Assembly (NCBI GenBank): GCA_032127265.1
Contig: JAQAZP010000103.1
Coordinates: 831-64,830 of the forward strand
Reading direction: 5' to 3'
DNA from: Acidobacteriota bacterium
GTDB lineage: Bacteria > Acidobacteriota > JAQAZP01
DNA: 64,000 bases
In this document: positions 1-64,000 of the stretch, one piece after another
How the letters are laid out: every line of letters starts with the position of its first letter
Position numbering within the stretch: the stretch's first letter is position 1
The notes under the pieces: generated by a model
Database searches by the model: none
Told to the model about the DNA's origin: nothing
Seen by the model: the letters and a program-made list of their open reading frames with translations, nothing else
Position numbers and translations under genes: made by a program

Positions 1-819
1 GTCCAGGACATCTCGAACCAACGGGTGGCCGATGCGGGTGCAGCATCAGCGGGAACCGCCTGGTATCTGGAAAGCCGTGGGGTGGTCTTCGAGAAAAACG
101 ACCCGACCAAGGCATACAACGAACCGCCGAACCGGGTGATCCGCCGGGTGACCCTGGCCCGTGAAATCCGGCGGCTGCCCATCGCACCCACCGCGGCAGC
201 GGCGCTGATCTCCGATGTGGGCCATGTGATCATCGAAACCGGTGGCCGGCTCCGCGGCTTTGACGGTCTGGCCCTGGTCTGGGACAAGCAGGGCGGGGGT
301 ACGACGAGAACCAACCGCGGCGAAGTGGACGGCGGCAGGGCCTGGGCTTCGGTGTTTGCCGGTGAAGCTGACGACTTTTCCGCCCTGGTGACCAGGGTGT
401 TTGCCACCACCCCGGAAGAGTTGCAGAACATGTCCGACATCTACGCCACTTCAGTGGATGAGCTTCCCATCCGACTACCGGACCTGGGCATCATTTACAT
501 CGACGGTGATGCGACATTCACTTCGGCCACCCCGCTCTACGGCGGCGGAGCCCTGGTGGTCAACGGCAACCTGACCCTCAGCGATAACAGTTCTTCCTAC
601 TATTCCGGACTGGTGGTGGTCAATGGGGACTATACCCAACGATCACCATCGCTGGTCAGCGGTTCGGTGATCGTACTCGGTGACAGCGACGTCCGGGGCG
701 GAATGGAGATGGCAGAAATCATCTACGAAGACGAAATCCTGAGCGTGGTACGCCAGAAACTGGGGCAGTACCGCTTTTCCCGGTCACCCTACCACGCGCC
801 CAACCGGGGGGGGATCTGA
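1..819 (+). CDS. hypothetical protein, 5'-partial (frame open to the window edge); first gene of a pilin-like operon
   Basis: Frame 1 has no stop between nt 1 and the GTG at 25, so the gene probably starts upstream of the window. Gly/Val/Asn-rich beta-like C-terminal region. Lies 40 nt upstream of two prepilin-leader genes on the same strand. Confidence 0.4.
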   Translation, partial: VQDISNQRVADAGAASAGTAWYLESRGVVFEKNDPTKAYNEPPNRVIRRVTLAREIRRLPIAPTAAAALISDVGHVIIETGGRLRGFDGLALVWDKQGGGTTRTNRGEVDGGRAWASVFAGEADDFSALVTRVFATTPEELQNMSDIYATSVDELPIRLPDLGIIYIDGDATFTSATPLYGGGALVVNGNLTLSDNSSSYYSGLVVVNGDYTQRSPSLVSGSVIVLGDSDVRGGMEMAEIIYEDEILSVVRQKLGQYRFSRSPYHAPNRGGI

Positions 820-859
820 TGAGCCCGATTACGGCCGCTGGCAAAACCGGAGAAATACA

Positions 860-3800
860 ATGAACTGGACAAGCAGAACAGGTAAACAGAAGTTGAGAAA
901 GGGTGACAGCGGCGTCTCGCTGGCTGAGATGCTGATCTCGCTCTTTCTTCTCTCGACCACGCTGATCATGATCGCCAACTACGTCGGCCTCTCCTTCACC
1001 ACCACCAAGAGTAACAAGGAGAAAGATTTCGCCACCCAGAAGGCGATCCAGATCGTCAATGAACTGCGGGCCTACGTGGAGAGCGGCAGCGAAACCCCGG
1101 CGTCGATGCTGGACAACTTCGATGACGGTGAGACCTTCAACACCATCCTCACTACCCAGCGCGGCGTGGTGGATCCCGACGATCCACTGAGTAAAAACGT
1201 TCTCGATTCCGGAAATAACTGGCACTACCTGCGTAATGTCCGGGTCACCGCCCTGCCCACCGAAAACCCGCGGGACCTGCGCGTCGTCAACATCAAACTC
1301 TACCGTGCCGAGGGCGGGGAAGCGCAGAAGGTTCTGGCCGACGTGACCACGGTGATCCGAACCTTTATCACCGACTACTTCCCACCCAGCCAGGTCTACG
1401 ACGTGTACTGCGTCGCCCTGGAGAACGTCCCCGACTGGTGGGTGCACATGTCAGCCCTGCGGCCGATGATAGAAAGCTCCTTCATCGACCTCCAGTCCCG
1501 CAACCCGGGCCTCGAGTTTCGCCTGCACTGGATCTCCCGCATGGGCTACGGACGGGACAAGCTCTACGCACCGTTCCTCAACCTGGCCGGCGGCCCGGAG
1601 GCCGCTGTGAACTGGACCTTTCACTACCCGGGCCTGATCCGCGTCTCGGACAACTTCCTCTACTACGACCCGATGACATTCCAGAGCCGGCTCAATGTGG
1701 ACGGCACGATGCAGAACGCCACGTCCTATGCCCTGGCCGACCAGTTCAATCACGCGGTCCGTTATCCCGAAGAACTGCGGATCAGGGCCGGACGACCCCA
1801 GGACACCGAGGTGAGCTACCGTGAACTGATCGAGCGGTTGAACAGTTCACCCGAGGAATTCGTCAACGCGATCATCATCAACCTCCACGGCGAACTGCTC
1901 CCCATCCCGCCGATCCGTAACTTCTCGGATGCAGCCAAGGACCCGGAAACCGACGGAACCAGCTTCGACAATTACTACAACGGGGGGAGCCGGCAGGGCA
2001 TCCGCGTGGTGACCCACCCGGAGAAGCTGGAATACCAGAACACGGATGATGTGACCCTGAGGGTTTATGCCTACGCGGACCGGCCGCTGAAACAGGACCC
2101 CCAGGCGAACTGTTTTTACAACGCTACCGGAAACGTGGACGCCGGAGACAACGTCAACATAATGGACGACATGATCGTCCTGCGTCTGCCGGGAATCGTC
2201 ATTAACGACACCTTCACCCAGGGGAATACCGGTGACCCTGACCTGTCGGTCAGCCTGATCCGCGGGGGGGCGGTGAGCTGGTGGTGCCATCCGGCCAACA
2301 ACGACCCCAATGCACCGCCCATCGACATGAACACGATGTACAACTATGTCAACATTCCGGCAAGCACGCTCAACGACCGGGAACTGACCTACTCTCCAGC
2401 CACCGACTGGATGTGTTTTCGGGTGTTCAATGTCCCGGACGATGGGGGTACACCGGAAGACGAGACTGCCGCCGTCATCTGCCTCTACAACACGCCGCTG
2501 ACCTGCCCGCAGGCAAGCGGCGCCTATGGCGCCCCCGCGGGCAATGCCAGCGGTCTGGATGTCAACGACCGGCTGTACGGCCTGGACTACATCCCCTGCC
2601 CGGTGCACAGCGATTTCATTCAGGACTTGACCGAGACATCCAACAATCCGAAGAACACGGCACGATGGATCATCACCCTCAAAAACCGGGTGATCCCCGA
2701 CAATGACAGGCTTACCGTCCAGACCCGGATCACCGACCGCGACGTGGACGTGACCAGCTGGAACCTGCTCGACGGTTCGGGCCTGGCCGTCAACCAGACC
2801 GGCGAATCGGACAACCATCCCTACAACCTCTCAGAGACCTACGCCTGGATCGGCAACGCCACCCTGCCGGCCACCGAACGTTACCAGTTGATCGGCGACC
2901 CCCGGCACAATCCGTATCTCGACGTCAAACTGCGCCACGGTTACAACTGGTATTGGATCGACAACGGGGCCATGCCGGGATACAGTGGGTTCGACCGGGC
3001 CGACTACGGCTGGAGTTCACACTATGTCGAAGTCGACTACCCGCGGGCCTGCAACCTGGTGCGCAGCGGCCTGCTGCAATCCGGCACCCTCTACACCTCG
3101 ATGACCGGTTACACCAATTACTTCATCGGTCTGGGCGGCGAAGTCGGGGCCGATGACGCCAATGGCTTTGAGGACGGCATCCCGGTAAACGGCCAACCCT
3201 ACCAGGGGTATGTGGGCAGCTACCACCGCAAGGACAAGCAGGACGGCACCCGGACCATCGAGGAGGCGGCAAACAGCGGTGACGCCAAGTGGGTCGGCCT
3301 GACCTGGCTGGGCGAGACATTTCCCGACACCGAATACCTCGCCAACTCGGTCTATCAGACCAACGGCAACCTCTCCTCGAGCCTGTTCTACCAGGTCAAA
3401 TGGAACGACCTTTCCCACTCGGCATTTGGTTGGTGCAACAAGGCGCGGACCAGGAAAACCGGCGTTCACGGGCCCGGGACCTTCTTCAATGCCAAGGGTG
3501 ACAGCAGCGGCCCGTTCAGCCATGCCTTCAACCAGGGTGCTTCGGGCACCCTGCAGCCCGAGGGCGAGGAGATGGCCGGCATCTTCCACTTCCCGCTGCC
3601 CACCAATTTTCCGGCGGCCCGGCCATTCAACCTCGATGCGCCGCCGCACCCTCCGGAATGGGACATGCCGGAGTACACCAACGTGCACAACACCAACCAG
3701 TTTCTCTCCGAGTACTACACCAATGCCACCGGAAAATACTCCAGCGCGCTGATCCAGATGCAGAGCGCAACCAATACGGAAATGGACCTGACTACCGATG

Positions 3801-4345
3801 ACTACTGCTTTGTCGTGGCCAACGGCCTCGACAAGGGAGTCTACAGCGGTGAGGGGTACTTCACCCGCTTTACCTTCATGAGCCTGATCTACGGCGTACT
3901 GCGCTCCGGTGTTCCGGGAACGGATGGTCGGATGCACCAGATCCCCCGGGTGGAAATCACCGAACCCTCGGCCGCGGACGGCCTGGAAAACCCCGGTGTG
4001 GAGACCGTGACCTGGGACACCGAGTGGTTCCGCTGGGATAACAAGAAGTATCTCGACACATACTCGGAAGGGTTCAGCGAATCCGACACCATGATCTACG
4101 CACTGAAGTACTCGCCGGACGATGGCGCCACCTGGCGCTACGTGCAGGACCGATCACTGACCGAGGCCGGCGAACGCCCGGACGACGCTCACGAATGTTC
4201 GAGTTCATCCCAGGAGACCTGGAATCTCACAAGCGCGACAGACTACCCCCAGGGGAACTACCTGCTTCGCCTGGAGGCATTCAGGGAACTCATCCCGAGC
4301 CACTACTCATATCACCAGCGCCGAGTTCTCATCGACCGCTATTGA
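860..4345 (+). CDS. giant (1161 aa) protein with a type IV prepilin-like N-terminal cleavage/methylation domain (pseudopilin-like)
   Basis: N-terminus ...KGDSG|VSLAEMLISLFLLSTTLIMIANYV: Gly at -1, Glu at +5 and a hydrophobic helix form a prepilin peptidase signal. The remaining roughly 1100 aa show no recognisable domain. Confidence 0.6.
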   Translation: MNWTSRTGKQKLRKGDSGVSLAEMLISLFLLSTTLIMIANYVGLSFTTTKSNKEKDFATQKAIQIVNELRAYVESGSETPASMLDNFDDGETFNTILTTQRGVVDPDDPLSKNVLDSGNNWHYLRNVRVTALPTENPRDLRVVNIKLYRAEGGEAQKVLADVTTVIRTFITDYFPPSQVYDVYCVALENVPDWWVHMSALRPMIESSFIDLQSRNPGLEFRLHWISRMGYGRDKLYAPFLNLAGGPEAAVNWTFHYPGLIRVSDNFLYYDPMTFQSRLNVDGTMQNATSYALADQFNHAVRYPEELRIRAGRPQDTEVSYRELIERLNSSPEEFVNAIIINLHGELLPIPPIRNFSDAAKDPETDGTSFDNYYNGGSRQGIRVVTHPEKLEYQNTDDVTLRVYAYADRPLKQDPQANCFYNATGNVDAGDNVNIMDDMIVLRLPGIVINDTFTQGNTGDPDLSVSLIRGGAVSWWCHPANNDPNAPPIDMNTMYNYVNIPASTLNDRELTYSPATDWMCFRVFNVPDDGGTPEDETAAVICLYNTPLTCPQASGAYGAPAGNASGLDVNDRLYGLDYIPCPVHSDFIQDLTETSNNPKNTARWIITLKNRVIPDNDRLTVQTRITDRDVDVTSWNLLDGSGLAVNQTGESDNHPYNLSETYAWIGNATLPATERYQLIGDPRHNPYLDVKLRHGYNWYWIDNGAMPGYSGFDRADYGWSSHYVEVDYPRACNLVRSGLLQSGTLYTSMTGYTNYFIGLGGEVGADDANGFEDGIPVNGQPYQGYVGSYHRKDKQDGTRTIEEAANSGDAKWVGLTWLGETFPDTEYLANSVYQTNGNLSSSLFYQVKWNDLSHSAFGWCNKARTRKTGVHGPGTFFNAKGDSSGPFSHAFNQGASGTLQPEGEEMAGIFHFPLPTNFPAARPFNLDAPPHPPEWDMPEYTNVHNTNQFLSEYYTNATGKYSSALIQMQSATNTEMDLTTDDYCFVVANGLDKGVYSGEGYFTRFTFMSLIYGVLRSGVPGTDGRMHQIPRVEITEPSAADGLENPGVETVTWDTEWFRWDNKKYLDTYSEGFSESDTMIYALKYSPDDGATWRYVQDRSLTEAGERPDDAHECSSSSQETWNLTSATDYPQGNYLLRLEAFRELIPSHYSYHQRRVLIDRY

Positions 4346-4384
4346 GTAGAGGAGTCAGCAACGGGACCGCGAAAGGCAACGACC

Positions 4385-5461
4385 ATGAACGGGATCAAAA
4401 TAAAGCGTCCGGAAAAACTGAAACGGGATGGCGGGGTTTCGCTGATCGAGTTGATTATCGTTCTCTTCCTTTTCGCCGTCGTCGGAATCATGACCTATGG
4501 CATCCTGGTGGGAACCGCTCGCACCAACCTCTTCCTCGAATCCCACAACGACCTGGGCGAGTTCGGCCAGCGGCTGGTCAACCAGATCAAGACCGAGGCG
4601 TTGCAGTCGAAACGCCTGTTGGACAACAGCACCGCAGGCAACGAATACCTTGCGGTCCTGGATCTGACAGGCGCACCGAATCCGCTGGACAGCACCACAC
4701 TGCCCACCATCGAGGTCTCGGGATCATTTTCACCGAGCATGGCCGACGACACGGAAAACCCATTTGTCGCCGCCAGCGTGGGCAATGCCCTGCTCTTTGT
4801 CGAATCGATTGCCCCTTACGTGGACGCAGCCAACAACGCCCGGATCGACATCTACCGCTTCAATTTCTACTATCTTTCGAACAACAGCGATCTCAGCATC
4901 GCCGGCAAGGATCACACCCTCGACATCATGCATTGGCAAAGCATCCAGTTCGCCAACTACGATCAGCTCAAGCTGCTCGAGAATCACGACACCAGCGGGG
5001 CCGCTCTGGCGGCTGCGCTCAGCGGCCTGCAGACTGCCGACCCGGCGACGGAACGGGAAGCAATCACCTGTGCCTGGGCCCCGGCCAAACCGGCGGGCAG
5101 GGCTTTCTACAACGTCAATGGAGCGACATCGCTCCCCGATGACCCTGACAGCAACTACACCATCGGGATGGGTTCGATCCGACAGGCAATCGCCAACCTC
5201 AACGAAGTGCGCATCGGCGGCGACATGCCGTACACCGTGGCTTTCAACTCCGGTGAAAGTTTCCCGATACTCGAGCCGGTTCCGCTCTTTGCCACAGCCG
5301 ACGAAACGGGAGACGGGTTCCCCAACGGCCTGGAGACGATGATTGCCGGTCCATCCGGCGGCCGCAAGATTTTCATCAGGCTTGTGCTGGTGGCTGACAA
5401 CGGCGGGGGCAATCTCGCGGCACAGGAAAACGTGGTGCTGATCAACGCAATGGACTTCTAG
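4385..5461 (+). CDS. minor pilin / pseudopilin-like protein (358 aa) with a prepilin-type N-terminus
   Basis: N-terminus ...RDGG|VSLIELIIVLFLFAVVGIMTYG (G at -1, E at +5). Starts 39 nt after the previous gene, same strand. Confidence 0.6.
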   Translation: MNGIKIKRPEKLKRDGGVSLIELIIVLFLFAVVGIMTYGILVGTARTNLFLESHNDLGEFGQRLVNQIKTEALQSKRLLDNSTAGNEYLAVLDLTGAPNPLDSTTLPTIEVSGSFSPSMADDTENPFVAASVGNALLFVESIAPYVDAANNARIDIYRFNFYYLSNNSDLSIAGKDHTLDIMHWQSIQFANYDQLKLLENHDTSGAALAAALSGLQTADPATEREAITCAWAPAKPAGRAFYNVNGATSLPDDPDSNYTIGMGSIRQAIANLNEVRIGGDMPYTVAFNSGESFPILEPVPLFATADETGDGFPNGLETMIAGPSGGRKIFIRLVLVADNGGGNLAAQENVVLINAMDF

Positions 5462-5528
5462 GCGGATCCCGAGGGAGCCTGGCTTCGCTGAGCCTCTTCC
5501 TCTCCGTGTTATATCTTGTTTGAAAGCA

Positions 5529-5566
5529 AGGCCCGGCCGGGATCAATCCCGACCGGGCCTTTTCAT
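5529..5566. terminator. GC-rich hairpin between convergent genes, likely a bidirectional intrinsic terminator
   Basis: ggcccggccggga-tcaa-tcccgaccgggcc followed by TTTTC. Sits between the convergent pilin-like gene and pckA. Confidence 0.4.
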
Positions 5567-5578
5567 TCCGTCATCGAC

Positions 5579-7207
5579 TCAACCAGCCTGGGGTCCCGCC
5601 GCCTTCACCTCGTCGGTCACCCTCTCCTCGTACTGGGTGAAGTTCTCGCGGAACCGGCCGGCCAGTTCGGCAGCCTGGCGGTCGTAAGCCTCGCCGTCGG
5701 CCCAGGTGCCCCGGGGGTCGAGCACCTCCCTGGGCAGCCCGGGGCAGTCCAGCGGCACGTCGAACCCGAACACCGGGTCCTTACGGAACTCGGCACCATC
5801 CAGTGCACCGACCATGGCCGCCTTGAGCAGCGCCCGGGTGTGGCCGATGGGCATGCGGTGCCCGGTGCCGTACGGCCCGCCGGTCCAGCCGGTATTCACC
5901 AGCCAGCAGTTGCTGCCGTGGGCCTCGATCTTCTCGCTGAGCAGCCGGGCGTATTCAAAGGGGTGGAGAAGGAGGAACGGCGCCCCGAAACAGGCGCTGA
6001 ATGTGGCCTGGGGCTCTTTGCCCATCCCCCTTTCGGTGCCGGCCACTTTCGCCGTGTAGCCGGAGATGAAGTGATACATCACCTGGTCCGGCGTGAGTCG
6101 GGACAGCGGCGGCATCACGCCGAAAGCGTCGGCGGTGAGCAGGATCACGTTCTTCGGGTGGCCGGCCATCCCCTCCCTGAGCGCCCCGGGGATGTGGCTG
6201 ATGGGGTAGGCGGCGCGGGTGTTCTCGGTGAGCGTGGAATCCTCGAGGTCCACCCGGCGGCTCCAGCAGTCGAAGCCCACGTTCTCCAGGACGGTGCCGA
6301 AACGGCGGGTGCAGGCGTAGATATCCGGCTCGGCCGCGGGGTCGAGGCGGATGACCTTGGCGTAACAGCCTCCCTCGAAGTTGAAGACCCCGCGGTCGCT
6401 CCAGCCATGCTCGTCGTCGCCGATCAGGGCCCGCTCGGGGTCGGCGGAAAGGGTGGTCTTGCCGGTGCCGGAGAGGCCGAAGAAAACGGCCGAGTCGCCG
6501 TCCGCACCGACATTGGCCGAACAGTGCATCGGCAGCACCTCCTGGCCGGGCAGCAAGAAGTTCATTACGCTGAAGATCGATTTCTTGATCTCCCCGGCGT
6601 AGCTGGTGCCGCCGATGAGCACCAGTTTGCGGGCCAGGTTGACGATGACGAAAACTTCGGAGCGGGTCCTGTCCAGTTCGGGGTTGGCGATGAAGTTCGG
6701 CACGTGGAGCACGGTGAACTGCGGCTCGTGGTCGTGCAGCGCATCCGGCTGGGCCCGAATGAACATGTTGCGGGCAAAGAGATTGTGCCAGGCCGTTTCG
6801 TTGATCACCCGGATCGGCATGCGGAACTGCGGGTCGGCGCCGGCATAGCAGTCCTGGACAAACAGGTCCTTGCCCTGGAGATAGGCCATCAACCGATGGA
6901 ACATCTGGTCGAAGGTCTCCACGGGGTAGGGCTGGTTGGCCGCGTTCCACCAGACCTGGCCCGAGGTCGTGGGCTCGTCGACGATATACTTGTCGCCGGC
7001 CGAACGGCCGGTGTGCTGGCCGGTGCGCACCACCACCGGGCCAAGGTGCGAGATCGAGCCCTCGCTGCGGCGGACGATCTCCTCGTAGAGCCCGGGGGTT
7101 CGCAGGTTCCAGTGCACCTGGTGCACGTTGCGGATCCCGTGGGTTTCCAGGCCGTGCTTGCTGACGTATTTTTCAGGCCGCATGGCAGTCCTCCTTGTAT
7201 CCACCAC
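5579..7207 (-). CDS. pckA: phosphoenolpyruvate carboxykinase (ATP)
   Basis: Full-length match by eye to ATP-PEPCK, including the kinase-1a motif GLSGTGKTTLS and the expected length of about 540 aa. Confidence 0.95.
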   Translation of the reverse strand: MVDTRRTAMRPEKYVSKHGLETHGIRNVHQVHWNLRTPGLYEEIVRRSEGSISHLGPVVVRTGQHTGRSAGDKYIVDEPTTSGQVWWNAANQPYPVETFDQMFHRLMAYLQGKDLFVQDCYAGADPQFRMPIRVINETAWHNLFARNMFIRAQPDALHDHEPQFTVLHVPNFIANPELDRTRSEVFVIVNLARKLVLIGGTSYAGEIKKSIFSVMNFLLPGQEVLPMHCSANVGADGDSAVFFGLSGTGKTTLSADPERALIGDDEHGWSDRGVFNFEGGCYAKVIRLDPAAEPDIYACTRRFGTVLENVGFDCWSRRVDLEDSTLTENTRAAYPISHIPGALREGMAGHPKNVILLTADAFGVMPPLSRLTPDQVMYHFISGYTAKVAGTERGMGKEPQATFSACFGAPFLLLHPFEYARLLSEKIEAHGSNCWLVNTGWTGGPYGTGHRMPIGHTRALLKAAMVGALDGAEFRKDPVFGFDVPLDCPGLPREVLDPRGTWADGEAYDRQAAELAGRFRENFTQYEERVTDEVKAAGPQAG

Positions 7208-7233
7208 CCCGTGCTGGTGGTTTAATGATCCAT

Positions 7234-9441
7234 TCAGTTGAGGTAGCCAAGGGCCCGCAGGTGGGCGCGGGTTTCGGCATCGATCTCGGCCTTCTCACCG
7301 CTGGTTTCCAGGATGGAAGCCAGTTCCCGCTGACGTGTCAGGTGATCCATCAGCAGTCCCTTGAGTTCCAGCCTCAGGTCAGGCCTTTCGTAGATCAGGT
7401 TCCGCTGTTCGCCAGGGTCCTCCAGCAGGTCGTACAGCTCCTCCCGGCCGGTCACCTCGCTGAGCACGAACTTGTACCGCCCATTGCTCACAGCCTTCTT
7501 TTCACCGAAGTAGGCCATCGCCTCGTAAAAGGCCGGGCGGTCCTCCGGCTCCTCCTCGCCGCGGATCACCGGCAGCAGGCTAAAACCCTCGGCGTAGTCC
7601 AGGCCGGGCAGTCCGAGGAAATCGAGGATGGTGGGCGCCAGGTCCACCAGGCTGACCTGGGCTGCGATACTCCGGTTCCGCTCCAGCTGTTCCTCGTCGG
7701 CCGGACGGATGATCAACGGCACGTTGACCAGCTCGGTGAAGCAGGTGTGGCCATGGGAGACACTGTCGTGCTCCCAGAACTCCTCTCCATGGTCGCTAGT
7801 GAAGATAATCATCGTGTTGCGGGTCAGTCCCAACTGCCTCACCCGGTCGAGGAATTGGCCGAGGACCATGTCAGTGTATTCCACCTCCCGGTTGTAGAGA
7901 TCCTCGATATGCCGGCGATCCTCGCGGTTCAGAACCCTGCCGGTGCGATAGGAGACGACCATCCCGGAGTTGAGCCGCTGGATCTGGTGCCCCTGGTAGT
8001 CCCGGCCCGCATCGGCAATCCAGCGGTCCCGGGCCACGTAGGGTTCGTGAGGATCGATCACATGGAGCCAGAAAAAGAAATTGCTCGAGCGATTGGCCTC
8101 GAGAAACTCCAGTGCGTATTGCAGGTTGAACGCACAGTTGACCGACTCATCCTGACCCTCGTCCTGCACCGGGTTCACCTTCCACCAAACCGGTTTGACG
8201 GCACGATACCAGAGGTGACCGGTCCAGTAGGCGGCCCGCAAGCGGTGTTTCATGTGATCGAAAACGGCGAAGCCCTGGTGAACGCCGAAAGGCTCCAGCA
8301 GCCAGCCGTTGGAAACCACCGCACCAGTGTTGTAGCCCCCGGCAGCCACCTTTTCGGCCACCGTTTCGCGCATGCTGTCCAGCTGATCCTGCATCGCCAG
8401 CACCCCGTGGGCCGTGGGGTACATCGAGGTGAGCATGGAGCAGATTGAGGACAGGGTCCAGGAAGACTGGGCCTGGGCACGGGAAAAGAGGATGCCCTCC
8501 TCGGCCAGCCGATCAAAGTTCGGGGTATTGCAGGGATCGTTGCCCGAGCTGGAGATCCGGTCGGCCCGCAGAGTGTCCACCGAGACAAGTATTACATTGC
8601 GGTCCAGAACACCTTTACCAAGCCCATCCACCCGGACCTCCGTTTCGGCCGGCCTGGCGAGATAGGGCAGAAACACGGGCAGGGTGAGACACAGAACCAC
8701 CAGCAGGGACAGGTGGCGCACCAGCGGATACCGCGACGATCCCTTGAGATAGCGGGGCGAGAGCCAGGCTGCGGTGAGCCAGACCGTAGCGGCCAGGAGC
8801 AGCAGGAACAGTGCCGCCACGCCAAAAAAGAGCAGGGAGAAACTGAATTTGAGATACACCCGGTTGACCCACAACGCGGCCGGGGTGAGCAGGAGCACCC
8901 ACAGCGACAGAGCCACGAGGAATGACTTGACCCGGTGGCCCCAGGCCCGTGTACGCACGGTGCGGACCAGGAATCCCACGGCCAGCCCGGTGAGTATGCC
9001 GGAAAAGACCAAACGGAGGTTGAAGAGCAGCTTCTGGGGATCGATCAACAGGGCCAGGCCGAAGCTGTTGTTGAGCAGGAAGAAAACGAAGACGGTGTTC
9101 CCCAGGCCGGCCGTCAGGCCGCTGAACAGGGGAATGAAGCCCTCCGTTGTGCTGAAGAACCGGAACCAGCGGCCGAAGGCCAGATGCAGGGCCAGCGCAC
9201 CCAGCAGGCCCAGCAGGCCCCAGAGCAGCATTTCGGCAAAAATCGGTGTGAAGTAGATCTGAACCAGCTGGGCCACGCGGGTCAGGGGGACGTCGACCGA
9301 GGTACCCGTCTTGGCCGTGGCCGCGAGAAAGCCCTCCTGGAAGCCGATACAGCCTCCGATCACCACGCCCACCTTCCAACCAAACCCGGCGAACCACTTC
9401 CAGCCGGCATCACTTTTCATTGATCTCAACTCCCCTTCCAT
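7234..9441 (-). CDS. membrane-anchored sulfatase / LTA-synthase-like protein (alkaline phosphatase superfamily)
   Basis: N-terminal multi-TM region, then a sulfatase-type domain (VSVDTLRADR, DPCNTPNFDRL, TSDHGEEF). C-terminus ends ...LRALGYLN. Confidence 0.75.
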   Translation of the reverse strand: MEGELRSMKSDAGWKWFAGFGWKVGVVIGGCIGFQEGFLAATAKTGTSVDVPLTRVAQLVQIYFTPIFAEMLLWGLLGLLGALALHLAFGRWFRFFSTTEGFIPLFSGLTAGLGNTVFVFFLLNNSFGLALLIDPQKLLFNLRLVFSGILTGLAVGFLVRTVRTRAWGHRVKSFLVALSLWVLLLTPAALWVNRVYLKFSFSLLFFGVAALFLLLLAATVWLTAAWLSPRYLKGSSRYPLVRHLSLLVVLCLTLPVFLPYLARPAETEVRVDGLGKGVLDRNVILVSVDTLRADRISSSGNDPCNTPNFDRLAEEGILFSRAQAQSSWTLSSICSMLTSMYPTAHGVLAMQDQLDSMRETVAEKVAAGGYNTGAVVSNGWLLEPFGVHQGFAVFDHMKHRLRAAYWTGHLWYRAVKPVWWKVNPVQDEGQDESVNCAFNLQYALEFLEANRSSNFFFWLHVIDPHEPYVARDRWIADAGRDYQGHQIQRLNSGMVVSYRTGRVLNREDRRHIEDLYNREVEYTDMVLGQFLDRVRQLGLTRNTMIIFTSDHGEEFWEHDSVSHGHTCFTELVNVPLIIRPADEEQLERNRSIAAQVSLVDLAPTILDFLGLPGLDYAEGFSLLPVIRGEEEPEDRPAFYEAMAYFGEKKAVSNGRYKFVLSEVTGREELYDLLEDPGEQRNLIYERPDLRLELKGLLMDHLTRQRELASILETSGEKAEIDAETRAHLRALGYLN

Positions 9442-9587
9442 CCCGGCTGCCCATGGCCGGCAGCGGTCGCATATCAGCGCATCAACATGTCACGGGACAA
9501 GGGAAAAAGTATAGACCGTGCTCTATCAGGGATGCAATGGCGGCTTTGCTGAGAATTCTGTTGGCGGATGCTTCATTCAAACGAAAT

Positions 9588-10373
9588 CTACAGCAGGGAG
9601 ACCGGGTCCTGACCAAAGCAGGCCTTGAGCTGCTCGTAGAGCTCAGGGTGGTGGTGCTGCAGCGGCACCGGCCGGACAAAGAAATACTCGGTGAGCACGG
9701 CAAAGAACTCGGCGGGATGAGTGGCCGCGTAGGGATCGAGGAAGGTGGGCCGGCCCCACTCGACCTGCTGTTCCAGGTGATGGTATTCGCGGCCCAACAC
9801 CTCGGCCCACCGTCGGCGTGCCGCCGGGGAGGGAAGGAACGGCGCCCCGTCCACCGGCCCGTTCTCGGCGTCCAGTTGGTGGGCGAACTCGTGATACACC
9901 ACGTCAAGGCAACCCCGGGGGGCCATATCACCGCTCAGCACCTCGTCCCAGGCCAGCACCACCGCCCCGGATGCCCAGGACTCCCCCAGCCTGGAATCCT
10001 GACCCTCGAAAACCGTGCCGTCCGACATGATCTCGCCTCCCGGGGCCAGATACTCCGACGGATAGACCAGCACGGTGCGCAGCTTGGAAAAGATATCCCC
10101 CTCCCGGCCCACCAGCAGCACCGCGGCCCGGCCGGCCACGGTGAGCCGCACCTCGTCGGTGATTTCCTGACCGCCGCACCCCTCGAAGTCGATTCCGTCA
10201 AGAAAGACCTGGACCAGCCCCGCGAACCGCTGCCGGTGATCCGGCGGCAACCGGCGGCAGTACGGCACGGCGCGCTGCACCACGGCACGCTGGGCCTCGT
10301 CCAGCGGTGTCTTCAGCAGTCGATTGCGGCGGCATCCCATGATCCGGAACATGGCTTCTCCCCTCCCGCCCAC
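9588..10373 (-). CDS. mtfA: MtfA-like zinc-dependent peptidase (M90 family)
   Basis: HEFAH zinc motif, a downstream PAEFFAVLTEYFF segment, and a length of about 260 aa as expected for MtfA/YeeI. Confidence 0.75.
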   Translation of the reverse strand: MGGRGEAMFRIMGCRRNRLLKTPLDEAQRAVVQRAVPYCRRLPPDHRQRFAGLVQVFLDGIDFEGCGGQEITDEVRLTVAGRAAVLLVGREGDIFSKLRTVLVYPSEYLAPGGEIMSDGTVFEGQDSRLGESWASGAVVLAWDEVLSGDMAPRGCLDVVYHEFAHQLDAENGPVDGAPFLPSPAARRRWAEVLGREYHHLEQQVEWGRPTFLDPYAATHPAEFFAVLTEYFFVRPVPLQHHHPELYEQLKACFGQDPVSLL

Positions 10374-10443
10374 GGACAGGGCGACGATGCTATTTTAGCA
10401 CCCTCCGGTCCTTCCGTCCTTTCGCGGGTCGACCACCGGTCGT

Positions 10444-12531
10444 TTGCTCCATGGTTCACAACCCTGCGATAATGAAACCATGGTCACCAAGGATGCCAGC
10501 TCGACTCCCCGGGACCGCGGCGTGATTCGCGACACCCTGGGCACCGTCTCCCAGGCCCTGGCCGGCTGTATCAGTTTCGAGGATTTTTTCGACGCCGTCC
10601 ACGACGCGCTCTCCCCTTTCATCCCCCATGACGCCATGGGAATCTACAACTACGACGCCCGCAAGCAGCAGTTCCGGCCGCTGATCATGGACATCCGGGA
10701 TGAGCTGCCCGAGGCCATCGAAAAGATCTACTCCCTGCCCTCGGACGATACGCTGAAGGCCCGGGCGATCCGCGAGAACCGCGCCTTCCGCATCGAAGAC
10801 ACCGCCCAAGCCGATTACGCCGAAGCGCCCCTGCTGGTGGAGATTGGCCTGCGCAGCCACATGGTGATCCCGCTGGTCAGCCGGGGCCGGCCCCTGGGGG
10901 TGCTTTACGCCGTACACCGCGATCCCGGGGTCTACGACGACTTCCACCTCGCCCTGCTCACCGAACTGGCCGCGCCGGTGGCCGTGGCCCTGGAGGAGGT
11001 GCGGGAGCTGACCACCAGCCGCGCCCTGCAGCAGGTGGGCGAGGTGATGGCCGCCACCCTGGACATCCCGGAACTGTTCCTGCTGGTCTCCGAGCGGCTC
11101 CAGCCGGTGCTGCCGCACACCATCGCCTGCATCTTCGCCGTGGATGAAGCCACGAGCGAGCTGGGCCGGACCCCGCTGGTCCGCGCGACGATCCCCGGGT
11201 TCCCGCTGCCGGAAAAGGAGTGCCGGGACCTGCCCCGGGAGATGGTCGACCAGGCTCTGGTGCGGGGAACCCCGGTGCTGATCCCCAGCCTGATGCTGTA
11301 CATCACCCGGCACGAGAGTTATGCCGGACTGATCGAGGCCGGGATCCAGTCCTGCATGGCCTGCCGTCTGGAGGTGGCCGGCCGCCCCTATGGTCTGCTC
11401 TTCATGGGCGACCGGCGCCACGAGGCCTATGCCCGCACCGACCTGGAAAACTTCCTCTGGGTCGGCCGCCAGCTGAGCCTGGCCGTGGCCCACTCCATCG
11501 CCTTCAAGGGGGTGGAGCAGTTGAGCCGCCAGTTGCAGGAGGAGAACATCTACCTCAAGGAGGAGGTCGCCGCGAAAAGCAATCTCGGCGAGATCATCAG
11601 TGCCAGCCCGGCCCTGCAGAATGTTCTGGAGCAGGCGGAGATGGTGGCCTCCACCGACATCACCGTGCTGATCACCGGCGAGACCGGCACCGGCAAGGAG
11701 CTGATCGCCCGGGCGATCCACGAGCTGGGGCCCCGGGCCGGGAAGTCGATGATCCGGGTCAACTGCGCCGCCCTGCCCCGGGACCTGATCGAGTCGGAGC
11801 TGTTCGGCCACGAGCGGGGCTCGTTCACCGGGGCCGAAAGACGGCACATCGGCCGTTTCGAACTGGCCCACGGCGGCACGCTCTTTCTCGACGAAGTGGG
11901 CGACATGCCGCTGGAGGCCCAGGCCCGGCTGCTCCGCGCGCTGCAGGAGGGGGAGTTCGAACGGGTGGGCGGGGAGAGCCTGATCCGGGTGGACGTGCGG
12001 GTGGTGGCGGCCACCAACCAGGACCTCCAGCGGGCGGTGAGCCAGGGCGACTTCCGTGAAGATCTCTACTACCGGCTCATGGTCTTCCCGATCCACATCC
12101 CGCCGCTGCGTGAGCGGGTGGAGGATATCGTCCCCCTGGCCCGCCACTTCGCCCTGCGCACCGCCGAACGGCTGAAGAAACCGGTGCGCCGGCTGACCCG
12201 GGAGAGCCAGAGCGAGATGCTCCGCTACTCCTGGCCGGGCAACGTCCGCGAGCTGGAGCACATGATCGAGCGGGGCATGATCCTGGCCAAAACAAGCGCC
12301 CTGGACCTGGTGCCGCTGATCAGGGCCGTAGCGCGGCTGAACATCCGCGGCGGCCGCCACTCCTTCCCCACCCTCGATGAGGCCGAGCGGGAGCACATCA
12401 TCTCCGCGCTGGAGGAAACAGGGTGGAAGGTGTCGGGCAAGGGGGGCGCCGCCGAGCTGCTCGACGTTCCACGCACCACCCTCCAGGCCCGGATGCGCAA
12501 GCTGGGGATCGGCCGCAACGGCCGGCGCTGA
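10444..12531 (+). CDS. sigma-54-dependent transcriptional activator with N-terminal GAF-type sensor region, no receiver domain
   Basis: AAA+ sigma-54 interaction domain ([29 protein letters not shown]-type loop), C-terminal Fis-type HTH, and an N-terminal region of about 370 aa resembling GAF. Confidence 0.9.
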
Positions 12532-12668
12532 TTCTGTCGAACAATCCCCCCCGAAACTGTTATACTCGCCAAAACGTATACTATCCACGTACCAGATTAC
12601 AAATCCGAGGGTCAACACACCGGGCAATAATCCTGCCCGGGAACAAACCATAGAGGAGGAGGCACAAC

Positions 12669-13955
12669 ATGGCCGCAAAAGTCGGGGGCTCGAAGGCGCC
12701 CATATCGATCGTCATCATCCTGGTCATCATCCTGGCGGTGGCCGGGATCTTCTCCAAATACCTGGTGGAGACCAACAACGCCGGCTATATCAAGCTCCGG
12801 CAGATGCCGGTCACCGGAACTCTGGATATCTACTCCGATCCGGGGATGTTCGGCCAGTGGTTCGGCCTGGTCACCGAATACAAGCAGGCCGGTACCTATT
12901 CCTTTACTGACGAGGCGCTCCCCGCGGATCAGGTGGAGGACAGCGCCGTATCCGCGGCCATTGAGGTGCGCTTCAACGACGGCGGCATCGCCAGGCTTGC
13001 CGGCAACGCCCGTTTCGAGCTGCCGCTGACACCGGCGGCGATGACCCAGATCCACAACAAGTTCCGCAGCTACGACCATATCTCCCAGTCGCTGGTCAAG
13101 CCGGCCATCGCCGAGGCGCTGATCCTCACCGCCTCCTTGATGAGCGCCGAGGAGAGTTATTCAGGCCGCCGGGCCGAGTTCTCCCAACTGGCCTGGGACC
13201 AGGTGCTCAACGGAGTCTACATCACCGAATCGGAGGAGCGGGAGACCATCGACCCGGCCACCGGCGAGAAGAAAAACAAACGGATCGTGCACATCAAGTA
13301 CTCCGCCGACGGGCAGCCGGTACGCAAGCAGAACTCGCTGGCCCTCTACGAGATCCGGATCACCCAGTTCTTCCTCGACAAGGACTTCGGTTACGAGCAT
13401 GGCGTGCTGCAGCAGATCAGCAACCAGCGGGACGCGATGATGAAGACCGTGGCGGCCAAGGCCGAGGCGGAGAAGTCCCAGCAGGACCGGCTCACCGCCG
13501 AAGCCCAGGGGCAGGCCAACGTGATGACCGCCAAGTACGAAGCCGAGGTGGAAAAGGAACGGGCCGTGGTGGAGGCACGCAAGCGCAAGGAAGTGGCCGA
13601 GACCGAGGCCTCCCAGCGGCTGGAGGTGGCCAAGCTGGACAAGACGGCGGCCGAGGAATACAAGCTGATGCAGTTGCTCCGCGCCGAGGGAGACTCGGAA
13701 TACAAGCGGCGGGTGATGCAGGCCGACGGCGCCCTGGCCCAGAAGCTGGAGGCCTGGACGGACGTGAACAAGCGCTACGCCCAGGCCATCGAGAACTACA
13801 AGGGTAACTGGGTGCCCAACCTGGTGATGGGAGGGTCGGGCACCGGCAGCACCATGGGCTCGCAGGACCTGATCAACCTGCTCACGGCTAAAACGGCCCA
13901 GGAACTGGCCCTCGACCTGAGCCTGCCCAAGGGCAACACCCGCCCCCCGCAGTAG
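12669..13955 (+). CDS. SPFH/band-7 (flotillin/HflK-like) membrane protein
   Basis: N-terminal TM helix, a central domain, then a long Ala/Glu/Lys-rich coiled coil typical of SPFH proteins. Good RBS (gaggaggagg) before the ATG. Confidence 0.6.
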   Translation: MAAKVGGSKAPISIVIILVIILAVAGIFSKYLVETNNAGYIKLRQMPVTGTLDIYSDPGMFGQWFGLVTEYKQAGTYSFTDEALPADQVEDSAVSAAIEVRFNDGGIARLAGNARFELPLTPAAMTQIHNKFRSYDHISQSLVKPAIAEALILTASLMSAEESYSGRRAEFSQLAWDQVLNGVYITESEERETIDPATGEKKNKRIVHIKYSADGQPVRKQNSLALYEIRITQFFLDKDFGYEHGVLQQISNQRDAMMKTVAAKAEAEKSQQDRLTAEAQGQANVMTAKYEAEVEKERAVVEARKRKEVAETEASQRLEVAKLDKTAAEEYKLMQLLRAEGDSEYKRRVMQADGALAQKLEAWTDVNKRYAQAIENYKGNWVPNLVMGGSGTGSTMGSQDLINLLTAKTAQELALDLSLPKGNTRPPQ

Positions 13956-13986
13956 GGGCGGGATAAATTTTTCGTACATTTCAAGG

Positions 13987-14030
13987 GGGACGTCGCAACC
14001 GCGATGTCCCCCTTTTCTTTTCTTCTCCAA
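13987..14030 (+). terminator. rho-independent terminator
   Basis: gggggacgtcgc-aacc-gcgatgtccccc followed by TTTTCTTTTC, immediately after the SPFH gene. Confidence 0.5.
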
Positions 14031-14083
14031 GTTTGTTCAGAAATTGAAGTGGCTTCAGAACCTCAGCTGTGGCTCGATAACAA

Positions 14084-14151
14084 GGCGCCGGCCGACGAGA
14101 AAGCGGAGCATACTTTTGTGGGATGTGACGCTTCTCGAGGAGGCCGGCAAC
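14084..14151. repeat. copy A of a roughly 70-bp palindromic intergenic repeat (REP/MITE-like)
   Basis: GGCGCCGGCCGACGAGAAAGCGGAGCATACTTTTGTGGGATGTGACGCTTCTCGAGGAGGCCGGCAAC. About 90% identical to the reverse complement of 25639-25707. Contains an internal hairpin between GCCGGC flanks. Confidence 0.6.
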
Positions 14152-14189
14152 GCCGTTATCGGGCCGCAAGCTGGGGTTATGGAGCCGCT

Positions 14190-14687
14190 TCACTCGACTT
14201 CGGCGAAGATTTCCTTGAGCATGGCGTCCATCGCCGCGGGGTCTTCCACCAGCCCGTCCACCCGTGCTTCGTCCTCGGCCCCGAAGTCGGTGAGCGCCTT
14301 GAAGCTGCGGACAAAATCCTCGACGCAGTGCAGAACCTTGGCCTGGGACTCGAAGGTACCCGGGGCGCCCACATCCCCCTGGTCCACCTGCTCGACGATC
14401 CGGTTGTAGGCCACGATCAGGCGGTAGACGTCGCGGCGCCGCTCGCCGAACCAGGGGACGGCCAGCAGGCGGTCCACGGTGTCCTTGGCCTCGGCCCGGC
14501 CGTTCTGGGCAAAGGAGTCGATCATCCGGAAGTAGGTCGACTGCAGCCGCTGAAGGTCGTGGAAGCGGTGGCTGCGATAGAGAGCCAGCAGGAGGTAGAA
14601 GACGTCGGAAAGAAACCGCACGGCGTCGCTGTTCTCCCGGACCCAGGGTATCCGGAACGCCTGGCGCCAGACAGAATAGGGAACCAT
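14190..14687 (-). CDS. hypothetical protein (165 aa)
   Basis: Protein-like composition on the minus strand. The overlapping plus-strand ORF is Gly/Val/His/Pro-rich and looks antisense. No recognisable domain. Confidence 0.4.
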   Translation of the reverse strand: MVPYSVWRQAFRIPWVRENSDAVRFLSDVFYLLLALYRSHRFHDLQRLQSTYFRMIDSFAQNGRAEAKDTVDRLLAVPWFGERRRDVYRLIVAYNRIVEQVDQGDVGAPGTFESQAKVLHCVEDFVRSFKALTDFGAEDEARVDGLVEDPAAMDAMLKEIFAEVE

Positions 14688-14702
14688 GAAACCGCCTCCG
14701 CT

Positions 14703-14936
14703 CTAAAAAGAATGTATTGACCCGCAGTCGGGACATTCCCAAGTCAGGTTGTTGCAGGTCAGGCCCCAGGAGTTTTCATCCATGCAGACCTGGCAGATCA
14801 TGAAGCCGCAATCAGCGCAGTGCCAGCAGAACAGGCCCTCGGCGCTGCAGACCGAACAGGTCCGCTCCCGCATCCGCCTGCGCCCTTTCCGAGGTTCTCC
14901 GGTCATCTTGAATTTCAGATGTGTGCCTATGTCCAA
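14703..14936 (-). CDS. small Cys-rich zinc-ribbon protein (77 aa)
   Basis: Five CxxC pairs (CSVC, CWHC, CADC, CQVC, CPDC) in 50 aa. Lies 46 nt downstream of carB on the same strand. Confidence 0.45.
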   Translation of the reverse strand: MDIGTHLKFKMTGEPRKGRRRMRERTCSVCSAEGLFCWHCADCGFMICQVCMDENSWGLTCNNLTWECPDCGSIHSF

Positions 14937-14982
14937 TGATACAGGAAATTGCTGAAGAATCGAACCACCGTCATGGCGGTGT

Positions 14983-17900
14983 TCAATATTCCTCCCAGCT
15001 CTTGATTAACAGATCCTCACGCTTCATGCCCTGCAGCGCCTCCACCAGGCGCTTGGCCAGTTGAAGATTGGTTACCAGCGGGACACCGAAATCCACCGCC
15101 TGACGGCGGACCAGGTAGTCGTTGGTCACCTCCTCCTCCTGGAAGTTCTTGGGAATGTTGATCACCAGGTCCACATTGCCGTCGGCAATGGTGCTCATCA
15201 CGTTCGGCTCCCCCTTCTCCAGCGGCCAGTGGAGGATGGTGGTCTCCAGGCCGTTGCGGGCGAGAAACTCGCCGGTGCCCCGGGTGGCGTAAAAACGGAT
15301 GCCCATGGAGGCCAGAATCCGGGCGTACTCGAGAAAGTCGGCCTTGCTCTCGATGGGGCCGGTGGAAAGCAGCACCGAGCCGATGCTCAGCGGGTAGCCC
15401 ACAGAGTGCATCGCCTTGAGGAAGGCCTCACTGAACGTATCGCCGAGACAGCCCACTTCCCCGGTGGAGGCCATCTCCACTCCCAGCACCGGGTCGGCAC
15501 CGTGGAGCCGGGTGAAGGAGAACTGCGGCGCCTTGACCCCCACATAGTCCAGTTCGAAGAAGGAGCGCCGGCGCCACTCCACCTTCTCCCCCATCACCGC
15601 TTTGGTGGCGGCCTCGATGAAGTTTTCCTTGCAGACCTTGGAAACGAAGGGGAAGCTGCGCGACGCGCGCAGGTTGCACTCGATCACCTTCACCGCATTC
15701 TCCCGGGCGATGAACTGGATGTTGAACGGACCGCTGACCTCCAGCGCCCGGGCGATCTCCCTGGTAATCCGTTTGATCCGCCGGGTGGTTTCGAGGTAGG
15801 TGCGCTGGGGCGGCAGGACCAGCGTGGCGTCGCCGGAGTGGACACCGGCGTTCTCCACGTGCTCGGAGATGGCATACATCTCCACCTCGCCATTCGCGGC
15901 CACGGCATCCATCTCGATCTCCTTGGCCCCCATGATGAACTTGCTCACCACCACCGGGTGCTCCAGCGAGACGTCCTCCGCCCGGGCGAGGAAGCGGGCC
16001 AGTTGCTCGCCGTTCACCGCCACGCCCATGGCCGACCCGCTGAGCACGTACGAGGGGCGAACCAGCACCGGGTAGCCCACCTTTTCGGCAAAGGCGGCCG
16101 CTTCTTCTATCGACGCAACCTCGGTCCACTCCGGCTGGTCGATGCCCAGGCTGTCCAGCAGGCTGGAGAACTTGTGGCGGTCCTCGGCCCGGTCGATGCT
16201 CGCCGACGAGGTGCCGAGGATCGGCAGCCCGGCCGCGGCCAGCTGGGGGGCGAGGATGTTGGGCACCTGGCCGCCCATGGAGACCACCACACCCTTGGGC
16301 CGCTCCTTGGCGCAGATCTCCAGCACCGTCTCGAGGTTCAGCTCGTCGAAGTAGAGCCGGTCGCACTCGTCATAGTCGGTGCTCACCGTCTCCGGATTGT
16401 AATTGGCCATCAGCGTGCGGTAGCCCAGTTTCTTCAGCGTGCGCACCGCGTTGACACAGCACCAGTCGAACTCCACCGAGCTGCCGATACGGTAGGCCCC
16501 CGAGCCGAGGACCAGCACCGACTCCCCTTTCTGGTCGAAGGTCACGTCGTCCTCGCGGCCCTGGTAGGTCAGGTAGAGATAGTTGGTGGCCGCGGGATAC
16601 TCGGCGGCCAGGGTGTCGATCTGTTTGACGCAGGGCACGATGCCCCGGCTGCGCCGCATCCGGCGCACCGCGTCCTCGCTGCGCTCGATGAGCAGGCCGA
16701 TCTGCTCGTCGGCGAACCCGGCCTGCTTGGCCTCCCGCAGCACGCCGCCCGGAAGGTCACCGCCGGCAAACTGGCGCAGGGTGGCGGCGATGCGGACCAC
16801 CTCCTCGATCTGATGCAGGAACCAGAAATCGATGCGGGTCAGGTCGTGGATCTTCTCCAGGGTCCAGCCGGCGTCCATGGCCCGGGCCAGGGCGAATATC
16901 CGCTCGTCGGTGGGGTGGCGCAGCTCCTCTTCCAGGTCGTCGAAGCTGATCTGCTGGTCGCCGATCAGCCCGCGGGCGCCGATCTCCAGCATGCGCAGCG
17001 CTTTCTGCAGCGCCTCGGGGAAGGTGCGGCCGATGGCCATCACCTCGCCCACCGACTTCATCCCGGTACCGATGGTCTTCACCGCCCGGCGAAACTTGCG
17101 CAGATCCCAGCGCGGAATCTTGACCACCACGTAGTCCAGCGCCGGCTCGAAGCAGGCCATGGTCACCCTGGTCACCGCGTTGGGGATCTCAGTGAGCGAA
17201 AACCCGAGGGCCAGCCGGGCGGCCACCGCGGCCAGCGGGTAGCCGGTGGCCTTGGAGGCCAGGGCCGAACTGCGGGAGAGTCGGGCATTGACCTCGATCA
17301 CCCGGCATTCGTCCGACTCGGGGTCGAGGGCGAACTGGATGTTGCACTCGCCGACGATGCCCAGGTGGCGGATGACCCGGATGGAGATCTCCCTCAGCCG
17401 GTGATACTCCTCGTTGCTCAGGGTCTGGCTCGGGGCCACCACGATGGACTCGCCGGTGTGAATGCCCAGCGGGTCGAGGTTCTCCATGTTGCAGATGGTG
17501 ACGCAGTTGTCCTGCCCGTCCCGCATCACCTCGTATTCCAGTTCCTTCCAGCCGTGGAGATACTCCTCCACCAGGATGTGGTCGGCCAGGGCCAGCGCCT
17601 TGACCGCCGTATCGCGCAGCGATTTTTTTGTGGGGCAGATCCCGGACCCCAGGCCGCCGAGGGAGAACCCGGAACGGATCATGATCGGATAGCCGATCTC
17701 CTCGGCAATGACCAGCGCCTCCTCCACCGCGCCCACGGCCCTGGAGCGGGGCACCTGCACCCCGATCTCGGCCAGGCTGTCGGCGAAGAGCTGGCGGTCC
17801 TCGGTTAGCCGGATCGCGGCCACCGGTGTGCCAAGCACTCTGACTCCGTAACGCTCGAAAACACCGTCGGCTTCCAGTTGGAGCCCGCAATTGAGCGCGG

Positions 17901-18183
17901 TCTGCCCGCCAAAACCGAGCAGCACGCCTTCCGGACGCTCCCGCTCGATCACCCCGGCCACGAAATCCTTCTCCACCGGCAGGAAGTAGACCCGGTCGGC
18001 CAGGTGCTCGGAGGTCTGGATGGTGGCGATGTTGGGGTTGACCAGGATGACGTGAATACCCTCTTCCTTGAGCGCCTTGATCGCCTGGCTGCCCGAGTAG
18101 TCGAACTCTCCGGCCTCGCCGATTTTCAGTGCCCCGGAACCGAGAATCAGCACGCTCTTCGGCTTGGTGATCGTCGATTTCAT
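14983..18183 (-). CDS. carB: carbamoyl-phosphate synthase large subunit
   Basis: Begins MKSTITKPKSVLILGSGALKIGEAGEFDYSGSQA..., with the duplicated ATP-grasp halves and MGS-like C-terminus. The ATG at 18181-18183 overlaps the carA stop. The longer ORF in the track (to 18588) is an in-frame upstream extension. Confidence 0.95.
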   Translation of the reverse strand: MKSTITKPKSVLILGSGALKIGEAGEFDYSGSQAIKALKEEGIHVILVNPNIATIQTSEHLADRVYFLPVEKDFVAGVIERERPEGVLLGFGGQTALNCGLQLEADGVFERYGVRVLGTPVAAIRLTEDRQLFADSLAEIGVQVPRSRAVGAVEEALVIAEEIGYPIMIRSGFSLGGLGSGICPTKKSLRDTAVKALALADHILVEEYLHGWKELEYEVMRDGQDNCVTICNMENLDPLGIHTGESIVVAPSQTLSNEEYHRLREISIRVIRHLGIVGECNIQFALDPESDECRVIEVNARLSRSSALASKATGYPLAAVAARLALGFSLTEIPNAVTRVTMACFEPALDYVVVKIPRWDLRKFRRAVKTIGTGMKSVGEVMAIGRTFPEALQKALRMLEIGARGLIGDQQISFDDLEEELRHPTDERIFALARAMDAGWTLEKIHDLTRIDFWFLHQIEEVVRIAATLRQFAGGDLPGGVLREAKQAGFADEQIGLLIERSEDAVRRMRRSRGIVPCVKQIDTLAAEYPAATNYLYLTYQGREDDVTFDQKGESVLVLGSGAYRIGSSVEFDWCCVNAVRTLKKLGYRTLMANYNPETVSTDYDECDRLYFDELNLETVLEICAKERPKGVVVSMGGQVPNILAPQLAAAGLPILGTSSASIDRAEDRHKFSSLLDSLGIDQPEWTEVASIEEAAAFAEKVGYPVLVRPSYVLSGSAMGVAVNGEQLARFLARAEDVSLEHPVVVSKFIMGAKEIEMDAVAANGEVEMYAISEHVENAGVHSGDATLVLPPQRTYLETTRRIKRITREIARALEVSGPFNIQFIARENAVKVIECNLRASRSFPFVSKVCKENFIEAATKAVMGEKVEWRRRSFFELDYVGVKAPQFSFTRLHGADPVLGVEMASTGEVGCLGDTFSEAFLKAMHSVGYPLSIGSVLLSTGPIESKADFLEYARILASMGIRFYATRGTGEFLARNGLETTILHWPLEKGEPNVMSTIADGNVDLVINIPKNFQEEEVTNDYLVRRQAVDFGVPLVTNLQLAKRLVEALQGMKREDLLIKSWEEY

Positions 18184-19268
18184 TTGCCGCCCCCCTTGCT
18201 GCCGAGCATGGCGACGAACTCGTCGAAGAGAAAATCGGTGTCCACCGGGCCGGGCCGGGCTTCGGGGTGGAACTGCACGCTGCGCAGCGGCTTGTCCCGG
18301 TGCCTGATCCCCTCGTTGGTGCCGTCGTTGGCGTTGAAGAACCAGGGCTGCCAGCCCTCGGGCAGGCTCCGGTCGTCCACCGCATAGCCATGGTTCTGGG
18401 AGGTGATGTGACAGCGCCGGCTGCCAACCCGCATACAGGGCTGGTTCTGGCCCCGATGGCCGAATTTCAGTTTGTAGGTGTCGGCCCCGGCGGCCAGAGC
18501 CATGATCTGGTTCCCGAGGCAGATCCCGAACAGCGGGATGCTGCCGTCCTCGATCAGTTTCCGGACGTTCTCCACCGTGGGCCCGCACAGCTTGGGGTCA
18601 CCGGGGCCGTTGGAGATCACCACCCCATCCACCCGCTCACTGCTCAAATCGTAATCCCAGGGGACGCGCAGCACGCTGACCCCCCGCTGCAGCAGGCTGC
18701 GAATGATACCGGCCTTGGCGCCGCAGTCGATCAGTGCCACGCGCTGCCGGCCGCTGCCGATAATCGTCGGCTCGGTCACGCTGACCAACTGCACCAATGC
18801 ATCGTATTCCGGCTCCGGCGCCGGACTCTCCCGGTCGGAGAGGATCACCCGCCCCTTCATCGTGCCCCGGTGGCGCAGCCGCTTGGTCAGCGCCCGGGTG
18901 TCCACCCCGGTGATCCCCGGAATCCCCTCCCGGTCGAGCCAGGCGTGCAGGCTCTCGGCGGCCCGCCAGTGGGAATAGTGACGGGAGTATTCGGCCACTA
19001 CCAGGGCCCGGGCGTGAATCCGCTCCGATTCGAAGGGGCTGCGGGCCAGGTCGGCCGTCCCATTGATGCGGCTTTGGGGTACGCCGTAGTTGCCCACCAG
19101 AGGGTAGGTCAGGACCAGAATCTGGCCGGAATAGGACGGGTCGGTGAGGCTCTCCGGGTAGCCGACCATGCCGGTGTTGAAGACCACTTCACCAGAGGCG
19201 GGGAAGCAACCGCCAAACAGTTCCCCGGCCCACTCGGACCCGTCTTCTAGGAGAAGTGTCGCTCTCAA
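18180..19268 (-). CDS. carA: carbamoyl-phosphate synthase small subunit (glutamine amidotransferase)
   Basis: ...ATLLLEDGSEWAGELFG...GEVVFNTGMVGYPESLTDPSYSGQILVLTYP, class I GATase C-terminus. Start placed at TTG 19268, preceded by GGAAAGG; the in-frame ATG at 19343 is an alternative. Confidence 0.88.
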   Translation of the reverse strand: MRATLLLEDGSEWAGELFGGCFPASGEVVFNTGMVGYPESLTDPSYSGQILVLTYPLVGNYGVPQSRINGTADLARSPFESERIHARALVVAEYSRHYSHWRAAESLHAWLDREGIPGITGVDTRALTKRLRHRGTMKGRVILSDRESPAPEPEYDALVQLVSVTEPTIIGSGRQRVALIDCGAKAGIIRSLLQRGVSVLRVPWDYDLSSERVDGVVISNGPGDPKLCGPTVENVRKLIEDGSIPLFGICLGNQIMALAAGADTYKLKFGHRGQNQPCMRVGSRRCHITSQNHGYAVDDRSLPEGWQPWFFNANDGTNEGIRHRDKPLRSVQFHPEARPGPVDTDFLFDEFVAMLGSKGGGK

Positions 19269-19724
19269 TACGATCCTTTCCCGGTGATGTGGCTCGACTG
19301 CCGCACCTCGCCGGTTGAGCTTCGTGCGGCCACCGGCGACCATGGAGTACAGAATGCAGCGAAAATAGCAGAGGGGTCAACAGGCTGTCAATCTGATCAC
19401 CTCCAGCCGCACCGGGCCTGTCCTCCCTGGGAACTAAAGCGATCCGAACCGTCCACTTTTGTATCCACCTCTGTAAACCAGGGTTGACTGTGACGGGTTC
19501 GGAAACCCGCGGCCACCCATCTGGACATCCGGACCTCTGTCGCCTCAGGGACGCATCGGACCAGTAAAATATTTAAAATCTATAACTTGCACCCAAAGTC
19601 AAGGTCGTGATTGGCCCATATCCCCCTCTGATGATCCCTGGAAGATAGTGTAAAATCCTGCAGCGAACCGTAAAAACGCCGGCATGAAGACATCAAAAAT
19701 GAGAGTGAAATGCCCATATTTCGG

Positions 19725-19750
19725 CACATTGCCCGTATTAGGGCAATGTG
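19725..19750. promoter_or_regulatory. perfect 10-bp inverted repeat (cacattgccc-N6-gggcaatgtg), candidate upstream activator site
   Basis: Read directly from the sequence. Lies about 95-120 bp upstream of the sigma-54 -24/-12 element at 19845. Confidence 0.35.
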
Positions 19751-19844
19751 AAATTTATTAATCCACGGTCAGATGGGATTAGAAATAAGACTAACGCATT
19801 GTAAACAATCGACTTGTAAATTATTTTCAAATTCTTCTGAACGC

Positions 19845-19859
19845 TGGCACATTGTTTGC
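19845..19859 (+). promoter_or_regulatory. sigma-54 (RpoN) promoter, -24/-12 elements
   Basis: cTGGCACattgtTTGCg is an exact TGGCAC-N5-TTGC match reading rightward. It sits in an AT-rich intergenic region with a palindrome roughly 100 bp upstream. Confidence 0.55.
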
Positions 19860-19929
19860 GTATAGATAGTGACGTGCAGCGGCATAAGGCCGGATGAAAA
19901 CTGAATAGGTTGTTGGACCATTCAACGCT

Positions 19930-20337
19930 GTGAGCAATATCCAAGTGCCTGATGAAACGGAACTGGAACTTGCCGGGCAGCTTGAACGAGCTTTAGAGCA
20001 GCGCTGGCAGGAATTGTCAGCACGCCGTTATTCCTCACCGTGCCGGGCGGTGGCCGACCTCACCCGGGATGGCGAGGGTATCCTTGAGGCGGCCGGTCTG
20101 GAAGGGGTTCCACCCTTCCCCGGATGTCTCAAAATCGGATGCGGCAACGGCCGCTCGAATTCGGATCTCCGCCTTTACAGCTGCACGGCGCTGACGAGGG
20201 AGCACGGAGATCAGTCGCTGGTCATCCACCTCAAGGTCGAACTGGCCCAGACGGGTGGTGATCAGGAGTTGGCGCTCAAAGAGATGCTCGTTGGCTGCCC
20301 TGAAGTTCGGGTGGTCTCTCCCGGCACAACCGGTTGA
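19930..20337 (+). CDS. hypothetical protein (135 aa, GTG start), candidate sigma-54-dependent gene
   Basis: ORF begins about 60 nt after the predicted sigma-54 transcription start. No clear SD and no recognisable domain, so coding status is uncertain. Confidence 0.25.
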   Translation: MSNIQVPDETELELAGQLERALEQRWQELSARRYSSPCRAVADLTRDGEGILEAAGLEGVPPFPGCLKIGCGNGRSNSDLRLYSCTALTREHGDQSLVIHLKVELAQTGGDQELALKEMLVGCPEVRVVSPGTTG

Positions 20338-20737
20338 GATAGCCCAGTAAAGAAGGACATAACCTCCTCCTTGCGAGGGGTTCTGCTAGCCAGATGCAAT
20401 CCCAAAAAGAGGATTGCCGATTGAAGGGTTTTTTTCCCCAGCCGCTGAAGCGGCTTAATTAATAGATTTGCCGGCTCTTCGGAGCCGGCCTGCCATCATA
20501 AGATGTCCCCCCGGCAGGTCGAATCATGACCAGCCAACGTTCCTAACGAAACTACGCCCCGGTCGGGTCTGAATACCGACCGGGGCCCCTCCAACTCTCT
20601 CGAACCTTTCCCCCTTTGCTTCCAAAGTCCAACTGAACTACTATTCTTGCGCATGCTCCGCTGACGATGCGTCCAGGTATTCCGCGCCCGGCGGCCGGAA
20701 TGACCGCGGCTTCCGCCCCGGCGGAGAGGATGGGACC

Positions 20738-21838
20738 ATGGTAATGAACCTGCTGCAAGTGGACACGGAAATCCGGTGGGGCGGCGGCCAGCAGCAGGTG
20801 GCCCACCTCTGTGAAGGCCTGGCCGGCAAAGGACACCGCGTCGTCCTGGTCTGCCACCGCGATGGAATTCTCCGCCACCGGGTGGAAAGCGCCGCGGTTC
20901 GCGTCCTCCCCCTCGCCTCCTTTGGCGAGGTCGATCCCCGGGGTGTGTTCGGCCTGGCCCGGATCATCCGCAGCCAGCGCTTTGACCTGATGCACATGCA
21001 CTCCTCCCGGGCGCACACCATGGGTGTCGTGGCCGGCGCACTGACCCGGTTCCGGCCCCGCGTGGTCTCCAGGCGGTTCAACCACTCTCCGCGGCGGGAC
21101 CCTTTCAACCGCTGGAAATACGGCAGCGGCATCGACCGGGTGGTGGCCATTTCCCGGGCGGTGCAGCAGTCGCTGATCGATGCGGGATTCGATTCCGCTG
21201 ACATTGACCTGGTACCCAGCGGTATCGTTCCACCAGATCGGGTGGCCGGGGCCCGGGTCGCTGTATTCGAAGAATTCAATTTGCCCCCCGAGGCCCGGTT
21301 GGCGATCTGCGTGGCCAACCTGGTGGAGATCAAGGGCCACAGGACACTGATCGAAGCGGTGCGGCTGCTTCGAGGGGAATGGCCCGGCCTTCGCGTCCTG
21401 TTCGCCGGAGACGGCCCCCTGCGACGAAACCTGGAGGCACTGAGCCATGATGCCGGTGTCGAGGATCACATCCTCTTTGCCGGATTCCGCACCGACATTG
21501 ACCGTCTGCTCTCCGCCGCCGACCTGGCCGTCTGCCCGTCGCTCACCGAAGGTCTGGGGCTCTCGATCCTCGATGCTCTGGCCATGGAACTGCCGGTGGC
21601 CGCCTCGGAAACCGGCGGAATCCCCGAAATCGTCCGGCACGACGAAACCGGCTTGCTGGTTCCTCCGGGGGAACCAGATCCGCTGGCCAAAGCGGTGGAG
21701 AAGCTGCTCTCCAATCCCGAGGAGTCGGCCCGCCTGGGCCGGAACGGCCGGCGGATGGTGCTCGAGAAATTCAGTGTCCAGGCGATGGTGGACGGGACCG
21801 AAGCGGTATATCACCGACTGCTGGAAGCGGCCTCATAA
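20738..21838 (+). CDS. glycosyltransferase family 4 (GT-B fold)
   Basis: GT4 N-terminal GxGG region and C-terminal E-x7-E-like segment (CPSLTEGLGLSILDALAMELPVAASETGGIPEIV). Confidence 0.85.
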   Translation: MVMNLLQVDTEIRWGGGQQQVAHLCEGLAGKGHRVVLVCHRDGILRHRVESAAVRVLPLASFGEVDPRGVFGLARIIRSQRFDLMHMHSSRAHTMGVVAGALTRFRPRVVSRRFNHSPRRDPFNRWKYGSGIDRVVAISRAVQQSLIDAGFDSADIDLVPSGIVPPDRVAGARVAVFEEFNLPPEARLAICVANLVEIKGHRTLIEAVRLLRGEWPGLRVLFAGDGPLRRNLEALSHDAGVEDHILFAGFRTDIDRLLSAADLAVCPSLTEGLGLSILDALAMELPVAASETGGIPEIVRHDETGLLVPPGEPDPLAKAVEKLLSNPEESARLGRNGRRMVLEKFSVQAMVDGTEAVYHRLLEAAS

Positions 21839-23135
21839 CCTCACCTGGGGCCACTTTCTTGATGTCGCTGACCAGGAAGATCGAGCCGGCCACCAGCACC
21901 AGGCCGTTGGGCCCGGCCAGGCGTCGGGAAAGTTCCAGCGCCCTGCGGGGATCGGGCTCCAGGTGCATCTCGGCCGCGTAGCGTCCACCGATCCGGGCCG
22001 CCTCCATCGGTTCCATGGCCCGCTTGCAGTCCGGCCGGGTGAGCACCACCCGGAGGGCCCGGGGAAAGAGCAGCGACGTCATCTCCTCGACGTTTTTATC
22101 GCCCATCACCCCGAACAGCAGCGTCACCGGCCGGTTGACCTCCCGGTCCAGATAGTCGGCCAGGGACCGGGCACCGTCCGGATTGTGCGCGCAGTCGAAA
22201 AGCAGGGGCGGCGACCCGGGCACCAGTTCCAGTCTTCCCGGCCAGCTCACCGACGACAGGCCCTCCCGGATCCGGGCCTCGTCCACCGGCAGCCCCTGCC
22301 GGGCCAGGGTTTCCAGGGCCAGCACGGCCGCGGCGGCATTCTCCAACTGGTGCTCCCCGCGCAAGGGCAGATGCAGGTCCGCGTAGGACGCCTCGGGAGT
22401 GCTCAGGTCGAAGCGGTATCCCCCGGTCTCCAGGGGCCTTGCCTCTGAACGGCGGCACAGCTCGGAAGCCACCCGAAGATCGGCGCCGCAGCGCCGGGCC
22501 ACCTCCCGGACCACGTCCAGGGCATCGCCCGGTTCGCAGGAAGTGACCACCGGCCGGCGGGGCCGGATGATACCCGCTTTCTCGAAGGCCACCTGACGAA
22601 GGGTGCTGCCGAGAAAGTGTGTGTGGTCCAGGGCCACGCGGGTAATCACCGATATATCGGGATCTACGGCATTGGTCGCGTCAAACCGCCCGCCAAGGCC
22701 CACCTCCAGGACCGCCGCATCCAGCCCCTGCTCGGCAAAGTGGGTCAGGGCCATGGCGGTGACCAGCTCGAAATAGGTGGGATGGCTCTCCAGTGCGCCG
22801 CGCTCCACCAGCGACCGCACCAACTCCCGCAGCCGGGTGGTGATCCGTGCCACGTCCTCCCTGGGGATCGGCTGGCGTCCAGCCACGATCCGCTCCTCGA
22901 AATCGATGATGTGGGGCGAGGTGTAGCGGCCGGTCCGCAACCCGGCGGCGGAGAGCACGGCGTGGATCATGGCGGCCACCGAGCCCTTGCCGTTGGTCCC
23001 GGCCACGAGGACGGTGCGCATCCGGCGCTCCGGTGAGCCGAGCGCCTCCAGCAGAACCCGGATCCGTCGCAGGCCGAGCTTTATCCCCACGTTGGACAGG
23101 CCAAAAAGATAGTCGATGGTTTCAGCGTAGTTCAT
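21771..23135 (-). CDS. folC: bifunctional folylpolyglutamate synthase / dihydrofolate synthase
   Basis: Mur-ligase P-loop VAGTNGKGSV, FolC-type N- and C-domains, located immediately downstream of accD as in many genomes. Its 3' end overlaps the convergent GT4 gene by about 68 nt. Confidence 0.85.
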   Translation of the reverse strand: MNYAETIDYLFGLSNVGIKLGLRRIRVLLEALGSPERRMRTVLVAGTNGKGSVAAMIHAVLSAAGLRTGRYTSPHIIDFEERIVAGRQPIPREDVARITTRLRELVRSLVERGALESHPTYFELVTAMALTHFAEQGLDAAVLEVGLGGRFDATNAVDPDISVITRVALDHTHFLGSTLRQVAFEKAGIIRPRRPVVTSCEPGDALDVVREVARRCGADLRVASELCRRSEARPLETGGYRFDLSTPEASYADLHLPLRGEHQLENAAAAVLALETLARQGLPVDEARIREGLSSVSWPGRLELVPGSPPLLFDCAHNPDGARSLADYLDREVNRPVTLLFGVMGDKNVEEMTSLLFPRALRVVLTRPDCKRAMEPMEAARIGGRYAAEMHLEPDPRRALELSRRLAGPNGLVLVAGSIFLVSDIKKVAPGEVMRPLPAVGDIPLRSRPPSPGH

Positions 23136-23164
23136 GGAGGACCGGAGGCAATACTCCCCCGGGA

Positions 23165-24013
23165 TCAGCTGTGGTAGAGGTGGTCAAGGCAGCGGATCAG
23201 GGTGCTGCGCATGTTCTTGCGGTCCACGATCATGTCCAGCATGCCGTGCTCGATGAGGAATTCCGACCGCTGAAACCCCTCGGGCAAATCCTTGAGGATG
23301 GTCTGCTTGATCACCCTGGGGCCGGCAAACCCGATCAGGGCCTTCGGCTCGGCAATATTGAGATCGCCCAGCATGGCAAAACTGGCCGTGACACCGCCGG
23401 TGGTTGGATCGGCGAGGATGGAGATATAGGGGATCGCCTCCTTGTGCAGCCGGGAGAGCGCCGCGCTGATCTTGGCCATCTGCATCAGCGAGAGGGCGCC
23501 TTCCTGCATCCTCGCTCCTCCGGAACAGGAGATCACAATCAGGGGCGAGCGTTCCTCGAGGGCCTTCTCCACGGCCCGGGTGATCTTTTCGCCCATCACC
23601 GAACCCATGCTGCCGCCCATGAAGCTGAACTCCATGGCGCAGATGATGATCGGCTTCCCGCCCATCTTCCCGCTGGCCGCCACCAGAGCGTCGGGCATCT
23701 TGCATTTTTCGATGGAGGCTTTCAGCCGGTCCTTGTAGCGCTTGGTGTCCTTGAACTGCAGCGGATCCATGGAGGACACGCCGGTGGCGAATTCGGTGTA
23801 CTTGCCGTCATCAAAAAGCAGTTCCAGCCGGCTTTTGGCGCTTATCCGGAAGTGGTAGTCGCACTTGGGGCAAACGTGGAGATTTCTGGCCAGTTCCTTG
23901 GAATAGACGATCTCCTTGCAGTTGTTGCAGCGGGTCCAGAGGCCTTCGGGGATCTTCTTCCTCGAACCGGCCACCGTGCCCTTGCTCGCCGTGTTTTTCC
24001 TGAACCAGGCCAT
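23165..24013 (-). CDS. accD: acetyl-CoA carboxylase carboxyltransferase subunit beta
   Basis: N-terminal Zn-ribbon (CNNCKEIVY...CPKCDYH) followed by the carboxyltransferase domain. Start taken as MAWFRK at 24013. Confidence 0.92.
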   Translation of the reverse strand: MAWFRKNTASKGTVAGSRKKIPEGLWTRCNNCKEIVYSKELARNLHVCPKCDYHFRISAKSRLELLFDDGKYTEFATGVSSMDPLQFKDTKRYKDRLKASIEKCKMPDALVAASGKMGGKPIIICAMEFSFMGGSMGSVMGEKITRAVEKALEERSPLIVISCSGGARMQEGALSLMQMAKISAALSRLHKEAIPYISILADPTTGGVTASFAMLGDLNIAEPKALIGFAGPRVIKQTILKDLPEGFQRSEFLIEHGMLDMIVDRKNMRSTLIRCLDHLYHS

Positions 24014-24191
24014 TGCGTTTTCCACTCCTGCAGATAGTGCCGGAAAAAGGAGGTTATGTTATCCGTGGAACCGGGTTCCGTCAAGTGCCGGCAAGGGTCC
24101 ACGGACGGCCCCGGGACAACCGCCGGGATAGTGTATCTTGTTCGGGCACAGGCGGCTGGGCTATCATCTCCTGCCTGCGCTGGAGGGGACG

Positions 24192-24584
24192 ATGCACCGT
24201 GAAGCAGAACCTGAATCGAAGCCACTGGACCGGGAGGCCGAGGCCGGGTTCCGTAGCTACACCGACGGCCTGGGCCTGGAACTGCCGCATGGTCCGACCC
24301 TGACACCAACGGTCTGGCCCGCGGACGGGGCCCTGATGGTCCTCGACCAGCGGCGGTTGCCGGAGCAGATGGCGGCGCTGGTCTGCCGGCCCGCGGAGCA
24401 GGCGGCCTGGGCCATTCGCAGGCTGACGGTGCGCGGCGCCCCGGCCATGGCCCTGGGGGCGGTGGAAATCTTCCGCACCGCCGGCAGTGACACCGAACGG
24501 GGAGTGGCCGTTCCGCCTCTGGACGGTGTTCTCCCCAGCCCCGGCCACCGGCCGGAGACGAACGGAAACGGCAAGGGAATATGA
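24192..24584 (+). pseudogene. N-terminal remnant of an MtnA/eIF-2B-family (methylthioribose-1-phosphate isomerase-like) gene
   Basis: ...ALMVLDQRRLPEQ...AIRRLTVRGAPAMALGA matches the conserved N-terminus of MtnA (LDQ..LP....AI....VRGAPAIG). The frame ends after about 130 aa where tsaD begins; full-length homologs are about 350 aa. Confidence 0.4.
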
Positions 24585-25615
24585 TCACCCTCGGCATCGA
24601 TACCTCCTGCGACGACACCTCGGCGGCCGTATTGCACGGCGAACGCGAGATTCTCTCCAGTATCGTCTCCTCCCAGGAGGATGTGCACCGCCGCTATGGT
24701 GGAGTGGTTCCCGAACTGGCTTCGCGAAGCCACCTGGAGCAGATCATCCCGGTGATCCGGAAAGCACTCGAGCAGGCGTACATCAAGCTCTCCGACGTCG
24801 ACCTGGTGGCGGTGACCTGCGGCCCCGGACTGGTGGGCAGCCTGCTGGTCGGCCTGTCCACGGCCAAGGGCATCTGCTTCACCACCGGAAAACCGCTGGC
24901 CGGCGTGAACCACCTGCGCGGTCACATGGAGTCGATCTTTCTCTCGCACCCCAAGCCGAAGCTCCCGGCGATCTCTCTGGTGGTCTCCGGCGGCCACACC
25001 GAAATCCACCTGGTGAGCGTGGGCCAGACCATGCGCACCCTGGGCCGGGCCAGGGATGACGCGGCCGGGGAGGCCTTCGACAAGGTGGCCAAGCATCTCG
25101 GTCTGGGCTATCCCGGTGGGCCGGTGGTGGAAAAAGCGGCCCGGGGCGGCCGCGAGGACGCCTACCCCTTCCGGCCGGCCTCGATGAGTGACGGCAGCCT
25201 CGATTTCAGCTTCAGCGGCCTCAAGTCGGCGGTGGTCCGCGCGGTGGCCGACGATCCATCGCTGCTCGACCCGGCGGCGGAGGAGGCCCGCCGCGACCTG
25301 ATGGCCAGCTTTCAGTGGGCCGCCATCCGCTCACTGCTCCACACTTCGCTCAAGGCCGCGCTGGAACAAAAGGCCCGCTCGATCTTTGTCTCCGGCGGGG
25401 TCTCGTCCAACACACACCTGCGGGAGCGTTTCTCCGAGGCCTGCAGCGAACGCGGGGTCGAGGTCTACTTCCCGAACCGCGGCCTGACCACCGACAACGC
25501 GGCGATGATCGCGGCCGCCGGGGTCAAGCAGTTCACCCGCAAGGGCCCCCACGATCTGACCCTGGACGCGGTGAGCAAACTGAAGCTGACTGGAGATGGA
25601 TGGGAAAACCCATAA
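24581..25615 (+). CDS. tsaD: tRNA N6-adenosine threonylcarbamoyltransferase
   Basis: MITLGIDTSCDDTSAAV..., Kae1/YgjD family including the HxxGH-type metal-site region (NHLRGHM). 344 aa. Confidence 0.92.
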   Translation: MITLGIDTSCDDTSAAVLHGEREILSSIVSSQEDVHRRYGGVVPELASRSHLEQIIPVIRKALEQAYIKLSDVDLVAVTCGPGLVGSLLVGLSTAKGICFTTGKPLAGVNHLRGHMESIFLSHPKPKLPAISLVVSGGHTEIHLVSVGQTMRTLGRARDDAAGEAFDKVAKHLGLGYPGGPVVEKAARGGREDAYPFRPASMSDGSLDFSFSGLKSAVVRAVADDPSLLDPAAEEARRDLMASFQWAAIRSLLHTSLKAALEQKARSIFVSGGVSSNTHLRERFSEACSERGVEVYFPNRGLTTDNAAMIAAAGVKQFTRKGPHDLTLDAVSKLKLTGDGWENP

Positions 25616-25638
25616 CTTCATCTGGAGCCCTCTGCTCT

Positions 25639-25707
25639 GTTGCCGGCCTCCTCAAAAAGCGTCACATACCACAAAAGCATGCTCCGCTTCTTTCGTCGGC
25701 CGGCGCC
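25639..25707. repeat. copy B of the roughly 70-bp palindromic intergenic repeat, inverted relative to copy A
   Basis: Its reverse complement aligns to 14084-14151 with a few substitutions and a 1-nt indel. Sits between the convergent tsaD and aminotransferase genes. Confidence 0.6.
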
Positions 25708-25832
25708 TTGCTCTCGAACTCCAGACGAAGTTATGAGTCCAGTCAAGGCAAATGCCGAAAGAAAATAGAAATACGGGGAGGAGAGGGCCGGCAACAAAGC
25801 AAAGGGCCTCAGGCGAGGGTAGGGAGCCGCTT

Positions 25833-27050
25833 CTACCGCTTGCCGGCGGCCAGCGCCTGCACTGCGGGGATGGCGGCGGCGATGTCCGCCTCGGTGCTCA
25901 TCGGTCCGAGGCTGAGCCGGACCGTGCCGTCGGGGGAGGTGCCGATGGTCTCGTGGACCAGCGGCGCGCACTGCAGACCGGTGCGGCAGGCCACGTCGTA
26001 GTCGACGTCGAGAAACATGCCGACCTCCGCCGGGTCTTTATAGCCGGCGATGTTGAACGAAAAGACCGGTGTGCGGTTCTCCAGGGAATTGCAGCAGTAG
26101 AGTGTGATCCCCTCGGTCTCGCGCAGGCACTCCCAGAGGGGGCGGGCAAGATCCATCTCGTGCTGGTGGATTTTTTCCACTCCGCCGGCGCGTCCGATGT
26201 AATTCACCCCTTCCAGCACCCCGGCCACACCCACCATGTTCGGTGTGCCGTATTCCATGCGGAAGGGATACATGTCGAGGTGCCGGCGCACGGCGGAAGC
26301 CACCCCGGTGCCGCCGGCGCGGGAGTGTGGGATTTCCACGTCCTGGCCCACACAGAGCCCGCCGATGCCGGTGGGACCAAGCAGTGACTTGTGCCCGGTA
26401 AAAGCGACGATGTCGATGTTCATCGCTTTCATGTCGATGGGAAACATCCCCGCGGTCTGGGCGGCGTCGACACAGAAGGGGATGCCGGCCTCGCGGCAGA
26501 TGGCGCCCACCTCGGCCACCGGCTGAACCGTGCCGATGACGTTTGATCCATGGTTGACCACCACCAGCCTGGTGTCGGGCCGGATGGCCTTCCGGATGTC
26601 CTCGGGATCGATGTACCCGTTGCCGTCAAAGGAGATCAGGGTCGATTCCGCGCCGAAATCGTCTTCGCAGTGGGCGATGGGCCGCAGCACCGAGTTGTGC
26701 TCCAGACGGGTGGAAACCACGTGGCCGCCCTTGCGCAAGATGCCGAAAATCACCAGGTTGAGCGCGTCGGTGGCATTGTAGCCGAAGACCAGACGATTCG
26801 GGTCGTCCCCGTTGAACAGCTCGCACAGCTTCTGGCGGGCGGTGAACAGGACCGTTTCGGCCTCCAAAGCCAGGTCAAAAGTGGAACGGCCCGGGTTGAC
26901 ACAGGCCCGCGCGCAGAAGTCCATCATGAAACTGAGGACTTCCGGCGGCTTGGGGAACGTCGTTGCCGCATTGTCGAGATAATGCAGGTTCTTTCCAGCG
27001 TCGATCTGTGTCGTATCCATATCCATGGCGGCAAAAGATATCTGATTCAC
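25833..27050 (-). CDS. aminotransferase class V / cysteine desulfurase-family PLP enzyme
   Basis: LDNAATTFP N-terminus and lysine region FTGHKSLLGPTGIGGL, typical of SufS/CsdA-like enzymes. The true start may be the internal Met at 27026. Confidence 0.85.
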   Translation of the reverse strand: MNQISFAAMDMDTTQIDAGKNLHYLDNAATTFPKPPEVLSFMMDFCARACVNPGRSTFDLALEAETVLFTARQKLCELFNGDDPNRLVFGYNATDALNLVIFGILRKGGHVVSTRLEHNSVLRPIAHCEDDFGAESTLISFDGNGYIDPEDIRKAIRPDTRLVVVNHGSNVIGTVQPVAEVGAICREAGIPFCVDAAQTAGMFPIDMKAMNIDIVAFTGHKSLLGPTGIGGLCVGQDVEIPHSRAGGTGVASAVRRHLDMYPFRMEYGTPNMVGVAGVLEGVNYIGRAGGVEKIHQHEMDLARPLWECLRETEGITLYCCNSLENRTPVFSFNIAGYKDPAEVGMFLDVDYDVACRTGLQCAPLVHETIGTSPDGTVRLSLGPMSTEADIAAAIPAVQALAAGKR

Positions 27051-27190
27051 CCGCCGGTGTCAACGCCATAAACTATTTTCTTTGCTTCAGTAACCGACCG
27101 AATTTGCCGAATATTCAGAGTGTGCGGATTTTCTGCCTGCCGATATCCTGACAGTGAAAACGCCCATCCGCACCACGAGGAGGACGACCA

Positions 27191-27553
27191 ATGAGGACCT
27201 GTACTGGTGACGAGGGGAAGAGCACCCTGGGAAACATTGTTTTTCTGCTGATTGTGCTGGCGCTGATCTATTTCGGGGTCAAGTTCATCCCGGTGCGGGT
27301 CAAGGCATTCTCCTTTCAGGACGCGATGAGCGAGGAGGCCAGTTTCGCCGCTCACCGCAACGACAAGGTGATCAAGGATAACCTGATCCGCTTCGCCAAG
27401 GAGAAGGGCCTGCCCATCATCGGGGAACAGATCGAGGTCAAACGCGAGCCGGGTCAGATAACCGTGGAAACCGACTACACCGTGGTGGTGGACACGATCT
27501 TCTTTACCTATGACTGGCAGTTCAAGGAAAAAATCGTTCGGGACATTTACTAG
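27191..27553 (+). CDS. small membrane-anchored hypothetical protein (120 aa)
   Basis: Single N-terminal TM helix (IVFLLIVLALIYFGV). GGAGGA RBS before the ATG. Confidence 0.45.
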   Translation: MRTCTGDEGKSTLGNIVFLLIVLALIYFGVKFIPVRVKAFSFQDAMSEEASFAAHRNDKVIKDNLIRFAKEKGLPIIGEQIEVKREPGQITVETDYTVVVDTIFFTYDWQFKEKIVRDIY

Positions 27554-27649
27554 TCTCCAATTTCAGCACCACATTGACATCTCCGGAAGTCCCTTGCTAC
27601 CGTTACGCGGCAGCGGTTTAAATACGCCGCGCAGGGGGGGGGCTGGAGT

Positions 27650-29113
27650 ATGTCGCACATCGCTGAACAGCGGCCGGCGGTGGCCGGTGGTCTCTCCGGC
27701 AACAGGATTCTTACTGTACTGATCCTGATCCTGGCCGTGTTACTGATTGGCACGGAAGGGTGCGGCCGTGGCGGCAAAACCGGGGATGAGACTGTTCCCG
27801 CAGCGGTCCAGACCGCCGCCGGCATCCACCAGGTGGCCAACCGCCCGAAACTGGTGCAGCGCCTCTTCATCTTCGGCATCGACGGCGCCACCTGGCGTTT
27901 TATGGATCCGCTGATCAAGGCCGGCAAACTGCCCACCATCGCCCGGCTGGCCGGGAACGGCGTGCGGGCCAATCTGCAGACTCTCGAGCCCACGGTCTCC
28001 CCCGCCATCTGGACCACCATCGCCACCGGGGTGCTCCCGCAGACCCATGGAATCCTCGGCTTCGACGGGGTGCCCGGGGTGAGCATGACCACGCTGCCCA
28101 ACTCGAAAATGCGGCGGGTCAAGGCCTACTGGAACATCCTCGGCGATTTTGACCGCACCAGCGCCACCGTGGGCTGGTGGGCCAGCTGGCCGGCGGACCA
28201 GGTTGGCGAGGGAAGCTGCATGGTGAGCGACCGGGTGCCCTACACCCGAATGGAGGCGGCGATCAAGCGCGACTCCCTCGGCCCGGAGGACGTCTACCCC
28301 GTCGGGCTGCTGGACCGGGTGAGGGCCCAGGTGGAACGGCCGGAGATGATCGACCCCGCGGCGGTGGAACGCTTCCTCCACTTCGACGCGGAAGAAATGG
28401 ACCAATACCTGCTCAAGGCAGAATACCGGATGGGCAGCTTCTTGCCGGAGTTCAAGTATGTCTACCAGTCGGACCGGTCGACACTGAAGATATCACGGGA
28501 AATCCTCGCCGACGGGCCGTTTGACGTGGCCGCCGCCTACTTCACCGGGGTGGACACGGTGAGCCACCTCTACTGGCACTTCACCTACCCCAACGAGTTT
28601 CCCCGGCAGCGGATCGACCCGCAGGAGATCGAGCGCTACGGCCGGGTGATCCCGCGCTACTACGAGCTGATGGATGAATACCTGGCCTCGCTGCTCGAGG
28701 TGCTCGGCCCCGACACCACCGTGGTCATCCTCAGCGACCACGGGTTCGGCGGCACCGGCAACCTCCCCTGGTCCGGCGGCCATGGCCGAATCACCCCCGG
28801 CGCCCCCATCGCACCAGCCGGCGTGCTGATCCTCTCCGGCCCGGGAATCCGCGACGACGGACACTTCCTCAGCCAGGCCCACGTGCTCGACGTGGCCCCG
28901 ACCATTCTGCACCTGATGGGGATTCCCGCGGCCGCCGATATGCCGGGCCGCGTACTGACCCAGGCGATGGCACCCGGCAGCCCGGCGGAGCTGCCCCGCA
29001 TCGCCAGCCACGAGCGGATCGGCACCCCCTGGAATCCGGGCGCGATCCCGGTGGACCCGGCGGGTGATGCCGAACGCGTGGAGCGCCTCAAGCGCCTCGG
29101 CTACATCCAGTAG
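27650..29113 (+). CDS. alkaline-phosphatase-superfamily protein, type I phosphodiesterase/nucleotide pyrophosphatase-like
   Basis: FIFGIDGATWRF motif and an LSDHGF-type motif. N-terminal signal/anchor. C-terminus ends ...ERLKRLGYIQ. Confidence 0.75.
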   Translation: MSHIAEQRPAVAGGLSGNRILTVLILILAVLLIGTEGCGRGGKTGDETVPAAVQTAAGIHQVANRPKLVQRLFIFGIDGATWRFMDPLIKAGKLPTIARLAGNGVRANLQTLEPTVSPAIWTTIATGVLPQTHGILGFDGVPGVSMTTLPNSKMRRVKAYWNILGDFDRTSATVGWWASWPADQVGEGSCMVSDRVPYTRMEAAIKRDSLGPEDVYPVGLLDRVRAQVERPEMIDPAAVERFLHFDAEEMDQYLLKAEYRMGSFLPEFKYVYQSDRSTLKISREILADGPFDVAAAYFTGVDTVSHLYWHFTYPNEFPRQRIDPQEIERYGRVIPRYYELMDEYLASLLEVLGPDTTVVILSDHGFGGTGNLPWSGGHGRITPGAPIAPAGVLILSGPGIRDDGHFLSQAHVLDVAPTILHLMGIPAAADMPGRVLTQAMAPGSPAELPRIASHERIGTPWNPGAIPVDPAGDAERVERLKRLGYIQ

Positions 29114-29166
29114 GGTAATTGGCTAGGGCATCTGCCTCGTTTTGACACCCGGAGGCGTTCACGATT

Positions 29167-30600
29167 ATGGTATCCCATGCCGCGCCGCGGCACCACCCAG
29201 AGAGCCGGATTGCGAAACCGAGGATCATCGTCCGTGCCCTGGCCTGCCTGGCGCTGCTGGCCCTGCTGGCTCTGCAGGCCGGCAGCGGTTGCGGCCGGCC
29301 TGCAGAGCCAGTCAACGTGGTCTGGATCACCCTCGACGCCCTGCGCGCCGACCACCTCGGCTGCTACGGCTACCCGCGCCCCACCAGCCCCTTTCTCGAC
29401 AGCCTGGCCGGGCAGGGCGTGAGGTTCGACGCGGCCTTTTCCCAGGCCCCGGCCACCAAAGCCTCGGTGGCCTCCATGTTCACCTCACTGCACCCCTCGA
29501 TCCACCAGGCCGTGGCCCACGGCAGCACCGGGCGGGAAGGCGACGTGCTTCCGGCACGGGCCACCACCCTCGCCGAGCGGTTCGCCGAAACCGGGATGCT
29601 CACCGCCGGGTTCGTGGCCAACCCGCACCTGCAGGAGGTGTTCGGCTTTCACCAGGGATTCGACGTCTACCGCTACCTCTCCCGCGGGCCGGTGGCCAAG
29701 GCCGACACAGTTATCGGCGACGTTCTCGGCTGGCTCGGCGCCGAACCGCAGGTCCACACGCGGCCTTTCTTTCTCTACATCCACCTGATGGACACCCACT
29801 TCCCTTACGAGCCGCCCCAGCCCCACCGGGGGATGTTCGTGCCCCCGGCCCTTGAAAACGGCCATGCCGTCTATACCAACGGGATCCCCGACACCCCGCC
29901 CAGTCCACGGGATATGGAATTCATCCAGGGACTCTATGACGGGGCCCTTCATTTTGCCGACCAGCACATCGAAACCCTGGTCCGCGAGATGGGGCGGATG
30001 GGTCTGCTGGAGAATACCCTGCTGGTGGTGACCGCCGACCATGGTGACGAGTTCCTCGACCACGGCGGCCTGGGCCACGGCTCCTCGCTCTACAACGAGT
30101 TGATCCGCGTCCCGCTGATCATGGTGCACCCCACCCGGCTACCCGCCGGCCGGGTGATCCGCACACCGGTGGCCCTGGTGGATCTCGGCCCCACCATTCT
30201 CGCCTGGTGCGGTATCAACTGGGACCCCGCACTGGTCACCGGCATCGACCGTTCGGCCCTGCTGAGCGGAGGCGACCTGACCGACCGGGCCGAAGCCGCC
30301 CCACCGCTGATCAGCGAACGCTCCCGGTTCCAGGTAGCGCTGATCGCCGATGGCCACAAATACGTTTTTCGCCGCAAACCGGGCAACGGCGAAAAACTGT
30401 TCGATCTGCACAGCGACAGCCTCGAAGCGAACAACCTGATGTGGTCGGACAAGGCACTGCGGGACCGGATGACGGCGGAAGCCGCCGCCAGCTGGGCGGA
30501 GATCAACGCCCTCAACGAGAAGCTGGGCCTCGAGCAGTCTAGTGCGCCGATGACCGACGGGACCCGCGATCAGTTGAGGCAGCTGGGATACATCGAATAG
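29167..30600 (+). CDS. sulfatase-like hydrolase (alkaline phosphatase superfamily)
   Basis: VVWITLDALRADHLGCYGYPRPTSPFLDSL, TADHGDEF. Signal peptide with Cys (lipoprotein-like). C-terminus ends ...LRQLGYIE. Confidence 0.75.
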   Translation: MVSHAAPRHHPESRIAKPRIIVRALACLALLALLALQAGSGCGRPAEPVNVVWITLDALRADHLGCYGYPRPTSPFLDSLAGQGVRFDAAFSQAPATKASVASMFTSLHPSIHQAVAHGSTGREGDVLPARATTLAERFAETGMLTAGFVANPHLQEVFGFHQGFDVYRYLSRGPVAKADTVIGDVLGWLGAEPQVHTRPFFLYIHLMDTHFPYEPPQPHRGMFVPPALENGHAVYTNGIPDTPPSPRDMEFIQGLYDGALHFADQHIETLVREMGRMGLLENTLLVVTADHGDEFLDHGGLGHGSSLYNELIRVPLIMVHPTRLPAGRVIRTPVALVDLGPTILAWCGINWDPALVTGIDRSALLSGGDLTDRAEAAPPLISERSRFQVALIADGHKYVFRRKPGNGEKLFDLHSDSLEANNLMWSDKALRDRMTAEAAASWAEINALNEKLGLEQSSAPMTDGTRDQLRQLGYIE

Positions 30601-30781
30601 AATAGCGGTGGTGAGATGAGCATCGCGTCCCTGCACGTGCCCGGTTGAAATGGGGCGCGGCGGAGGATGGCAGCCTGGAGGTTGGATCGGAACTCCGCAC
30701 GCACAGTGGCGGGTGATCCGCTGCACGCCGGAACACTGACCGGATCGTGACCCCCTCCACAACCTGGTGTCAGGAAGAGCA

Positions 30782-31288
30782 ATGAGGCTTTCACAGATCA
30801 TTCGCGGGGGATTTGTCTGCTTCGAGATGTCCACTCGGGACGAACCGCCCGAGGACCCGGACTACGACCGGGACAAGTATGTCCGCTCGGTGAAACGCAA
30901 TGCGATAACCGAGATCTGCGGCCTGTTCGACGGCGGCGGCCAGGTGCTCAACCAGACCAAGCTGTTCAAGGACCTCTGGAACCGGGAGAAGCGGGCCACC
31001 ACCGCCATGGGCTCGGGCATCGCCATCCCCCACGTCCGCACCATGCAGGCCCGGAGCCTGGTGCTGGGATTTTCCCGCTCCGGCAGCGGCATGCCCTTCG
31101 ACGCGCCCGACGGCCAGCCGGTGCATCTCTTCTTCTCCATCATCGGCCCGCGCCACGAGGAAGCGGCCTACCTCAAGATCTACCGCGAAATCGCCCTGAT
31201 CTTCCGCTATCCCGCCGCCCACCAGATGCTGATGGAAGCGTCGAGCGAGTGGGAGGTGCTGCGGGTGCTCGACGGCCACGTGGACTGA
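30782..31288 (+). CDS. ptsN: PTS EIIA(Ntr)-type protein
   Basis: TTAMGSGIAIPHVR contains the phosphorylatable His of the fructose/mannitol EIIA fold. Start placed at ATG 30782 (AGGAAG SD); the track ORF begins at GTG 30767. Confidence 0.7.
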   Translation: MRLSQIIRGGFVCFEMSTRDEPPEDPDYDRDKYVRSVKRNAITEICGLFDGGGQVLNQTKLFKDLWNREKRATTAMGSGIAIPHVRTMQARSLVLGFSRSGSGMPFDAPDGQPVHLFFSIIGPRHEEAAYLKIYREIALIFRYPAAHQMLMEASSEWEVLRVLDGHVD

Positions 31289-31465
31289 AACCGGCCCTCA
31301 CGGCGACAATTGCCGATTCCCCATTTGATCCGGCGGAAGAATGAATTAATATGGAGATCCTGCGGACGGGCCGGGATGGCACCCGGCACGCCCGGCTGAT
31401 CTGATGTCAAAACAGCGGCCGGCAGCCCGTCGAGAGCCCGGTCAGGAACAAAAGGAGAGAGTCCC

Positions 31466-32548
31466 GTGTCGAAGCTCAAAGACCAGATCGCCCCCGGCGT
31501 GGTCACCGGGAAGGATGTGCAGCAGATATTTTCAGTGGCCAAGGCGAACAAATTTGCGCTTCCAGCGGTTAACGTCGTCGGCACCAACTCGGTGAATGCC
31601 GTGCTGGAAACCGCCGCGGCGGTGGACTCGCCGGTGATGGTCCAGTTCTCCCACTCCGGCGCGGCCTTCTTCGCCGGCAAGGGAATGCCCGGTGAGGGGC
31701 ACGCCGTGGCCGTGGCCGGAGCCATCTCCGGCGCCATCCATGTCCACCAGGTCTCCTCGGCTTACGGCATCCCGGTGATCGTGCACACCGACCACGCCGC
31801 GCGGAAGCTGCTGCCCTGGATCGACGCCCTGCTGGCCGCCGGTGAGGATTTCCACAAGGCCCACGGCATCCCCCTCTACAGCTCGCACATGATCGACCTC
31901 TCCAACGAACCGATCAAGGAGAACATCGAGACCTGCAAGCCGTATCTCGAGCGGATGAGCAAGCTGGGAATGACCCTGGAGATCGAACTGGGCGTCACCG
32001 GCGGTGAGGAGGACGGGGTGGACAACACCGACGTGGACAGCGCCCGCCTCTACACCCAGCCCGAGGAAGTGGCTTACGCCTACGAGCAGTTGAGCGCAAT
32101 CAGCGACGCCTTCACCGTGGCCGCCGCCTTCGGCAATGTCCACGGGGTCTACAAGCCGGGCAACGTCCAGCTGCGGCCGGTGATCCTGCACAACACCCAG
32201 AAGTTCATCCAGGAGAAGTTCGGCACCGGCGAACTGCCGGTGAACTTCGTCTTCCACGGCGGCTCGGGTTCGAGCACCGAGGAGATCCGCGAGGCGATCT
32301 CCTACGGTGCAATCAAGATGAACCTCGACACCGACATGCAGTGGGCCTTCTGGGAGGGGGTGCACAACTACTACCGCGAGAAGAAGGACTACCTCCAGGG
32401 CCAGATCGGCAACCCCGAAGGGGAGGACAAGCCGAACAAGAAGCACTACGACCCGCGCGCCTGGCTCAGACAGGGCGAACTCTCCTTCATTGACCGGCTG
32501 ACCAGGGCCTTCGAGGACCTCAACTGCATCGGCGCCATGGCGCTCTGA
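31466..32548 (+). CDS. fbaA: fructose-bisphosphate aldolase class II
   Basis: 360 aa, class II FBA motifs (FALPAVNVVGTNS, HTDHA, GNVHG). Confidence 0.92.
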   Translation: MSKLKDQIAPGVVTGKDVQQIFSVAKANKFALPAVNVVGTNSVNAVLETAAAVDSPVMVQFSHSGAAFFAGKGMPGEGHAVAVAGAISGAIHVHQVSSAYGIPVIVHTDHAARKLLPWIDALLAAGEDFHKAHGIPLYSSHMIDLSNEPIKENIETCKPYLERMSKLGMTLEIELGVTGGEEDGVDNTDVDSARLYTQPEEVAYAYEQLSAISDAFTVAAAFGNVHGVYKPGNVQLRPVILHNTQKFIQEKFGTGELPVNFVFHGGSGSSTEEIREAISYGAIKMNLDTDMQWAFWEGVHNYYREKKDYLQGQIGNPEGEDKPNKKHYDPRAWLRQGELSFIDRLTRAFEDLNCIGAMAL

Positions 32549-32566
32549 CCGGCATTCGACCCTGCG

Positions 32567-32594
32567 GGGCCGGCACCTTTTGGTGCCGGCCCCG
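32567..32594 (+). terminator. GC-rich hairpin after fbaA
   Basis: ggggccggcacc-tttt-ggtgccggcccc. No strong U-tract. Confidence 0.4.
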
Positions 32595-32792
32595 TTCCCA
32601 TCGCCCCAAAAAAACGCTTGCTATTCTTCACATTCCTGCTAGGATTATTTTTAATAAGAAGATAAACCCCCATGATTCGTTAAAAGTTGTGCATTTCCCC
32701 CAGGCTGCGGACCGGTTTGCAAACCGATTCGCACCATGCCGGCGGAACCGGTGCGAATCGTCCCGGCCCATCGGCGACAACAGGAGGCAGCC

Positions 32793-32990
32793 ATGGCCTA
32801 CGCGCACACCAACTCCAAGGGCGTCACTTACATCCTTCATTCCAAGGCAGTGCAACTTAAGGGCGGCAAGGTGCAGACCATCTACTTCTTTGCCAAGGAG
32901 GAGAAGGCGGAGGGGGCCCTGCCCTCGGTCCCGGCAGGATATATGGTCTCGGAGACCAAGAACGGTCTGCCGGTGCTCAAGCGCGCCTGA
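32793..32990 (+). CDS. small hypothetical protein (65 aa)
   Basis: ATG at 32793 preceded by CAGGAGG. Two palindromes lie just upstream: cggtttgcaaaccg and cgattcgcacc-N14-ggtgcgaatcg. Confidence 0.4.
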   Translation: MAYAHTNSKGVTYILHSKAVQLKGGKVQTIYFFAKEEKAEGALPSVPAGYMVSETKNGLPVLKRA

Positions 32991-33490
32991 GACTGGTGAG
33001 AGCAGGATGAAGGGGTGACCAGCAACCGGCCGCTGACGGTCCAAGCTATCCCCAAGCAGCCCGGTGCCATCTTGCTTGAAGGGGAGCTTTACTGTAAGCT
33101 TGTAAAAAGCTATACACTGATTCTCCTGCGAGATTCAGGGTTTTTCCATCGATCAGTCAACCGCAGCTATTTTTTAAACCCTGACTCGAGTTTCTTGTCT
33201 AGCTTAAGAGAAGGATACTCTGTACTTTATCGCTTGAACGACGGGGCAGGCCGAGAGTGCTGTCCGCGGGCCGAGAAGTAGCCTTGATTGCACCGGCCTG
33301 ATTCAAGTGCGATGCAGGTTATGCCGATACTAACGAAACCGATTAAACTTCGTACCACATACAAGGGGGGATTCAGCAGGCCACTGCAGAAAGGAGGCGT
33401 TCAGTCCGACGTGATGTTGCAGATGCCGGATTTCCGGCTTTCCCGTAGTCCCCTGACAAAACAATAGTTCGAGCAGAGGGAATTCACCAG

Positions 33491-34510
33491 ATGAAGAAAT
33501 CGATTTATTTCAGCGTTATTTTCATTGCCATGCTCTTCTGCTTTGCCTCGGTCAATGCATCGGCCCAAACCGGCAGTCTCCAGGGTACGGTCACCGACCT
33601 GGACACCGGCCTGCCCCTGGAAGGGGTGATGGTCAAGGCAATGCCCATTGACGAAGAGACCGACGGCCACGGCGGCGGACATGGCGGCGGACATGGCGGC
33701 GGTCACGGCGGATGGTGGAACTGCGCCACCACCGGCGCGGACGGCACCTACCTCATCGATGAGCTGGATCCCGGCATGTACGACGTGACAGCCATGGGCC
33801 CCGGCTACTATAGCGCGGACACCGAGGTCGAGATCGTCGACGGCGAGGCCGCCACCGCTGACTTCGCCCTTGAAATGCTGATGTTCGGCTCGCTCTCCGG
33901 CACCGTGACCGACGCTGACAGCGGCCTGCCTCTGGGCGGCGCTTTTATCCGAGTGGCGGTGACCGAACCCAAGAAATCAAAGACGCATGTTCTCGGCACC
34001 GGGAATCGCCACCACGGCGGCGGCTGCGGACAATACTACCACGCCATGACCGGCGAGGACGGCACCTATCTCATCGACAACGTCATCGTGGATTACTACG
34101 AAGTCCGCGCGTCGAAGTGTGGCTATAACCCCACCGACGCGGTGAGCCTCTTTGTGATCGAGGACGAGACGGCCGTAGCCGACTTTGCGCTCACGCCGCT
34201 GACCTACGGCGCGCTCGAGGGCTACGTCACCGACGCCGGCACCGGCGAACCCATCGAGGGCGCCTGGGTAATGCTGCGTATTGATGACGGCACGCTGCAC
34301 CATGGCGGCCACGGCGGTGGCGGATGGGGCGGCGGCCACTGCTGGGCCACCACCGACGAGAACGGTTACTACCTGATGGACGAGGTAGTGACTGGTGCCT
34401 ACATTGGTTATGCCATGGCTTGGTACTATGAGTATGGCGAGGGTTCGGTGGTCATCGTCGAGGGCGAGACCGCACAGCTGGACTTCGCGCTCGTGCTTGA
34501 CACTGAATAA
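33491..34510 (+). CDS. secreted protein with three tandem carboxypeptidase-regulatory-like (beta-sandwich) repeats, each carrying a His/Gly-rich insert
   Basis: Sec signal peptide (MKKSIYFSVIFIAMLFCFASVNASAQT). Three repeats of about 100 aa of the form G(S/A)L.G.VTD...G.PL.GA.V....(His/Gly insert)...DGTY.ID.L..G.Y.V......DFAL. Inserts: HGGGHGGGHGGGHGGWWNC, NRHHGGGCGQYYH, LHHGGHGGGGWGGGHCW. Confidence 0.65.
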   Translation: MKKSIYFSVIFIAMLFCFASVNASAQTGSLQGTVTDLDTGLPLEGVMVKAMPIDEETDGHGGGHGGGHGGGHGGWWNCATTGADGTYLIDELDPGMYDVTAMGPGYYSADTEVEIVDGEAATADFALEMLMFGSLSGTVTDADSGLPLGGAFIRVAVTEPKKSKTHVLGTGNRHHGGGCGQYYHAMTGEDGTYLIDNVIVDYYEVRASKCGYNPTDAVSLFVIEDETAVADFALTPLTYGALEGYVTDAGTGEPIEGAWVMLRIDDGTLHHGGHGGGGWGGGHCWATTDENGYYLMDEVVTGAYIGYAMAWYYEYGEGSVVIVEGETAQLDFALVLDTE

Positions 34511-34543
34511 CTGAAAACTTGGCCCCTTTCAACGGCTGCAGGC

Positions 34544-34582
34544 CCCAGGCATGCAGCCGTTTCTTTTTTTCAACCATGTTCT
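34544..34582 (+). terminator. rho-independent terminator
   Basis: cggctgca-ggccccaggca-tgcagccg followed by TTTCTTTTTTTC. Confidence 0.5.
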
Positions 34583-34591
34583 ATGGGTGAT

Positions 34592-34705
34592 TGAAAAACC
34601 TCACCTAAGGCTCAAGGGCAAGGCGCGCGCCGCTGAGCAAGCGGAGCCTACTCTGTAGTAGGTGAGCATTGCGAAGTGGCGCGCAACGCAGCCATTGAGT
34701 CTTAG
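34592..34705. repeat. 17-bp terminal inverted repeat (gaaaaacctcacctaag / cttaggtgaggtttttc) flanking an approximately 85-bp spacer with internal palindromes
   Basis: Read from the sequence. Spacer contains cctactctgtagtagg and ggcgcgcgcc. The right arm overlaps the stop of the convergent GT4 gene. Confidence 0.45.
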
Positions 34706-35871
34706 GTGAGGTTTTTCAAGAGTGATTCGTACTGGCCCATAACCCGGTCCCAGGTATAGTTGGCCAGGTAGTAGGCATTGCCCTGGCGGCCCAGGGTATG
34801 CCCCAGGTCGGGCCGCTCCAGCAGCAGGTTCAGCGCGTGGGAGAACTCCTCGAAGCTCCGGTAGCTCAGACCGCCGTCGGCGCGACGCACCTGGCCCTCG
34901 AGCACCGGGCAGCTGGCGTTGACCAGCACCGGTCGGTTACGCCCCCAGGCTTCCAGCACCACCATGCAGAGGCTTTCATAGCGCGAGGGGACCACCAGCA
35001 TGGAGCAGGCATCCAACGCCTGGTATTTCTCCCGGTCATCCACCCCGCCGAGGTGGATGATGTCCGGGTGCTGGGGAATCTGAAGCACCGGGGTGCCGAT
35101 GAGCACCAGCCGGGTGAAGAGATGGCGGATCCGGCTGTGGCTGATAAAGTGGTCGAAGAGCTGGTCGCAGCCCTTGTTCCAGTCGATCCGTCCGATGTAG
35201 AGAAGAAACGGCCCGTCCAGGCCATGCTTTTGCCGAAAGTCTTCGGTGGATCCCACGTTCCCGGGAATTTCCACGCCCACCCCCACGACCTCGCCGGGGG
35301 CGGCACGTCCACCGGTGACCCGGTGGACCAGTTCACGTTCCTCCACCGAGTTGTGCACGATGGCCCGGGGGAGGCCGAACATCCGGGCAAAGATCCCGAG
35401 AAAAACCGCTTCGTCTTCCTCCGCGGTGGGGACGAGGATTGCTTTGCGGCCCAGCGCCTTCACGCCGTGAAAGCTGGTGTAGTAGCGGTAACAGAAGAAA
35501 AAGACAAAGTCGAAACGGCTCTCTTCGCGCTGGATCGCTTCCACCAGCGCCGGGGCGTAGGGGCCGTTCTCTTCCACCCAGAGCAGCTCGTCCTCCTTGC
35601 TGTGCTCCTGATGAAAAACATGGTGCGAGATATCCGAGAAGCGGTCCAGGTTTCGCTGCCGCGCGACGGCGAACCGGTGAACCGGAATGCCGTTTACCTC
35701 CTCGGTACTCTGGGGGTAGTGATTTTTCCAGAGCAGGTATTCAAAGGCGCAGGTGGTGAACACCTCCACATCGTGGTTCACGGAGAGCCGTTCCGCGATC
35801 CAGCGGCAGTGCAGCTCGGCGCCGCCGTTGATCTCCAGTCCATATCGCTGAACCACGAATGCCAGACGCAT
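34702..35871 (-). CDS. glycosyltransferase family 4
   Basis: GT4 C-terminal signature region (PSRYESLCMVVLEAWGRNRPVLV). Confidence 0.85.
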   Translation of the reverse strand: MRLAFVVQRYGLEINGGAELHCRWIAERLSVNHDVEVFTTCAFEYLLWKNHYPQSTEEVNGIPVHRFAVARQRNLDRFSDISHHVFHQEHSKEDELLWVEENGPYAPALVEAIQREESRFDFVFFFCYRYYTSFHGVKALGRKAILVPTAEEDEAVFLGIFARMFGLPRAIVHNSVEERELVHRVTGGRAAPGEVVGVGVEIPGNVGSTEDFRQKHGLDGPFLLYIGRIDWNKGCDQLFDHFISHSRIRHLFTRLVLIGTPVLQIPQHPDIIHLGGVDDREKYQALDACSMLVVPSRYESLCMVVLEAWGRNRPVLVNASCPVLEGQVRRADGGLSYRSFEEFSHALNLLLERPDLGHTLGRQGNAYYLANYTWDRVMGQYESLLKNLT

Positions 35872-35903
35872 CAGATCCTTCTCCGGCCGGTCAGCGGCCC
35901 TGG

Positions 35904-36488
35904 CTAGCTCTCACCGTCCCCCGGACGGCCCGGCTTGCCGGGCAGCGCTTCCGGTTCCAGCTGGATACCCTCCTGCCGCAAGCGCTCGCGCAGGCGGTGA
36001 ATCTCCCGTTCCAGCGCGGCCAGCTTGTGCCGCTGGTCCAACTGGTCCCGGCGCTGGAGGGCCAGGTCGCGAACCAGGACGCGGATGGCGCGAAAGTGGT
36101 AGAGGTTGAGCTGGGCCTGACGGTTGACCAGGAAATCGGTGTAGAGCCGGACAAAGGGCCGGAGCAGTTTCTTGCACCAGATGATGAGGAAACTGGGGCC
36201 GTTGCGGTGCGAGGAAATCCGGTAGTCAGGGTCGATGTTCCAGTCGTCGTCCTCGACCAGAAGCCGGTCGGCCAGATCTTTGGGTATCCCGCTTCTGGTG
36301 GCCAGATCCCGCAGCTCCAGTTCCACTTCACGGGCCAGGTCGATGTCGATGTACTCTCCGGCAGTCTGCTTGCGCCTGATCTCGGCCCGGATCGCCTCCT
36401 GGAGCGTACTGGTATCCCGGTGGCCTTCGCGGTGAAGGGGAATTATCACACCGTCCTGGTCGGTTTTGCCGGCCATCGGGTCTCCCAT
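35904..36488 (-). CDS. hypothetical protein (about 194 aa)
   Basis: Start taken at MGDPMAGK, 2 nt after the yggS stop. C-terminal coiled-coil-like segment. No recognised domain. Confidence 0.45.
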   Translation of the reverse strand: MGDPMAGKTDQDGVIIPLHREGHRDTSTLQEAIRAEIRRKQTAGEYIDIDLAREVELELRDLATRSGIPKDLADRLLVEDDDWNIDPDYRISSHRNGPSFLIIWCKKLLRPFVRLYTDFLVNRQAQLNLYHFRAIRVLVRDLALQRRDQLDQRHKLAALEREIHRLRERLRQEGIQLEPEALPGKPGRPGDGES

Positions 36489-36489
36489 C

Positions 36490-37197
36490 TCAGTTTCCGT
36501 CCCACCGGGATCCGAACAGCGCGGTTCCCACCCGGATGATGGTGGCACCTTCCTCCACCGCCACCTCCAGATCGTGGCTCATTCCCATGGACAGGTGCCG
36601 AAAGGTATCCAGGCCTTTCGCCTCGCCCCTGGCCAGCCCGTCGCGGAGCTCGCGCAGCCGCCTGAACCAGGGACGCACCTCTTCCGGCTCCGCTCCCCAG
36701 GGGGGGATGGTCATCAGCCCGCAAAGCCGGAGGTTCGGCAGATCACGCACGGCCGCCACCATCCGGGGGAGGTCCTCCTCGGCGGCGCCATGCTTGGTTG
36801 CCTCCTCCCCCTGGTGGACCTGGAGCAGGATATCGCGGGTCGTTTCAAATGTCCCGGCCCAGCGGTCCAGACGAACGGCAAGATCCTCGCTGTCCACGGT
36901 GTGGATCATCTGGAAGCAGCGGGCCGCGTCACGGGCCTTGTTCTTTTGCAGGTGGCCGATAAAATGCCAGACAGCGTCCCCGAGATCTTCCGCCTGGTCT
37001 ACCTTGGCCGCCCCTTCCTGGATGCGGTTCTCCCCGAAGAGCCGCAGCCCGGCCCGGTATCCCTCGCGGATGGCCTCCAGCGGTACGGTCTTGCTCACCG
37101 CAAGGAGTTCTATCTCACCGGGGTCGCGGCCGGCACGCTGCGCGGCCCGGTCGATCCGCGCCCGCACATCTTCGATGTTTCGCTGCCGGAAGGCCAA
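36490..37197 (-). CDS. yggS: YggS-family pyridoxal-phosphate homeostasis protein
   Basis: ...VRARIDRAAQRAGRDPGEIELLAVSKT...FGENRIQEG...WHFIGHLQKNK...GLMTIPP...MGMSHD, an alanine-racemase-N fold. Start placed at TTG 37197 with an AAGGGGG SD. The track ORF extends to 37458 with a non-homologous Cys/His-rich leader. Confidence 0.8.
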   Translation of the reverse strand: MAFRQRNIEDVRARIDRAAQRAGRDPGEIELLAVSKTVPLEAIREGYRAGLRLFGENRIQEGAAKVDQAEDLGDAVWHFIGHLQKNKARDAARCFQMIHTVDSEDLAVRLDRWAGTFETTRDILLQVHQGEEATKHGAAEEDLPRMVAAVRDLPNLRLCGLMTIPPWGAEPEEVRPWFRRLRELRDGLARGEAKGLDTFRHLSMGMSHDLEVAVEEGATIIRVGTALFGSRWDGN

Positions 37198-37378
37198 GCT
37201 CAGCCCCCTTTTCTCGCAGGACTTCGTCGCGAGATGGTGGAGATGCCCATGGTTACAAGGCGCACGAGCAAGACCCGGCGAAGACATATTGAAATATGTC
37301 GAGGTGGGTTTTGCTCGTGCAACGCAGTAAACATGGGCATCTCCGCCTTCGCAGCAGATGGACTGTGAGAAACGGGGG

Positions 37379-38121
37379 CTAACTGGTCTCCTCCGAACCC
37401 ACGGCCGAGGCCGGCGGCTTGTTGCCGGACCAGAAGAGTATCCGCTTGCAGTTGTCACAGTGCATGATCTCGGTGAGCAGCTTCACTTCGCAAACCAGCT
37501 GCGGGCGGAGCCGGACGTGGCAGGACATGCAGGTCTCGCCCACTACCCGGGCCACACCCACGCCTCCGCGGGCGGCGGCCACCCGTTTGAAGACAGAGAT
37601 GATCGAGGGGTCGATGACGGTTTCCAGGGCCTCGATCCTTCTGGCCAGCTCGTCCTTTTCGGCGGCCAGCTTCTCCCGCTTGGCCTCCAGTTCGGCACGC
37701 TCCTCCTCACACTGTTTGCAGAGCAGTTCGTGGTCGGCCTTGTGCCGCAGCAGCTCGCTGGAGATCCGCTTGGACAGTTCTTCCTGCTCGTACTGTCCCT
37801 CGAGAATGCGGTATGAAGATTCCTCGGCGGCCTCAATCTGGCGCTCCATGGCCCGGTACTGTACGTTGGTCTTGATTTCCTTGCTGTTGTTCAGCTGGCT
37901 CTTGTATCCGGAGATCTTGACCTGGAGGCCCTCCATCTCGCCGCCCAGACGCCGCATCTCTTTGCCCGCCTCTTCTCTCTGGCCTTGCAGTTCGGCAAAT
38001 GTCTCGTCAGATAGCTTGAGCTTCTCCCCGGTCTGCTCGATCCGCCCGGGGATGGTCTCCATCTCGACCTCCATCTGCACGATGATCAGGGAGAGGCGCT
38101 GCAATTCCATCAGTTTCTTCA
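37379..38121 (-). CDS. coiled-coil protein with C-terminal C4 zinc ribbon (COG1579-like)
   Basis: Long heptad-rich region followed by CMSCHVRL...CDNCKRIL. Start taken at MKKLMELQ, placed at about 38121 by direct reading of the DNA. Confidence 0.7.
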
Positions 38122-38197
38122 TTTGCTCTTCCACAGTAACCTCGATTGCCCGGCGACCGGGTGGGGGCCCGGATGGCCTCTGTTCAGCCGTACATGA

Positions 38198-38222
38198 AAA
38201 AGGGTGCCGCACGCACGGCACC
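38198..38222 (-). terminator. rho-independent terminator on the minus strand
   Basis: Minus strand reads gggtgccgtgcgtgcggcaccc followed by TTTTTC, downstream of the tRNA. Confidence 0.45.
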
Positions 38223-38351
38223 CTGCAAGATCCTCGGGCCGGCAAAACACCGCCACGAGGGGGGGGGCGCGGGTGATGCCGCGAACCGACCCGCCCTGTG
38301 AACGGGGAGCTGGCACCGGATTTCCATGATCTGCCACGCCTCATTCAGTTA

Positions 38352-38429
38352 TGGTGGGCCCACCTGGGATCGAACCAGGGACCAGCCGGTTATGAGCCGG
38401 CGGCTCTGCCAACTGAGCTATGGGCCCAC
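38352..38429 (-). tRNA. tRNA-Met (anticodon CAU; elongator type, or the lysidine-modified Ile2 species)
   Basis: Reverse complement folds as GUGGGCC-CAUAGCUCAGUUGGCAGAGC-CGCCGGCUCAUAACCGGCUGG-UCCC-UGGUUCGAUCCCAGG-UGGGCCCACCA. 1:72 is a G:C pair, so this is not an initiator. CCA is encoded. Confidence 0.85.
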
Positions 38430-38459
38430 GTGGATGGACGAAAACGTACACCGGGGCTC

Positions 38460-40166
<1,707 letters not shown>

Positions 40167-40345
40167 TGTTCGAACCCTGTCCTTCCGTCGTTAATTCGCC
40201 AGTGAACCGGATGAACCCACTCGGCCCGCTCCGGCCCGGGCCCACCCCTTTCCCGCAGGGGGACCCGACACTTGGCAGAAGACTAGTCAAACGGTTATAT
40301 TACCATAAAACATGTCATTTCATCGCATCAAAACTACAATCCAGG

Positions 40346-42157
40346 TCACCGATACAGCCCGATCTCCCTGAGCAGCGACATCTTCTCCTCCAGAAGCTCC
40401 CGCTGCAGGTCCTGGTTGGCGGCTGCCTCGGGGTCCTTGAGCCGCCGCTGGACAACCTTCAGCCGTTCCTGGAGCAGCGAGGTGAGCACCGCTCCCAGGC
40501 AACTCTCCGCCTCTTCGTGGGGGTCAAAAGCCGTCCCACCATTGCCGTTGGCTTCCACCGGTTCCTGGGCGATGGCCGCCAGCATTTCGCGCATCCCCCC
40601 GGATTCCGGCAGCATCTCGTGGACCCGGGGCACAGTTACCTCCTCTCCGCTGCCCGCCAGATCCGCCATCCTGCCGATTATCTGCCCGCAGACCAGTCGC
40701 CCCAGGTCGTGCCCCTTGAGCAATTTCAGAGCGCGGGTGCGGACCATCGGGTAACTGATCATCAGCGCCAGCAGGCGCTTTTCGGCAATGCCAGGTTGTT
40801 GCGCCGCCATGGGCCGGGAGTCACGGATCGGCTCGCGCCGCTGCAGACCCTGGGACATCTGCAGCAGTTTTTCCAGCACCAGCCCCTCCTCCACCCGCGC
40901 CCGCTGGGAAATCAGGGGCAAATATTCCCGCTGCTTGATCTTCTCCGGCACCGAGAGGAGAAAGGGCAGCACATCCTCGACAATCGCCAGTTTGCCACCC
41001 GGCAGGTTCAGATCGTGCCGGCCCAGACTGCGATTGAGCAGGTGCTCGAAGAAAGGCAGCGCCCGCTCGAGAAGTTCGCCGAAAGCCCCGGCGCCGTGAG
41101 CGCGGATGTAATCGTCCGGATCCTCGCCCCGGGGCAGGTCCACCACCTGAACCTCGAAGCCCTCCTTGAGAAAGATGTGGATGCTGCGCCGCGAGGCCTC
41201 GTCGCCGGCCTGGTCGGGGTCGAAGCTGATCAACACCCGCCTGGCGTAGCGCGAGAGCAGCCGGGCCTGACCTTCGGTAAGACTGGTGCCCAGCGGGGCC
41301 ACCACGTTGGTTACCCCGGCCCGGGAGACCTGGATCACGTCGAAATATCCCTCCACCACCACTGCCGCGCCCTTCTCGCGGATCGCCTTGCCGGCCAGGT
41401 CGAGGCCGTAGAGTTGCTCTCCCTTGCGGTAGATCAGTGTCTCGGGGGAGTTGAGGAACTTGGGATCCCGCGGCCCCGGTTCACCATTGACCCTTCCGCC
41501 AAAAGCGATGATATTGCCCTGGGGGTCCCTGATGGGGATGGTGATCCGGTTGCGAAACCGGTCGTAGTGGCCCTGCTCGCTGCTTCGGGATACGGCAAGA
41601 CCGCACTTTTCCAATTCGGCGGATGAAACGGAGACGCGCCCCGCCTCCTTGACCAGCCCGTCCCAGCCGGCCGGAGCATAGCCCAGGCCAAAGGTCTCGG
41701 CGGCCTCCTTGCCCAGCCCCCGTTTTTCCAGATACTCGGCCACCTTGCGGCCCTCACTGGTCTCAACCAGGCAACGGCGGAAGAATTCCTGGGCCAGGCG
41801 GTGGATCTTCCGCGCCCGCTCCCGGTCGCTGACGCTGGCCCCGGGCCGGCCGCCGGACCGCCGCGGCAGTTCGATTCCCGCCTTTTCGGCCAGCTGACCC
41901 AGCGCCTCGGGGAACTCGAGGTTCTCGATCAGCATCAGGAACTTGTAGACGTCCCCGCCCCGGTTGCAGCCGAAGCAGTAGAACATCTGGCGGTCTTCGC
42001 TCACCGAGAACGAGGGGGCCTTCTCGCCGTGGAAGGGGCATAGCCCCATCATCTTCGTCCCCGCCTTGCGCAGCTGGACATACTGTCCGACAAGGGAAAC
42101 GATGTTGGTCGCCCCGCGAACCTGCTCCACGATTGCCCTGTCATCCAGAGTGTTCAA
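40346..42157 (-). CDS. dnaG: DNA primase
   Basis: Zinc-ribbon CPFHGEKAPSFSV...FYCFGCNRGGD, TOPRIM domain. Classic dnaG-rpoD linkage. Confidence 0.95.
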   Translation of the reverse strand: MNTLDDRAIVEQVRGATNIVSLVGQYVQLRKAGTKMMGLCPFHGEKAPSFSVSEDRQMFYCFGCNRGGDVYKFLMLIENLEFPEALGQLAEKAGIELPRRSGGRPGASVSDRERARKIHRLAQEFFRRCLVETSEGRKVAEYLEKRGLGKEAAETFGLGYAPAGWDGLVKEAGRVSVSSAELEKCGLAVSRSSEQGHYDRFRNRITIPIRDPQGNIIAFGGRVNGEPGPRDPKFLNSPETLIYRKGEQLYGLDLAGKAIREKGAAVVVEGYFDVIQVSRAGVTNVVAPLGTSLTEGQARLLSRYARRVLISFDPDQAGDEASRRSIHIFLKEGFEVQVVDLPRGEDPDDYIRAHGAGAFGELLERALPFFEHLLNRSLGRHDLNLPGGKLAIVEDVLPFLLSVPEKIKQREYLPLISQRARVEEGLVLEKLLQMSQGLQRREPIRDSRPMAAQQPGIAEKRLLALMISYPMVRTRALKLLKGHDLGRLVCGQIIGRMADLAGSGEEVTVPRVHEMLPESGGMREMLAAIAQEPVEANGNGGTAFDPHEEAESCLGAVLTSLLQERLKVVQRRLKDPEAAANQDLQRELLEEKMSLLREIGLYR

Positions 42158-42164
42158 CCCGTCC

Positions 42165-44654
42165 CTACTCCTTCAACTGCACAACGGTCACTCCGCTGCC
42201 GCCTTCCTGCTGGGCCGCCGCCCGAAACCCGGCCACGTGGGGATGACCATCCAGCAGCTCGGCCACCGCCCGGCGCAGCGCACCGGTGCCGTGCCCGTGG
42301 ATCACCCGCACCGTCTGAAGCCCGGAGATCGTGGCATCGTCGAGGAACTTGTCCACCAGGGGCAGGGCCTCTTCCACCCGCTGCCCGATCACTTTCAGCT
42401 CATTCCCCGACAGCATGTCACCGCGGCCCACCAGCTCGATCTGCGCCGTGTCGCCGATGGTGAACCCGCCGCCGCCGGACACCGGCCCGGCCGATTTCTT
42501 CGTGGCGGCCTCAACCGGTGCGTCACCCGCGATGAGGTTCTGGCGAAAGACGGTCATCCGCTTGCCCTCCACGGTGAGCACCGTTTCGCCCCGCTCGACG
42601 TGGTCGCTGACCACCGTGCCGCGAAGTGAGGTGTTGCGCAGCTTCACCCGCTCCCCCGGCTCCAGGGGGCGGGTGGGCGCGGCCTCCTCGCCCCGGGTGG
42701 GGGTAAGGGCCCCGCGGGTCTCGCTCACCGCGCCGGCCAGGCGATTCCGCTCGCGGTCCGCCGCGGCACGGACCTTCTCCGCCACGGCCCGGTCTTTCAG
42801 GCCGGCCACCAGTTCCTCCACCTGCCTGCTGAACCGGGCCAGCACCTTCTCCGCCTCTTCCATGCTGCCGGCCAGGAACTCGTTTTCCCGCTGGATGAAC
42901 GCTTTCTGCTCCCGTTCCTTCTCCTGCACCAGCTGCTGCAGGCGGTCCCGTTCGGCTTTGACCGATTCTTCCTCGCGCCGGGCGCGGGCCAGGGTCTCCT
43001 CCAGCCGGGCCACCATCTGTTCCACCCTCCGGTCCTGGTCACCGAGATAGGCCCGGGCCTGATCGATGATCTCCCCGGGGAATCCCACGGTCTCGGCCAC
43101 GCGAAAGGCATTGGAGCTGCCCGGGACACCCAGAATCAGCTTGAAGGAGGGCGTCAGGGTCTCCTCGTCAAAGGACATGGAGCCGTTGACCACCCCGTCG
43201 GTGGCAAAGGCATAGGACTTCAATGCCTGGTGGTGGGTGGTGGCCAGGGTCCAGGCCCCGCGGGCGTGGAAGTGGTCGAGGATCGCCATGGCCAGCGCCG
43301 CCCCCTCCGCCGGGTCGGTGCCCGAACCGATCTCGTCCAGCAGAACCAGGGACGGCGGTTCGAGACTGCTGATGATGCGGTTGATGCCGGTGAGCCGCGC
43401 GGTGAAGGTGCTGAGGTTGGCGATGATGTCCTGACGGTCGCCGATATGCGCGGCCACCGCTTTAAATACCGGCAGCACGCTCCCCTCCCCCACCACCGGC
43501 GGCAGGCCGCTCTGCAGCATCAGCACCGCCAGCCCGGCCGTCTTCAGCGCCACGGTCTTTCCACCGGCGTTGGGCCCGGTGATCACCATCGAGCGGGCCC
43601 CCTCTTCCAGCACCAGGTCCAGCGGGACCACGCGGTCCACCGGCGACGACCCGGCCAGCCCGGAGGTGAGGCCCACCGCGCGGCGCTGCCCGGCCAGCCG
43701 TTCATCCAGCAGCGGGTGCCTGGCGCCCACCAGCTTGAAGTCCTCCCCGGCAGCGGCGATACTGGGGCGCGCCGATTGGGCCGCCTCGGCGAATTTCGCC
43801 TTGCCGGCGAGGAAGTCGAACCGTGAGAGCCCCTGCACGAGAACGGCCAATTCGTCGCGGCGCTCCCGGATCTGGTGGGTCAGGGCCAAAAGGATCCTGG
43901 CACATTCCTGCCGCTCCTCCTCGCGGGCCATGATCAGCTTGTTGTTCACCTCCACCGTCTGGAACGGCTCGACAAAGAAGGTGGCCTCGGTGGAGGACCG
44001 GCCGTGGACGATGCCGGGCACCGCGTTCTTGTGCTCCGATTTGACCAGCACCACGTAGCGGTCGTCGCGCAGGGTGATGTAATCCTCCTGCAGGATGTGG
44101 GACAGGTCTTTCTCCCCGGTGAGCCGCTCGAGACGCTTGACGATCTCGCCGCGCAGCGATTTGAGGCTTTGCCGGATCCGGGCCAGCTCGGGCGAGGCGT
44201 TGTCCAGCAGCTCGCCCTTGCGGTTGATCACCCTGCGCACCGCCCGGACCATCTCAGACAAGTCGGGGAGAATCGCCGATTCGGCGGCCAGCCGCGGGCA
44301 GCGTCCGGCCAGGTCGCCCACCCCTTCGCGGATCCGCCGGCCGGCCTCGGCGTTGAGCACCATGATCAGGAATTCGGCCGGCTCGAGGCTCCGGTTGACC
44401 ACCCGCAGCTTGGGCAGCACCCCCTCCAGGGCTTCCACCCCGGTGAGGTCCAGCTCGAACCCGCCGGCCAGGGCATCCCGCATCTCCCAGGTGACCGCCT
44501 GCTCGCCGGCCACCCATTCAGGGTCACGGCTGAACGTGGCGGCCTCCACGGCGGAAGCTCCAAGCGGGGTCTGGCAGAACAGGGCGACAATCCGCCGGAC
44601 CTTGTCCAACTCGAGCAGGGACACCACTTCCTCGAGATTCATCGCGCTATCCAT
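42165..44654 (-). CDS. mutS2: endonuclease MutS2 (MutS domains plus C-terminal Smr)
   Basis: Walker A GPNAGGKT, Walker B/ABC signature region, and a C-terminal Smr domain (VRVIHGHGTGALRRAV). Confidence 0.9.
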   Translation of the reverse strand: MDSAMNLEEVVSLLELDKVRRIVALFCQTPLGASAVEAATFSRDPEWVAGEQAVTWEMRDALAGGFELDLTGVEALEGVLPKLRVVNRSLEPAEFLIMVLNAEAGRRIREGVGDLAGRCPRLAAESAILPDLSEMVRAVRRVINRKGELLDNASPELARIRQSLKSLRGEIVKRLERLTGEKDLSHILQEDYITLRDDRYVVLVKSEHKNAVPGIVHGRSSTEATFFVEPFQTVEVNNKLIMAREEERQECARILLALTHQIRERRDELAVLVQGLSRFDFLAGKAKFAEAAQSARPSIAAAGEDFKLVGARHPLLDERLAGQRRAVGLTSGLAGSSPVDRVVPLDLVLEEGARSMVITGPNAGGKTVALKTAGLAVLMLQSGLPPVVGEGSVLPVFKAVAAHIGDRQDIIANLSTFTARLTGINRIISSLEPPSLVLLDEIGSGTDPAEGAALAMAILDHFHARGAWTLATTHHQALKSYAFATDGVVNGSMSFDEETLTPSFKLILGVPGSSNAFRVAETVGFPGEIIDQARAYLGDQDRRVEQMVARLEETLARARREEESVKAERDRLQQLVQEKEREQKAFIQRENEFLAGSMEEAEKVLARFSRQVEELVAGLKDRAVAEKVRAAADRERNRLAGAVSETRGALTPTRGEEAAPTRPLEPGERVKLRNTSLRGTVVSDHVERGETVLTVEGKRMTVFRQNLIAGDAPVEAATKKSAGPVSGGGGFTIGDTAQIELVGRGDMLSGNELKVIGQRVEEALPLVDKFLDDATISGLQTVRVIHGHGTGALRRAVAELLDGHPHVAGFRAAAQQEGGSGVTVVQLKE

Positions 44655-44980
44655 AATGAATGTTTCACCGGAATGGTACAGATCACCGGCCTCTTGGGGA
44701 AGATCGCCCAGGGGAGGGGCTTGGAACCCGCCGGATCACCCCCGGTTCTTCTGACCCGGCATAGAAAAATCCCCAGCGGCGCAGCGTCGATCGGGGATAA
44801 ATGCCGGAATTCATGACCTCAAGTCTGAACGGAAGAATATAGGTTTCGGTCAGCGAAGTTGTCAAGATAAAATCGTCAAAAAACTGTCATTTTGCCGCAT
44901 AATCGGGAGTCCTGCCCCTTCTATGATGCTTTTGAATATTCGCCAACTTCTTTTGTCAGCCGGTCTCCGAGTCGGTCTAT

Positions 44981-45082
44981 TTAGAGGTCCAGCTCATAGT
45001 CCAGCTGCAGGCCAAGCCAGAATTCTGGCGGCATCTTGAAGTATTTTGCCAAACGGAGCGCGGTATCAGCGGTTACAGCGCC
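44981..45082 (-). pseudogene. C-terminal remnant of a HigA/XRE-type antitoxin
   Basis: Minus-strand frame reads ...AVTADTALRLAKYFKMPPEFWLGLQLDYELDL*, the conserved tail of HigA-like antidotes. There is no in-frame N-terminal HTH or start; the frame runs into the stop of the VIT gene. Confidence 0.4.
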
Positions 45083-45131
45083 AGCGTGCAGGCAATCCGC
45101 TGCATGCTCCGGTTCGGCTTCTGCTGTCCGG

Positions 45132-45827
45132 TCATACGACAAGTCCAAAGACCTTACCCACGGCAGCGGTCAATGCCATCGCCAGCGTTCCCCAGAAACA
45201 GACTCGCACGGCACCCCGAACTGGCGCCGCGCCTCCTGCAACGGCCGCAATTGCTCCCAAAGCTCCCAACAGGACAATCGCCAAAACAGGAATGAGCCAC
45301 AGCAACGAAGAAACCGAAGCCATTGATGCGGTGGCAACGGGAACAGCAGCCCCAACGGTAAATGCTGTGGCAGACCAGAAGGCCGCCTGGAACGGGCGAG
45401 CACTTAACGCCGTGGTGATGCCAATCTCGTCCCGCGCGTGTGCGGCGAGTGCATCATGTTTCATCAACTGGCGCGCCACCTCGTCAGCGAGCGTGTCTTC
45501 TAAACCGCGATCCCGATAAATGGCCGCCAATTCTTTCTGCTCTTCGTCCTGGTTGTTTTCGAGTGCGTCGGTTTCCATCCTGATGTCCGCACTTTCGGTA
45601 TCCGCCTGGGACTGTACTGAAACGTATTCCCCGGCCGCCATAGACATTGCTCCCGCTACCAATCCGGCCGTGCCGGCCAGAACAATGCTACCCTTGCTTC
45701 CACCACCTGCAGCGACTCCCACAATCAGACTGGCCGTGGATACAATGCCGTCGTTGGCGCCCAGGACTGCTGCTCGCAGCCAGCCTGAACGGTGGATTCG
45801 ATGGTGTTCAGAATGTGTTGTCTTCAA
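45132..45827 (-). CDS. VIT1/CCC1-family iron/manganese transporter
   Basis: RAAVLGANDGIVSTASLIVGVAAG plus C-terminal TM helices. 231 aa. Confidence 0.8.
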   Translation of the reverse strand: MKTTHSEHHRIHRSGWLRAAVLGANDGIVSTASLIVGVAAGGGSKGSIVLAGTAGLVAGAMSMAAGEYVSVQSQADTESADIRMETDALENNQDEEQKELAAIYRDRGLEDTLADEVARQLMKHDALAAHARDEIGITTALSARPFQAAFWSATAFTVGAAVPVATASMASVSSLLWLIPVLAIVLLGALGAIAAVAGGAAPVRGAVRVCFWGTLAMALTAAVGKVFGLVV

Positions 45828-46004
45828 GTATTTTCTCGTGTTGTTTTAGTGCCGAACGCCCCGCATCAGCCGCAAGCCGAGACGGCGCGCTGGTTGCTTT
45901 GGACCGCCTTAAAGCCCCGTAACGAGCCTCTGATCAGCCGTTCGGTTTACAACCAGCGTGACGGAAGCGGCTTGACCGTTGAATGCGGTCGTTGGCCAGT
46001 TACT

Positions 46005-46382
46005 TTATATCTTCTTTGGAAAGTACTTGACGTCAGGCAAACCCTTGAAATCAATATCCTGCGTCCATAAAGTAGCTTCATATAATCGTGCCGTTGCCAG
46101 GATGATGCTGTCTGCCATGGGCAAAGAGTGCTTAATGCTGAATTTGGCGGCAGATAAAGAAAGCCCAGGCGTGAGTTCTGCCACGATGCCCCGTTGCATG
46201 GCACTGACAGCCTGAAGTGCTTCATGCTCACCACGTTCTCGAAGTACGACTTTGAAAACTTCATATAGTGCAACGGTAGGCATAACCAGAGATTCAATAT
46301 CTTTCAGTGCAGGCAGGAAGTGTTTTGCATTCCTCCCGTCGGCGAAGTACTCAAGCCACCCGGAGGAGTCGACGATGTTCAT
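46005..46382 (-). CDS. vapC: VapC PIN-domain toxin
   Basis: MNIVDSSGWLEYF..., PIN acidic residues D5, E and D near the C-terminus, 125 aa. Overlaps vapB by 4 nt. Confidence 0.85.
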   Translation of the reverse strand: MNIVDSSGWLEYFADGRNAKHFLPALKDIESLVMPTVALYEVFKVVLRERGEHEALQAVSAMQRGIVAELTPGLSLSAAKFSIKHSLPMADSIILATARLYEATLWTQDIDFKGLPDVKYFPKKI

Positions 46383-46585
46383 ACCCTGTCTTCCTCCCGC
46401 TCAAATTCTGTGTTGATTCCTTTCAAAAATCCACGTAGCTCTTCGATATCACGCTCTGGAATCAGCTCAACTCTGCCATCATACTCAACAACCTGCATTT
46501 TCTGTCCTGGCCGGAGGCGCAAGTTATCTCGGATTGGCCGCGGGATAACGACCTGATATTTGGGGGATACAGTTACGGTGATCAT
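46379..46585 (-). CDS. vapB: VapB antitoxin (AbrB/SpoVT/MazE-fold)
   Basis: MITVTVSPKYQVVIPRPIRDNLRLRPGQKM matches the swapped-hairpin DNA-binding motif. 68 aa. Confidence 0.8.
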   Translation of the reverse strand: MITVTVSPKYQVVIPRPIRDNLRLRPGQKMQVVEYDGRVELIPERDIEELRGFLKGINTEFEREEDRV

Positions 46586-46594
46586 GTTCTTTCC

Positions 46595-46634
46595 TCCATC
46601 GATGCATATCGGTATTACATTACATCCATCGATG
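46595..46634. promoter_or_regulatory. 9-bp inverted repeat (ccatcgatg-N21-catcgatgg) immediately upstream of vapB, candidate operator
   Basis: Read from the sequence. TA loci are typically autoregulated by the antitoxin binding palindromes in their promoter. Confidence 0.35.
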
Positions 46635-47075
46635 GCGATTCGTCAAGTAATATTTTTTTGGCCACCAATTAATTATCTGGATATCCGTATATTCACATCC
46701 TCAAGTTATTTTATAACTCGTTCCAGGCTCTGATTGGCTTGGTTCGATGATGGCATGAGACCTGCATAACTAGCTGAAGAATCTAGTAGATATTACCCTT
46801 GCTGGGCGATAATGACAAGTGTTTGCGTAATGTACAATGGCTCATGCGTCCAGATAAGCCCGGCAGGGCGTTGATATGTGGAAGGTAAGGGCGAACATGA
46901 GATCAGCACGGTTTGGTTATCCTGATAGCAATGATGTCTGTATATGCACGAAATCTCGTGCTTATCTGGAAAGGATGCTGGCTGAAACCAGCTTATCCAC
47001 AAGTGATGAGGTGTAATCGCGTCCGAAGAGCAGGAAGGCCTGGCGGGGTTTGCCTCCTGGCTCCGTGAGCGGTGG

Positions 47076-47519
47076 ATGGCCCGCGAAAACCGGGTCCCCT
47101 ACTTCCTGAAATGGGTCCAACGGTTTCTCGGTTTGGCCCGGGCCAGACCGGGGGAATCCTGGCACGATTCCCTGCGCATCTTCCTCGAGGACCTGGAAGC
47201 GGGCGGAGCGCCCGACTGGCAGGTCCGCCAGGCCGCCGATGCGGTGAGCCTGTACCACGGTCAGTTTCTGGAGTCCGCCGGTGGGCGATTGACCGCCGAG
47301 GGAACCGAGCCCGGCCCGAAGGAGGATGGTCCACCATCTCCCGATGAGAAGCCGCCGGTCGATTCACCTTTTGATCGCGCTACGCCTGCCGATCCGAGAG
47401 TGATCGTGAACGAGCTCGAGCGACCCTGCTTTCGCCACTTTTCCGGATTCCGGCAGCTTACCCGGATCTGGAATGGCCGGACATCGGGAAGTCTCTTCAC
47501 TCTGCGGCAGAAACTTTGA
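47076..47519 (+). pseudogene. truncated tyrosine-recombinase gene, integron-integrase (IntI)-like N-terminal SAM-like domain only
   Basis: YFLKWVQRFL...WHDSLRIFLEDLEA...QVRQAADAVSLYHGQFL parallels IntI (YVHWVRAFIRF...EVEAFLSWLA...QALAALLFFYGKVL). After about 70 aa the frame becomes low-complexity (Pro/Glu-rich) and stops. The catalytic domain is absent. Confidence 0.45.
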
Positions 47520-47736
47520 GAGAGTGCGGGCCCCGGCGGTCCGGCCTGCCCCGCACCATCGGTCGCACGGTACTTCACCGGGGGAAACAGGGCCGAAACA
47601 GGGGTAAGTAATTGATCCCCGGGAGCCAATTTGTAAAAATATGTTATAGTTATGAGTTAACAGGAGAAACAGCGTGGTAGTTTGCGGCAGCCGAGGGGCT
47701 GTTGTTCGTGAACTCCGTTCTGTATCGGAAAGTAAC

Positions 47737-48429
47737 ATGGGAAAAAACGAAAACAAGCCGGGTAACGGGGTCGCTGTCCCCTTCAGGATCAGGGACTGCG
47801 CCCTGATCCCGCTGGCCACAGGCCAGAAGGCGCAGAACCTCAAGGAACTGCACCACTTGCTGCAGGAGGCCGATGCCGGTTGCATCTACTACGCCTTCTG
47901 GGGCGGCCTGCTCAAGCCGGGGTTCGAGAACCCGGAGTATGCCAACGATTTTGCTGCCTGGGCCCACCGGGCCCTGCACGACGACGTGCTGGCGGAGAAG
48001 TTGGGGGTAATCGACCCCACCGAGTTCGACGACCTGGAGTCGCTGCGCCGGGAACTGCTGGACGTGATCGAGGAACACCTGGACACCATCGAGATTATCA
48101 CCTGGACCCGGCGGGACCAGCAGTTCAACTTTATTACCTCCCAGATCGTGGTCTTCGACGCCCAGCGGGAGATCACCGAGCCGCGGCAGCTCGCCGAGGT
48201 GGTGGGCGGGATGAGCAGCAGCAGCATCTTCTACCACTTCATCGACGCCCGCCGGCGGTCCGAGGAGGCGAACGACGATTTCGGATCCTGGCTCAGCGGC
48301 TTCGGGGACCAGTACTGGGATCTGCAGCGCTTGCTGGCCGAGGTGGACCCCTACTTTTCCACCCTGGTGGAACTTCGTGACCAGCTTGCCACGCTTTTCG
48401 AAAACTATTTCACCGCCAATCGGCACTGA
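47737..48429 (+). CDS. conserved hypothetical protein, likely a partner of the downstream TreT-like glycosyltransferase
   Basis: Start taken at MGKNENKPG (ATG 47737). Ends 5 nt before the GT4 gene. No catalytic motif recognised. Confidence 0.5.
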   Translation: MGKNENKPGNGVAVPFRIRDCALIPLATGQKAQNLKELHHLLQEADAGCIYYAFWGGLLKPGFENPEYANDFAAWAHRALHDDVLAEKLGVIDPTEFDDLESLRRELLDVIEEHLDTIEIITWTRRDQQFNFITSQIVVFDAQREITEPRQLAEVVGGMSSSSIFYHFIDARRRSEEANDDFGSWLSGFGDQYWDLQRLLAEVDPYFSTLVELRDQLATLFENYFTANRH

Positions 48430-48434
48430 GGACC

Positions 48435-49667
48435 ATGCTCGAAGAATATACAGACATCGTCGGCAGGGACGTCATCGATCACCTGCGGCAGCTGGTGGCC
48501 CCGATGCGCGGGATCAAGGTGGTTCACGTCAACTCCACCCGCGAGGGCGGGGGCGTGGCCGAGATCCTGCACAAGCTGGTGCCTCTGCAGCAAGACCTGG
48601 GGATCGATTCCTCCTGGGAGGTGATCACCGGCAACCCCGACTTCTACCACTGCACCAAGAACTTCCACAACGGGCTCCAGGGCAACCGGGTGGTGCTGAC
48701 GGACAGCCAGCTGCGCAACTACATGAAGACCAACGAGGAAAACTGCGAACGGCTGCGGGGGACACTGGCCGAGGCTGACATGGTCTTTATCCACGACCCG
48801 CAGCCGGCGGCCTTCCTCCGCTACTGCCCCGAACGGAAGGGCAAGTGGGTCTGGCGCTGTCACATCGACGCCAGCACACCCTACCGCCCGGTGTGGCGGT
48901 TTCTCCGCGACCTGGTCAAGGATTACGACGCCAGCATCTTCTCCCTGGCCGCCTTTGCCAAGCGCCTGCCGCATCCGATCTACCTCATCCCGCCCAGCAT
49001 CGATCCGCTGACCGACAAGAACATCGACCTCGAGGATGCAGAGGTCAACCAGCTCTACCCCAGGTTCGGCCTCGATCCCGACCGGCCGATCATGACCCAG
49101 GTCTCCCGCTTCGACCGCTTCAAGGACCCGCTGGGGGTGGTCCAGGCCTACCGGCTGACCAAGAAGTTCCACCCCACGCTCCAGCTGGTGCTGGCCGGCG
49201 GCGGAGCCAGCGACGACCCGGAAGGGGCGGTAGTGCTGGACGAGGTGAACCAGGCCTGCCACGGGGACAAGGACGCCCACGTGCTGATGCTGCCCCCCGA
49301 CGCCCACCGGACAATCAACGGCCTCCAGCGTCTCTCGGACATCATGCTGCAGAAATCGATCCGCGAGGGATTCGGTCTGACGGTGACCGAGGCGATGTGG
49401 AAGGGCAAGCCGGTGATCGGGGGCAATACCGGTGGAATCCGCCTGCAGGTGGTGAACCACCACACCGGCTTCCTAGTCAGTTCGCCCGAGGGCGCCGCCC
49501 TGCGGATCCGCTACATGCTGCGCCACCGCGACCGGACGCTGGAAATGGGCCGCAAGGCCCGCGAGTTCGTGCGGGAGAATTTTCTGCTCACCCGGCTGCT
49601 CAGGGAACACCTGACACTGATGGCGGCGCTGAACAACGGCATCAAGGACCGCATCGAGCTGAACTGA
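48435..49667 (+). CDS. GT4-family glycosyltransferase, TreT / glucosyl-glycerate-synthase-like
   Basis: 410 aa GT-B enzyme with the EGFGLTVTEAMWKGKPVIGGNTGG signature. Confidence 0.7.
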   Translation: MLEEYTDIVGRDVIDHLRQLVAPMRGIKVVHVNSTREGGGVAEILHKLVPLQQDLGIDSSWEVITGNPDFYHCTKNFHNGLQGNRVVLTDSQLRNYMKTNEENCERLRGTLAEADMVFIHDPQPAAFLRYCPERKGKWVWRCHIDASTPYRPVWRFLRDLVKDYDASIFSLAAFAKRLPHPIYLIPPSIDPLTDKNIDLEDAEVNQLYPRFGLDPDRPIMTQVSRFDRFKDPLGVVQAYRLTKKFHPTLQLVLAGGGASDDPEGAVVLDEVNQACHGDKDAHVLMLPPDAHRTINGLQRLSDIMLQKSIREGFGLTVTEAMWKGKPVIGGNTGGIRLQVVNHHTGFLVSSPEGAALRIRYMLRHRDRTLEMGRKAREFVRENFLLTRLLREHLTLMAALNNGIKDRIELN

Positions 49668-49673
49668 CAGATC

Positions 49674-50477
49674 ATGGAACTCCTCGACCAGACCTTCGAT
49701 TCGGCACGGTTCTGGGCCACGGTGGCCGGCAGCGGGCAATCGCTGCTGATGCTCGACTACGACGGTACCTTGGCGCCATTCGTGACCCGGCGTGACCAGG
49801 CGGTACCCTACCCCGGGGTGCGGGAGGCCCTGCGGCAACTTGCCGCTACCGGCCGCACCCGGGTGGTGGTGATCACCGGCCGCAACGCCGGCGACCTGGT
49901 GCCACTGCTGGGCCTGGAACCATCGCCGGAAATCTGGGGCTCCCACGGCGGGGAACGGATGATGCCCGACGGCAGCTACAGTGTGCAGCCCCTGGAAGAG
50001 GCCCACCTGATCGGGCTCCAGGAAGCGGACGCCGTGATCGAGGAATCAACCCTGCCCCAGCACTTCGAGATCAAGCCGCTGGGCCGTGCCTTTCACTGGC
50101 GCGGGCTGCCGGAGGAGGAGGTCCGCCGGGCCGACCGGACGGTTACCGGGCCGTGGCGCACGGTCGCCGAAACCAGCGGCCTTGAGCTGCGGGACTTTGA
50201 CGGCGGCGTTGAGCTGCGGGTCCCGGGGGTGGACAAGGGGCAGGCGGTGAGCCAGCTGATGAGAGAGATGGGCCAGGGGACCCCGTCCGCCTATCTCGGC
50301 GATGACCGTACGGACGAGGACGCGTTTCGCGCCCTGGGGCCGCAGGGCCTCTCGGTGATGGTCCGTACCGCCTACCGCTCCACTGCGGCGCGGCTCTGGC
50401 TCAAGCCGCCGGAGGAGCTGATCGGTTTTCTGCTGCGCTGGCTCGATGCCACGGAACAGGGGAAGGAGGAACGATGA
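49674..50477 (+). CDS. otsB: trehalose-6-phosphate phosphatase (HAD-IIB)
   Basis: LMLDYDGTLAP motif I, GDDRTDEDAF motif IV. Overlaps otsA by 4 nt. Confidence 0.85.
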   Translation: MELLDQTFDSARFWATVAGSGQSLLMLDYDGTLAPFVTRRDQAVPYPGVREALRQLAATGRTRVVVITGRNAGDLVPLLGLEPSPEIWGSHGGERMMPDGSYSVQPLEEAHLIGLQEADAVIEESTLPQHFEIKPLGRAFHWRGLPEEEVRRADRTVTGPWRTVAETSGLELRDFDGGVELRVPGVDKGQAVSQLMREMGQGTPSAYLGDDRTDEDAFRALGPQGLSVMVRTAYRSTAARLWLKPPEELIGFLLRWLDATEQGKEER

Positions 50478-51967
50478 TTGACGCCGTTAACGTGACAAAC
50501 AGCCGGCTGATAATCGTCTCCAACCGCCTCCCCGTGGTACTGGCCAAGGGCGAGGATGGATCCTGGCAGGCCACCGCCGGGTCCGGGGGCCTGGTCACCG
50601 CCATGGCCCCGGTACTTCGTGACCGCGGCGGCAGCTGGATCGGCTGGACCGGCACGGCCGAGGAAGAACATGCCGACCTGGGAGATCTGCTGGGCCAGGC
50701 CACCAGCAAATCGGGGTACACCATGTCGCCGGTGCGCCTGACCCGTAACGAGGTGCGGAATTTCTATCTCGGATTTTCCAACGAATCGCTCTGGCCTCTG
50801 TTCCACGACCTGTTCCAGCTCTGTATCTTCGACTCCGTCTACTGGAAGGCCTATATCGACGTCAACCGCAAGTTCGCGGAGGTGATTTCCGAAAAGAGCG
50901 GCGAGGACGACTTCATCTGGGTCCACGACTACCACCTGATGGACGTGGCGCGGGTTCTGGCGAATTGGAAAGTCAGGCGCCGCATCGGTTTCTTCCTCCA
51001 CATCCCCTTCCCGCCGCTGGACGTCTTTCTCAAGCTCCCCTGGCGGTCGGAGATCCTCAGCGCGCTGCTGGGTTACGACCTGCTGGGGTTCCAGACCATG
51101 CGGGACCGGCGGAACTTCCTCCATTGCGTCAAGTCGCTGATCAAGGGGGTGGCGGTGCGCGGCAAGGGCCACGTGGTCACGGTGCACACCAAGGACCGCG
51201 AGATCCGGGTGGGCACCTTTCCCATCAGCATCGATTTCAACGAATTCGCCCAGCAGGCCGCCTCCGACGAGGTTGCCAAAGCCGCCTGGTATATCCACGA
51301 GAAGCTGCCCGAAATCCAGATCATCCTCGGGGTGGACCGACTGGATTACACCAAGGGTATCCCCCTGCGGCTGAAAGCCTTCCGCAACGCCCTGCTCCGC
51401 TATCCCGAACTGCAGGAAAACGTGGTGCTGGTCCAGGTGACCGTGCCCAGCCGCAGCGAGATCGCCATGTACCAGGAACTGAAATCGGAAATCGAACGGC
51501 TGGTGGGCGAGATCAACGGAGAGTTCACCCGGTCGGGCTGGGTACCGATCCACTACATCTGCCGCCACCTCGAGCGGGAGGAACTGCTGGCCTATTACCG
51601 TGCGGCCGAAATCGCGCTGGTCACGCCGATGAAGGACGGGATGAACCTGGTGGCCAAGGAATACTGCGCGTCGAACGTCGATGCCAAGGGTGTGTTGATT
51701 CTCAGCGAGTTCGCCGGCGCGGCAGCCCAGTTGCAGAAGGGGTCACTGCTGGTCAACCCCTACGATCTGGACAAAGTGGCCGACGCCATCCACCAGGCGT
51801 TCCACATGGCAAAGGAGGAGAGGGAGGCCCGGATGCGCCGGATGCGACAGCTGATAAAACGGCAAGACATCTTCGCCTGGGTCAACTCGTTTCTCAGCGC
51901 CGCCATCGACCGGGACCTCACCTCATATCCCGTACTCGAGGATTACGTGCCGCAGTTCGAGTTGTAA
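50474..51967 (+). CDS. otsA: alpha,alpha-trehalose-phosphate synthase (GT20)
   Basis: LIIVSNRLPV..., WVHDYHLM, GT20 C-terminal region. 497 aa. Confidence 0.92.
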   Translation: MIDAVNVTNSRLIIVSNRLPVVLAKGEDGSWQATAGSGGLVTAMAPVLRDRGGSWIGWTGTAEEEHADLGDLLGQATSKSGYTMSPVRLTRNEVRNFYLGFSNESLWPLFHDLFQLCIFDSVYWKAYIDVNRKFAEVISEKSGEDDFIWVHDYHLMDVARVLANWKVRRRIGFFLHIPFPPLDVFLKLPWRSEILSALLGYDLLGFQTMRDRRNFLHCVKSLIKGVAVRGKGHVVTVHTKDREIRVGTFPISIDFNEFAQQAASDEVAKAAWYIHEKLPEIQIILGVDRLDYTKGIPLRLKAFRNALLRYPELQENVVLVQVTVPSRSEIAMYQELKSEIERLVGEINGEFTRSGWVPIHYICRHLEREELLAYYRAAEIALVTPMKDGMNLVAKEYCASNVDAKGVLILSEFAGAAAQLQKGSLLVNPYDLDKVADAIHQAFHMAKEEREARMRRMRQLIKRQDIFAWVNSFLSAAIDRDLTSYPVLEDYVPQFEL

Positions 51968-51996
51968 ATGGGAACGATAGAAGCGGTTCCATAACC

Positions 51997-52770
51997 TCAA
52001 CTGTGGTGCGAGAGCTTCTTCTCCACCAGGCGGCAGATCTGCGCCGCCATGTATCCCGCGCCGAACCCGTTGTCGATGTTGACCACGGTGAGCCCGCTGG
52101 CACAGGAGTTGAGCATGCCCAGCAGTGCGGCCACGCCGCCGAACGCCGTTCCGTAGCCTATGGAGGTGGGAACAGCGATCACCGGCACGCTGACCAGGCC
52201 GGCGACCACGCTGGGCAGCGCACCTTCCATGCCGGCCACGGCAATGATCACGTCGGCCCGGGCCAGCCGCCGTTCCTGGCTGAGCAGCCGGTGCAGGCCG
52301 GCCACGCCCACATCGTGGGCCCGTTCCACATTCTCCACCATCAGTTCGGCGGTGAGCGCCGCTTCCTCGGCCACCGGAATGTCCGATGTGCCGGCGGTGA
52401 GCACTAAAACGGTGCCCGGTGCGCGGTGGAAGCCGGGTTCCTCGATGATCACCGCCCGGGCCGCCGCACTGAATCGAGCCTCGGGAAACCGGCCGGCCAC
52501 CAGGTCGTATTTTTCCCGGCCGACCCGAGTCACCAGCACCGGACAGCCGTTCTCGCGCAGCTTGGTTGCGATGGCCAGGATCTGCTCCGGCTCCTTCCCT
52601 TCACCGAAGATGACCTCCGGAAACCCCTGCCGCAGGTGGCGATGGTGGTCGAGCTTGGCGAAACCGAGGTCTTCAAAGGGCAGGTGCCTCAACCGCTCCA
52701 GCCCCTCCTCAACACCGAGTTTTCCTTCGCGCACGGCGCCCAGCAGCGCCTCCAGATCCTTCAGGTTCAT
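51997..52770 (-). CDS. larB: nickel-pincer cofactor biosynthesis protein LarB (PurE-like carboxylase/hydrolase)
   Basis: C-terminal PurE-like region VLVLTAGTSDIPVAEEAALTAELMV...HDVGVAGLHRLL...VIIAVAGMEGALPSVVAG. Start taken at MNLKDLEALL (52770). Confidence 0.7.
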   Translation of the reverse strand: MNLKDLEALLGAVREGKLGVEEGLERLRHLPFEDLGFAKLDHHRHLRQGFPEVIFGEGKEPEQILAIATKLRENGCPVLVTRVGREKYDLVAGRFPEARFSAAARAVIIEEPGFHRAPGTVLVLTAGTSDIPVAEEAALTAELMVENVERAHDVGVAGLHRLLSQERRLARADVIIAVAGMEGALPSVVAGLVSVPVIAVPTSIGYGTAFGGVAALLGMLNSCASGLTVVNIDNGFGAGYMAAQICRLVEKKLSHHS

Positions 52771-52925
52771 CGACCCTGTCTCCTTCACTCCACCGGGCCA
52801 GCCGGCGACATCGCTTAATTGACACATCCCGGTCCCCATAATAACATGACCGCCGTTCCTGTTTCCGGCCTCCAGCAGCCGAAACTCCGGCAGAGGCCAT
52901 TCTTCGCTACGACGGGAAGGGCCAC

Positions 52926-53669
52926 ATGGGCAGTAAAAAGGTCCACCAGGGAAATCTCGAAACGGTTTCCCCGTCAACGCTGATCGCTGACATCTTTCGC
53001 GGGCGGTTCACCGGCATTCTGACCCTGGAACAGGGGAAACGGAAAAAGTCGCTCTTCATCAAGGGCGGTTCGGTGATCTTCGCCGACTCCACCGACATGG
53101 AAGACCGGCTGGGACAGGTGCTGGTGCGCGGCAACCGGATCACCGAGGCAAAAATCACCTCGGCCCTGGAGATCCAGAAAAAAGAGGGGTCGGAGGACAA
53201 GCGGCTGCTCGGCGCGATCCTGGTCAAGGAGGGGTTCATCAAGCCGCTGGAGCTGGTTTGGGCGGTAAAGACCCAGGTCGAAGGCATCTTCTGCGACTGC
53301 TTCCTCTGGAACGAGGGGAGTTTTGCCTTTGCCGAAGAGGATGCCCCCGAATCCTGGCCGGTGATCACCCTCGACCTGTCGATGCCGGAGCTGCTGCGCA
53401 TGGCCCTCAACATGGTGGAAGACCCGATCACCATGGCCAATCTGCTGGGCGACTTCAGCCAGTTGATCGACGTCTCCGCCAAGTGGCTGGATATGGTGGA
53501 ACAGTTCAAGCTGAAGCCGCTGGAGTTCGACCTGCTGGGCCGGGCCCAGGCCGGTGCCGACACCCTGGCCACTCTGATCCTCGCCTCGCCCTACCCCGCC
53601 GCCGAGACCGGCCGCGGCGCCCTGCTGCTGAGTTGTCTGGGTGTGATTACGCTGAGCCCGACTTCCTGA
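52926..53669 (+). CDS. DUF4388-like protein
   Basis: N-terminal GNLETVSPSTLIADIF...GILTLEQG...IFIKGGSVIFA pattern is characteristic of DUF4388. Confidence 0.5.
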   Translation: MGSKKVHQGNLETVSPSTLIADIFRGRFTGILTLEQGKRKKSLFIKGGSVIFADSTDMEDRLGQVLVRGNRITEAKITSALEIQKKEGSEDKRLLGAILVKEGFIKPLELVWAVKTQVEGIFCDCFLWNEGSFAFAEEDAPESWPVITLDLSMPELLRMALNMVEDPITMANLLGDFSQLIDVSAKWLDMVEQFKLKPLEFDLLGRAQAGADTLATLILASPYPAAETGRGALLLSCLGVITLSPTS

Positions 53670-53812
53670 AGAGTGAAAAAGGTATAATTTCCATACCTTT
53701 TTTATACCATTTCCCTGCCTTCTCCCTATCCCTGTATTGAGGCCAGGGGTTTGGCGGGGTTATCCGGGTCAGGCGGGGCAGGTGTCGCGGGCCGGGGGTA
53801 AGCGCCCCGGGT

Positions 53813-55648
53813 TCAGGCGGGGTCGCGGAACCGCTCACGGATCGTCTCGATGATCGAAGTGCTGGCCTTGCCCTGCACCAGGGGGATCACCACCACCCGG
53901 CCGCCGGCCGCTTCCACCTCTTCCCGGCCCACGATCTGCTCGGGCTTCCAGTCACCGCCCTTGACCAGCACGTCGGGCTTGACCCGCTTGATCAACTCCA
54001 GCGGTGTGTCCTCCTCGAAGGGGACCACCCGGTCCACGCAGTCGAGGGCGGAGAGAATGGCCGCGCGTTCCTCCTGGGGCAGGATGGGCCGCTTGTCGCC
54101 TTTCAGGCGGCGGACCGAGTCGTCGCTGTTCAGTCCCAGCACCAGCAGGTCCCCTTCGGCCCTGGCCCGCTGGAGGACCCGGATGTGACCGCTGTGCAGC
54201 AGGTCGAAGCAGCCGTTGGTGAAGACCACCCTGCGGCCCTCGACCCTCGCCCGTTCCAGAAATCCGGTGAGGTCGCCCTGCTCCGCATCAGGGGTTTGCC
54301 CGGATGCTTCCCCGTCATCGACCACGGAGGTCACCGGGATCCCTTCGGAGAACGACCAGTTGTGGGCCAGCCGAACGATGCCCACGTCCTTGAGCCGCGA
54401 GCGGACACGGAATGAGTGGAGCCCGCGGTGGTAGTCGAAGGCATAACCGTCCTTGCGATGCACGGCGAGGTCGAGGAAGTAGTTCCCCTCGACCAGGTCG
54501 AGGGAGGGGATCTCGAAGGAGAAGGAGTGCGGGCCGGGTTCCACCTCTCCGGACCGCAGCCCCTCGATATCGGTATTGGTCCCGTAGCAGCAGGTGCCGC
54601 CGGCGTCGAAGATACCCACGCCGAAGACGAGGCCCTTTTCACCGGCCAGATTAACCTCCAGATCAGCCGTGATGGTCATGGCATCCCCCGGCTGGTAGAC
54701 ATACCGCTCACTGCCCTCACCGCCGAACAGGGTCACCGCCTTGATCTCGATCTCCCTGGTGCCCCAGCGGCGGCGCTCGGGCTCGGAGGGCTTGGCGGCC
54801 TCGCCGTCCCCCTCGGCCGTCTCTTCGCTGCCGGTCACCACCTCTTCGGCCGGCGCATCGGCGTCCACCCTGCCCCCCCGGCCCACCAGTTCGGCGTCCT
54901 CCTTGCCGGCCACGTCGAGCAGGTAGGCGTCGATGACCCGCCGCGGGTCACCGCTGTCGCGCATCTTCCCGTTATCGATCCAGATCGCCCGGTCGCAGAG
55001 CCCCTCCACCATGTCCAGCGAGTGGGTGACCAGCACGATGGTCTTGCCCCGGCGCTGGAAGTTGCGGATCCGCTCGATGCACTTGTGGGAGAAGGCCTCG
55101 TCGCCCACGGCGAGGATCTCGTCGATGAGCAGGATCTCGGGGTCCACGTGCACGGCCACCGAGAACCCGAGACGCATATACATCCCCGATGAATACGTCT
55201 TCACCGGAGCGTCGATGAACTCCTCCAGACCGGCAAAACTGACGATCTCCTCGAAGCGCCGGGTGATCTCCTGCTTGCTCAGGCCAAGCATGATGCCGTT
55301 GATGAAGACATTCTCCCGCCCGCTGATCTCGGGGTGGAAACCGGCGCCCAGTTCGATCAGCGCGGCGATCCGGCCGCTGGTGGTCACCGTGCCGCTGGTG
55401 GGACGGCTGATCCCGGCGATCAGTTTGAGCAGGGTGCTCTTGCCCGATCCGTTCGAACCGATGACACCCACCGTGCCGCCGGCGGGGACACTGAAACTGA
55501 CCCGGTCCAGGGCCTGGATCACCTGGCTGCGCGCAGCGCCGATGGCCCGGTCGCGGCCGAGGAGCATGCTCTTGAGCGACTGGAAGCGGCGCCGGTAGGC
55601 GTAGCGGCGATAGGCCTTGGAGACGTCCTGCAGTATCACCGGGTCCAT
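53813..55648 (-). CDS. wzt: polysaccharide ABC-transporter ATP-binding protein (Wzt/KpsT-like) with Wzt-C-like carbohydrate-binding domain, fused to a C-terminal RfaE-domain-II / cytidylyltransferase-like nucleotidyltransferase
   Basis: N-terminal ABC ATPase ([19 protein letters not shown]-like [21 protein letters not shown]). Middle beta-rich domain. C-terminal ...[20 protein letters not shown]...[17 protein letters not shown]...[11 protein letters not shown]..., the HldE adenylyltransferase-domain signature. Confidence 0.8.
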
Positions 55649-55650
55649 CT

Positions 55651-56448
55651 CTATACCTCCTCCACCAGCGTGTCGCGCAGCCGGTCGAATACCCAGTAGC
55701 CGAACACGAAGACCAGCAGGGCCAGCAGGGCCATGACCGCCAGCCGCTGGTAGTGGATCTCGCCGGGGAAGAGGAAGGCCCCCTGGTAACCCATCATCAG
55801 GTGGGTCATGGGATTGACCTCCAGCGCCACACGGAGGAACGGCGGCAGATCGGCGACAAAGGAATAGGGGTAGATCACCGGGGAGGCGAAAAACCAGAGG
55901 GTCAGCAGGTTGGCCAGGATGTCCTTCAGGTCGCGGAAGTGGACGCTGAGCGAGGAAATGAGCAGGGCCAGCCCCATGGTGAAAAAGAACTGGATCAACA
56001 CCACCGGGAAGAACCAGAGAGTGTGCAGTCCGGGGTAGATGCCGAAGAAGAGCATGCAGGCCAGCAGTACCGGCAGGGCGAGGAGGAAGTGGACCAGGTT
56101 GGCCAGCACGGTGACCACCGGCAGCACTTCCGCGGGAAAGAGGATCTTCTTCAGCAGGCCGCCGCCGGAGATGATCACCGTGGAGGACTCGATCACCGAA
56201 GAGCTGAACCAGGTCCAGGGCAGGATGCCGCAGAAGAGGAACAACGGGTAGTTGTCCACCTGGCCGAACTTGGCCTTGATGATGTAGGTGAAGACCACGG
56301 TGTAGACGAGCAGCAGGAGGAGCGGATTGAGCAGAGACCAGAAGTAGCCGAGGAATGACCCGCGGTAGCGGGCCTTCAGTTCACGGACCACCATGGTCTG
56401 GATCAGCGTCCGGTGACGGGTCAGCCGCTTCAGGTTGGCAAACACCAC
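55651..56448 (-). CDS. wzm: ABC-2-type polysaccharide exporter permease
   Basis: Six predicted TM helices, ABC-2 family layout. Stop is 2 nt before the wzt start. Confidence 0.85.
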
Positions 56449-56578
56449 GCAACTCCTCCCGCCGGGGATCCGGCCGAGCCGAGCTCGAATCCGTCATATA
56501 TGCGAGAGGGCCGCCAGAGGCGGCCCTTCCCCATTCAGTCGATTTCTGTACTATGCGCCGGCGCGCGGCGATTCCAGG

Positions 56579-57736
56579 TTATTCGGCGGCCTCGCCTTCA
56601 TGCATCGCCGCGAAAGTTTCGTAAGGGATGTCCTGCCCCTGGTAGACCACGAACATCTTGATGAACTTCCTCACGTCACCCTTCTCGTCAAAGGAGGTCA
56701 GGCCGGAGACACCCGGGTAGTCGCGCAGGTTGAGCAGGGTCAGCTGGATCTTCTCCGGGTAGGGCCCTTCCTTCTCGATGGCGTGAGCCAGGATCTTCAG
56801 CGCATCGTACGCGTGAGCGGCATAGATATCGGGCTTTTTACCGTACTTGGCCTGGTAGGCCTGGGAGAAGGAATGGATCGGTTCCTCTTCCGCGTCGGGG
56901 TCGAACTCGAGCTTCGGGAAAATAACACCCTCGGCCGCAGAGCCCGCCTTCTCCATCAGGGCGGCGGAGTTGAATGCCCCGACGCTGAGTTTGACCACGT
57001 CGACATTCTGGCGCTCCAGCTCGAGCAGGATCTCGGCCAGGTCGTTGTAGTAGCCGGCAATGTACACGGCATTGGCGTCGGGCTCCGCGAAAGCCTTGAT
57101 CTCGGCCACCATCTCGCTGAAGTTGGTCTGGTTCTCGGGGTAGACATACATCTTGAGGATCTTGCCGCCCATGTCGGTGTAGTTGTCCACAAAGACCTTC
57201 TTCAGGCCGCGGCCATAGTCGTTCTGCATGGCCATCACCACCATGTTCCGCTTGATGCCCAGGTTGTCGTAGGCAAAGGCCGCCATTCTCGCCCCTTCAA
57301 GCACGTCGGAGGGGAAGTTGCGGTAGATGTAGTTGCCGAGATCGGAGATCAGCGGGCTGGAGCTGGCCGGGCTGAGCAGCACCCGCTGGGCTTGCTCGGC
57401 TATGGGCGCCATGGCCCGGGTCACCGAACTGGAGACGCCGCCGATCACGGCCAGCACCTTTTCTTCACCAAGCAGCGAGGTGATCTCGGTCTCACCCACC
57501 GATGGCGTGGTCTGGCTGTCACGGACGAGGAGGTGCAGCTGGTTGCCCTTTATCCCGCCGGCGACATTGATTTCTTCCAGGGCCAGCTGAAGACCTTCGT
57601 TGACGCTCTTCCCGTAGTCGGACGCTTCACCGGTAAGCGGAATGACCGCGCCGATTTTCACTTCTTGTTGACAGCCGGTCACGACACAAAGTGTCAGGAG
57701 AATGATGATCAGCAAGGCGCCCTGTTTCGTTCGCAT
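56579..57736 (-). CDS. ABC transporter substrate-binding lipoprotein, branched-chain amino-acid (LivK) type
   Basis: Lipobox LTLCVVTGC, then KIGAVIPLTGEASDYGKSVNEGLQLALEEIN, typical of periplasmic binding protein type I. Confidence 0.85.
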   Translation of the reverse strand: MRTKQGALLIIILLTLCVVTGCQQEVKIGAVIPLTGEASDYGKSVNEGLQLALEEINVAGGIKGNQLHLLVRDSQTTPSVGETEITSLLGEEKVLAVIGGVSSSVTRAMAPIAEQAQRVLLSPASSSPLISDLGNYIYRNFPSDVLEGARMAAFAYDNLGIKRNMVVMAMQNDYGRGLKKVFVDNYTDMGGKILKMYVYPENQTNFSEMVAEIKAFAEPDANAVYIAGYYNDLAEILLELERQNVDVVKLSVGAFNSAALMEKAGSAAEGVIFPKLEFDPDAEEEPIHSFSQAYQAKYGKKPDIYAAHAYDALKILAHAIEKEGPYPEKIQLTLLNLRDYPGVSGLTSFDEKGDVRKFIKMFVVYQGQDIPYETFAAMHEGEAAE

Positions 57737-58046
57737 GATGCCCCCCAGGTAATGGGATTTTCAAGGATGTATCAAGATAACTTGGTTCCATATTTAGTTT
57801 CGATTCACGTAGGGTTGAATCTAGCAGAGCGGTTCGTGGATGTCAAGAATCCCGGCAGAGCAGTCTTGATCGTATCCTCCTCATTTCAGGCATCTTGCCT
57901 CTCAATTCAGGGGGACGGCGTCAGTGGCCGTTATTTTATGCCGGGTTGGGTGTGTCACGGAAGGCGCCGAGGTGCGGTGAACGGGTTCGGGGCCGCTGGT
58001 CGCACGGTGGGCAGGTTCCTGAGCAGGACTTCGAAGAGCGAGGAGG

Positions 58047-58412
58047 CTACTGGAGCAGTCCCTTCACCGCTGCGACCAGTTCAAGCCTGTCGAAAGGTTT
58101 GGAGAAGGTGTGGTTGGCGCCAAATTTCCTGGCCAGCTCGAGATACCCGTCAGGCCCCATTCGTCCGCCCCCGGACATGGCAATGATTTTGACATCCGGA
58201 TTATTGCGCCGCAGTTCCAGGATGGTTTCGATGCCTTCCTTGCCCGGCATGATGATGTCAGTGATGATCAGGTCGATCTCGTTTTCGCTGAAAGTCTTCA
58301 GACCGCTGTCTCCGTCGCCGGCCTCGAGCACTTCAAAGCCTTCCAGCTCCAGCATCTGTCGGGTCAGTTTTCTGACCTGAACCTCGTCCTCGATGATCAG
58401 GATACGGGGCAT
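58047..58412 (-). CDS. single-domain response regulator (CheY-like receiver)
   Basis: ILIIEDE, DLIITDIIMPG, K at the conserved position. 121 aa. Confidence 0.85.
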   Translation of the reverse strand: MPRILIIEDEVQVRKLTRQMLELEGFEVLEAGDGDSGLKTFSENEIDLIITDIIMPGKEGIETILELRRNNPDVKIIAMSGGGRMGPDGYLELARKFGANHTFSKPFDRLELVAAVKGLLQ

Positions 58413-58676
58413 CTACAGTACTCCCGGTAAAACATTCAAACAGGCATCAACGGCACATGCAGCCCCCTCCGAGAGAGCCACAACCTTCCTATCGGCAGTT
58501 CAGTTGGAAAACCTTCATGGAAATTACCAGCAAATACAATTTATCCGGTGGTCGGGCGTAATTTCCCAATACATCGAATTGCACGAATAGTACAGCAGTT
58601 GGACGATCAGACACAAGGCAAATAAAAATTCTCGAAACATCAGTTTTTTCAATGTGTTATTCACAGGGGAGCCTGG

Positions 58677-59438
58677 TCAGCGGGAAAGCGGTGTGCCACC
58701 CTTGAGCAGGGCTTCGGCCTCGGCGGTGTACAAGCCCGGCCGGCGGAAGAGCACCAGGGGCTCCAGTTCTGAAAGCACGGCGGGTGCGCCCTTCACCGCC
58801 TCCACCAGAATAAGGTTGGGCTCTTCATCCTCCCGCGGCAGGACGTGCCGCACCCTGGCCGGCTGCAACCCTTCCGCGGCCATCAACTGCTGCAGTTCCG
58901 GCCAGCGCCAGGGCCGGTGGATCAGGCCCATCCGGCCGCCCGGCCGGAGGAGACGTGCCGCCGCGGCAAAGAGACCGCCCGGCTCGAGAAGGATCTCCTG
59001 CCTGGCCACGGCCCGCTGCCGGTCAGTGCTGGGCCGAGTGGCCCCAACGGGATGGAATGGCGGATTGCTGACCACCAGATCGTAGCTGCCGGAGGGCTCC
59101 CCGGCGGCAAAGTCCTTCACGTCCTGGTGACGCACCTCGATCCGAGAGGCAAACCCGTTGAGTTGGACATTGCGCCGGGCCAGGGCGGCCAGCACGTCCT
59201 GCACTTCCACCGCCACCAGACGGCGAAACGGGTGGAAGTGGGCCAGCAGGATACCGACCACGCCGCACCCGGCGCCAAGGTCGGCCGCCGTGTCATCGGG
59301 ACCAACCGTGACGAAGCCGGCCAGCAACGGTGCATCCACCGAAAAGCGGTATCCGCGCTTCGGCTGGTGAAAACGGAGTTGTCCGCCAAGGAAGGGGTCG
59401 AGGGTCGATTCGTTGTGCGGTTCAGGTTCCCGGCTCAT
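58677..59438 (-). CDS. tRNA (adenine-N6)-methyltransferase, TrmN6/YfiC-like SAM-dependent methyltransferase
   Basis: GAGCGVVGILLA SAM motif I and NPPF motif IV. Confidence 0.7.
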   Translation of the reverse strand: MSREPEPHNESTLDPFLGGQLRFHQPKRGYRFSVDAPLLAGFVTVGPDDTAADLGAGCGVVGILLAHFHPFRRLVAVEVQDVLAALARRNVQLNGFASRIEVRHQDVKDFAAGEPSGSYDLVVSNPPFHPVGATRPSTDRQRAVARQEILLEPGGLFAAAARLLRPGGRMGLIHRPWRWPELQQLMAAEGLQPARVRHVLPREDEEPNLILVEAVKGAPAVLSELEPLVLFRRPGLYTAEAEALLKGGTPLSR

Positions 59439-59593
59439 TGTCCGGCTCCGAGCGCTGACGGTTCAGCTCGGCCTGGTATTTTTTCCACCCGGGGCACCAG
59501 CGAGTGTGCCAGAGCCAGAGCCGGGCGAGGAGCGAACCGGGGTTCTTCTCCGAGCGCTTGCGCAAGCCGCAATCTTCGCATCCCATGACAGAC
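59436..59593 (-). CDS. possible small Zn-finger protein (52 aa) not in the ORF track
   Basis: Minus-strand ATG at 59593 gives MGCEDCGLRKRSEKNPGSLLARLWLWHTRWCPGWKKYQ...* (CxxC ... WCPGW). Overlaps the methyltransferase start by 3 nt. Confidence 0.25.
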
Positions 59594-59635
59594 ACCTCAC
59601 GTGATGGAGAAAGTAGGGACGGGTACTACTTTTTC

Positions 59636-59971
59636 TCACACAGTTACCGTCTCTCCCGGGCCGAGCATGATGGTGACGATCTCCTGCATGTTGCTTTCCC
59701 GCCCCACCGCCACCCGTCTCTGCAGGCCGTAGTGAGCAAGGCAGGTGCCGCAGGAAACCAGGTCGACACCAGCCCTGTCCAGGGCCTCCAGCGCGTCGAG
59801 CACCAATGAGCCATCGGCCACCAGCCGGACCCCGGAGTTGTAAAAGATGATCGCCTCCGGCTTCAGCTCCGCCGCGGCCAGGGTGCGGAGAAACGAACCC
59901 ATCAGCCTGGCGCCCAATCCGTCGTCACCCCGGCCCAGGGTCTCACAACCGACGATGATGCTCTTGCCCAT
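59636..59971 (-). CDS. DsrE/DsrF/TusD-like sulfur-relay family protein
   Basis: 111 aa, IIVGCETLGRGDDGLGARLM...AIIFYNSGV...LVSCGTCL pattern of the DsrE/YedF C-domain fold. Confidence 0.55.
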   Translation of the reverse strand: MGKSIIVGCETLGRGDDGLGARLMGSFLRTLAAAELKPEAIIFYNSGVRLVADGSLVLDALEALDRAGVDLVSCGTCLAHYGLQRRVAVGRESNMQEIVTIMLGPGETVTV

Positions 59972-60023
59972 CTCAGTCTCACGATCTTTAAAAAGCAGGC
60001 ATCGGGCCTCTGCCCGGGTTATC

Positions 60024-61415
60024 TCAATCCAGTTCTACCGTTTCCTGGTACTCCGGCACATAGGGATGGAAATTCACCTTCTGCAGTTTTTCGGCCAGGG
60101 CGGCGCTGGATTCGGGCTCGCCGTGAACAACGAATGTTTTCTTCGGGGGACTGGTGAAGCCCTGCAGCCAGGCCAGGATCTCCTCGTAGTCGGCGTGGGC
60201 CGAGTAGCCCGAGATCTGCTCAATGGTGGCCTTCACCGGCACATACTCGCCGTGGATCTTCACCGATTCTGCCCCTTCGAGGATCGCCCGGCCCCGGGTC
60301 CCTTCGGCCTGATAGCCGATGAAAAGGATGGTGGTGCGCGGGTCGGGCATCTTGTTCGCCAGGTGATGAAGGATCCGGCCGCCGCTGAGCATGCCGCTGG
60401 CCGAGATGATGATCCCCGGACCTTTGAAGCTGTTCAACTCGATGGACTGCTTGGTGGATTCGGTAAACTTGATGTGCCGGGTGCGGAAGATGTCGACGCC
60501 CCGCACCTTGAGCAGAGCGGCCTGAAGGTCGTGATCCTGCACATTCTCCATGTAGACCCTGGTGGCCTTGATCGCCATGGGACTGTCGACAAAAACGGGC
60601 AGCTTCATGATCTCGTCCGCATCTTCCATCTCGCGGATGTTGTAGAGCAGTTCCTGGGTCCGGCCCACCGAGAATGCGGGGATCAGCAGAACACCGCCCC
60701 GGGCCGCGCTCTCCTTGATCACTTTGGCCAGCACCGACTGGGGGCTCTCCTCCCCGTGCAACCGGTTGCCATAGGTCGATTCCAGCACCAGCCAGTCCGC
60801 CTCGGAGACCTGCACCGGGTCGCGAAGCACCGGCTTATTCGAGCGGCCGAGGTCGCCGGAAAAGACGATCTTCTTCGTTTCGCCGTTCGAGGCCTTCCAC
60901 TCGATGCTGACAAAAGAAGAACCAAGGATGTGCCCGGCGTTGAGGAACCAGAGCACCAATCCGTTGCCCAGCTCAAACCGGTGGCTGTACGGCGTCGGTT
61001 CGAGGAGGCTGATGGCCGCTTCGGCATCGGCGCTGTCGTAGAGCGGCAGGGCCTCCTCGTGTTTCGAGTAGCCCTTCTTGTTCGCCCAGCGCGCTTCCTC
61101 CTCCTGGAGGTGTGCCGAGTCCATCAGCATCACCGCGCAGAGTTCGGCGGTGCTCTTGGTGCAGTAAACCGGGCCGGAAAAACCGTCCTTGACCAGCCGC
61201 GGGAGATAGCCGGTGTGGTCGATGTGGGCGTGGGTCAGCACCACCGCATCCACGTCCGTCACGTCGATGGGCAACGGTTCGCGGTTGCGCAGCCGGAGCT
61301 TTTTCAAGCCCTGGAACATCCCGCAATCCACCAGCAGGCGGTACCCGTTGTGTTCGAAGAGGAATTTCGATCCGGTGGTGGTGCCGGTGGCACCGAGAAA
61401 AGTCAGTCTGGCCAA
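60024..61415 (-). CDS. MBL-fold metallo-hydrolase with beta-CASP RNA-metabolising domain (RNase J/CPSF-like)
   Basis: HAHIDHTG metal motif, beta-CASP motifs, about 460 aa. Start taken at TTG 61415 preceded by AGGAGG; the track ORF extends to 61562. Confidence 0.8.
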   Translation of the reverse strand: MARLTFLGATGTTTGSKFLFEHNGYRLLVDCGMFQGLKKLRLRNREPLPIDVTDVDAVVLTHAHIDHTGYLPRLVKDGFSGPVYCTKSTAELCAVMLMDSAHLQEEEARWANKKGYSKHEEALPLYDSADAEAAISLLEPTPYSHRFELGNGLVLWFLNAGHILGSSFVSIEWKASNGETKKIVFSGDLGRSNKPVLRDPVQVSEADWLVLESTYGNRLHGEESPQSVLAKVIKESAARGGVLLIPAFSVGRTQELLYNIREMEDADEIMKLPVFVDSPMAIKATRVYMENVQDHDLQAALLKVRGVDIFRTRHIKFTESTKQSIELNSFKGPGIIISASGMLSGGRILHHLANKMPDPRTTILFIGYQAEGTRGRAILEGAESVKIHGEYVPVKATIEQISGYSAHADYEEILAWLQGFTSPPKKTFVVHGEPESSAALAEKLQKVNFHPYVPEYQETVELD

Positions 61416-61428
61416 AACGCGCCTCCTG

Positions 61429-62052
61429 TTATTTTTTGTCGCCGCGATAATACTCCGGATAGAGTTTCTTGAAGCACTCGGGGCAGAGGCTGTGACTGAA
61501 CTCGGCTTCCGAGTGCTCGCGGATGTAAATTTCCAGTTGCTGCCAGCGCCCCACATCATCACGGATCATGTTGCACGACGCACAGATCGGCAACAGGCCG
61601 GACAGCTGTTTGACCTTGGCCAGGGACTCGTTGAGTTCTGCGTTCAGACGACGCAGTTTGATTATATCGTCGAAACGGGCCATGGCTACGGTGATTGCCC
61701 GCTCCATATCCCGTGCGGTGGAGGGTTTGACAAGGTAGGCGCCGAGACCGGCGTCCACCGCCTCCCTCATCAACTCCGGGTTCTCGTAGGCGGTGAGCGC
61801 CACCACCGGTAAGGGATGGGCCTCCATGATCCGGCGGGTGGCCTCGATGCCGTCCATCTCCGGCATCTTGATATCCATCAGCACCACATCGGGCGACAGG
61901 CGAGCGATCATGGACAGCGCCTCCTTGCCGTCATTGGCCTCTCCGACAACCAGGTAGCCGATCTCCTCCAGGGTACCGCACACCATCTCGCTCACCAGGT
62001 GGTCGTCCTCCACCACCAGCACCCGGATCTGTTTCTGATCCTTATCCATCAT
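61429..62052 (-). CDS. response regulator: receiver domain plus C-terminal Cys-rich (CxxC...CxxC) output module
   Basis: MMDKDQKQIRVLVVEDD...DVVLMDIKMPEMDG (REC), then ...LPICASCNMIRDDVGRWQQLEIYIREHSEAEFSHSLCPECFKK. Start ATGATG at 62052; the longer track ORF is an upstream extension. Confidence 0.8.
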   Translation of the reverse strand: MMDKDQKQIRVLVVEDDHLVSEMVCGTLEEIGYLVVGEANDGKEALSMIARLSPDVVLMDIKMPEMDGIEATRRIMEAHPLPVVALTAYENPELMREAVDAGLGAYLVKPSTARDMERAITVAMARFDDIIKLRRLNAELNESLAKVKQLSGLLPICASCNMIRDDVGRWQQLEIYIREHSEAEFSHSLCPECFKKLYPEYYRGDKK

Positions 62053-63040
62053 CCTCTCCCCCCTGCACTTCGATCCAGCGGTCCAGCTCCGCCGACCGCA
62101 TACAGGCTTCGCAAATACGCACCGCAGCCAGCCCCTCCGCGGCCGGCACCGGGTTGGCCCCGCGGCCCCGCAAACAGGCTTCCCACTGCCGGAGCAGGGG
62201 AATGAGGGTGGGCACCGGCGGCTCCTGGGGCCGGGGCTCGGGGCCCCGGGCCCCGACGAACTCCAGCGTTCCATACACCTGGTCGCCGCGCAAGGTCCCC
62301 CGCGAACCGACGAATTCAAAACGGCCGCTGCGGGCCAGGCCGACCTTGCTCGCCTCCACCAGGCCCGGCACACCGTCACCCAGTTCCAACTGGGCCGTGA
62401 ACAGGTCCTCGAGGTGCGTGGTGCCCCTGCGGTAGGCCGCGGCCCGCACCCTCGCAACCTCGCGGCCGGTGATGAAGCGCAGGGCGTCGAAGGTGTGCAC
62501 CGCGGTGTGCAGGATCACCCCGCCGCCGGCGGCCCCGGGATCGTCCAGCCACTTGTGGAACGGCGGCTCCAGACGCTGGTCCGCGCTACAGGAGTGCAGC
62601 CGCCCCACCTCCGGGAGGTGCTCCCGCAGGGCCCTGATCGTGCTGTTGAAGCGCAGGGTCTGACCCACGGTGAGCGGCACGTTCTTCTCCTCGAACGCGC
62701 GGATCATCGATGCCGCGGCATCGGCGGTCACGGCCAGCGGCTTCTCCACCAGCAGCGGTTTGCCCTGCCCGGCGCAGGCCAGGGCCAGGGCCGGATTGAT
62801 GTCCGGCGTGGCCGCCGCCACCACCGCATCCACCCGTGGGTCGGCAACCAGCGCGGGCCAGGAACCGTGCCAGGCCGCGCCCCACTCCCGGGCCTGTGCC
62901 TCACCATCCGGCGAGCGCCGGCTGATGGCCGCGAGGCTGAGCCCCGGCAGGTCATTGAGGATATGGGCGGCATAGCGCGCCCCGTGCCGGCCCGGCCCGA
63001 TGATCCCGACCTTGAGTGTGTCCTTCACGTGTCGGCCCAT
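62042..63040 (-). CDS. Gfo/Idh/MocA-family NAD(P)-dependent oxidoreductase
   Basis: N-terminal Rossmann LKVGIIGPGRHGARYA and the EKPLA motif. 332 aa. Confidence 0.85.
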   Translation of the reverse strand: MGRHVKDTLKVGIIGPGRHGARYAAHILNDLPGLSLAAISRRSPDGEAQAREWGAAWHGSWPALVADPRVDAVVAAATPDINPALALACAGQGKPLLVEKPLAVTADAAASMIRAFEEKNVPLTVGQTLRFNSTIRALREHLPEVGRLHSCSADQRLEPPFHKWLDDPGAAGGGVILHTAVHTFDALRFITGREVARVRAAAYRRGTTHLEDLFTAQLELGDGVPGLVEASKVGLARSGRFEFVGSRGTLRGDQVYGTLEFVGARGPEPRPQEPPVPTLIPLLRQWEACLRGRGANPVPAAEGLAAVRICEACMRSAELDRWIEVQGGEDDG

Positions 63041-63216
63041 GGTGTTCAGCTTCTGCAGCCGGCGCCCGGCCGGGGGGGGATGGCCTCCAGCAGGCCGGGC
63101 GCGCTTGAATGGTCATTATAGACCAAGCCGTCCGCCTCGGCCATGACAGGTTCAGCTGGCGGATTTTTCTGATATCATGAGGCATTGGCCACCCGGCCGG
63201 CACGGCGAGGACCCTG

Positions 63217-63585
63217 ATGGCAAAATCCCGATCGAAGAAAAGCGGCGGCAAGCGTCTCCATGGCGTGGGCAAGGGCAACGCGCCCTCGTCCTTCGAGGCG
63301 GTCTACGAGCTGGTGCGCCGGATCCCCCCCGGTCGAGTGTCCACCTACGGCCAGATCTCCAACCTGATGGGCAACCTGCTCTCGCCGCTGGCCGTGGGCT
63401 GGGCGCTGCACAGCTGCCCCGACGGCGTCCCATGGCATCGGGTAGTCAACGCCTCCGGCGCGCTGTCCACCGAGCGACTGCCCGATATCCCCCCGGGCCT
63501 GCAGCGGGCCATGCTCCAAAGCGAGGGGGTGGCGTTCGGCGAGGATGACACCATCGACCTGCAGCTTTTCCGGTGGGAGCCGTGA
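63217..63585 (+). CDS. alkyltransferase-like (ATL) protein of the MGMT family, lacking the acceptor cysteine
   Basis: C-terminal DNA-binding domain of O6-alkylguanine transferases with VPWHRVVNASG (Trp in place of the PCHR cysteine), as in ATL/YbaZ-type proteins. 122 aa. Confidence 0.75.
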   Translation: MAKSRSKKSGGKRLHGVGKGNAPSSFEAVYELVRRIPPGRVSTYGQISNLMGNLLSPLAVGWALHSCPDGVPWHRVVNASGALSTERLPDIPPGLQRAMLQSEGVAFGEDDTIDLQLFRWEP

Positions 63586-63586
63586 G

Positions 63587-64000
63587 ATGAGAAATCTGCT
63601 GCTCCAGATCGCTCGCCGGCCGGTGCTTTCGGTTTTTCTCCTCGCCGCGGCGATCTCGCTGCTGACCCTCAACATCGGCGAGCTGGAGATCGACACTTCG
63701 GGCAAGGACCTCAGCGCTGCCGGCGACCCGGCGGCCGATGTGCTCGAGCGGTTCCGCGACACCTTCGGCAGCGACACCCTGACCCTGGTGGTGCTCAAAG
63801 CTCCCGGCGGGGACATCTTCACGCCCCAGGCGCTGCGGGCCATCCGGGAACTGACCAGCGCGCTGGGCCGCCTGGAGGGGGTCACCGAAGTGCAGAGCCT
63901 GGCCACGGTTCAGGGGTTCAGCTTCTTACTCGGGCTGCCCGTTCGCAGCGGACTGCTGCAGAAGATTCCGACGGACCAGGAAGATCTGGCTCGCCTGAAA
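63587..64000 (+). CDS. MMPL/RND-superfamily transporter, 3'-partial
   Basis: ATG at 63587 one nt after the previous stop. N-terminal TM helix followed by a periplasmic-loop-like sequence. Frame still open at the window end. Confidence 0.5.
   Translation, partial: MRNLLLQIARRPVLSVFLLAAAISLLTLNIGELEIDTSGKDLSAAGDPAADVLERFRDTFGSDTLTLVVLKAPGGDIFTPQALRAIRELTSALGRLEGVTEVQSLATVQGFSFLLGLPVRSGLLQKIPTDQEDLARLK

Follow-up and report, generated by a model that had tools for sequence, protein, structure and literature searches.

What does a bacterium do with a protein of 1161 amino acids (aa) that begins like a pilin? Core minor pilins decide whether a type IV filament is built and of which kind, and they are located at its tip; among them, the I-type subunit is normally the smallest, at roughly 120 aa. 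How such tips come by their function is known from only a few pathogens (PilY1/PilC, ComZ, and PilB/PilC of Streptococcus sanguinis). At the left end of a 64,000-nucleotide stretch of an Acidobacteriota contig (the window, by which we mean the whole stretch analyzed), a sequence-only reading had noticed an operon of three pilin-like genes, one of them giant. It proposed either a giant tip adhesin or effector carried on a type IV filament or a pilin fused to a PilY1-like function.

A three-gene operon with prepilin leaders

All three genes lie on the plus strand. The first, UP, is cut by the edge of the window: frame 1 is open from base 1 to a stop at 817-819, and positions 1-819 hold its 3' part (272 codons plus the stop), which encodes a protein in the GspK/PilX position. 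BIG (860-4345) encodes the giant pilin of 1161 aa, in which a head of ~980 aa follows a pilin module of GspI/PilV-like type, and DN (4385-5461) a GspJ/PilW-like minor pilin of 358 aa. These coordinates and lengths, and the co-oriented gene running off the left edge, are exactly those first described. The genes are separated by 40 and 39 bp, and GGAG-like ribosome-binding sites precede the starts of BIG and DN. Downstream, a terminator-like hairpin was recognized by direct reading at 5530-5567 (no strand assigned), with a GC-rich stem of 13 bp containing one mismatch, the loop TCAA, and then TTTTCATT; it is absent from the output of a consensus scan. The hairpin lies between the operon and a convergent PEPCK gene (PEPCK_ATP; 5579-7207, minus strand). 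The assignment of UP, BIG, and DN to one operon of class III signal peptide (pilin-type) proteins is supported. The label of three pilin-like genes holds for BIG and DN, and for UP only in the sense of GspK/PilX, its orthologs having the Gly and lacking the Glu at +5.

Read directly, the N terminus of BIG is MNWTSRTGKQKLRKGDSG before and VSLAEMLISLFLLSTTLIMIANYVGL after the processing site, and that of DN is MNGIKIKRPEKLKRDGG before and VSLIELIIVLFLFAVVGIMTYGIL after it. In both, position -1 is Gly and +5 is Glu, with a hydrophobic stretch of about 20 residues (G18 followed by VSLAE in BIG, G17 followed by VSLIE in DN). The leader peptide of BIG (aa 1-18; 860-913, plus strand) is basic and ends at Gly18, with cleavage predicted between G18 and V19 and Glu23 at +5; the DN leader comprises aa 1-17, with cleavage between G17 and V18 and Glu22 at +5. 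The pattern is not a product of chance, because it is conserved: among the 120 best BIG homologs, 113 retain G-x4-E, the other seven being N-terminally truncated gene calls or sequences with Ala at -1, and G17 and E22 are invariant in the DN orthologs (26/26). Far from uniformly lacking the two residues, the homologs thus bear out the class III signal peptides that the sequence-only reading assigned to both proteins. The same reading remarked that the leaders have VSL.E instead of the usual FTLIE, which is correct, but amounts only to a clade-level variant: position +1 varies across the BIG family among F (36), M (32), L (11), V (10), and I (8). With the Pfam model N_methyl (PF07963; cut-off 21.2 bits), DN scores above the cut-off (23.2 bits) and the BIG of the window below it (12.8 bits), and many BIG homologs exceed it, e.g., P0240 with 34.7 bits. 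TIGR02532 gives 15.6 for DN against a cut-off of 16.3.

A minimal pilin fold carrying a giant head

Judged by its predicted model, BIG is a modular pilin in the sense of Raynaud et al. (2021), in which a pilin module (aa 19-185; 914-1414, plus strand) bears a grafted head. The AF2 model has a long alpha1 helix (21-75) packed on an antiparallel sheet of four strands (123-131, 140-151, 154-167, and 177-185), and this predicted module can be superposed on the minimal pilin fold of GspI/XcpV/EpsI. At the sequence level, BIG reaches 16.4 bits with the PilV model TIGR02523 (cut-off 52.2), over aa 17-74 only, and has no match to Pfam T2SSI.

The head (aa 186-1161; 1415-4342, plus strand; ~105 kDa) is multi-domain and highly conserved, with motifs such as NLHGELLPxPPxRNYSDAAKDP, ERYQxxGDPRHxPY, and GGEIGYDxANGF. 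Its domains include one of alpha/beta type resembling ThuA/GATase1 and, at the C-terminal end, a beta-sandwich of Fn3/Ig-like type (3947-4342, plus strand), which includes an Asp-box (S1085-x-D-x-G-x-T-W1092; nt 4112-4135, plus strand) and a conserved C-terminal strand, HYSYHQRRVLIDRY. Searches of Pfam, NCBIfam, and PDB sequences with residues 40-1161 returned no match, in agreement with the earlier remark that BIG has no recognizable domain. The head, free of Pfam domains and of any PDB match over its whole body, has a confidently predicted structure without a solved relative or a database signature.

One region of the head behaves differently. Around aa 405-560 (2072-2539, plus strand) lies a variable, low-confidence insert, with gap fractions of 0.24-0.54 and identities of 0.17-0.39 in the family alignment and pLDDT below 50 in segments 410-429 and 504-515. 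This is where the length of the family varies, and where some relatives hold lectin-type modules: PA14 in P0107 (6.5e-20) and Laminin_G_3 in P0032 (1.1e-11). The corresponding insert of the window's BIG has no lectin domain. By extrapolation from these relatives, the lectin modules suggest a ligand-binding or adhesin role at a filament tip. Most likely, by analogy, the head binds a ligand (e.g., a surface or a glycan), with the hypervariable insert as its putative specificity site.

The flanking subunits

The AF2 model of DN consists of a helix (20-73) and sheets, forming a predicted pilin fold with a second, variable beta-sheet that can be superposed on GspJ/XcpW/EpsJ. Its sequence matches are few: N_methyl alone in Pfam, with the T2SSJ and PilW cut-offs not reached; a weak XpsH match in NCBIfam (13 bits against 160); and N-terminal helices in the PDB profile search.

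Since the window's copy of UP lacks its N terminus, the N-terminal traits were taken from orthologs, which are 360-450 aa long when complete; an HMM built from them finds the window's fragment at 6.9e-85. A Gly is conserved among the orthologs and a hydrophobic helix is present, and Glu+5 is absent in 19/19 full-length sequences of the alignment. GspK and PilX, too, have no Glu+5. The C-terminal region appears beta-solenoid-like (GNATF..PL.G.GIL.V.GNLTI..S.F.G.IYV.G), and the ortholog alignment shows a recurring G-x-[IV]-x-V-x-G pattern. Its matches to beta-helical families are all below threshold (DUF7305, E 0.0067; a beta-helical trimerization domain, 0.0078; an antifreeze protein, 0.077; FwdC, 0.057), and DUF2572 is another weak match. 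Five orthologs searched at E ≤ 1 matched neither PilX_N nor T2SSK, and the PDB profile search, run to E ≤ 10, yielded no GspK or ComZ chain. The N-terminal pattern, the position in the operon, and the weak beta-helix matches make UP most likely a GspK/PilX-type protein. None of the trio reaches the cut-off of the Pfam and NCBIfam models for GspI/J/K and PilV/W/X.

A conserved module, mostly apart from the filament machinery

Synteny in related genomes, whose comparison the sequence-only reading had recommended, indicates that the trio is a conserved module spanning several phyla and not a one-off. Relatives of BIG occur in at least 331 GTDB species of Acidobacteriota, Planctomycetota, and Elusimicrobiota, environmentally dominant and mostly uncultured phyla, with Planctomycetota accounting for 47 of 80 loci. 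A search with the head alone yielded 507 clusters at 50% identity. The head is found exclusively fused to the pilin module: none of the 150 best matches is free-standing, and the short matches are truncated gene calls. Among 81 non-redundant loci of the three phyla, BIG and DN are adjacent in 78, and the full order UP-BIG-DN is present in 49, while the genes flanking the module vary from locus to locus.

The sequence-only reading had suggested looking for filament machinery just upstream, and none turned up there. The closest long contig (60% identity), where a 402-aa gene opens the operon, has no T4P/T2SS machinery within 10 kb on either side. In the 64-kb window itself, neither a T2SSE-type ATPase motif nor another prepilin leader was found. 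The window contains no machinery, major pilin, or prepilin peptidase, and of the loci examined only one has any of them beside the module. At that locus (L073, Thermoanaerobaculia), a single strand carries UP-BIG-DN, a 196-aa pilin with an N_methyl motif, T2SSF (1.3e-51), and T2SSE+MshEN (2.8e-130). The GspH-likeness of this pilin comes from a sub-threshold GspH match (E 0.014) to its counterpart at L047, where a small pilin also adjoins the module. Further pilins and PilX-like genes lie beside the module at L029 and L033.

A probable starter and tip complex

The sequence motifs, the predicted folds, the synteny, the family distribution, and the exclusive fusion of head and pilin are directly supported. 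An UP without Glu+5, together with subunits of I- and J-type fold, is the composition of a K-I-J-type core minor-pilin set. We therefore suggest, with a probability of roughly 0.6, that the trio forms the complex that starts a type IV filament and sits at its tip. The N-terminal helices would insert the three proteins into the inner membrane, and a prepilin peptidase encoded elsewhere would cleave BIG and DN, and probably UP, after the conserved Gly. Like GspI with GspJ, BIG would pair with DN by the alpha1 helices of both; this pair, the invariant core of the module, would be capped by UP. The resulting trimer would serve as the template on which a PilB/GspE-PilC/GspF motor, likewise encoded elsewhere, polymerizes a major pilin, and it would thereby end at the distal tip of the filament. 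There the head of BIG would be displayed, in place of PilY1/PilC or of the large GspK/PilX-type subunits of other systems. What we infer from the module is that its proteins are processed and form a complex, that this complex lies at the tip, and that the head binds a ligand. A giant subunit located at the tip, one of the two proposals of the sequence-only reading, is the best reading of BIG.

The PilY1 part of that proposal did not survive. It is highly improbable that BIG joins a pilin to an adhesin of PilY1-like, vWA, or beta-propeller type, as the fold search and Pfam detect neither the beta-propeller (Neisseria_PilC / IPR008707) nor vWA in the head. It is also quite unlikely that the head is an enzyme on the filament, such as a glycan-active or amidase-type hydrolase. 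This would be a variant of the tip complex without an adhesin, but neither a catalytic domain nor a TIM barrel nor an active-site motif of known type emerged from Pfam, NCBIfam, PDB profile, and fold searches, and the matched GATase1-like domains of glycosidases are non-catalytic.

Two further explanations concern the filament itself. The trio could form the tip of a short periplasmic filament, a T2SS-type pseudopilus, and not of a surface pilus, with the giant head as piston face, secretin plug, or cargo adaptor. The best structural matches are indeed T2SS pseudopilins (XcpV, XcpW, EpsJ, and GspJ), several family members are named GspH or PulG in databases, the module is linked at L073 to T2SSF and T2SSE genes (which do not separate T2SS from T4P), and UP would bring a body of its own, like GspK. 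However, T4P minor pilins of Thermus and cyanobacteria also match T2SS pseudopilins best (PMC5131608). Moreover, no gspC, gspD, gspL, or gspM was seen near any module when flanks were checked by motif and Pfam lists, and the PA14 and LamG inserts of relatives are more in keeping with an exposed tip than with a piston in the periplasm. We thus consider a pseudopilus tip rather unlikely. The class III signal peptides might instead serve insertion and processing only, anchoring an envelope complex in which BIG would be a membrane receptor or enzyme. Archaeal bindosome sugar-binding proteins and many non-filament prepilin-like proteins of Planctomycetota would be analogues. Consistent with this, the module is almost never linked to machinery, its head far exceeds any pilin shown to polymerize, and most loci come from Planctomycetota, which have very large repertoires of prepilin-like proteins of undefined role. 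Yet a K-I-J set with a subunit lacking Glu+5 fits the templating of a filament and is needless for simple anchoring, and at some loci the module adjoins H-like and other pilins and F and E genes, so that this explanation is unlikely.

If the trio is the starter and tip complex, the module represents a different solution for the tip, a conserved giant head on the I-type subunit shared by ~500 clusters. As a tip adhesin or ligand receptor, it would open a way to study how Acidobacteriota and Planctomycetota of soil and water attach to surfaces and capture polymers. It would also put to a natural test the size of cargo that a pilin can bring through the machine. Were it not borne on a filament, bacteria would have in it a clear example of pilin signals put to use in envelope complexes other than filaments. 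More tentatively, the module may define a new class of filament tips across phyla, in which a GspI/PilV-type pilin has turned into a PilY1-replacing head with its own alpha1 anchor. In such a class, the C-terminal strand would perhaps lock a PilX-like partner and the insert set specificity, the whole priming a specialized filament for substrate capture or adhesion.

Comparison with known systems

One close counterpart is the GspK-GspI-GspJ tip (ETEC, 3CI0; XcpX-XcpV-XcpW in Pseudomonas aeruginosa). It likewise consists of three co-encoded subunits, a K without Glu+5, an I of minimal fold, and a J with two sheets; the fold matches of our module are to XcpV, XcpW, EpsJ, and GspJ, and a GspH-like pilin follows at some loci. 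It differs in that the extra body of ~980 aa is here on the I-type subunit and not on K, and in that UP appears to have a beta-solenoid-like part where GspK has an alpha-domain. The module is ordered K-I-J and usually stands alone, without gspCDEFGLM, and its proteins have no sequence membership in the Gsp families. A GspIJK/PilIJK licensing complex with a preformed I-J dimer has been described (PMC13533445), and the logic of an I-J dimer plus K in T4aP core minor pilins (PMC13533445, PMC7541494) is the one we apply to the module. Like it, the T4aP sets FimU-PilV-PilW-PilX-PilY1 (P. aeruginosa, Myxococcus xanthus) and PilH-I-J-K with PilC (Neisseria) are priming and tip complexes encoded apart from motor genes, with a large tip protein of ~1000-1200 aa. 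In contrast to them, a separate PilY1 gene is missing from the module, as is, in most cases, a counterpart of FimU or PilE; its big protein, whose head has neither beta-propeller nor vWA, carries a class III signal peptide and is a pilin in its own right.

Compact minor-pilin sets are likewise present in Thermus (PilA2-PilA3-ComZ) and cyanobacteria (PilX_Com, PilX_EPS/HpsA), with a beta-solenoid in the K position: beta-solenoid PilX proteins were proposed as a tip plug that replaces PilY1, and alternative sets of minor pilins, whose genes lie apart from those of the machine, may prime specialized filaments on shared machinery (bioRxiv 10.64898/2026.02.12.705559). The weak antifreeze and beta-helix matches of UP fit such a solenoid. 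The enlarged subunit there is PilX/ComZ, whereas here the giant is of PilV/GspI type, UP has no ComZ similarity detected by PDB profile search, and the phyla are others. Modular pilins (PilB-vWA and PilC-lectin of S. sanguinis; CofB and TcpB of T4bP) also graft a module onto a pilin and are expected at the tip, and PA14 and LamG modules occur in some BIG family members. The survey that described modular pilins highlighted a case of 860 aa as the most extreme multi-domain architecture (PMC8179133), and it was blind to the BIG family because it relied on InterPro domains. The graft of BIG differs from these in its ~980 aa and in being conserved as a unit across phyla, without a database signature. 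Most likely, BIG is of a known kind, the modular minor pilin, of which the uncharacterized giant-headed form would be a new variety.

Organization of the operon

The left edge of the window carries the 3' part of one operon, as indicated by the short gaps between its three co-oriented genes (40 and 39 bp), the GGAG-like ribosome-binding site in each gap, and a GC-rich hairpin with a T-run (5530-5567) that follows the third gene and faces a convergent PEPCK gene. The first gene (UP) is already open in frame 1 at the first base of the window and ends with a stop at 817-819. The second (BIG; 860-4345, + strand) encodes 1161 aa and the third (DN; 4385-5461, + strand) 358 aa, in agreement with the coordinates, lengths and left-edge gene of the sequence-only reading. 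Both complete proteins do carry the prepilin leaders that it had described: these are short and basic and end in Gly, and are followed by VSLAE or VSLIE and ~20 hydrophobic residues. The same holds for its statement that BIG has no recognisable domain, as neither Pfam nor NCBIfam gave any match in residues 40-1161. When the three window proteins were scanned with these libraries, only the N-terminal motif was matched, and among the window's proteins DN alone passed the N_methyl threshold.

On the nearest long contig, from an Acidobacteriota MAG (60% identity), a 402-aa UP is the first gene of the operon, so that no further relevant gene should be missing beyond the left edge. Given this nearest relative, Acidobacteriota is the probable phylum of the window as well. 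A mobile element or horizontally acquired island was considered as the origin of the operon and rejected, both on GC content (0.605-0.61, near that of the rest of the window) and on the housekeeping neighbours (PEPCK, sulfatase, M90 peptidase, sigma-54 activator, CarB).

Elsewhere in the window, a secreted protein of CarboxypepD_reg (prealbumin-like) repeats (33491-34510, +) is putatively of surface or adhesin type and has no relation to the pilin operon. The sole RNA gene, a tRNA-Met (CAT; 38352-38427, -), lies immediately downstream of a gene for an RpoD-like protein of 568 aa. The segment 44655-47600 is gene-poor and of lower GC (0.537 in 46-48 kb); it holds a PIN-domain (VapC-like) gene (46005-46382, -) as well as an ORF of 147 aa (47076-47519, +) that Pfam did not recognise, and may be left over from a toxin-antitoxin or mobile element.

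Distribution and synteny of the BIG family

In a first homolog search, BIG matched over 535 proteins with lengths of 1000-1600 aa (E down to 0), and 331 species have a BIG relative among the GTDB species representatives. The best 80 loci belong to Planctomycetota (47, including Phycisphaerae and Brocadiia), Acidobacteriota (16, including Thermoanaerobaculia), unclassified MAGs (13) and Elusimicrobiota (4). One carrier, "Acidobacteria bacterium Mor1" (CP011806, locus L011), is in culture. Across the family, length ranges from 1027 to 1662 aa, and the variation falls in a variable insert. Far from uniformly lacking the G(-1)/E(+5) pattern, 113 of the 120 best homologs keep G-x4-E, the other seven being truncated gene calls or having Ala at -1; the prepilin reading stands. 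The peculiarity seen in VSL.E, as opposed to FTLIE, was read correctly but is one clade's form of the canonical motif, since position +1 varies among F, M, L, V and I in BIG homologs.

We scored the arrangement of the module with HMMs of the flanking genes across 81 non-redundant loci. The DN HMM was built from 20 sequences, and a homolog search with the DN alignment gave 21 proteins, a small yield probably due to pilin N-terminal words saturating the candidate list. A DN ortholog lies directly after BIG in 78 of the 81 loci, and an UP ortholog directly before it in 49. BIG-DN stands alone in 23 further loci, with unrelated divergent genes upstream; these appear to form a Planctomycetota subgroup, where UP was not found within 6 kb of the pair. 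Two more loci have BIG and DN adjacent and UP elsewhere within 6 kb. In four loci of the subgroup (L071, L082, L053 and L067), a divergent ABC-exporter-like gene pair precedes BIG-DN and a conserved thioredoxin-like gene (~582 aa) follows it; an "ATPase" motif match in L067 was dismissed as this exporter pair. Genes beyond the module vary by lineage and do not belong to a pilus machinery. One genome bin (MAG CALKVK01) has the UP-BIG-DN module twice, as L026 on contig 12 and L027 on contig 9, and the module can therefore be paralogous within a genome.

All 19 full-length UP orthologs show a conserved Gly and then a hydrophobic helix without Glu at +5, next to which comes the segment A-x-A-G-L-x-D-A-x-x-W-F-R-R-Q. 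The C-terminal part of UP is repetitive, with sub-threshold beta-helix matches (DUF7305, antifreeze protein, FwdC). UP matched no GspK or PilX family HMM; judged by these sequence features, it shows the pattern of GspK/PilX-position proteins, and would resemble especially the beta-solenoid PilX of cyanobacteria and ComZ of Thermus.

A pilin module with a large head

In the AF2 model of BIG (pLDDT 84.6, pTM 0.80), a 55-residue alpha1 helix (aa 21-75) and a four-stranded sheet (aa 123-185) make up a pilin module. The remaining body is large and mostly confident, and includes a poorly conserved, low-confidence insert at aa ~405-560. Foldseek of the model against the PDB gave no match below E 1e-3, and when the family alignments of BIG, DN and UP were used as profiles against PDB sequences, every match was either to a pilin N-terminus or below threshold. 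Residues 191-1161 alone, searched with phmmer in a set of 1.84 billion representatives, matched 507 proteins at E <=1e-3, 277 of them at E <=1e-30. Among the best 150 of the 507, matches in full-length proteins start at about residue 170-215, behind the pilin module, and the short matches, candidates for free-standing heads, turned out to be truncated gene calls whose starts fall within conserved motifs. From this pattern, the head (aa 186-1161) does not appear to occur outside this pilin.

The variable insert of some relatives accommodates known domains: PA14 in P0107 (aa 429-565, E 6.5e-20), Laminin_G_3 in P0032 (aa 546-701, E 1.1e-11) and a weak, sub-threshold F5/8 type C (discoidin) domain in P0199 (aa 641-711). 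PA14, LamG and discoidin are typical carbohydrate- or ligand-binding modules. The very C-terminus of BIG, HYSYHQRRVLIDRY (aa 1148-1161, window 4301-4342), is among the best conserved parts (H1148, Y1149, H1152, R1160). By analogy, it may recall PilY1/PilC, whose C-terminal beta-strand completes the sheet of PilK/PilX (PMC13533445).

Links to a filament machine

Machinery near the operon, which the sequence-only reading had proposed to look for, was not found in the window by motif: among the 49 genes called (46 besides the trio) there is no T2SSE-type Walker A and no further prepilin leader. Across the 81 loci, the sole physical tie of the module to a motor is at L073 (Thermoanaerobaculia), where the genes after UP-BIG-DN (7865-11985), all on its strand, encode a 196-aa pilin carrying the N_methyl motif, a protein of 240 aa, a platform protein of the T2SSF family (E 1.3e-51) and a T2SSE+MshEN ATPase (E 2.8e-130). 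A small pilin also follows DN at L047, and we read the L073 pilin as probably GspH-like because this counterpart gave a weak, below-threshold GspH match (E 0.014). Extra small pilins lie directly upstream of the module at one locus each of Planctomycetota and Elusimicrobia (L029, 575-4369; L033, 2368-4230), together with a larger PilX-like protein with beta-solenoid matches, so that as many as seven pilin-like genes are clustered there. Outside these four loci the module stands alone, which is likewise the usual situation of minor-pilin operons in T4aP systems. The motor, major pilin and prepilin peptidase must be encoded elsewhere.

A candidate tip and initiation complex

In the K-I-J core of minor pilins (GspK-GspI-GspJ), K is described as being recognised by a preformed I-J dimer, which thereupon licenses polymerisation (PMC13533445). 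We suggest, with a probability of about 0.6, that the trio is the tip and initiation complex of a type IV filament. UP-BIG-DN would reproduce the K-I-J core, starting filaments and staying at their tip, with BIG-DN as the invariant pair and UP as the usual third member. BIG, as the I-type subunit, would display its conserved ~105 kDa head at the filament tip, filling the place of PilY1/PilC or of the enlarged K/PilX subunits of known systems. Ligand binding, a role that we advance for the head only tentatively, is suggested by its variable insert, which can accept lectin-type modules.

Other readings were also weighed. The trio could cap a periplasmic T2SS pseudopilus; we consider this unlikely. 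That the three proteins form a pilin-anchored envelope complex rather than a filament is quite improbable; it would suit a module that mostly stands alone, and has the motor genes of L073 to account for. The head might also be a displayed enzyme, an idea to which we give little credence. A fusion with PilY1, a vWA domain or a beta-propeller, as initially put forward for a giant pilin with no recognisable domain, was rejected on Pfam and fold searches, including Foldseek against the PDB, and is essentially excluded.

Comparison with known systems

BIG represents a widespread, uncharacterised family without structural match in the PDB, whose function is predicted here. In our literature search we came across no account of this family, nor of any giant subunit of the I/PilV type. 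The notion of modular pilins (PMC8179133) accommodates BIG; the survey behind that concept relied on InterPro domains, with 860 aa as the most extreme multi-domain case highlighted, and the BIG family would be undetectable to it because of this dependence. The tip complex that we favour would work like GspK-I-J or PilX-V-W, yet without sequence-level membership in those curated families. Known giants at the K/PilX position are ComZ and HpsA-type PilX (bioRxiv 10.64898/2026.02.12.705559), and PilY1 is a known giant subunit too, but is not a pilin.

Follow-up and report, generated by a model that had tools for sequence, protein, structure and literature searches.

The closest described systems to the locus reported here are the classical bEBP promoters, such as NtrC/glnAp2, NifA/nif and GlrR/glmY, whose enhancers are usually found 80-150 bp upstream (PMC4987338). 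Two systems that encode an RNA also bear comparison. In enterobacteria, GlnZ is an sRNA derived from the 3'UTR of the NtrC/sigma-54-controlled glnA mRNA (PMC9731577; bioRxiv 10.1101/2022.04.01.486790), and an RNA of this type inherits sigma-54 regulation because it is located after the stop codon of a bEBP-activated gene. The Salmonella RNA-repair operon rsr-yrlBA-rtcBA depends on RtcR and sigma-54 and has Y-RNA genes embedded in it (PMC4987338, PMC7790460).

In the DNA analysed here (the window, the whole stretch of 64 kb), the region between carAB and a glycosyltransferase gene (GT4) is likely to hold a lineage-specific, enhancer-dependent sigma-54 unit of uncultured Acidobacteriota. The sigma-54 promoter and its activator sites probably drive a small protein gene (ORF135) and then a folded RNA of ~235 nt. 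What was observed at the locus is sequence conservation, fixed spacing, a coding signature and RNA covariation. Dependence on sigma-54, binding of an activator, the position of the transcript start, joint transcription of the RNA with ORF135 and any role of either product are inferred. The coordinates of the features are collected in Table 1.

Table 1. Features of the carAB-GT4 region and the candidate activator gene (positions in the window).
Feature	Position	Strand	Remarks
GAF-AAA+-HTH enhancer-binding protein (EBP)	10444-12531	+	Pfam Sigma54_activat 6.9e-73, GAF, HTH_8
carAB sigma-70-type promoter, TTGACA-18-TATTTT	19362-19391	-	promoter scan, 10/12 matches
UAS-1, putative distal enhancer site TGCCCATATTTCGGCA	19711-19726		centre ~-152 from predicted start
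UAS-2, putative proximal enhancer site TGCCCGTATTAGGGCA	19730-19745		centre ~-133 from predicted start
AT-rich spacer	19746-19836		GC 0.29; length kept, sequence not
Predicted sigma-54 promoter	19837-19859	+	invariant CTGAACG(C/G), then -24 TGGCAC, 5 nt, -12 TTGC
Predicted leader, 59 nt	19871-19929	+	start near 19871 predicted from the -12 position
ORF135	19930-20337	+	starts at GTG; acidic 135-aa product with three invariant cysteines and no known family
Structured RNA, ~235 nt, eight helices	20361-20592	+	covariation, folding z-score, conservation
H1	20362-20369/20375-20381	+	
H2	20382-20385/20391-20394	+	
H3	20396-20403/20409-20417	+	
HA	20440-20445/20450-20455	+	
HB	20470-20477/20482-20489	+	
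HC1	20494-20497/20502-20505	+	
HC2	20513-20520/20528-20535	+	
HD	20556-20566/20576-20586	+	terminal 11-bp hairpin with conserved loop GUCUGAAUA
GT4 sigma-70-like promoter, TTGCTT-17-TACTAT	20616-20644	+	conserved where GT4 follows

The initial annotation described this region as a 1.4-kb intergenic gap that is far less GC-rich than its surroundings. The difference in composition is as described (GC 0.40-0.44 over 19600-19999 compared with ~0.65 in the flanks). The length is not, as the divergent stretch that is truly non-coding spans only 661 bp (19269-19929). Within the supposed 1.4-kb gap are a sigma-70 promoter for carA, the sigma-54 unit and, for the glycosyltransferase, a sigma-70-like promoter of its own. 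The genes carA, carB and GT4 were identified by Pfam. The most likely start of carA is the TTG at 19268, with GGAAAGGA before the start codon, and the block ATTGACAG.CTGTTCA.CCCTCTGCTATTTTCGCTGCAAT at the carAB promoter is kept in all orthologous loci. GT4 starts at 20738 or 20744, and the length of its leader varies among the loci from 9 to ~90 nt.

The promoter resembles the classical bEBP promoters in its GG/GC -24/-12 elements and their exact spacing. As had been noted from the sequence, a rightward TGGCAC-N5-TTGC is present, composed of TGGCAC at 19845-19850, the spacer ATTGT at 19851-19855 and TTGC at 19856-19859, with the GG and GC dinucleotides exactly 10 bp apart. It scores 10/11 against TGGCAC-N5-TTGCW, the miss being a G at the W position (-11, where the consensus has A/T), and the base 3' of TGGCAC is A where the consensus has G. 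The exact motif occurs once in the window with both strands counted and is the only strong sigma-54 promoter candidate there. A single exact match in one sequence is weakly significant, as 16 of 100 dinucleotide shuffles of the window contain at least one, and with one mismatch allowed 6 matches were observed vs 4.85 expected.

The observation gains its significance from the orthologous loci, in which the elements and their spacing are conserved. The -24/-12 element is kept in every locus whose contig reaches that far, in the form TGGCA(C/T)-N5-TTGC with the spacers ATTGT, ATAGT, ACGGT, ATTGC and GTGGG; TGGCA, TTGC and the 5-nt distance between them are invariant and the spacer bases drift. 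In the distant locus L017 the spacer is GTGGG vs ATTGT in the window, given as a change at four of the five bases. This pattern of variable and invariant positions supports the assignment, as it mirrors the sigma-54 consensus. All orthologous loci come from uncultured MAGs or metagenome contigs of a narrow clade, and limited divergence accounts for part of the conservation; the adjacent spacers have nonetheless diverged to 3-41% identity. Conservation of the promoter and the repeat in orthologous regions had been named beforehand as a refuting test, and both are kept, the repeat in its core only.

The enhancer had been placed in a 10-bp inverted repeat, cacattgccc (19725-19734) and gggcaatgtg (19741-19750) separated by a 6-nt gap. 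The repeat is present and perfect, but what is conserved is a tandem pair of imperfect 16-bp palindromes, TGCCC-N6-GGGCA (TGCCCATAT-type dyads). UAS-2 is the core of the repeat, and the outer caca/tgtg of its arms is specific to the window. UAS-1 was found in every lineage whose contig extends there (10 listed and L014), and the two sites are always 19 bp apart from start to start. Nine lineages have UAS-2 at 114-116 bp from TGGCA; L017, the distant one, has it at 127 bp, longer by roughly one helical turn. With the -24 GG as the reference, UAS-2 is centred 108 bp and UAS-1 127 bp upstream. The canonical enhancer distance claimed initially is supported, and the 114-116 bp from -24 is kept across a spacer with an identity of only 17-41% between lineages. 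The placement is close to the 80-150 bp range, with the centre of UAS-1, at ~-152 from the predicted start, just beyond it. By site number, symmetry and distance the two dyads correspond to a bEBP enhancer and are putative binding sites, and their helical phasing with the promoter appears to be conserved. As in the classical systems, two dyad sites lie ~110-130 bp upstream of -24, the DNA between is phase-constrained and an EBP gene is present in the genome. NtrC, NifA and NorR are not known to recognise TGCCC-N6-GGGCA.

No further TGCCC-N6-GGGCA with the conserved AT-rich core was found elsewhere in the window; an exact match at 31686 is GC-cored and was judged to be due to chance. The initial annotation had also pointed to GGCACATTG as shared by the palindrome and the promoter. 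This recurrence is coincidental because it is not conserved: in L011 the enhancer contains GGCACATTG and the promoter contains GGCATACGG.

Between the dyads and the promoter, nucleotide identity of the AT-rich spacer to the orthologues is 0.16-0.41, and GC ranges from 0.26 to 0.47 across all lineages. The suggestion of AT-rich, bendable, IHF-like DNA therefore holds for the AT-richness, which is conserved, and fails for IHF: the best match to an IHF-like site (WATCAANNNNTTR) in the window is 7/9, a value equalled by 469 of 500 shuffles, and among 11 loci there was no match at a conserved position. In this the locus differs from some classical bEBP promoters, where IHF is frequent and not obligatory. 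Taken as a whole, the proposed sigma-54 module with an upstream enhancer is supported by conservation in its promoter and enhancer placement, and has to be revised in its single palindrome and its IHF site.

It is also conceivable that something other than sigma-54 keeps the -24/-12 element and the dyads, which might be repressor or activator operators for carAB, with ORF135 transcribed by sigma-70. The carAB promoters of other bacteria are under complex multi-factor control, an exact -24/-12 match is not rare in shuffled sequence, and the flanks CTGAACG and GTATA.ATAGTG.CGTGCAACGG are invariant too, beyond the needs of sigma-54. We nevertheless regard this as very improbable. The carA -35 box (19391) is more than 320 bp from the dyads and more than 450 bp from -24/-12, the invariant and variable positions of the element fit the sigma-54 consensus exactly, and the promoter scan found no sigma-70 -35/-10 pair upstream of ORF135 on the + strand. 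A dyad-to--24 spacing that preserves helical phase has no rationale under such an arrangement.

The predicted leader is conserved at the sequence level (e.g. GAAAACTGAATAGG and TGGAGCATTCAA). RNAalifold gave no convincing fold for it (-8 kcal/mol, 1 covarying pair). The leader and the region from -12 to +20 are conserved beyond what a sigma-54 promoter alone requires, and another factor or function may overlap them.

ORF135 had been called weak. This judgement does not stand, as there are 15 homologues at 66-99% identity with conserved synteny, and the variable columns number 71, 48 and 106 at codon positions 1, 2 and 3. The homologues are 133-143 aa long and share 38 invariant residues. ORF135 is considered coding because of the third-position excess, the preserved length and the invariant residues and, judged from these comparisons, is a real lineage-specific gene. 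Its product is presumably cytoplasmic. No Pfam or NCBIfam match was obtained for it, and a profile search of 1.84 billion proteins returned only 4 real cluster representatives; one further hit, P0018 (a Calx-beta repeat protein), was a spurious match.

The initial annotation proposed that the transcript might be a non-coding RNA or a long leader for the glycosyltransferase gene. A conserved RNA is indeed predicted, downstream of ORF135 and outside the stretch to which that annotation referred, and the suggestion was partly right by chance. Its nucleotide identity to the orthologues is 0.84-0.93, at or above that of each flanking CDS. In an alignment of 13 sequences 98.1% of the cells pair and 14 pairs show double changes, compared with 3.4 in shuffles (0/500 reach 14) and 0-4 in slid controls. 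Folding gives a z-score of -5.1, and the G-U pairs are compatible with the + strand only. The covariation, the z-score and conservation above that of coding sequences argue that the folded RNA is real. Each locus carries a single copy. The sequence after HD is CCCCUCC and contains no U-run, which leaves the 3' end of the transcript uncertain.

With Rfam 15 the RNA had no match at the gathering thresholds. The best permissive scores were P15 at 19.9 bits (threshold 70) and CC3664 at 18 (threshold 60); these and PtaRNA1, from searches of the whole window and of narrow slices, were rejected as sub-threshold, and P15 and CC3664 reflect GC hairpins of a generic kind. No tRNA or tmRNA was predicted by ARAGORN. 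A small ORF within the RNA (AUG 20395) was dismissed, since neither its frame nor its length is kept among the loci and the substitutions are of the compensatory kind that maintains RNA pairing. A metagenome-wide pattern scan for the terminal hairpin returned 27 stretches, 21 of them chance matches in coding DNA and 6 true, and detected no more distant RNA homologues. All 6 true matches directly follow ORF135 and come from the same clade.

The folded region could act in cis, either as a riboswitch or leader of GT4 or as a terminator/insulator stack between two units. It is directly upstream of GT4 in most loci and ends in a strong GC hairpin, and RNAalifold proposes a long-range AAGGG-CCUUU pairing that reaches the GT4 promoter region. 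This is improbable in view of one lineage (L012, L028 and L044) that keeps ORF135 and the entire RNA and lacks the glycosyltransferase and TTGCTT-17-TACTAT, so that there is no obligatory cis link. In these three loci a convergent ORF lies ~20 nt beyond the RNA; in L012 the promoter is lost together with GT4. Where GT4 is present, the conserved sigma-70-like promoter separates it from the RNA. No riboswitch family was matched in Rfam, and a terminator has no need of eight helices over ~235 nt, of single-stranded segments that are invariant, or of a 9-nt loop conserved in sequence on a covarying stem. The suggested glycosyltransferase leader is likewise set aside, because GT4 has its own promoter and L012, L028 and L044 lack the gene.

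It is less easily dismissed, although still rather unlikely, that the sigma-54 promoter drives ORF135 only and that the RNA is transcribed separately, as a gene with a promoter in the 3' end of the ORF, such as TTGAGA-N18-CATAAC at 20333-20362. The window, L001, L002, L007, L012 and L015 have a possible sigma-70-like pair spanning the ORF135 stop, GGACATAACC immediately 5' of H1 is nearly invariant, and the RNA is conserved far more than ORF135, as an autonomous RNA gene would be. Against this, the -35-like TTGAGA overlaps the TGA stop, and the candidate is lost in L010 (CTGAGC), L011 and L013. A start 7 nt past CATAAC would sit within H1, a helix supported by compensatory changes in L014 (CCUCCCC/GGGGGG). 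The scan found no sigma-70 promoter between ORF135 and the RNA on the + strand, and in L011 and L013 ORF135 reads through into GGACATAA. We assign the RNA to the ORF135 unit because H1 starts 24 nt 3' of the stop codon, the true scan matches all follow ORF135 and the RNA is kept without GT4. Its position is of the 3'UTR type, on the same strand, directly after the stop and without a conserved promoter of its own.

In this position the RNA is like GlnZ, which also directly follows the stop codon of a gene activated, here by prediction, by a bEBP. It is unrelated to GlnZ in sequence and has no Rfam match; it is ~235 nt, multi-branched and conserved more than its ORF, and it lacks the U-rich terminator tail that is usual for Hfq-dependent sRNAs. 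The locus is like rsr-yrlBA-rtcBA in that a predicted sigma-54/EBP-dependent unit encodes a protein and a structured RNA; in Salmonella the products form an RNP. In contrast to that operon, ORF135 is not Rsr, RtcA or RtcB by Pfam and NCBIfam, no Y RNA or other Rfam family was matched, the acidic ORF135 product is untypical of an RNA-binding protein, and the EBP found here carries GAF domains and not CARF. Compared with the classical bEBP promoters, the regulated genes here are a protein and an RNA without assigned function. The regulatory logic is canonical, and the expressed protein and RNA are new.

In the proposed mechanism, an enhancer-binding protein would bind the two tandem 16-bp dyads near -152 and -133, and the fixed-length AT-rich spacer would allow it to loop to RNA polymerase-sigma-54 at 19845-19859. 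ATP hydrolysis by the activator would then open the promoter, with transcription starting near 19871. The predicted transcript comprises the 59-nt leader, the 135-aa ORF and the ~235-nt multi-hairpin RNA directly after the stop; the RNA would most likely be made as the 3' part of the ORF135 mRNA and processing could afterwards release it as a stable RNA. carAB and the glycosyltransferase would be transcribed separately, each from its own sigma-70-type promoter.

The only EBP in the window is encoded at 10444-12531 and has a GSFTGA loop, the sole such motif there. That this protein binds the TGCCC-N6-GGGCA dyads is a tentative proposal. It has no competing EBP within the 64 kb and the promoter at 19845 is the one strong candidate target, the -24/-12 element is absent before the gene downstream of the EBP, and the EBP is syntenic in L021 and L022, where it has the same relative position. 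This co-location carries little weight because the whole neighbourhood is syntenic in close relatives. A distance of 7.4 kb that includes carAB and other genes separates the EBP gene from ORF135, no TGCCC-N6-GGGCA site is found near the EBP gene, and NCBIfam gave FhlA/NorR/NifA-like matches at sub-threshold scores only. Acidobacteriota also typically encode many EBPs, which counts against this one as the activator. No ORF with an RpoN box was found within the window, and we infer the presence of rpoN in the genome only from the encoded EBP.

Acidobacteriota are abundant in soils and sediments and mostly uncultured. Experimental work on their regulation is, to our knowledge, very scarce, and a literature search for sigma-54 control in the phylum returned nothing. 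The locus offers a phylogenetically supported sigma-54 promoter and enhancer with a candidate activator sequence, TGCCC-N6-GGGCA, with which the other members of the activator's regulon can be sought in MAGs. Because expression would be tied to one activator, the inducing signal might be found through the GAF domains, if that activator is the neighbouring EBP. The locus also adds two new objects, a small protein family without known relatives and a structured RNA without an Rfam match, the latter conserved at or above the level of neighbouring housekeeping genes, which usually signals an important function. A tentative possibility is that the RNA represents a new trans-acting or protein-partnered family restricted to one Acidobacteriota clade and controlled by sigma-54 and an EBP together with a new cysteine-bearing small protein. 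CUGAAUA is invariant in both the mRNA leader and the HD loop and could be a shared binding site. If this is true, the shared site would link RNA and protein to each other and to the expression of both, as in an autoregulatory RNP or a titration circuit.

The initial annotation proposed a sigma-54 promoter in front of ORF135, and TGGCAC-N5-TTGC is present there on the forward strand. The exact motif occurs once in 64 kb and at least once in 16 of 100 dinucleotide-preserving shuffles, one-mismatch matches were seen six times with 4.85 expected, and a promoter match in a single sequence is by itself weak evidence. The sequence CTGAACG(C/G)-TGGCA(C/T)-N5-TTGC-GTATA is present in every orthologous locus that reaches far enough upstream, with both recognition elements and the 5-nt spacing unchanged and the spacer bases varying (ATTGT, ATAGT, ACGGT, ATTGC, and GTGGG in the distant contig L017). 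The promoter block is 76-97% identical to the window and the surrounding non-coding DNA 3-41%, a pattern that would be expected for a sigma-54 promoter. A promoter scan found no sigma-70 -35/-10 pair on the forward strand in front of ORF135, and no strong -24/-12 element other than the one at 19845 occurs in the window. A sigma-54-like element, TGGCATgagacCTGCA (46751-46766, forward strand, 9/11 in the motif scan), lies in a second AT-rich gap (46590-46900) without long ORFs and may be another sigma-54 promoter.

The perfect 10-bp inverted repeat reported at 19725-19750 (cacattgccc-N6-gggcaatgtg) is present, but its outer four bases are window-specific and the conserved unit differs. Orthologous loci keep two imperfect dyads, UAS-1 (distal) and UAS-2 (proximal), which are best conserved in the left half and AT-rich core (TGCCCATAT) and always 19 bp apart from start to start. 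The distance from the start of UAS-2 to TGGCA is 114-116 bp in nine lineages, across intervening DNA that is 17-41% identical, and 127 bp in L017, approximately one helical turn longer. This near-fixed distance across diverged DNA, with one added turn in L017, suggests an activator site facing the polymerase. Relative to the -24 GG, the dyads are centred 108 and 127 bp upstream, which corresponds to ~-133 and ~-152 when counted from the predicted start. These positions are near the 80-150 bp typical of enhancers for bacterial enhancer-binding proteins (bEBPs) (PMC4987338), and a canonical distance had already been noted for the inverted repeat. The AT-richness was also confirmed, as the GC content is 0.40-0.44 over 19600-19999 and ~0.65 on either side, and the enhancer-promoter spacer is AT-rich in all lineages (GC 0.26-0.47). 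The suggested IHF-like bend site was not borne out: a match as good as the best one in the window (7/9) occurred in 469 of 500 shuffles, and the top matches to the IHF consensus differ in position and strand between lineages. The recurrence of GGCACATTG in the repeat and the promoter is not kept in orthologues. Promoter and enhancer-dyad core are both kept, and the comparative evidence supports the core idea of a sigma-54 module, with several details wrong.

Coordinates of the annotated and predicted features of the locus
Feature	Position	Strand	Remarks
GAF-AAA+-HTH EBP gene	10444-12531		GSFTGA loop; only EBP in the window
carB, carA		-	flank of the divergent region
carAB sigma-70 promoter, TTGACA-18-TATTTT	19362-19391	-	conserved
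UAS-1, TGCCC-N6-GGGCA	19711-19726		16-bp imperfect dyad; conserved in orthologous loci
UAS-2, TGCCC-N6-GGGCA	19730-19745		16-bp imperfect dyad; conserved in orthologous loci
Predicted -24/-12 element	TGGCAC 19845-19850, 5 nt, TTGC 19856-19859	+	direct sequence reading
ORF135	19930-20337	+	135 aa
GT4 promoter-like block, TTGCTT-17-TACTAT	20616-20644	+	sigma-70-like; conserved

What was described as a 1.4-kb intergenic region contains the conserved ORF135 and a conserved RNA. ORF135 had been regarded as weak and is a real gene, with a third-position excess, conserved length and 15 homologues (66-99% identity). Variable columns at codon positions 1/2/3 number 71/48/106 in 12 orthologues, and the orthologues are 133-143 aa long with 38 invariant residues, including three cysteines. 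The homologue contigs share a gene order of carB-carA leftward, ORF135 and the glycosyltransferase gene GT4 rightward, and folC-like and accD leftward. When 1.84 billion representative proteins were searched with a profile, P0016 (L017) and P0017 (L018) were recovered as further, more distant orthologues, and there were no other real relatives, so the family has a narrow distribution. An in-frame TAG just upstream sets the start at GTG 19930, possibly GTG 19945; in the orthologous locus L011, which lacks this TAG, ORF135 begins further upstream at an ATG. Searches with ORF135 gave no family, no solved relative and no confident fold match, and its AF2 model (pLDDT 71) predicts that three helices at the N-terminus pack against a sheet of four strands. 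The GC3 of ORF135 is 0.65 compared to 0.86 for carA and 0.78 for GT4, and this, along with the AT-rich DNA upstream, may point to acquisition of the unit or to different constraints on it. In L017, the most distant orthologous contig, which was assembled from long reads, the carA call is 467 aa long (2116-3519), and accD and the folC-like gene seem to be either fused or split; these anomalies look like assembly frameshift errors, and coordinates from L017 should therefore be used with caution.

The 400 nt between the ORF135 stop codon and GT4 are strongly conserved. Over 20361-20592, orthologues have an identity of 0.84-0.93 with the window, at or above that of every nearby coding sequence (ORF135 0.71-0.92, carA 0.83-0.92, GT4 0.75-0.89), and the substitutions have no 3-nt periodicity (21, 28, 22). 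A hand-written structure of eight hairpins was evaluated on 13 distinct sequences, two distant lineages included: 98.1% of cells pair, and 14 pairs show double-sided changes compared to 3.4 in shuffles (0/500 reaching 14) and 0-4 when partners were slid by 1-3 columns. The fold of the window RNA is better than that of shuffled sequences by 5.1 standard deviations, and the G-U pairs are compatible with the forward strand only. The terminal 11-bp hairpin has a covarying stem and a conserved 9-nt loop, (G/A)UCUGAAU(A/G). Only the main clade has helices H1-H2 and the conserved form of H3, and the core from GAUUG (~20420) to the terminal hairpin is common to all three lineages. There is one copy per locus; no Rfam family matched at any threshold tried, and ARAGORN found no tRNA or tmRNA in the region.

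In its minimum-free-energy fold, the window RNA has GAGGGG (20376-20381) paired with the CCCCUC just after the terminal hairpin (20588-20593), in place of H1 (CCUCCUC/GAGGGG). The RNA may have alternative conformers; no covariation was found for this long-range pairing. The 5' arm of H1 (ACCUCCU) has exactly the anti-Shine-Dalgarno sequence, and GAGGGG resembles a Shine-Dalgarno sequence. Additionally, four copies of CTGAA(C/T), all within invariant blocks, lie on the forward strand: immediately 5' of the -24 element (19837), in the leader (19901), in the terminal-hairpin loop (20569) and in the GT4 promoter spacer (20633). CUGAAUA is common to the leader (19902-19908) and the loop (20569-20575), which may be coincidental or may mark a protein site common to both.

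The transcript had been proposed to be a non-coding RNA or a long glycosyltransferase leader. A conserved RNA is present, but the leader reading fails: the L012/L028/L044 lineage has no GT4, with a convergent ORF ending ~20 nt after the hairpin, and fully retains the RNA while TTGCTT-17-TACTAT is lost. This block thus appears to be a dedicated sigma-70 promoter of GT4. The GT4 leader varies in length from ~90 nt in the window down to ~9 nt in L011, where GT4 is almost leaderless, and the conserved GT4 start is probably ATG 20744 (MNLLQVD), not 20738. The RNA starts 24 nt past the ORF135 stop codon, ORF135 of L011 and L013 ends within the conserved GGACATAA, and all six true hits of a metagenome-wide terminal-hairpin scan lie directly behind an ORF135 homologue. 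This evidence points to the ORF135 unit. A separate internal promoter for the RNA is possible, as TTGAGA-N18-CATAAC spans the ORF135 stop codon; however, it is unconserved in three lineages and its start would fall inside H1, so co-transcription of the RNA with ORF135 from the predicted sigma-54 promoter is favoured.

It is possible, though doubtful, that the GAF-EBP is the activator that binds the dyads. Its gene is syntenic in two other lineages, which carries limited weight because these relatives keep the entire surrounding region in synteny; no dyad was found near the gene, and an NCBIfam search gave only sub-threshold FhlA/NorR/NifA-like matches. Downstream on the forward strand lie ORFs of 428 aa (12669-13955) and 238 aa (14004-14720) with no match in Pfam or NCBIfam; the former is syntenic in contigs L021 (442 aa) and L022 (428 aa) and has no -24/-12 element before it. 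On the carAB side, a second conserved block (19440-19487; ACCGTCCACT.T.GT.T.CAC..CTGTAAACC...GTTG) lies ~50-100 bp further upstream of the carAB promoter. In some lineages it includes a CACTATAGTG-type dyad, and it is a possible operator for control of carAB by arginine or pyrimidines.

The layout is a textbook match to bEBP/sigma-54 promoters with tandem upstream sites, and the defining features of promoter and enhancer that can be tested in silico were found except the IHF site. GlnZ, which is released by cleavage from the 3'UTR of the glnA mRNA, itself under NtrC control (PMC9731577), and the RtcR-dependent rsr-yrlBA-rtcBA operon with its embedded Y RNAs (PMC4987338, PMC7790460) are likewise sigma-54-controlled units that also yield non-coding RNA, as predicted here. 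The RNA belongs to neither family and has no Rfam-level similarity to them; it has no U-tailed terminator, and no Ro or Rtc proteins lie beside it. The regulatory mechanism is of an already known kind, and what is new at this locus is the protein and the RNA predicted to be regulated, and the putative activator recognition sequence.

Follow-up and report, generated by a model that had tools for sequence, protein, structure and literature searches.

An exported protein of three transthyretin-like domains with His/Gly-rich loops, a possible extracytoplasmic metal buffer of an Acidobacteriota bacterium

The His-rich loop of ZnuA, the Gly/His/Cys termini of ZraP and the His tracts of HypB, UreE and SlyD are thought to capture, buffer or store Zn, Ni or Cu. 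Such proteins come with a defined primary metal site, or with partner genes close by for an ABC transporter, a two-component system or enzyme maturation. In the octarepeat region of the mammalian prion protein, (PHGGGWGQ)n, the unit that binds Cu(II) is HGGGW (PMC6721516). The transthyretin-like domain PF13620 (CarboxypepD_reg), seen in 5aq0 and 1qmu of carboxypeptidase D, has 82 canonical positions and a short connection between strands 2 and 3. The same prealbumin-like fold is arranged as beads on a string in the CnaB pilins and MSCRAMM B-repeats (8bdw, 3phs, 6fwv and SdrD), and the same domain type is found in the anammox S-layer glycoproteins of the Kustd1514 family (NF052345).

In the window, the whole 64,000-nucleotide stretch of Acidobacteriota DNA that was analysed, the gene at 33491–34510 on the + strand is genuine, and its coordinates are identical to those given in the initial annotation. 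It has a coding signature (GC3 0.78 versus GC2 0.46), and the orthologs carry GGAGG at the place matching its Shine-Dalgarno-like GAGGGA. The features of the locus are:

33352–33438, + strand: conserved 5′ leader, with a conserved block and a GC hairpin
33476–33481, + strand: Shine-Dalgarno-like GAGGGA, 9 nt ahead of the ATG
33491–34510, + strand: coding sequence, 339 amino acids plus stop; exported protein with three transthyretin-like domains
33491–33565, + strand: signal peptide, aa 1–25, with a predicted signal peptidase I cut between ASA and QTG; GC 0.43
33566–33883, + strand: domain 1, aa 26–131, CarboxypepD_reg β-sandwich (Pfam and model; pLDDT >90 outside the loop)
33656–33721, + strand: loop 1 insert, aa 56–77, ETDGHGGGHGGGHGGGHGGWWN, then Cys78; between strands 2 and 3, predicted disordered
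33671–33711, + strand: 12-nt tandem repeat GGCGGCGGACAT, 3.4 copies, encoding (GGGH)n; replication-slippage substrate
33884–34201, + strand: domain 2, aa 132–237, CarboxypepD_reg β-sandwich (Pfam and model)
34007–34042, + strand: loop 2 core, aa 173–184, RHHGGGCGQYYH; ungapped in the eight orthologs
34202–34507, + strand: domain 3, aa 238–339, CarboxypepD_reg β-sandwich (Pfam and model)
34283–34345, + strand: loop 3 insert, aa 265–285, DDGTLHHGGHGGGGWGGGHCW; a His/Gly(/Pro) tract of variable length in the orthologs
34531–34572, + strand: intrinsic terminator, a GC-rich hairpin followed by UUUCUUUUUUU

The product begins with MKKSIYFSVIFIAMLFCFASVNASA followed by QTG, which comprises a KK n-region, a 15-residue hydrophobic core and an A-S-A cleavage motif; residues 2–22 form a helix in the AlphaFold model. 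We called the signal peptide by eye and by the AxA-Q motif, which is conserved across all orthologs, in agreement with the Sec signal peptide proposed in the initial annotation. No lipobox ([LVI][ASTVI][GAS]C) is present at the signal-peptide end; the sole Cys of the signal peptide lies in MLFC-F, with Phe at −1, and is missing from the homolog P0007. The 339 residues contain none of the anchoring or sorting signals LPXTG, PEP-CTERM, T9SS C-terminal domain and S-layer homology domain, and they end in LDFALVLDTE. The mature protein is acidic, with a pI of about 4.1 and 49 Asp and Glu versus 9 Lys and Arg (only 5 of them Lys), and its Gly content is 18%. The products of the neighbouring genes, in comparison, have pI values of 5.4–9.3. 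The signal peptide and the low pI are compatible with an exported, cation-binding protein.

The mature part consists of three repeats of 102–106 residues with a mutual identity of 35–47%. PF13620 matches in three stretches with 115.1 bits against a gathering cutoff of 32.3 (E = 1.9e-33), and the AlphaFold model (mean pLDDT 81) has three confident β-sandwiches of the seven-stranded prealbumin-like type that defines this family. The three carboxypeptidase-regulatory or CnaB-like repeats of ~100 residues that had been recognised earlier are thus upheld by both Pfam and the predicted fold. Among the Pfam clan relatives, SpaA reaches 31.6 bits in one stretch, SdrD_B stays under its cutoff, and Cna_B (PF05738) is absent among the families at E ≤ 1. 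The closest folds by Foldseek are surface and adhesive proteins, S-layer components and the SusC N-terminal extension; CnaB-type arrays are the top matches (E down to 4e-17), at a sequence identity of 10–17%. In contrast to the Gram-positive CnaB arrays, the protein has no LPXTG and its uncultivated host belongs to a diderm-type lineage. Furthermore, the Lys of the Lys–Asn/Asp isopeptide bond is absent from the first strands GSLQGTVTD, GSLSGTVTD and GALEGYVTD. The protein is therefore not an adhesin array of the Gram-positive type; a known adhesin-domain array was a possibility that the initial annotation had named against its own reading. The repeats are locally similar to positions 1306–1422 of the Kustd1514-family model, but the protein has 339 residues as compared with about 1600, and its 101.4 bits fall far short of the NF052345 cutoff of 1400, which excludes membership. 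A sequence search of the PDB with the whole protein gave a chance match only (E = 0.74), and one with the isolated loops gave no match; designed ‘Cake’ proteins matched an artificial concatenation of two loops across the junction, an artefact.

The protein is thus of a known kind, a CarboxypepD_reg domain array, and differs from carboxypeptidase D-type proteins in having three domains only, with no catalytic partner domain. It departs from the canonical PF13620 domain in the strand 2–3 connection, which in each domain holds a His/Gly insert of 20–27 residues. We found that the inserts HGGGHGGGHGGGHGGWWNC, RHHGGGCGQYYH and HHGGHGGGGWGGGHCW each occupy the connection from strand 2 to strand 3 in their own domain (DSSP on the model), so that, as had been claimed, the same loop is interrupted in all three repeats; the model confirms by prediction both the sandwiches and the placement of the inserts. 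The sole long segments of low confidence coincide with these loops (pLDDT <50 at residues 56–75, 161–180 and 267–282). They have no secondary structure in the model, and the inserts are predicted to be disordered and exposed. All 12 His of the mature protein fall within the 89 loop residues, and none is found among the other 250. HGGG occurs five times, in addition to HGGWW and HGGGGW, and each insert is followed by a Cys with an aromatic neighbour. There is no second His/Gly tract or paralog elsewhere in the 64-kb window.

Seven syntenic orthologs share 60–75% identity with the protein (74% for the closest species representative), and in these the loops hold between 7/8 and 14/17 of the His residues. 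All three loops are His-rich in all eight orthologs despite the turnover of the tracts. The initial annotation would have been undermined by homologs lacking positionally conserved inserts, but in the closest relatives the inserts hold their positions and are His-rich. Variable length and many gaps mark loops 1 and 3, in which 2 of 25 and 1 of 33 columns are invariant. The loop-2 core RH[HW]GGGCGQ[HY]Y, on the other hand, is near-invariant: 9 of its 12 positions are unchanged in the eight orthologs, versus 110 of 246 in the scaffold. The Cys is conserved in 8/8 sequences in loop 2, 6/8 in loop 1 and 2/8 in loop 3. The Cys-aromatic ending described earlier for every insert is therefore correct for this sequence but, as a general trait, is conserved only in loop 2. 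The invariant Cys179 of loop 2 is the sole Cys in the mature part of the ortholog P0006, and thus does not serve there in a structural intramolecular disulfide. Between sequences that are at least 94% identical, indels are confined to the loop-1 repeat tract, and these strain-level indels of 5–6 residues fall exactly in the 12-nt repeat. The exact HGGGW is present in three orthologs (P0001, P0002 and P0003), and Trp is retained in or beside the loops within the His-rich clade.

A long Gly-rich loop at the strand 2–3 position persists to about 35% identity. In relatives at 35–45% identity, the same loop is either Gly-rich with Trp or Phe replacing His, or short. Over the wider family, P0029–P0032 have GGGGWGGWGG and GGFGFGG, both devoid of His, P0047 has WGWGWGG, and P0010 and P0019 have the short, Trp-rich VGFWWFNAAY. 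The His-richness is hence a trait of the clade and not of the family. Few CarboxypepD_reg proteins in general have loops rich in His and Gly (5 of 140 top representatives), and in the giant repeat proteins of this domain type the loop averages 13 residues. The CarboxypepD_reg repeat-protein family is large, with 18,552 representatives matching at E ≤ 1e-3. The sole named carriers of relatives of this protein are Holophagae/Acidobacteria MAGs, at 38–41% identity, and a look-up of its exact sequence in public assemblies returned no record. A metagenome scan for further loci found three, one of them an ortholog. A word-indexed homolog search with a single domain and its loop returned only one weak match, the candidates being crowded out by low-complexity words. 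The His/Gly-loop CarboxypepD_reg subfamily carries no name, and literature searches turned up no paper that treats it.

Our best reading, with a probability that we put slightly below even, is that the protein is a Sec-exported, acidic transthyretin-like scaffold whose His/Gly loops bind metal, serving as an extracytoplasmic metal buffer, sponge or store. We infer the metal binding from the loop chemistry, namely the invariant His/Cys motif of loop 2, the HGGG repeats and the HGGGW of the orthologs; the choice of metal and the physiological role are likewise inferred. After Sec export, the protein would be periplasmic by default in a diderm, and further release is possible. The three rigid and very acidic sandwiches would form the scaffold, and the one long flexible loop of each would be its working part, binding divalent transition metals, most likely Cu2+ but also Ni2+ or Zn2+. 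Loops 1 and 3 would act as HGGG-type units in tandem. Where the metal load is low, one ion may be shared with high affinity by several imidazoles, and at high load each His, together with the backbone amides of the Gly residues that follow, may hold an ion of its own, as in the prion HGGGW. Loop 2 would be a fixed-sequence site in which His, Cys and Tyr supply the ligands, the Cys being the one conserved thiol. The buffer capacity could then drift by slippage of the loop-1 repeat.

The partitioning of His into the loops, found here and similarly in the seven orthologs, counts for metal binding, and so does the rarity of such loops among CarboxypepD_reg proteins. The His-rich composition that loops 1 and 3 have kept, despite their variable length and sequence, points the same way. 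ZnuA, ZraP, HypB, UreE and SlyD likewise combine a folded scaffold with disordered His-rich tracts, in which Gly and Cys may or may not occur and whose length differs between orthologs. Compared with those proteins, however, this one has neither a recognisable primary metal site nor a metal-related neighbour. The initial annotation had suggested looking for metal genes in the genomic contexts of the homologs. The neighbours of the orthologs are housekeeping genes, and those of the distant homologs, at 35–45% identity, are unrelated to the locus. No metal transporter, sensor or metalloenzyme-maturation gene is linked to the gene in the window or at the ortholog loci, it has no metal-related operon partner, and neither a recognisable metal-regulator site nor a riboswitch was found. 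This context argues against metal binding. The lengths of loops 1 and 3 also count against it, as they are weakly constrained even among strains and neutral slippage predicts the same. Furthermore, the ancestral job of the loops was probably not metal binding, because the loops of distant relatives have no His or are short.

We also consider, as a tentative idea that is on the unlikely side, that the protein is a bacterial convergent counterpart of the prion octarepeat, in which HGGG(W/H) loops and a fixed His/Cys site form an extracytoplasmic copper (or Ni/Zn) buffer of high capacity, tuned within the population by slippage of the 12-nt repeat. The sequence contains what defines an octarepeat-type unit, a His, at least two Gly and a nearby Trp in tandem copies. 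Tandem His-Gly-Gly-Gly in an exported segment that is disordered (here by prediction), with Trp adjacent, is common to both proteins, and in both the repeat units change in number through slippage. The HGGGW of the three orthologs is exact, and H[HW]GGGCGQ of loop 2 resembles PHGGGWGQ. On the other hand, the repeats sit in loops on β-sandwiches here and in an N-terminal tail in the prion protein, and the units here are irregular and lack the Pro and Gln frame. The resemblance is compositional and convergent, and is not one of homology. If the loops bind metal, this small clade would be a natural β-sandwich scaffold carrying prion-like HGGG copper-binding units, a model for octarepeat-type coordination beyond the prion field, an indicator of metal buffering among uncultivated bacteria of soils and sediments and an engineering scaffold for metal capture. 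One branch of the large and hardly characterised family of CarboxypepD_reg repeat proteins would thereby gain its first function. If the octarepeat-like reading holds as well, it would amount to a previously undescribed metal-buffering protein class in Acidobacteriota-like bacteria.

An envelope or matrix protein with sticky loops is the alternative that survives best, and we regard it as unlikely. In such a protein the sandwiches would be spacers that display Gly- and aromatic-rich loops for many weak contacts with polymers, surfaces or each other. Exopolysaccharide, peptidoglycan, mineral and plant polymer are proposed as partners, and His would be one flavour of aromatic, possibly making cohesion dependent on pH or metal. 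This would account for the family-wide loop trait, which is Gly plus aromatics and not His, and for the Trp kept in the His-rich clade, and the surface, adhesive and S-layer folds found by Foldseek, the SusC extension among them, point in the same direction. The gene is the fastest-evolving of its neighbourhood, as is common for surface proteins, and in most orthologs it is convergent with a GT1 glycosyltransferase gene, but that adjacency is lost in L003–L005 and in the distant homologs. Likewise, the partial NCBIfam match to the anammox S-layer repeats favours a surface role, yet its score lies far under the cutoff. The protein also lacks the anchoring and sorting signals listed above as well as a lipobox, and sticky loops leave unexplained both the exclusion of His from the scaffold and the invariant His/Cys motif of loop 2.

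It is distinctly improbable, in our estimate, that the inserts are mostly neutral, low-complexity products of slippage in a tolerant surface loop, with the function residing in the β-sandwiches. The 12-nt repeat that underlies loop 1, the strain-level indels confined to it, the few invariant and many gapped columns of loops 1 and 3, the predicted disorder and the loss of His in distant relatives are all as neutral expansion would have them. However, neutrality fits poorly with three loops that stay His-rich in all eight orthologs on a scaffold free of His, with a loop-2 core that is never gapped and is more conserved than the folded domains, and with a long Gly-rich loop retained so far into the family. 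Were the loops adhesive or neutral, the gene would simply code for an exported repeat protein of the usual sort, with loops of low complexity.

The initial annotation had also suggested horizontal acquisition, on the grounds of AT-rich flanks and a different codon flavour, and had pointed to a nearby LarB. The gene order PtsN–FBA–(small ORF)–target, convergent with GT1–hyp–YggS–Zn-ribbon–RpoD, is common to six ortholog loci (L001, L002, L006, L030, L033 and L034), whose neighbour genes are 73–92% identical; the synteny PtsN–FBA–...–GT1–YggS–RpoD is seen wherever an ortholog contig extends far enough. PtsN, FBA, GT1, YggS, RpoD, DnaG and MutS2, the neighbours of the gene, are housekeeping. We found that the gene is inherited vertically as a single-gene unit, and recent acquisition from another organism is not supported. 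The flanks do have a low GC of 0.50–0.55 (against about 0.63), but they are intergenic, being no more than leader and terminator. The gene body has a GC of 0.60–0.67, like that of its neighbours. The codon flavour is at the low end, correlating at 0.827 with the remainder of the window (of the 39 genes, only one is lower, at 0.824) and an AT-rich 5′ end (GC 0.43 over the first 75 nt), but it stays within the range of the window, where GC3 runs from 0.72 to 0.91; these statistics are noisy because of the unusual amino-acid composition (much Gly, few Lys and Arg). A recently acquired cassette tied to nickel enzymes nearby, for which the flanks, the codon usage, the 5′ end and the rearrangement of the locus (the nitroreductase gene upstream in all orthologs is missing here) could be cited, is thus highly improbable and already largely refuted. 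The AIRC/LarB-like gene, at 51997–52977, lies on the opposite strand at a distance of 17.5 kb, beyond RpoD, DnaG, MutS2 and a trehalose cluster, with at least 10 unrelated genes between.

The transcript has its own terminator, as previously claimed: the hairpin at 34531–34561 with its U-run folds at −23.4 kcal/mol (z = −3.2), and none of 200 shuffles is as good. The leader contains the block GTACC..GGGGG.TT.AGCAG.C.ACTGC.GAAAGGAGG at 33352–33397 and the GC hairpin GCCGGATTTCCGGC at 33425–33438. Rfam finds no known riboswitch or RNA element (gathering threshold over the whole window; E ≤ 1 over 32540–33520), and no sigma-70-like promoter was found upstream of the gene. The leader folds no better than shuffles (z = 0.05), and RNAalifold gives a conserved multi-hairpin shape that covariation does not support (covariation term +1.5). 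We dismissed the idea of a leader peptide encoded upstream, behind the first GGAGG, since a by-eye reading showed it not to be conserved in the orthologs.

Among the relatives, a CpxP/ZraP-like (Metal_resist) module was considered for P0020 and P0027 and rejected, since its Pfam E-value of 3 is at chance level. These two proteins have a helical C-terminal extension with LTEEQ and a repeated GATMEEIHAAI.

The gene at 33491–34510 (+) was borne out exactly as first called and encodes a product of 339 residues. Its base composition is of the coding type (GC1/2/3 of 0.64/0.46/0.78), and a Shine-Dalgarno sequence, GAGGGA, lies 9 nt 5' of the start. The N-terminus (MKK, a hydrophobic stretch of 15 residues, then ASA/QTG) resembles that of signal peptidase I substrates, is a helix in the AlphaFold2 model and keeps its motif in the orthologs, in agreement with the Sec signal peptide of the initial annotation. 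No lipobox was found in this N-terminus, and membership among the lipoproteins was rejected. The proposed terminator was also recovered: a GC-rich hairpin and U-run at 34531–34572 outperforms 200 of 200 shuffles (z = −3.2), so the gene, which converges with the next one (GT1), has a terminator of its own. The mature protein is very acidic, with a pI of about 4.1 and 49 Asp and Glu versus 9 Lys and Arg; the products of its neighbours have a pI of 5.4–9.3.

The predicted three-repeat beta-sandwich architecture is upheld by three Pfam CarboxypepD_reg domains (115 bits; the cutoff is 32.3), which are 35–47% identical among themselves. The AlphaFold2 model, built with 22 homologs as input (mean pLDDT 81, pTM 0.66), contains three confident beta-sandwiches. 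Its only long low-confidence segments, 56–75, 161–180 and 267–282, are the three inserts, each modelled between the second and third strands of its own domain and thus at the same loop, as had been claimed. In sequence and in predicted fold these are ordinary PF13620 domains. The protein has no LPXTG motif and no Lys in any first strand, and therefore is not an isopeptide-stabilised adhesin array; CnaB/pilin adhesin membership was rejected, as was membership in the anammox S-layer family (101 bits, where the cutoff is 1400).

The mature protein has 12 His, and we found every one of them within the 89 loop residues and none in the other 250. Seven orthologs at 60–75% identity share the three-domain plan and place from 7/8 to 14/17 of their His in the loops. 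In loops 1 and 3 the H/G(/P) tract differs in length between sequences, few columns are invariant (2 of 25 and 1 of 33) and 16–17 are gapped. Loop 1 is encoded by 3.4 copies of a 12-nt tandem repeat, GGCGGCGGACAT, and in a set of nine sequences sharing at least 94% identity with the homolog P0001, multi-residue indels (5–6 residues) occur only in this tract, the one further gap being a single Lys before loop 2. The loop-2 core, RH[HW]GGGCGQ[HY]Y, aligns without gaps, and 9 of its 12 positions are invariant, a stronger conservation than in the folded scaffold (110 of 246). Loop 2 also holds the sole Cys that is invariant across the protein and its orthologs. In the homolog P0006 the mature part has no other Cys, which excludes a structural intramolecular disulfide there. 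The inserts do end in Cys plus an aromatic residue in the target sequence, as initially described, but in orthologs this ending is conserved only at loop 2. The loops are not random low complexity.

A profile search against 1.84 billion representatives returned 18,552 matches at E ≤ 1e-3 and 433 at E ≤ 1e-30, mostly giant multi-repeat proteins with short strand 2–3 connections (mean 13 residues); 5 of the top 140 matches have any H/G-rich loop. A long Gly-rich loop is the trait of a subfamily of small (300–500 aa) exported proteins with 3–5 domains, from MAGs labelled Holophagae or Acidobacteria, for which we found no database name and, in the literature searched, no describing paper. The loops are Gly/His in homologs P0016–P0028 and P0033, Gly/Trp or Gly/Phe without His in P0029–P0032, and short and Trp-rich in P0010 and P0019. 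This variation means that His-richness is strongest in, and characteristic of, the clade of the window. What the loops share across the whole family is Gly together with aromatic residues. A few T9SS-sorted proteins (P0053, P0055 and P0057, joined by P0058) carry a single, N-terminal CarboxypepD_reg domain with a EGWHGGGHGGGHHGG loop, and H/G-rich linkers (GGHGGGGHHGD, GQGHGGHGGHGGYGGC) separate their two copies of an unannotated FGPxWYDPGxGATRPxxGD module; H/G segments therefore recur in other secreted architectures. Two relatives at about 40% identity, P0020 and P0027, have a helical C-terminal extension with a repeated GATMEEIHAAI and an LTEEQ motif, in which Pfam detected nothing significant (Metal_resist, E = 3).

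The loop chemistry is the main clue to mechanism. In the HGGGW-type Cu(II) unit the ion is coordinated by the imidazole of His and by amide nitrogens of the next two Gly, and at low occupancy one Cu(II) is shared by several His with sub-nanomolar affinity (PMC6721516). HGGG occurs five times in the target, alongside HGGWW and HGGGGW, and exact HGGGW is present in three orthologs. Loop 2 of its clade (H[HW]GGGCGQ) resembles the prion octarepeat PHGGGWGQ, with a thiol added. The likeness would be one of working, not of descent, and the same may hold for His-rich loops and tails in metal-handling proteins of bacteria. We tentatively favour a role outside the cytoplasm as a multivalent metal buffer, sponge or store; the binding, the metal and this physiological role are all inferred. 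Sec export, the acidic scaffold and the predicted loop disorder fit this reading, as do a scaffold free of His and loops that stay His-rich despite sequence turnover. The main rival, an envelope or matrix protein with sticky loops, is suggested by the Gly and aromatic loop trait and by fold relatives that are surface proteins, and we consider it rather unlikely. That neutral slippage produced the loops is improbable, given the loop-2 motif and the partitioning of His between loops and scaffold.

Features around the gene and elsewhere in the window
5' side, in order: phosphodiesterase, sulfatase, PtsN-like EIIA, class II FBA, 66-aa ORF, then the target
33352–33438: leader block, GTACC..GGGGG.TT.AGCAG.C.ACTGC.GAAAGGAGG, plus GC hairpin
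3' side, convergent: GT1, hypothetical gene, YggS, Zn-ribbon protein, tRNA, then RpoD, DnaG, MutS2
38355–38427 (−): tRNA between the Zn-ribbon gene and rpoD, the only Rfam match in the 64 kb
47674–52977 region: trehalose-related cluster (DUF5752, TreT-like GT1, trehalose-phosphatase, GT20 trehalose-6-phosphate synthase)
51997–52977, other strand, after the trehalose cluster: AIRC (LarB/PurE-like) protein, 325 aa, extended at the N-terminus by about 185 aa

The gene order around the target recurs in six loci (L001, L002, L006, L030, L033 and L034), where neighbours are 73–92% identical and the target 58–75%, making it the fastest-evolving gene of its syntenic block. The AT-rich flanks and unusual codon flavour noted initially hold in part: only the leader and terminator regions are GC-poor, and codon usage in the target correlates with that of the remaining window at 0.827, second lowest of 39 genes but not an outlier, a value affected by the skewed amino-acid composition; for the gene body, GC (0.60–0.67) and GC3 (0.78) fall inside the local range. 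With synteny conserved, recent horizontal acquisition is thus not supported. The suggested nickel link likewise falls away, since the AIRC gene, the "LarB" of the initial annotation, lies 17.5 kb off, past the trehalose cluster. Homologs at 35–45% identity are again single genes, in unrelated neighbourhoods, and genomic context speaks neither for nor against any function.

Every ortholog locus covering the interval from FBA to the target has a nitroreductase gene there; the window shows no trace of it (tblastn, best E = 0.57), indicating that the intergenic region (32549–33490) was remodelled. The 66-aa ORF at 32793–32990 (+) (MAYAHTNSKG...GLPVLKRA) has no Pfam match; L001, L006 and L030 have a called gene of 64 aa to which it is 92% identical. 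The leader, about 55–140 nt 5' of the target start, is conserved in L001, L030, L034, L036, L003 and L033. A downstream CCCC could pair with its GGGG; we detected no covariation and no Rfam match for it. In locus L002 the ATG follows immediately on the block, whose GGGAGG thus acts as the ribosome-binding site. The annotation of the homolog P0007 (MFLTLF..., L002 7986–8005) probably misses the first five codons: ATGAAGAAGACCCTG (MKKTL) occurs in frame immediately 5' of the called start, behind a GGGAGG ribosome-binding site, and agrees with the MKK start of other orthologs.

Between the target terminator and GT1 lies a near-perfect hairpin of about 130 nt (34591–34719; −87.9 kcal/mol, z = −10.9), whose right arm spans the last five codons and stop of GT1. 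It has no Rfam match and no second copy in the window; a related element occupies the same place in L033, is shorter in L034 and is missing from L001. Candidate explanations are an RNA structure or terminator at the 3' end of GT1 and a small palindromic insertion. In the lineage of the homolog P0005 (L003, L004 and L005, about 9214–11338), an IS element encoding an rve-family transposase with HTH domains lies directly 3' of the target gene, in the place taken by the GT1–YggS–RpoD block in other orthologs.

Follow-up and report, generated by a model that had tools for sequence, protein, structure and literature searches.

The fusion gene described here lies on the reverse strand of the window, the whole 64,000-nt stretch of DNA that was analysed (Table 1). 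It consists of exactly one open reading frame of 611 amino acids, the length given in the initial annotation, plus stop and with an ATG start, and a database protein (P0001) is 100% identical to it. The product joins a Wzt-type ABC ATPase and its carbohydrate-binding domain (CBD) to an HldC-type adenylyltransferase domain.

The stop codon of wzm, the gene for the permease partner, is located 2 nt ahead of the fusion ATG. Its product gave weak matches to galactan Wzm and KpsM. Of the 87 related loci, each of which was examined with 10 kb on either side, 84 have a wzm homolog immediately upstream of wzt. A gene encoding a Peripla_BP_6 lipoprotein follows 130 nt upstream of wzm. In five related loci (L024, L045, L055, L056, and L062), the equivalent place on the same strand is taken by homologs with 35-38% identity, and this gene may be a member of the export unit. 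The promoter-like site ahead of it was one of two returned by the consensus scan, against 1.0 expected, and therefore constitutes weak evidence. At the other end, an AT-rich perfect hairpin flanked by A and T runs is located between the fusion gene and a convergent DUF4388 gene and is a candidate bidirectional terminator. With no more than 2 G-C pairs in its stem, it was not picked up by the consensus scan.

In the clade of the window, the surroundings of the unit comprise the binding protein, a response regulator, and trehalose genes. Outside the trehalose cluster, the window has a single GT1 gene, located at 34702-35871 and about 20 kb distant. A conserved methyltransferase encoded upstream was considered as a possible cap methyltransferase, a proposal that we do not maintain: the enzyme is of the NPPF-type MTS kind and could be placed in no family, its best match being TrmN at 69 versus 350 bits.

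Table 1. Coordinates of the fusion gene, its parts, and the adjoining features in the window
Feature	Position	Strand	Basis
wzt::hldC, whole fusion gene	53813..55648	-	Single ORF, three Pfam domains, continuous GC3 periodicity
Wzt-type nucleotide-binding domain, residues 1-257	54878..55648	-	ABC_tran 47-178, PDB and Foldseek matches
Linker 1, acidic, low-complexity, residues 258-290	54779..54877	-	Low pLDDT, variable
Wzt_C carbohydrate-binding beta-sandwich (CBD), residues 291-441	54326..54778	-	PF14524
Linker 2, former wzt-hldC junction, residues 442-459	54272..54325	-	Low pLDDT, split-gene stop/start position
HldC/RfaE-domain-II adenylyltransferase domain	53813..54271	-	TIGR02199 above cutoff, 5x9q match, E. 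coli HldE identity
wzm, ABC-2 type permease partner, 265 aa	55651..56448	-	PF01061, 2.7e-20
Possible accessory Peripla_BP_6 lipoprotein, 385 aa, lipobox VTGC	56579..57736	-	PF13458, 1e-55
Promoter-like site TTGACA-17-TAGATT, TG-extended	57818..57846	-	Consensus scan, 10/12 matches, upstream of binding-protein gene
AT-rich perfect hairpin, AAAAAGGTAT / 7-nt loop / ATACCTTTTT	53676..53702	.	Read directly from sequence

Reading frame and domains of the fusion protein

The 611-residue fusion is a real single protein and not an artefact. Codon-position analysis gave a GC3 of 0.77-1.00 that was unbroken across both linkers, and both alternative frames are interrupted by stops at the junction. A survey of databases for the same architecture, as the initial annotation had proposed, returned the same single-ORF fusion with 78-89% sequence identity in 8 other 90%-identity clusters and in one cluster member (P0121), which come from separate NCBI, ENA, and JGI assemblies. 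Within this clade, the length and sequence of the linkers vary while the reading frame is always kept. More than 120 fused clusters were found outside the clade, and all of the fused homologs (132/132) keep the ABC motifs (Walker A, signature, Walker B) as well as FDxxHxGH. Since most relatives have two genes and one indel could fuse their junction, two genes might have been merged here by a miscalled stop or by a frameshift introduced in sequencing or assembly, but the recurrence of the fusion in independent assemblies, the varied in-frame linkers, and the continuous GC3 periodicity make such an event very unlikely. In public records, these fusions of around 600 amino acids go by no other names than "heptose 1-phosphate adenylyltransferase" and "rfaE ... 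nucleotidyltransferase chain/domain".

The N-terminal two-thirds of the protein is a complete Wzt, comprising the ABC ATPase and the CBD, and is paired with the Wzm permease. Pfam searches placed ABC_tran (PF00005) at residues 47-178 (5e-21) and Wzt_C (PF14524) at residues 292-427 (8e-25, 87.9 bits versus a cutoff of 30.4), bearing out the Wzt-type ATPase and Wzt-C-like beta domain of the initial annotation together with their boundaries. The best PDB match by phmmer was A. aeolicus Wzt (8dku, 2e-66, residues 43-253), and the top Foldseek matches were 7k2t and 8dku, the alignment with full-length A. aeolicus Wzt taking in its CBD over about 430 aligned columns. Residues F22, L25, K26, and S27 of the N-terminal segment are invariant, and Walker A (G64-T72), YSSGM (152-156), D176-E177, and H209 are invariant across an alignment of 33 homologs and occur in all 132 of the fused homologs. 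The equivalog transporter families TagH (PRK13545/13546) and galactan Wzt (NF050108) all scored below their curated cutoffs (226/538, 185/320, and 207/400 bits). Linker 1, which separates the ATPase from the CBD, has a pLDDT below 50 at residues 263-288 in the AF2 model, a mean pairwise identity of 0.25, and a variable length.

The CBD is all-beta in the AF2 model (strands 293-441, pLDDT 84-95) and has a mean identity of 0.58, with 31 positions conserved at 95% or more among 68 hldC-linked homologs. We considered these positions as a signature special to hldC-linked transporters, which would have made the domain a possible reader of a heptose cap, and ruled this out: their retention in five unlinked Wzt groups was 0.81-0.99, and the type of CBD therefore does not track hldC. 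Retention was 0.81-0.88 in the unlinked Wzt relatives of the other groups compared, and for some of these the locus contains further conserved genes next to the transporter.

Between the Wzt and HldC parts, linker 2 is a disordered tether of roughly 15-25 residues (pLDDT below 50 at residues 443-457, identity 0.23). Its length varies even inside the clade of the window with the frame preserved, and the wzt stop and hldC start of split relatives fall at its position.

Judged by their motifs and model matches, the C-terminal 150 residues are a complete HldC in which none of the catalytic or sugar-phosphate-binding motifs is missing. Pfam detected CTP_transf_like at residues 476-567 (9e-21), and the NCBIfam model TIGR02199 (rfaE_dom_II) matched residues 465-604 over model positions 4-143 of 144 with 203-207 bits versus a curated cutoff of 181.5, in agreement with the complete cytidylyltransferase-fold domain described earlier. 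This part is 53% identical to residues 335-473 (domain II) of E. coli HldE over 139 residues, and the closest solved structure for residues 473-606 is B. pseudomallei HldC (BpHldC, 5x9q, 4e-36). According to the motif list of PMC7993394, the domain contains TNG (477-479), HxGH (485-488), NSD (507-509), KG (516-517), EDTP (546-549), KGG (563-565), and STS (596-598), and all five heptose-1-P motifs of BpHldC were found. The nucleotidyltransferase signature quoted in the initial annotation was located at residues 477-488, where the (H/T)xGH active site is intact as H485-S-G-H488. Comparison of 123 fused with 32 split HldC sequences indicated that the catalytic and sugar-phosphate motifs are equally conserved in both. 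In the FEHDRSTT-type C-terminal motif the S/T-T-S part is kept (A595-S596-T597-S598), while Phe143 of BpHldC, which has been proposed to stack on adenine (PMC7993394), corresponds to L590. Since this position is Leu, Val, or Met across the family, the nucleotide preference is not certain.

The domain had first been described as "ADP-heptose synthase domain II or TagD", and only the former half of this description stood. In a teichoic-acid-like system, a TagG/TagH-type exporter would be joined to a TagD-like glycerol-3-phosphate cytidylyltransferase making CDP-glycerol. TagD shares the fold and the HxGH motif, and TagH models are among the best NCBIfam matches of the ATPase (226 bits, cutoff 538). 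This reading is nevertheless hardly credible, as all TagH models are far under their cutoffs, the TagD/TarD model TIGR01518 reached 57.4 bits versus 165.4 where rfaE_dom_II reached 207 versus 181.5, the domain shares 53% of its residues with E. coli HldE domain II, the protein carries a Wzt_C CBD, and its closest match in structure is WzmWzt; the model scores effectively refute a TagD/CDP-glycerol identity. An identity as full HldE was likewise rejected. PRK11316 matched only at its positions 324-473 (195 bits versus a cutoff of 521), and a PfkB-type kinase domain is absent, with none found by tblastn.

As a whole, the AF2 model consists of three independent folded domains on disordered linkers (pTM 0.46), and no confident inter-domain arrangement or interface was predicted in it.

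The wzm-wzt-hldC unit across Acidobacteriota

The genes wzm, wzt, and hldC form a conserved three-gene unit in Acidobacteriota, occurring in at least two classes and in the lineage of the window. The relatives of the fusion are soil and sediment Acidobacteriota, most of which have two touching genes. Separate, immediately adjacent wzt and hldC genes were counted in 32 species-representative genomes, with a spacing of mostly -14 to +23 nt and a 4-nt overlap in seven loci. The view that activation enzymes are normally separate proteins, from which the initial annotation had started, thus also describes the commonest state in the fusion's own family. On sequence comparison, the split wzm-wzt-hldC operons appear to be the direct evolutionary source of the fusion. 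A search at the level of 50% representatives says nothing on the size of the family, as unfused Wzt proteins stand for the fused ones at that level.

In Vicinamibacteria-type loci the unit is surrounded by an atp operon/mfd/surA neighbourhood, which differs completely from the surroundings in the clade of the window. The retention of the unit in such different surroundings supports functional coupling, and it does so mainly through adjacency. Hence, the coupling that had been deduced from the fusion is supported, while the covalent link does not serve as its main support. In the Wzt tree, fused proteins are found in among split ones, indicating that the fusion has arisen or reverted repeatedly and looks like a recurrent, nearly neutral variant. 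The adjacency of wzt and hldC is also not obligatory, since four Vicinamibacterales loci nested in the linked clade (L022, L037, L052, and L077) have no hldC within 10 kb.

The remainder of the heptose pathway was searched for by tblastn with E. coli K-12 probes. No GmhA, heptose kinase, GmhB, WaaC/WaaF, or WaaL was detected in the 64-kb window or within 10 kb on either side of the 87 loci, and HldD-like epimerases in four unlinked loci were the sole matches of the search. Similarly, no cluster of O-antigen glycosyltransferase or chain-terminator genes lies beside the pair in the window or in Vicinamibacteria-type loci. The neighbouring glycan genes to which the initial annotation had pointed accordingly do not accompany the pair in the window or in the related loci. 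Heptosyltransferase I genes have been annotated in Acidobacteria (PMC9717686).

As in the WzmWzt transporters (A. aeolicus 7k2t/8dku, E. coli O9a type), the ATPase and Wzt_C are in one chain with all ABC motifs, the ABC-2 permease gene is directly upstream, and the substrate is, by analogy, presumed to be an Und-PP-linked capped polysaccharide. In contrast to these transporters, the fusion adds an enzyme of roughly 150 residues after the CBD and occurs in housekeeping neighbourhoods without glycosyltransferase, chain-terminator, or other O-antigen genes nearby. The split operons of Vicinamibacteria and Aminicenantes (e.g., L009-L036) contain orthologous genes with the same order and motifs and 44-67% identity per domain, but have a wzt stop and a separate hldC start where the fusion is one polypeptide. 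E. coli HldE (RfaE) is a bifunctional heptose-7-phosphate kinase/heptose-1-phosphate adenylyltransferase. Its C-terminal domain is orthologous to that of the fusion, and both proteins are fusions that end in HldC as their C-terminal half, yet the partner in HldE is a PfkB-type kinase of the same pathway, whereas here it is a transporter ATPase from another branch of LPS assembly. BpHldC (5x9q) differs in being free and cytoplasmic, and in the replacement of its Phe143 by Leu590 and of KGGDY by KGGDW in the fusion. TagGH/TarGH with TagD/TarD have a related ATPase and a related nucleotidyltransferase fold, but the C-terminal domain falls short of the TagD cutoff, the Wzt_C CBD is present, and the lineage is a diderm, Acidobacteriota-like one.

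Proposed coupling of polysaccharide export to ADP-heptose synthesis

We infer the reason for the coupling of Wzt with HldC from the place where their products would meet. With somewhat more than even confidence, we regard the fusion as a bifunctional LPS-assembly protein that originated from neighbouring operon genes and couples O-polysaccharide export to a membrane-proximal supply of ADP-heptose. A Wzm2Wzt2 complex would power the inner-membrane export of an undecaprenyl-diphosphate-linked, end-capped polysaccharide, as do its A. aeolicus and E. coli O9a counterparts, and ADP-heptose would serve to finish the lipid A-core, the acceptor of the exported O-polysaccharide, making LPS assembly the meeting point of the two products. 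Since ADP-heptose is needed for this acceptor, the linkage would keep wzt and hldC in fixed proportion and near the membrane: co-transcription, translational coupling, or fusion could each hold the two proteins in a constant ratio, and ADP-heptose synthesis would be put beside the membrane-associated heptosyltransferases. The covalent link itself would be a recurrent variant of the operon arrangement with little effect of its own and no new mechanism.

It is possible that precursor activation is instead coupled to the export of a heptose-containing glycan. The exported polymer would be built from or capped with heptose, and HldC would feed ADP-heptose locally, so that synthesis or termination is kinetically coupled to export. 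Across Acidobacteriota classes, wzt is tied to hldC alone and not to the rest of the heptose pathway, and the housekeeping neighbourhoods and the conserved CBD fit an invariant glycan better than a serotype-variable one. [quoted passage not shown] However, no GT9 heptosyltransferase or other glycosyltransferase is linked to the pair, and the CBD residues of linked transporters are retained in unlinked relatives, the type of CBD being independent of hldC. We regard this reading as rather unlikely.

The initial annotation also raised the re-use of the nucleotidyltransferase fold as a regulatory module. In such an arrangement, the HldC fold would sense ATP, heptose-1-P, or ADP-heptose and gate the Wzt ATPase or CBD, so that export awaits the core precursors. 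Unligated exported O-PS would sequester undecaprenyl phosphate, which provides a rationale for gating. The HldC domain sits on a flexible tether right after the CBD in the AF2 model, and the CBD is known to move as a rigid body over large distances depending on nucleotide, which controls the loading of substrate (PMC9445017). Against this, the catalytic residues are invariant and the fused domain is as conserved as the free-standing one, a pattern that one would expect if the domain is an enzyme but not if it is a degenerate sensor; a purely regulatory re-use is therefore disfavoured. In addition, most family members are separate proteins, on which gating would have to act in trans, and the AF2 model is without a defined interface. 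Overall, gating by the HldC domain appears improbable.

Coupling through a membrane-proximal ADP-heptose supply thus remains our preferred reading, and it gives the fusion a modest place. The protein reveals a previously undescribed, though probably modest, link between two branches of LPS assembly. The finding has its limits, as each domain on its own belongs to a known family in which it is nothing unusual, and the fused and split states seem to be interchangeable. No description of a wzt-hldC linkage, either fused or as an operon, was found in the searchable literature. A bolder proposal, to which we give limited credence, is that Wzm-Wzt-HldC represents a distinct, previously unrecognised glycan export machine of Acidobacteriota with ADP-heptose synthesis attached covalently or as a translationally coupled complex, in which one site serves for both the building and the export of a conserved heptose-containing or heptose-capped surface polymer, or the supply of heptose precursor gates export. 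If true, this would be the first polysaccharide ABC transporter to have a nucleotide-sugar synthase among its integral subunits.

To our knowledge, Wzm/Wzt-class polysaccharide ABC exporters carry only a carbohydrate-binding module after the ATPase. The fusion places an intact nucleotide-sugar synthase on the exporter, and hldC is the downstream neighbour of the transporter in at least two Acidobacteriota classes and in the lineage of the window. The enzyme-only names given to the fusions of around 600 amino acids are an annotation problem, as they conceal the transporter half. From the gene fusion one would predict that ADP-heptose synthesis and O-polysaccharide export are linked physically or in stoichiometry, for which we know of no model organism, and the fusion offers a concrete entry to the LPS biology of a phylum that is dominant in soil, a subject on which hardly any work exists.

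Architecture and authenticity of the fusion gene

The wzt::hldC gene was a single open reading frame with an ATG start, encoding 611 aa, and an ABC-2 (Wzm) permease gene ended 2 nt upstream of it. The initial annotation had described a Wzt-type ABC ATPase joined to a Wzt_C domain and an RfaE-domain-II nucleotidyltransferase, which was confirmed by Pfam and by the TIGR02199 model, which scored 203.5 bits when run on the whole protein and 207 bits once the domain was excised (cutoff 181.5). The TagD model reached 57 bits on the C-terminal domain against a cutoff of 165; the TagD identity offered as an option was therefore ruled out, and reading the protein as a TagH/TagD combination can be set aside almost entirely. 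The HldC domain was 53% identical to residues 335-473 of E. coli K-12 HldE, and its nearest solved structure was the stand-alone HldC of Burkholderia pseudomallei (BpHldC, PDB 5x9q; 4e-36). The N-terminal part best matched the Aquifex aeolicus Wzt transporter ATPase (2e-66 by sequence), which was again nearest in a fold comparison with about 430 aligned columns spanning the nucleotide-binding (NBD) and carbohydrate-binding (CBD) domains.

An AlphaFold2 model from a 33-sequence family alignment (mean pLDDT 78) contained three well-folded units, namely the NBD, an all-beta CBD (293-441), and a Rossmann-type domain (460-607), separated by two linkers of low confidence (263-288 and 443-457). With a pTM of 0.46, the domain arrangement is undefined. 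Family members shared a mean pairwise identity of 0.78 in the NBD, 0.58 in the CBD, 0.66 in HldC, and around 0.24 in the linkers.

The fusion is not an artefact. GC3 was 0.77-1.00 in all 30-codon blocks, both linkers included, and stops occurred in the other frames across the junction between CBD and HldC. In the window's clade, another 8 clusters at 90% identity and one additional cluster member (P0121) were all fused; they were 78-89% identical and originated from NCBI, ENA, and JGI assemblies, and their junction linkers varied in length and sequence but kept the frame in every case. Outside this clade, more than 110 further clusters carried the same three Pfam domains at roughly 50-56% identity and 590-650 aa. 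Thus, an artefactual origin is essentially excluded, and we are highly confident that genes of a conserved operon have truly been fused here and that both domains are intact. Many proteins of about 770-830 aa among P0148-P0250 matched the query NBD region in two stretches each, suggesting that they are Wzt-like and that their domains are duplicated or supplemented by others.

Linkage of wzt and hldC across genomes

A family-alignment scan of species-representative genomes, with the three domains placed by tblastn, yielded 80 loci, which together with seven obtained earlier made 87. In around 40 of these, hldC immediately followed wzt, under the taxon labels Vicinamibacteria/Vicinamibacterales, Aminicenantes, and unclassified Acidobacteriota; a few MAGs with implausible labels clustered with Aminicenantes. 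Loci L016, L032, L033, L035, L048, and L068, from MAGs titled Bifidobacterium breve, Eubacteriales/Clostridia, Patescibacteria, and Chrysiogenales, carried wzt-hldC that clustered with Acidobacteriota or Aminicenantes sequences, and their contigs are probably mis-binned or mislabelled.

A single wzt-hldC frame was found in only one species-representative locus, L008; the loci obtained via fusion proteins, which are separate from that set, also had one. In 32 loci a stop ended wzt and hldC was its own gene; the closest hldC start mostly lay -14 to +23 nt from the wzt stop, and in seven the genes overlapped by 4 nt, which is typical of translational coupling. When the Wzt part was analysed by neighbour joining, all 9 sequences of the window's clade were fused, the Aminicenantes clade was all split, and both states interleaved at least six times in the Vicinamibacteria-like clade, in agreement with a 50% clustering in which unfused Wzt proteins of about 450 aa represented fused ones. 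Based on the survey, the spacing, and the tree, wzm, wzt, and hldC form a conserved unit, of which the window's gene is the covalent form, produced by stop loss or a small indel; the fusion has arisen or reverted repeatedly. Since the two states alternate so often, the covalent link adds little evidence for a functional link beyond that from adjacency.

In the Vicinamibacteria-type loci L012, L017, L027, and L049, hldC was shifted 0.15-1.5 kb downstream of wzt. It was absent within 10 kb in L022, L037, L052, and L077, though their Wzt nests among linked Wzt. Relatives labelled Thermoanaerobaculia, Holophagales, Desulfarculales, and Firmicutes had Wzt and CBD without hldC.

Genomic context

Features of the fusion protein and of the window
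Feature	Position	Strand	Remarks
wzt::hldC	53813-55648	-	
wzm	55651-56448	-	
ABC_tran	residues 47-178		Pfam
Wzt_C	residues 292-427		Pfam, 87.9 bits (cutoff 30.4)
CTP_transf_like	residues 476-567		Pfam
TIGR02199 rfaE_dom_II	residues 465-604		NCBIfam, heptose-1-phosphate adenylyltransferase; model positions 4-143/144
Variant HldC residues 567 and 590	~53946-53948 and ~53877-53879	-	within the fusion gene
Peripla_BP_6 "substrate-binding" lipoprotein	56579-57736	-	lipobox VTGC; directly upstream of wzm
MTS-type SAM methyltransferase	58677-59438	-	NPPF motif; two genes upstream of wzm
DUF4388/PatA_N protein	52926-53669	+	convergent neighbour; MshE-related model
Perfect 10-bp hairpin	53676-53702		AT-rich, A and T runs at flanks; between convergent genes
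LarB	51997-52977	-	nickel-pincer cofactor biosynthesis; 296 bits (cutoff 175)
Trehalose-related cluster	47674-51967	+	DUF5752, TreT-like GT1, OtsB (trehalose phosphatase), OtsA (GT20)
GC dip	46001-48000		0.537 (0.59-0.69 elsewhere)
ORFs of 264 and 1161 aa, then prepilin-type protein	25-5461	+	no Pfam match for the two ORFs; N-terminal methylation motif in the third

In Vicinamibacteria-type genomes, the wzm-wzt-hldC unit had the ATP synthase operon, in some cases with a PP2C phosphatase, on one side and mfd-surA on the other. The order in the window's clade was methyltransferase, response regulator, Peripla_BP_6 lipoprotein, wzm, and fusion, after which came a convergent DUF4388 gene, larB, and the trehalose cluster. 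The remainder of the window was core chromosome (PEPCK, CarB, RpoD, DnaG, MutS2, TsaD, aldolase). By its RpoD, the window belongs to a small lineage: three metagenome clusters were 91-92% identical, and the next relatives, at about 63-65%, included the only named ones, Vicinamibacterales and Acidobacteriota.

Homologs of the lipoprotein (35-38% identity) had equal position and strand in L024, L045, L055, L056, and L062, which represent different lineages with and without hldC; a periplasmic binding-protein-fold partner of a Wzm/Wzt exporter would be unexpected. An MTS-type methyltransferase stood immediately 5' of wzm in all Aminicenantes-type loci (L010, L011, L030-L033, L048, and L060 listed). 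Known Wzt CBDs recognise methylated caps. This neighbourhood is suggestive, yet the window's enzyme looks like an N-methyltransferase, and no curated family fitted it (best TrmN, 69 bits; cutoff 350).

Among the loci compared, the DUF4388 gene was confined to the window's clade, and its product narrowly passed the MshE-related cyclic-di-GMP-binding domain model (39.1 bits, cutoff 38). The adjacent hairpin, in surroundings of otherwise 62-65% GC, was missed by a consensus terminator scan and is a likely candidate for a bidirectional terminator. LarB matched residues 109-316 only of a 326-aa frame, and the homolog in L001, an 89%-identity relative that also conserves the trehalose cluster, was called at 254 aa; the extra N-terminal stretch may thus be an over-extended frame, not a true extension. 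In the vicinity, no further lar genes were seen. The GC dip sits between a VIT1 gene and the trehalose cluster and holds few convincing ORFs, and the prepilin-type region at the window's start may be a module related to pili or type II secretion.

Using E. coli GmhA, HldE kinase domain, GmhB, HldD, WaaC, WaaF, and WaaL as tblastn probes, no match was found in the 64-kb window, and the 87 loci gave HldD-like epimerases only, in four loci without hldC. Therefore, the transporter is tied to the last ADP-heptose enzyme alone. No glycan-synthesis genes accompanied wzt-hldC in the window or related loci.

Active-site conservation and proposed role

Walker A, YSSGM, Walker B, and FDxxHxGH were kept in all 132 fused proteins examined, with TNG to ANG (n = 10) as the sole motif variation. 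All five motifs predicted to bind heptose 1-phosphate in BpHldC (TNG, NSD, KG, ExTP, plus KGG; PMC7993394) were found in the HldC domain and were equally conserved in fused and free-standing copies. By contrast, BpHldC Phe143, proposed to stack on adenine (PMC7993394), corresponds to Leu590 and is L/V/M throughout the family, while KGGDY of E. coli HldE and BpHldC is KGGDW in the acidobacterial family; these changes may have altered nucleotide preference.

Since both halves look fully functional, the fusion was read as bifunctional. By homology to A. aeolicus WzmWzt (PMC9445017), it would be the subunit that energises a Wzm/Wzt exporter of a lipid-linked, end-capped polysaccharide, and would also bear a flexibly tethered ADP-heptose synthase. 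The most economical rationale would be coordination of the two branches of LPS assembly joined at ligation, the heptosylated core acceptor and the exported O-polysaccharide, along with a supply of ADP-heptose close to the membrane. We somewhat favour this reading as a whole.

The exported polymer might itself contain heptose or a heptose cap, as heptose polymers are known in O-antigens such as the H. pylori heptan (PMC5371381). However, no heptosyltransferase was linked to wzt-hldC, and CBD type does not track hldC, because unlinked Wzt relatives retained 0.81-0.88 of the conserved CBD residues, so that this is rather unlikely. Use of the HldC fold as a sensor or gate is improbable, given the undiminished conservation of catalytic residues and the predominance of split genes.

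For the bifunctional exporter ATPase/ADP-heptose synthase, the strongest support for a functional link is that wzt-hldC adjacency persists though the neighbourhoods are completely reshuffled. Many database copies of the fused protein exist under names covering the adenylyltransferase part only, and full-text literature searches on Wzt/Wzm with HldC/HldE/rfaE and Acidobacteria returned a description of neither the fusion nor the operon. Each domain by itself is an ordinary representative of a known family; what is new is the architecture and the conserved wzt-hldC linkage.
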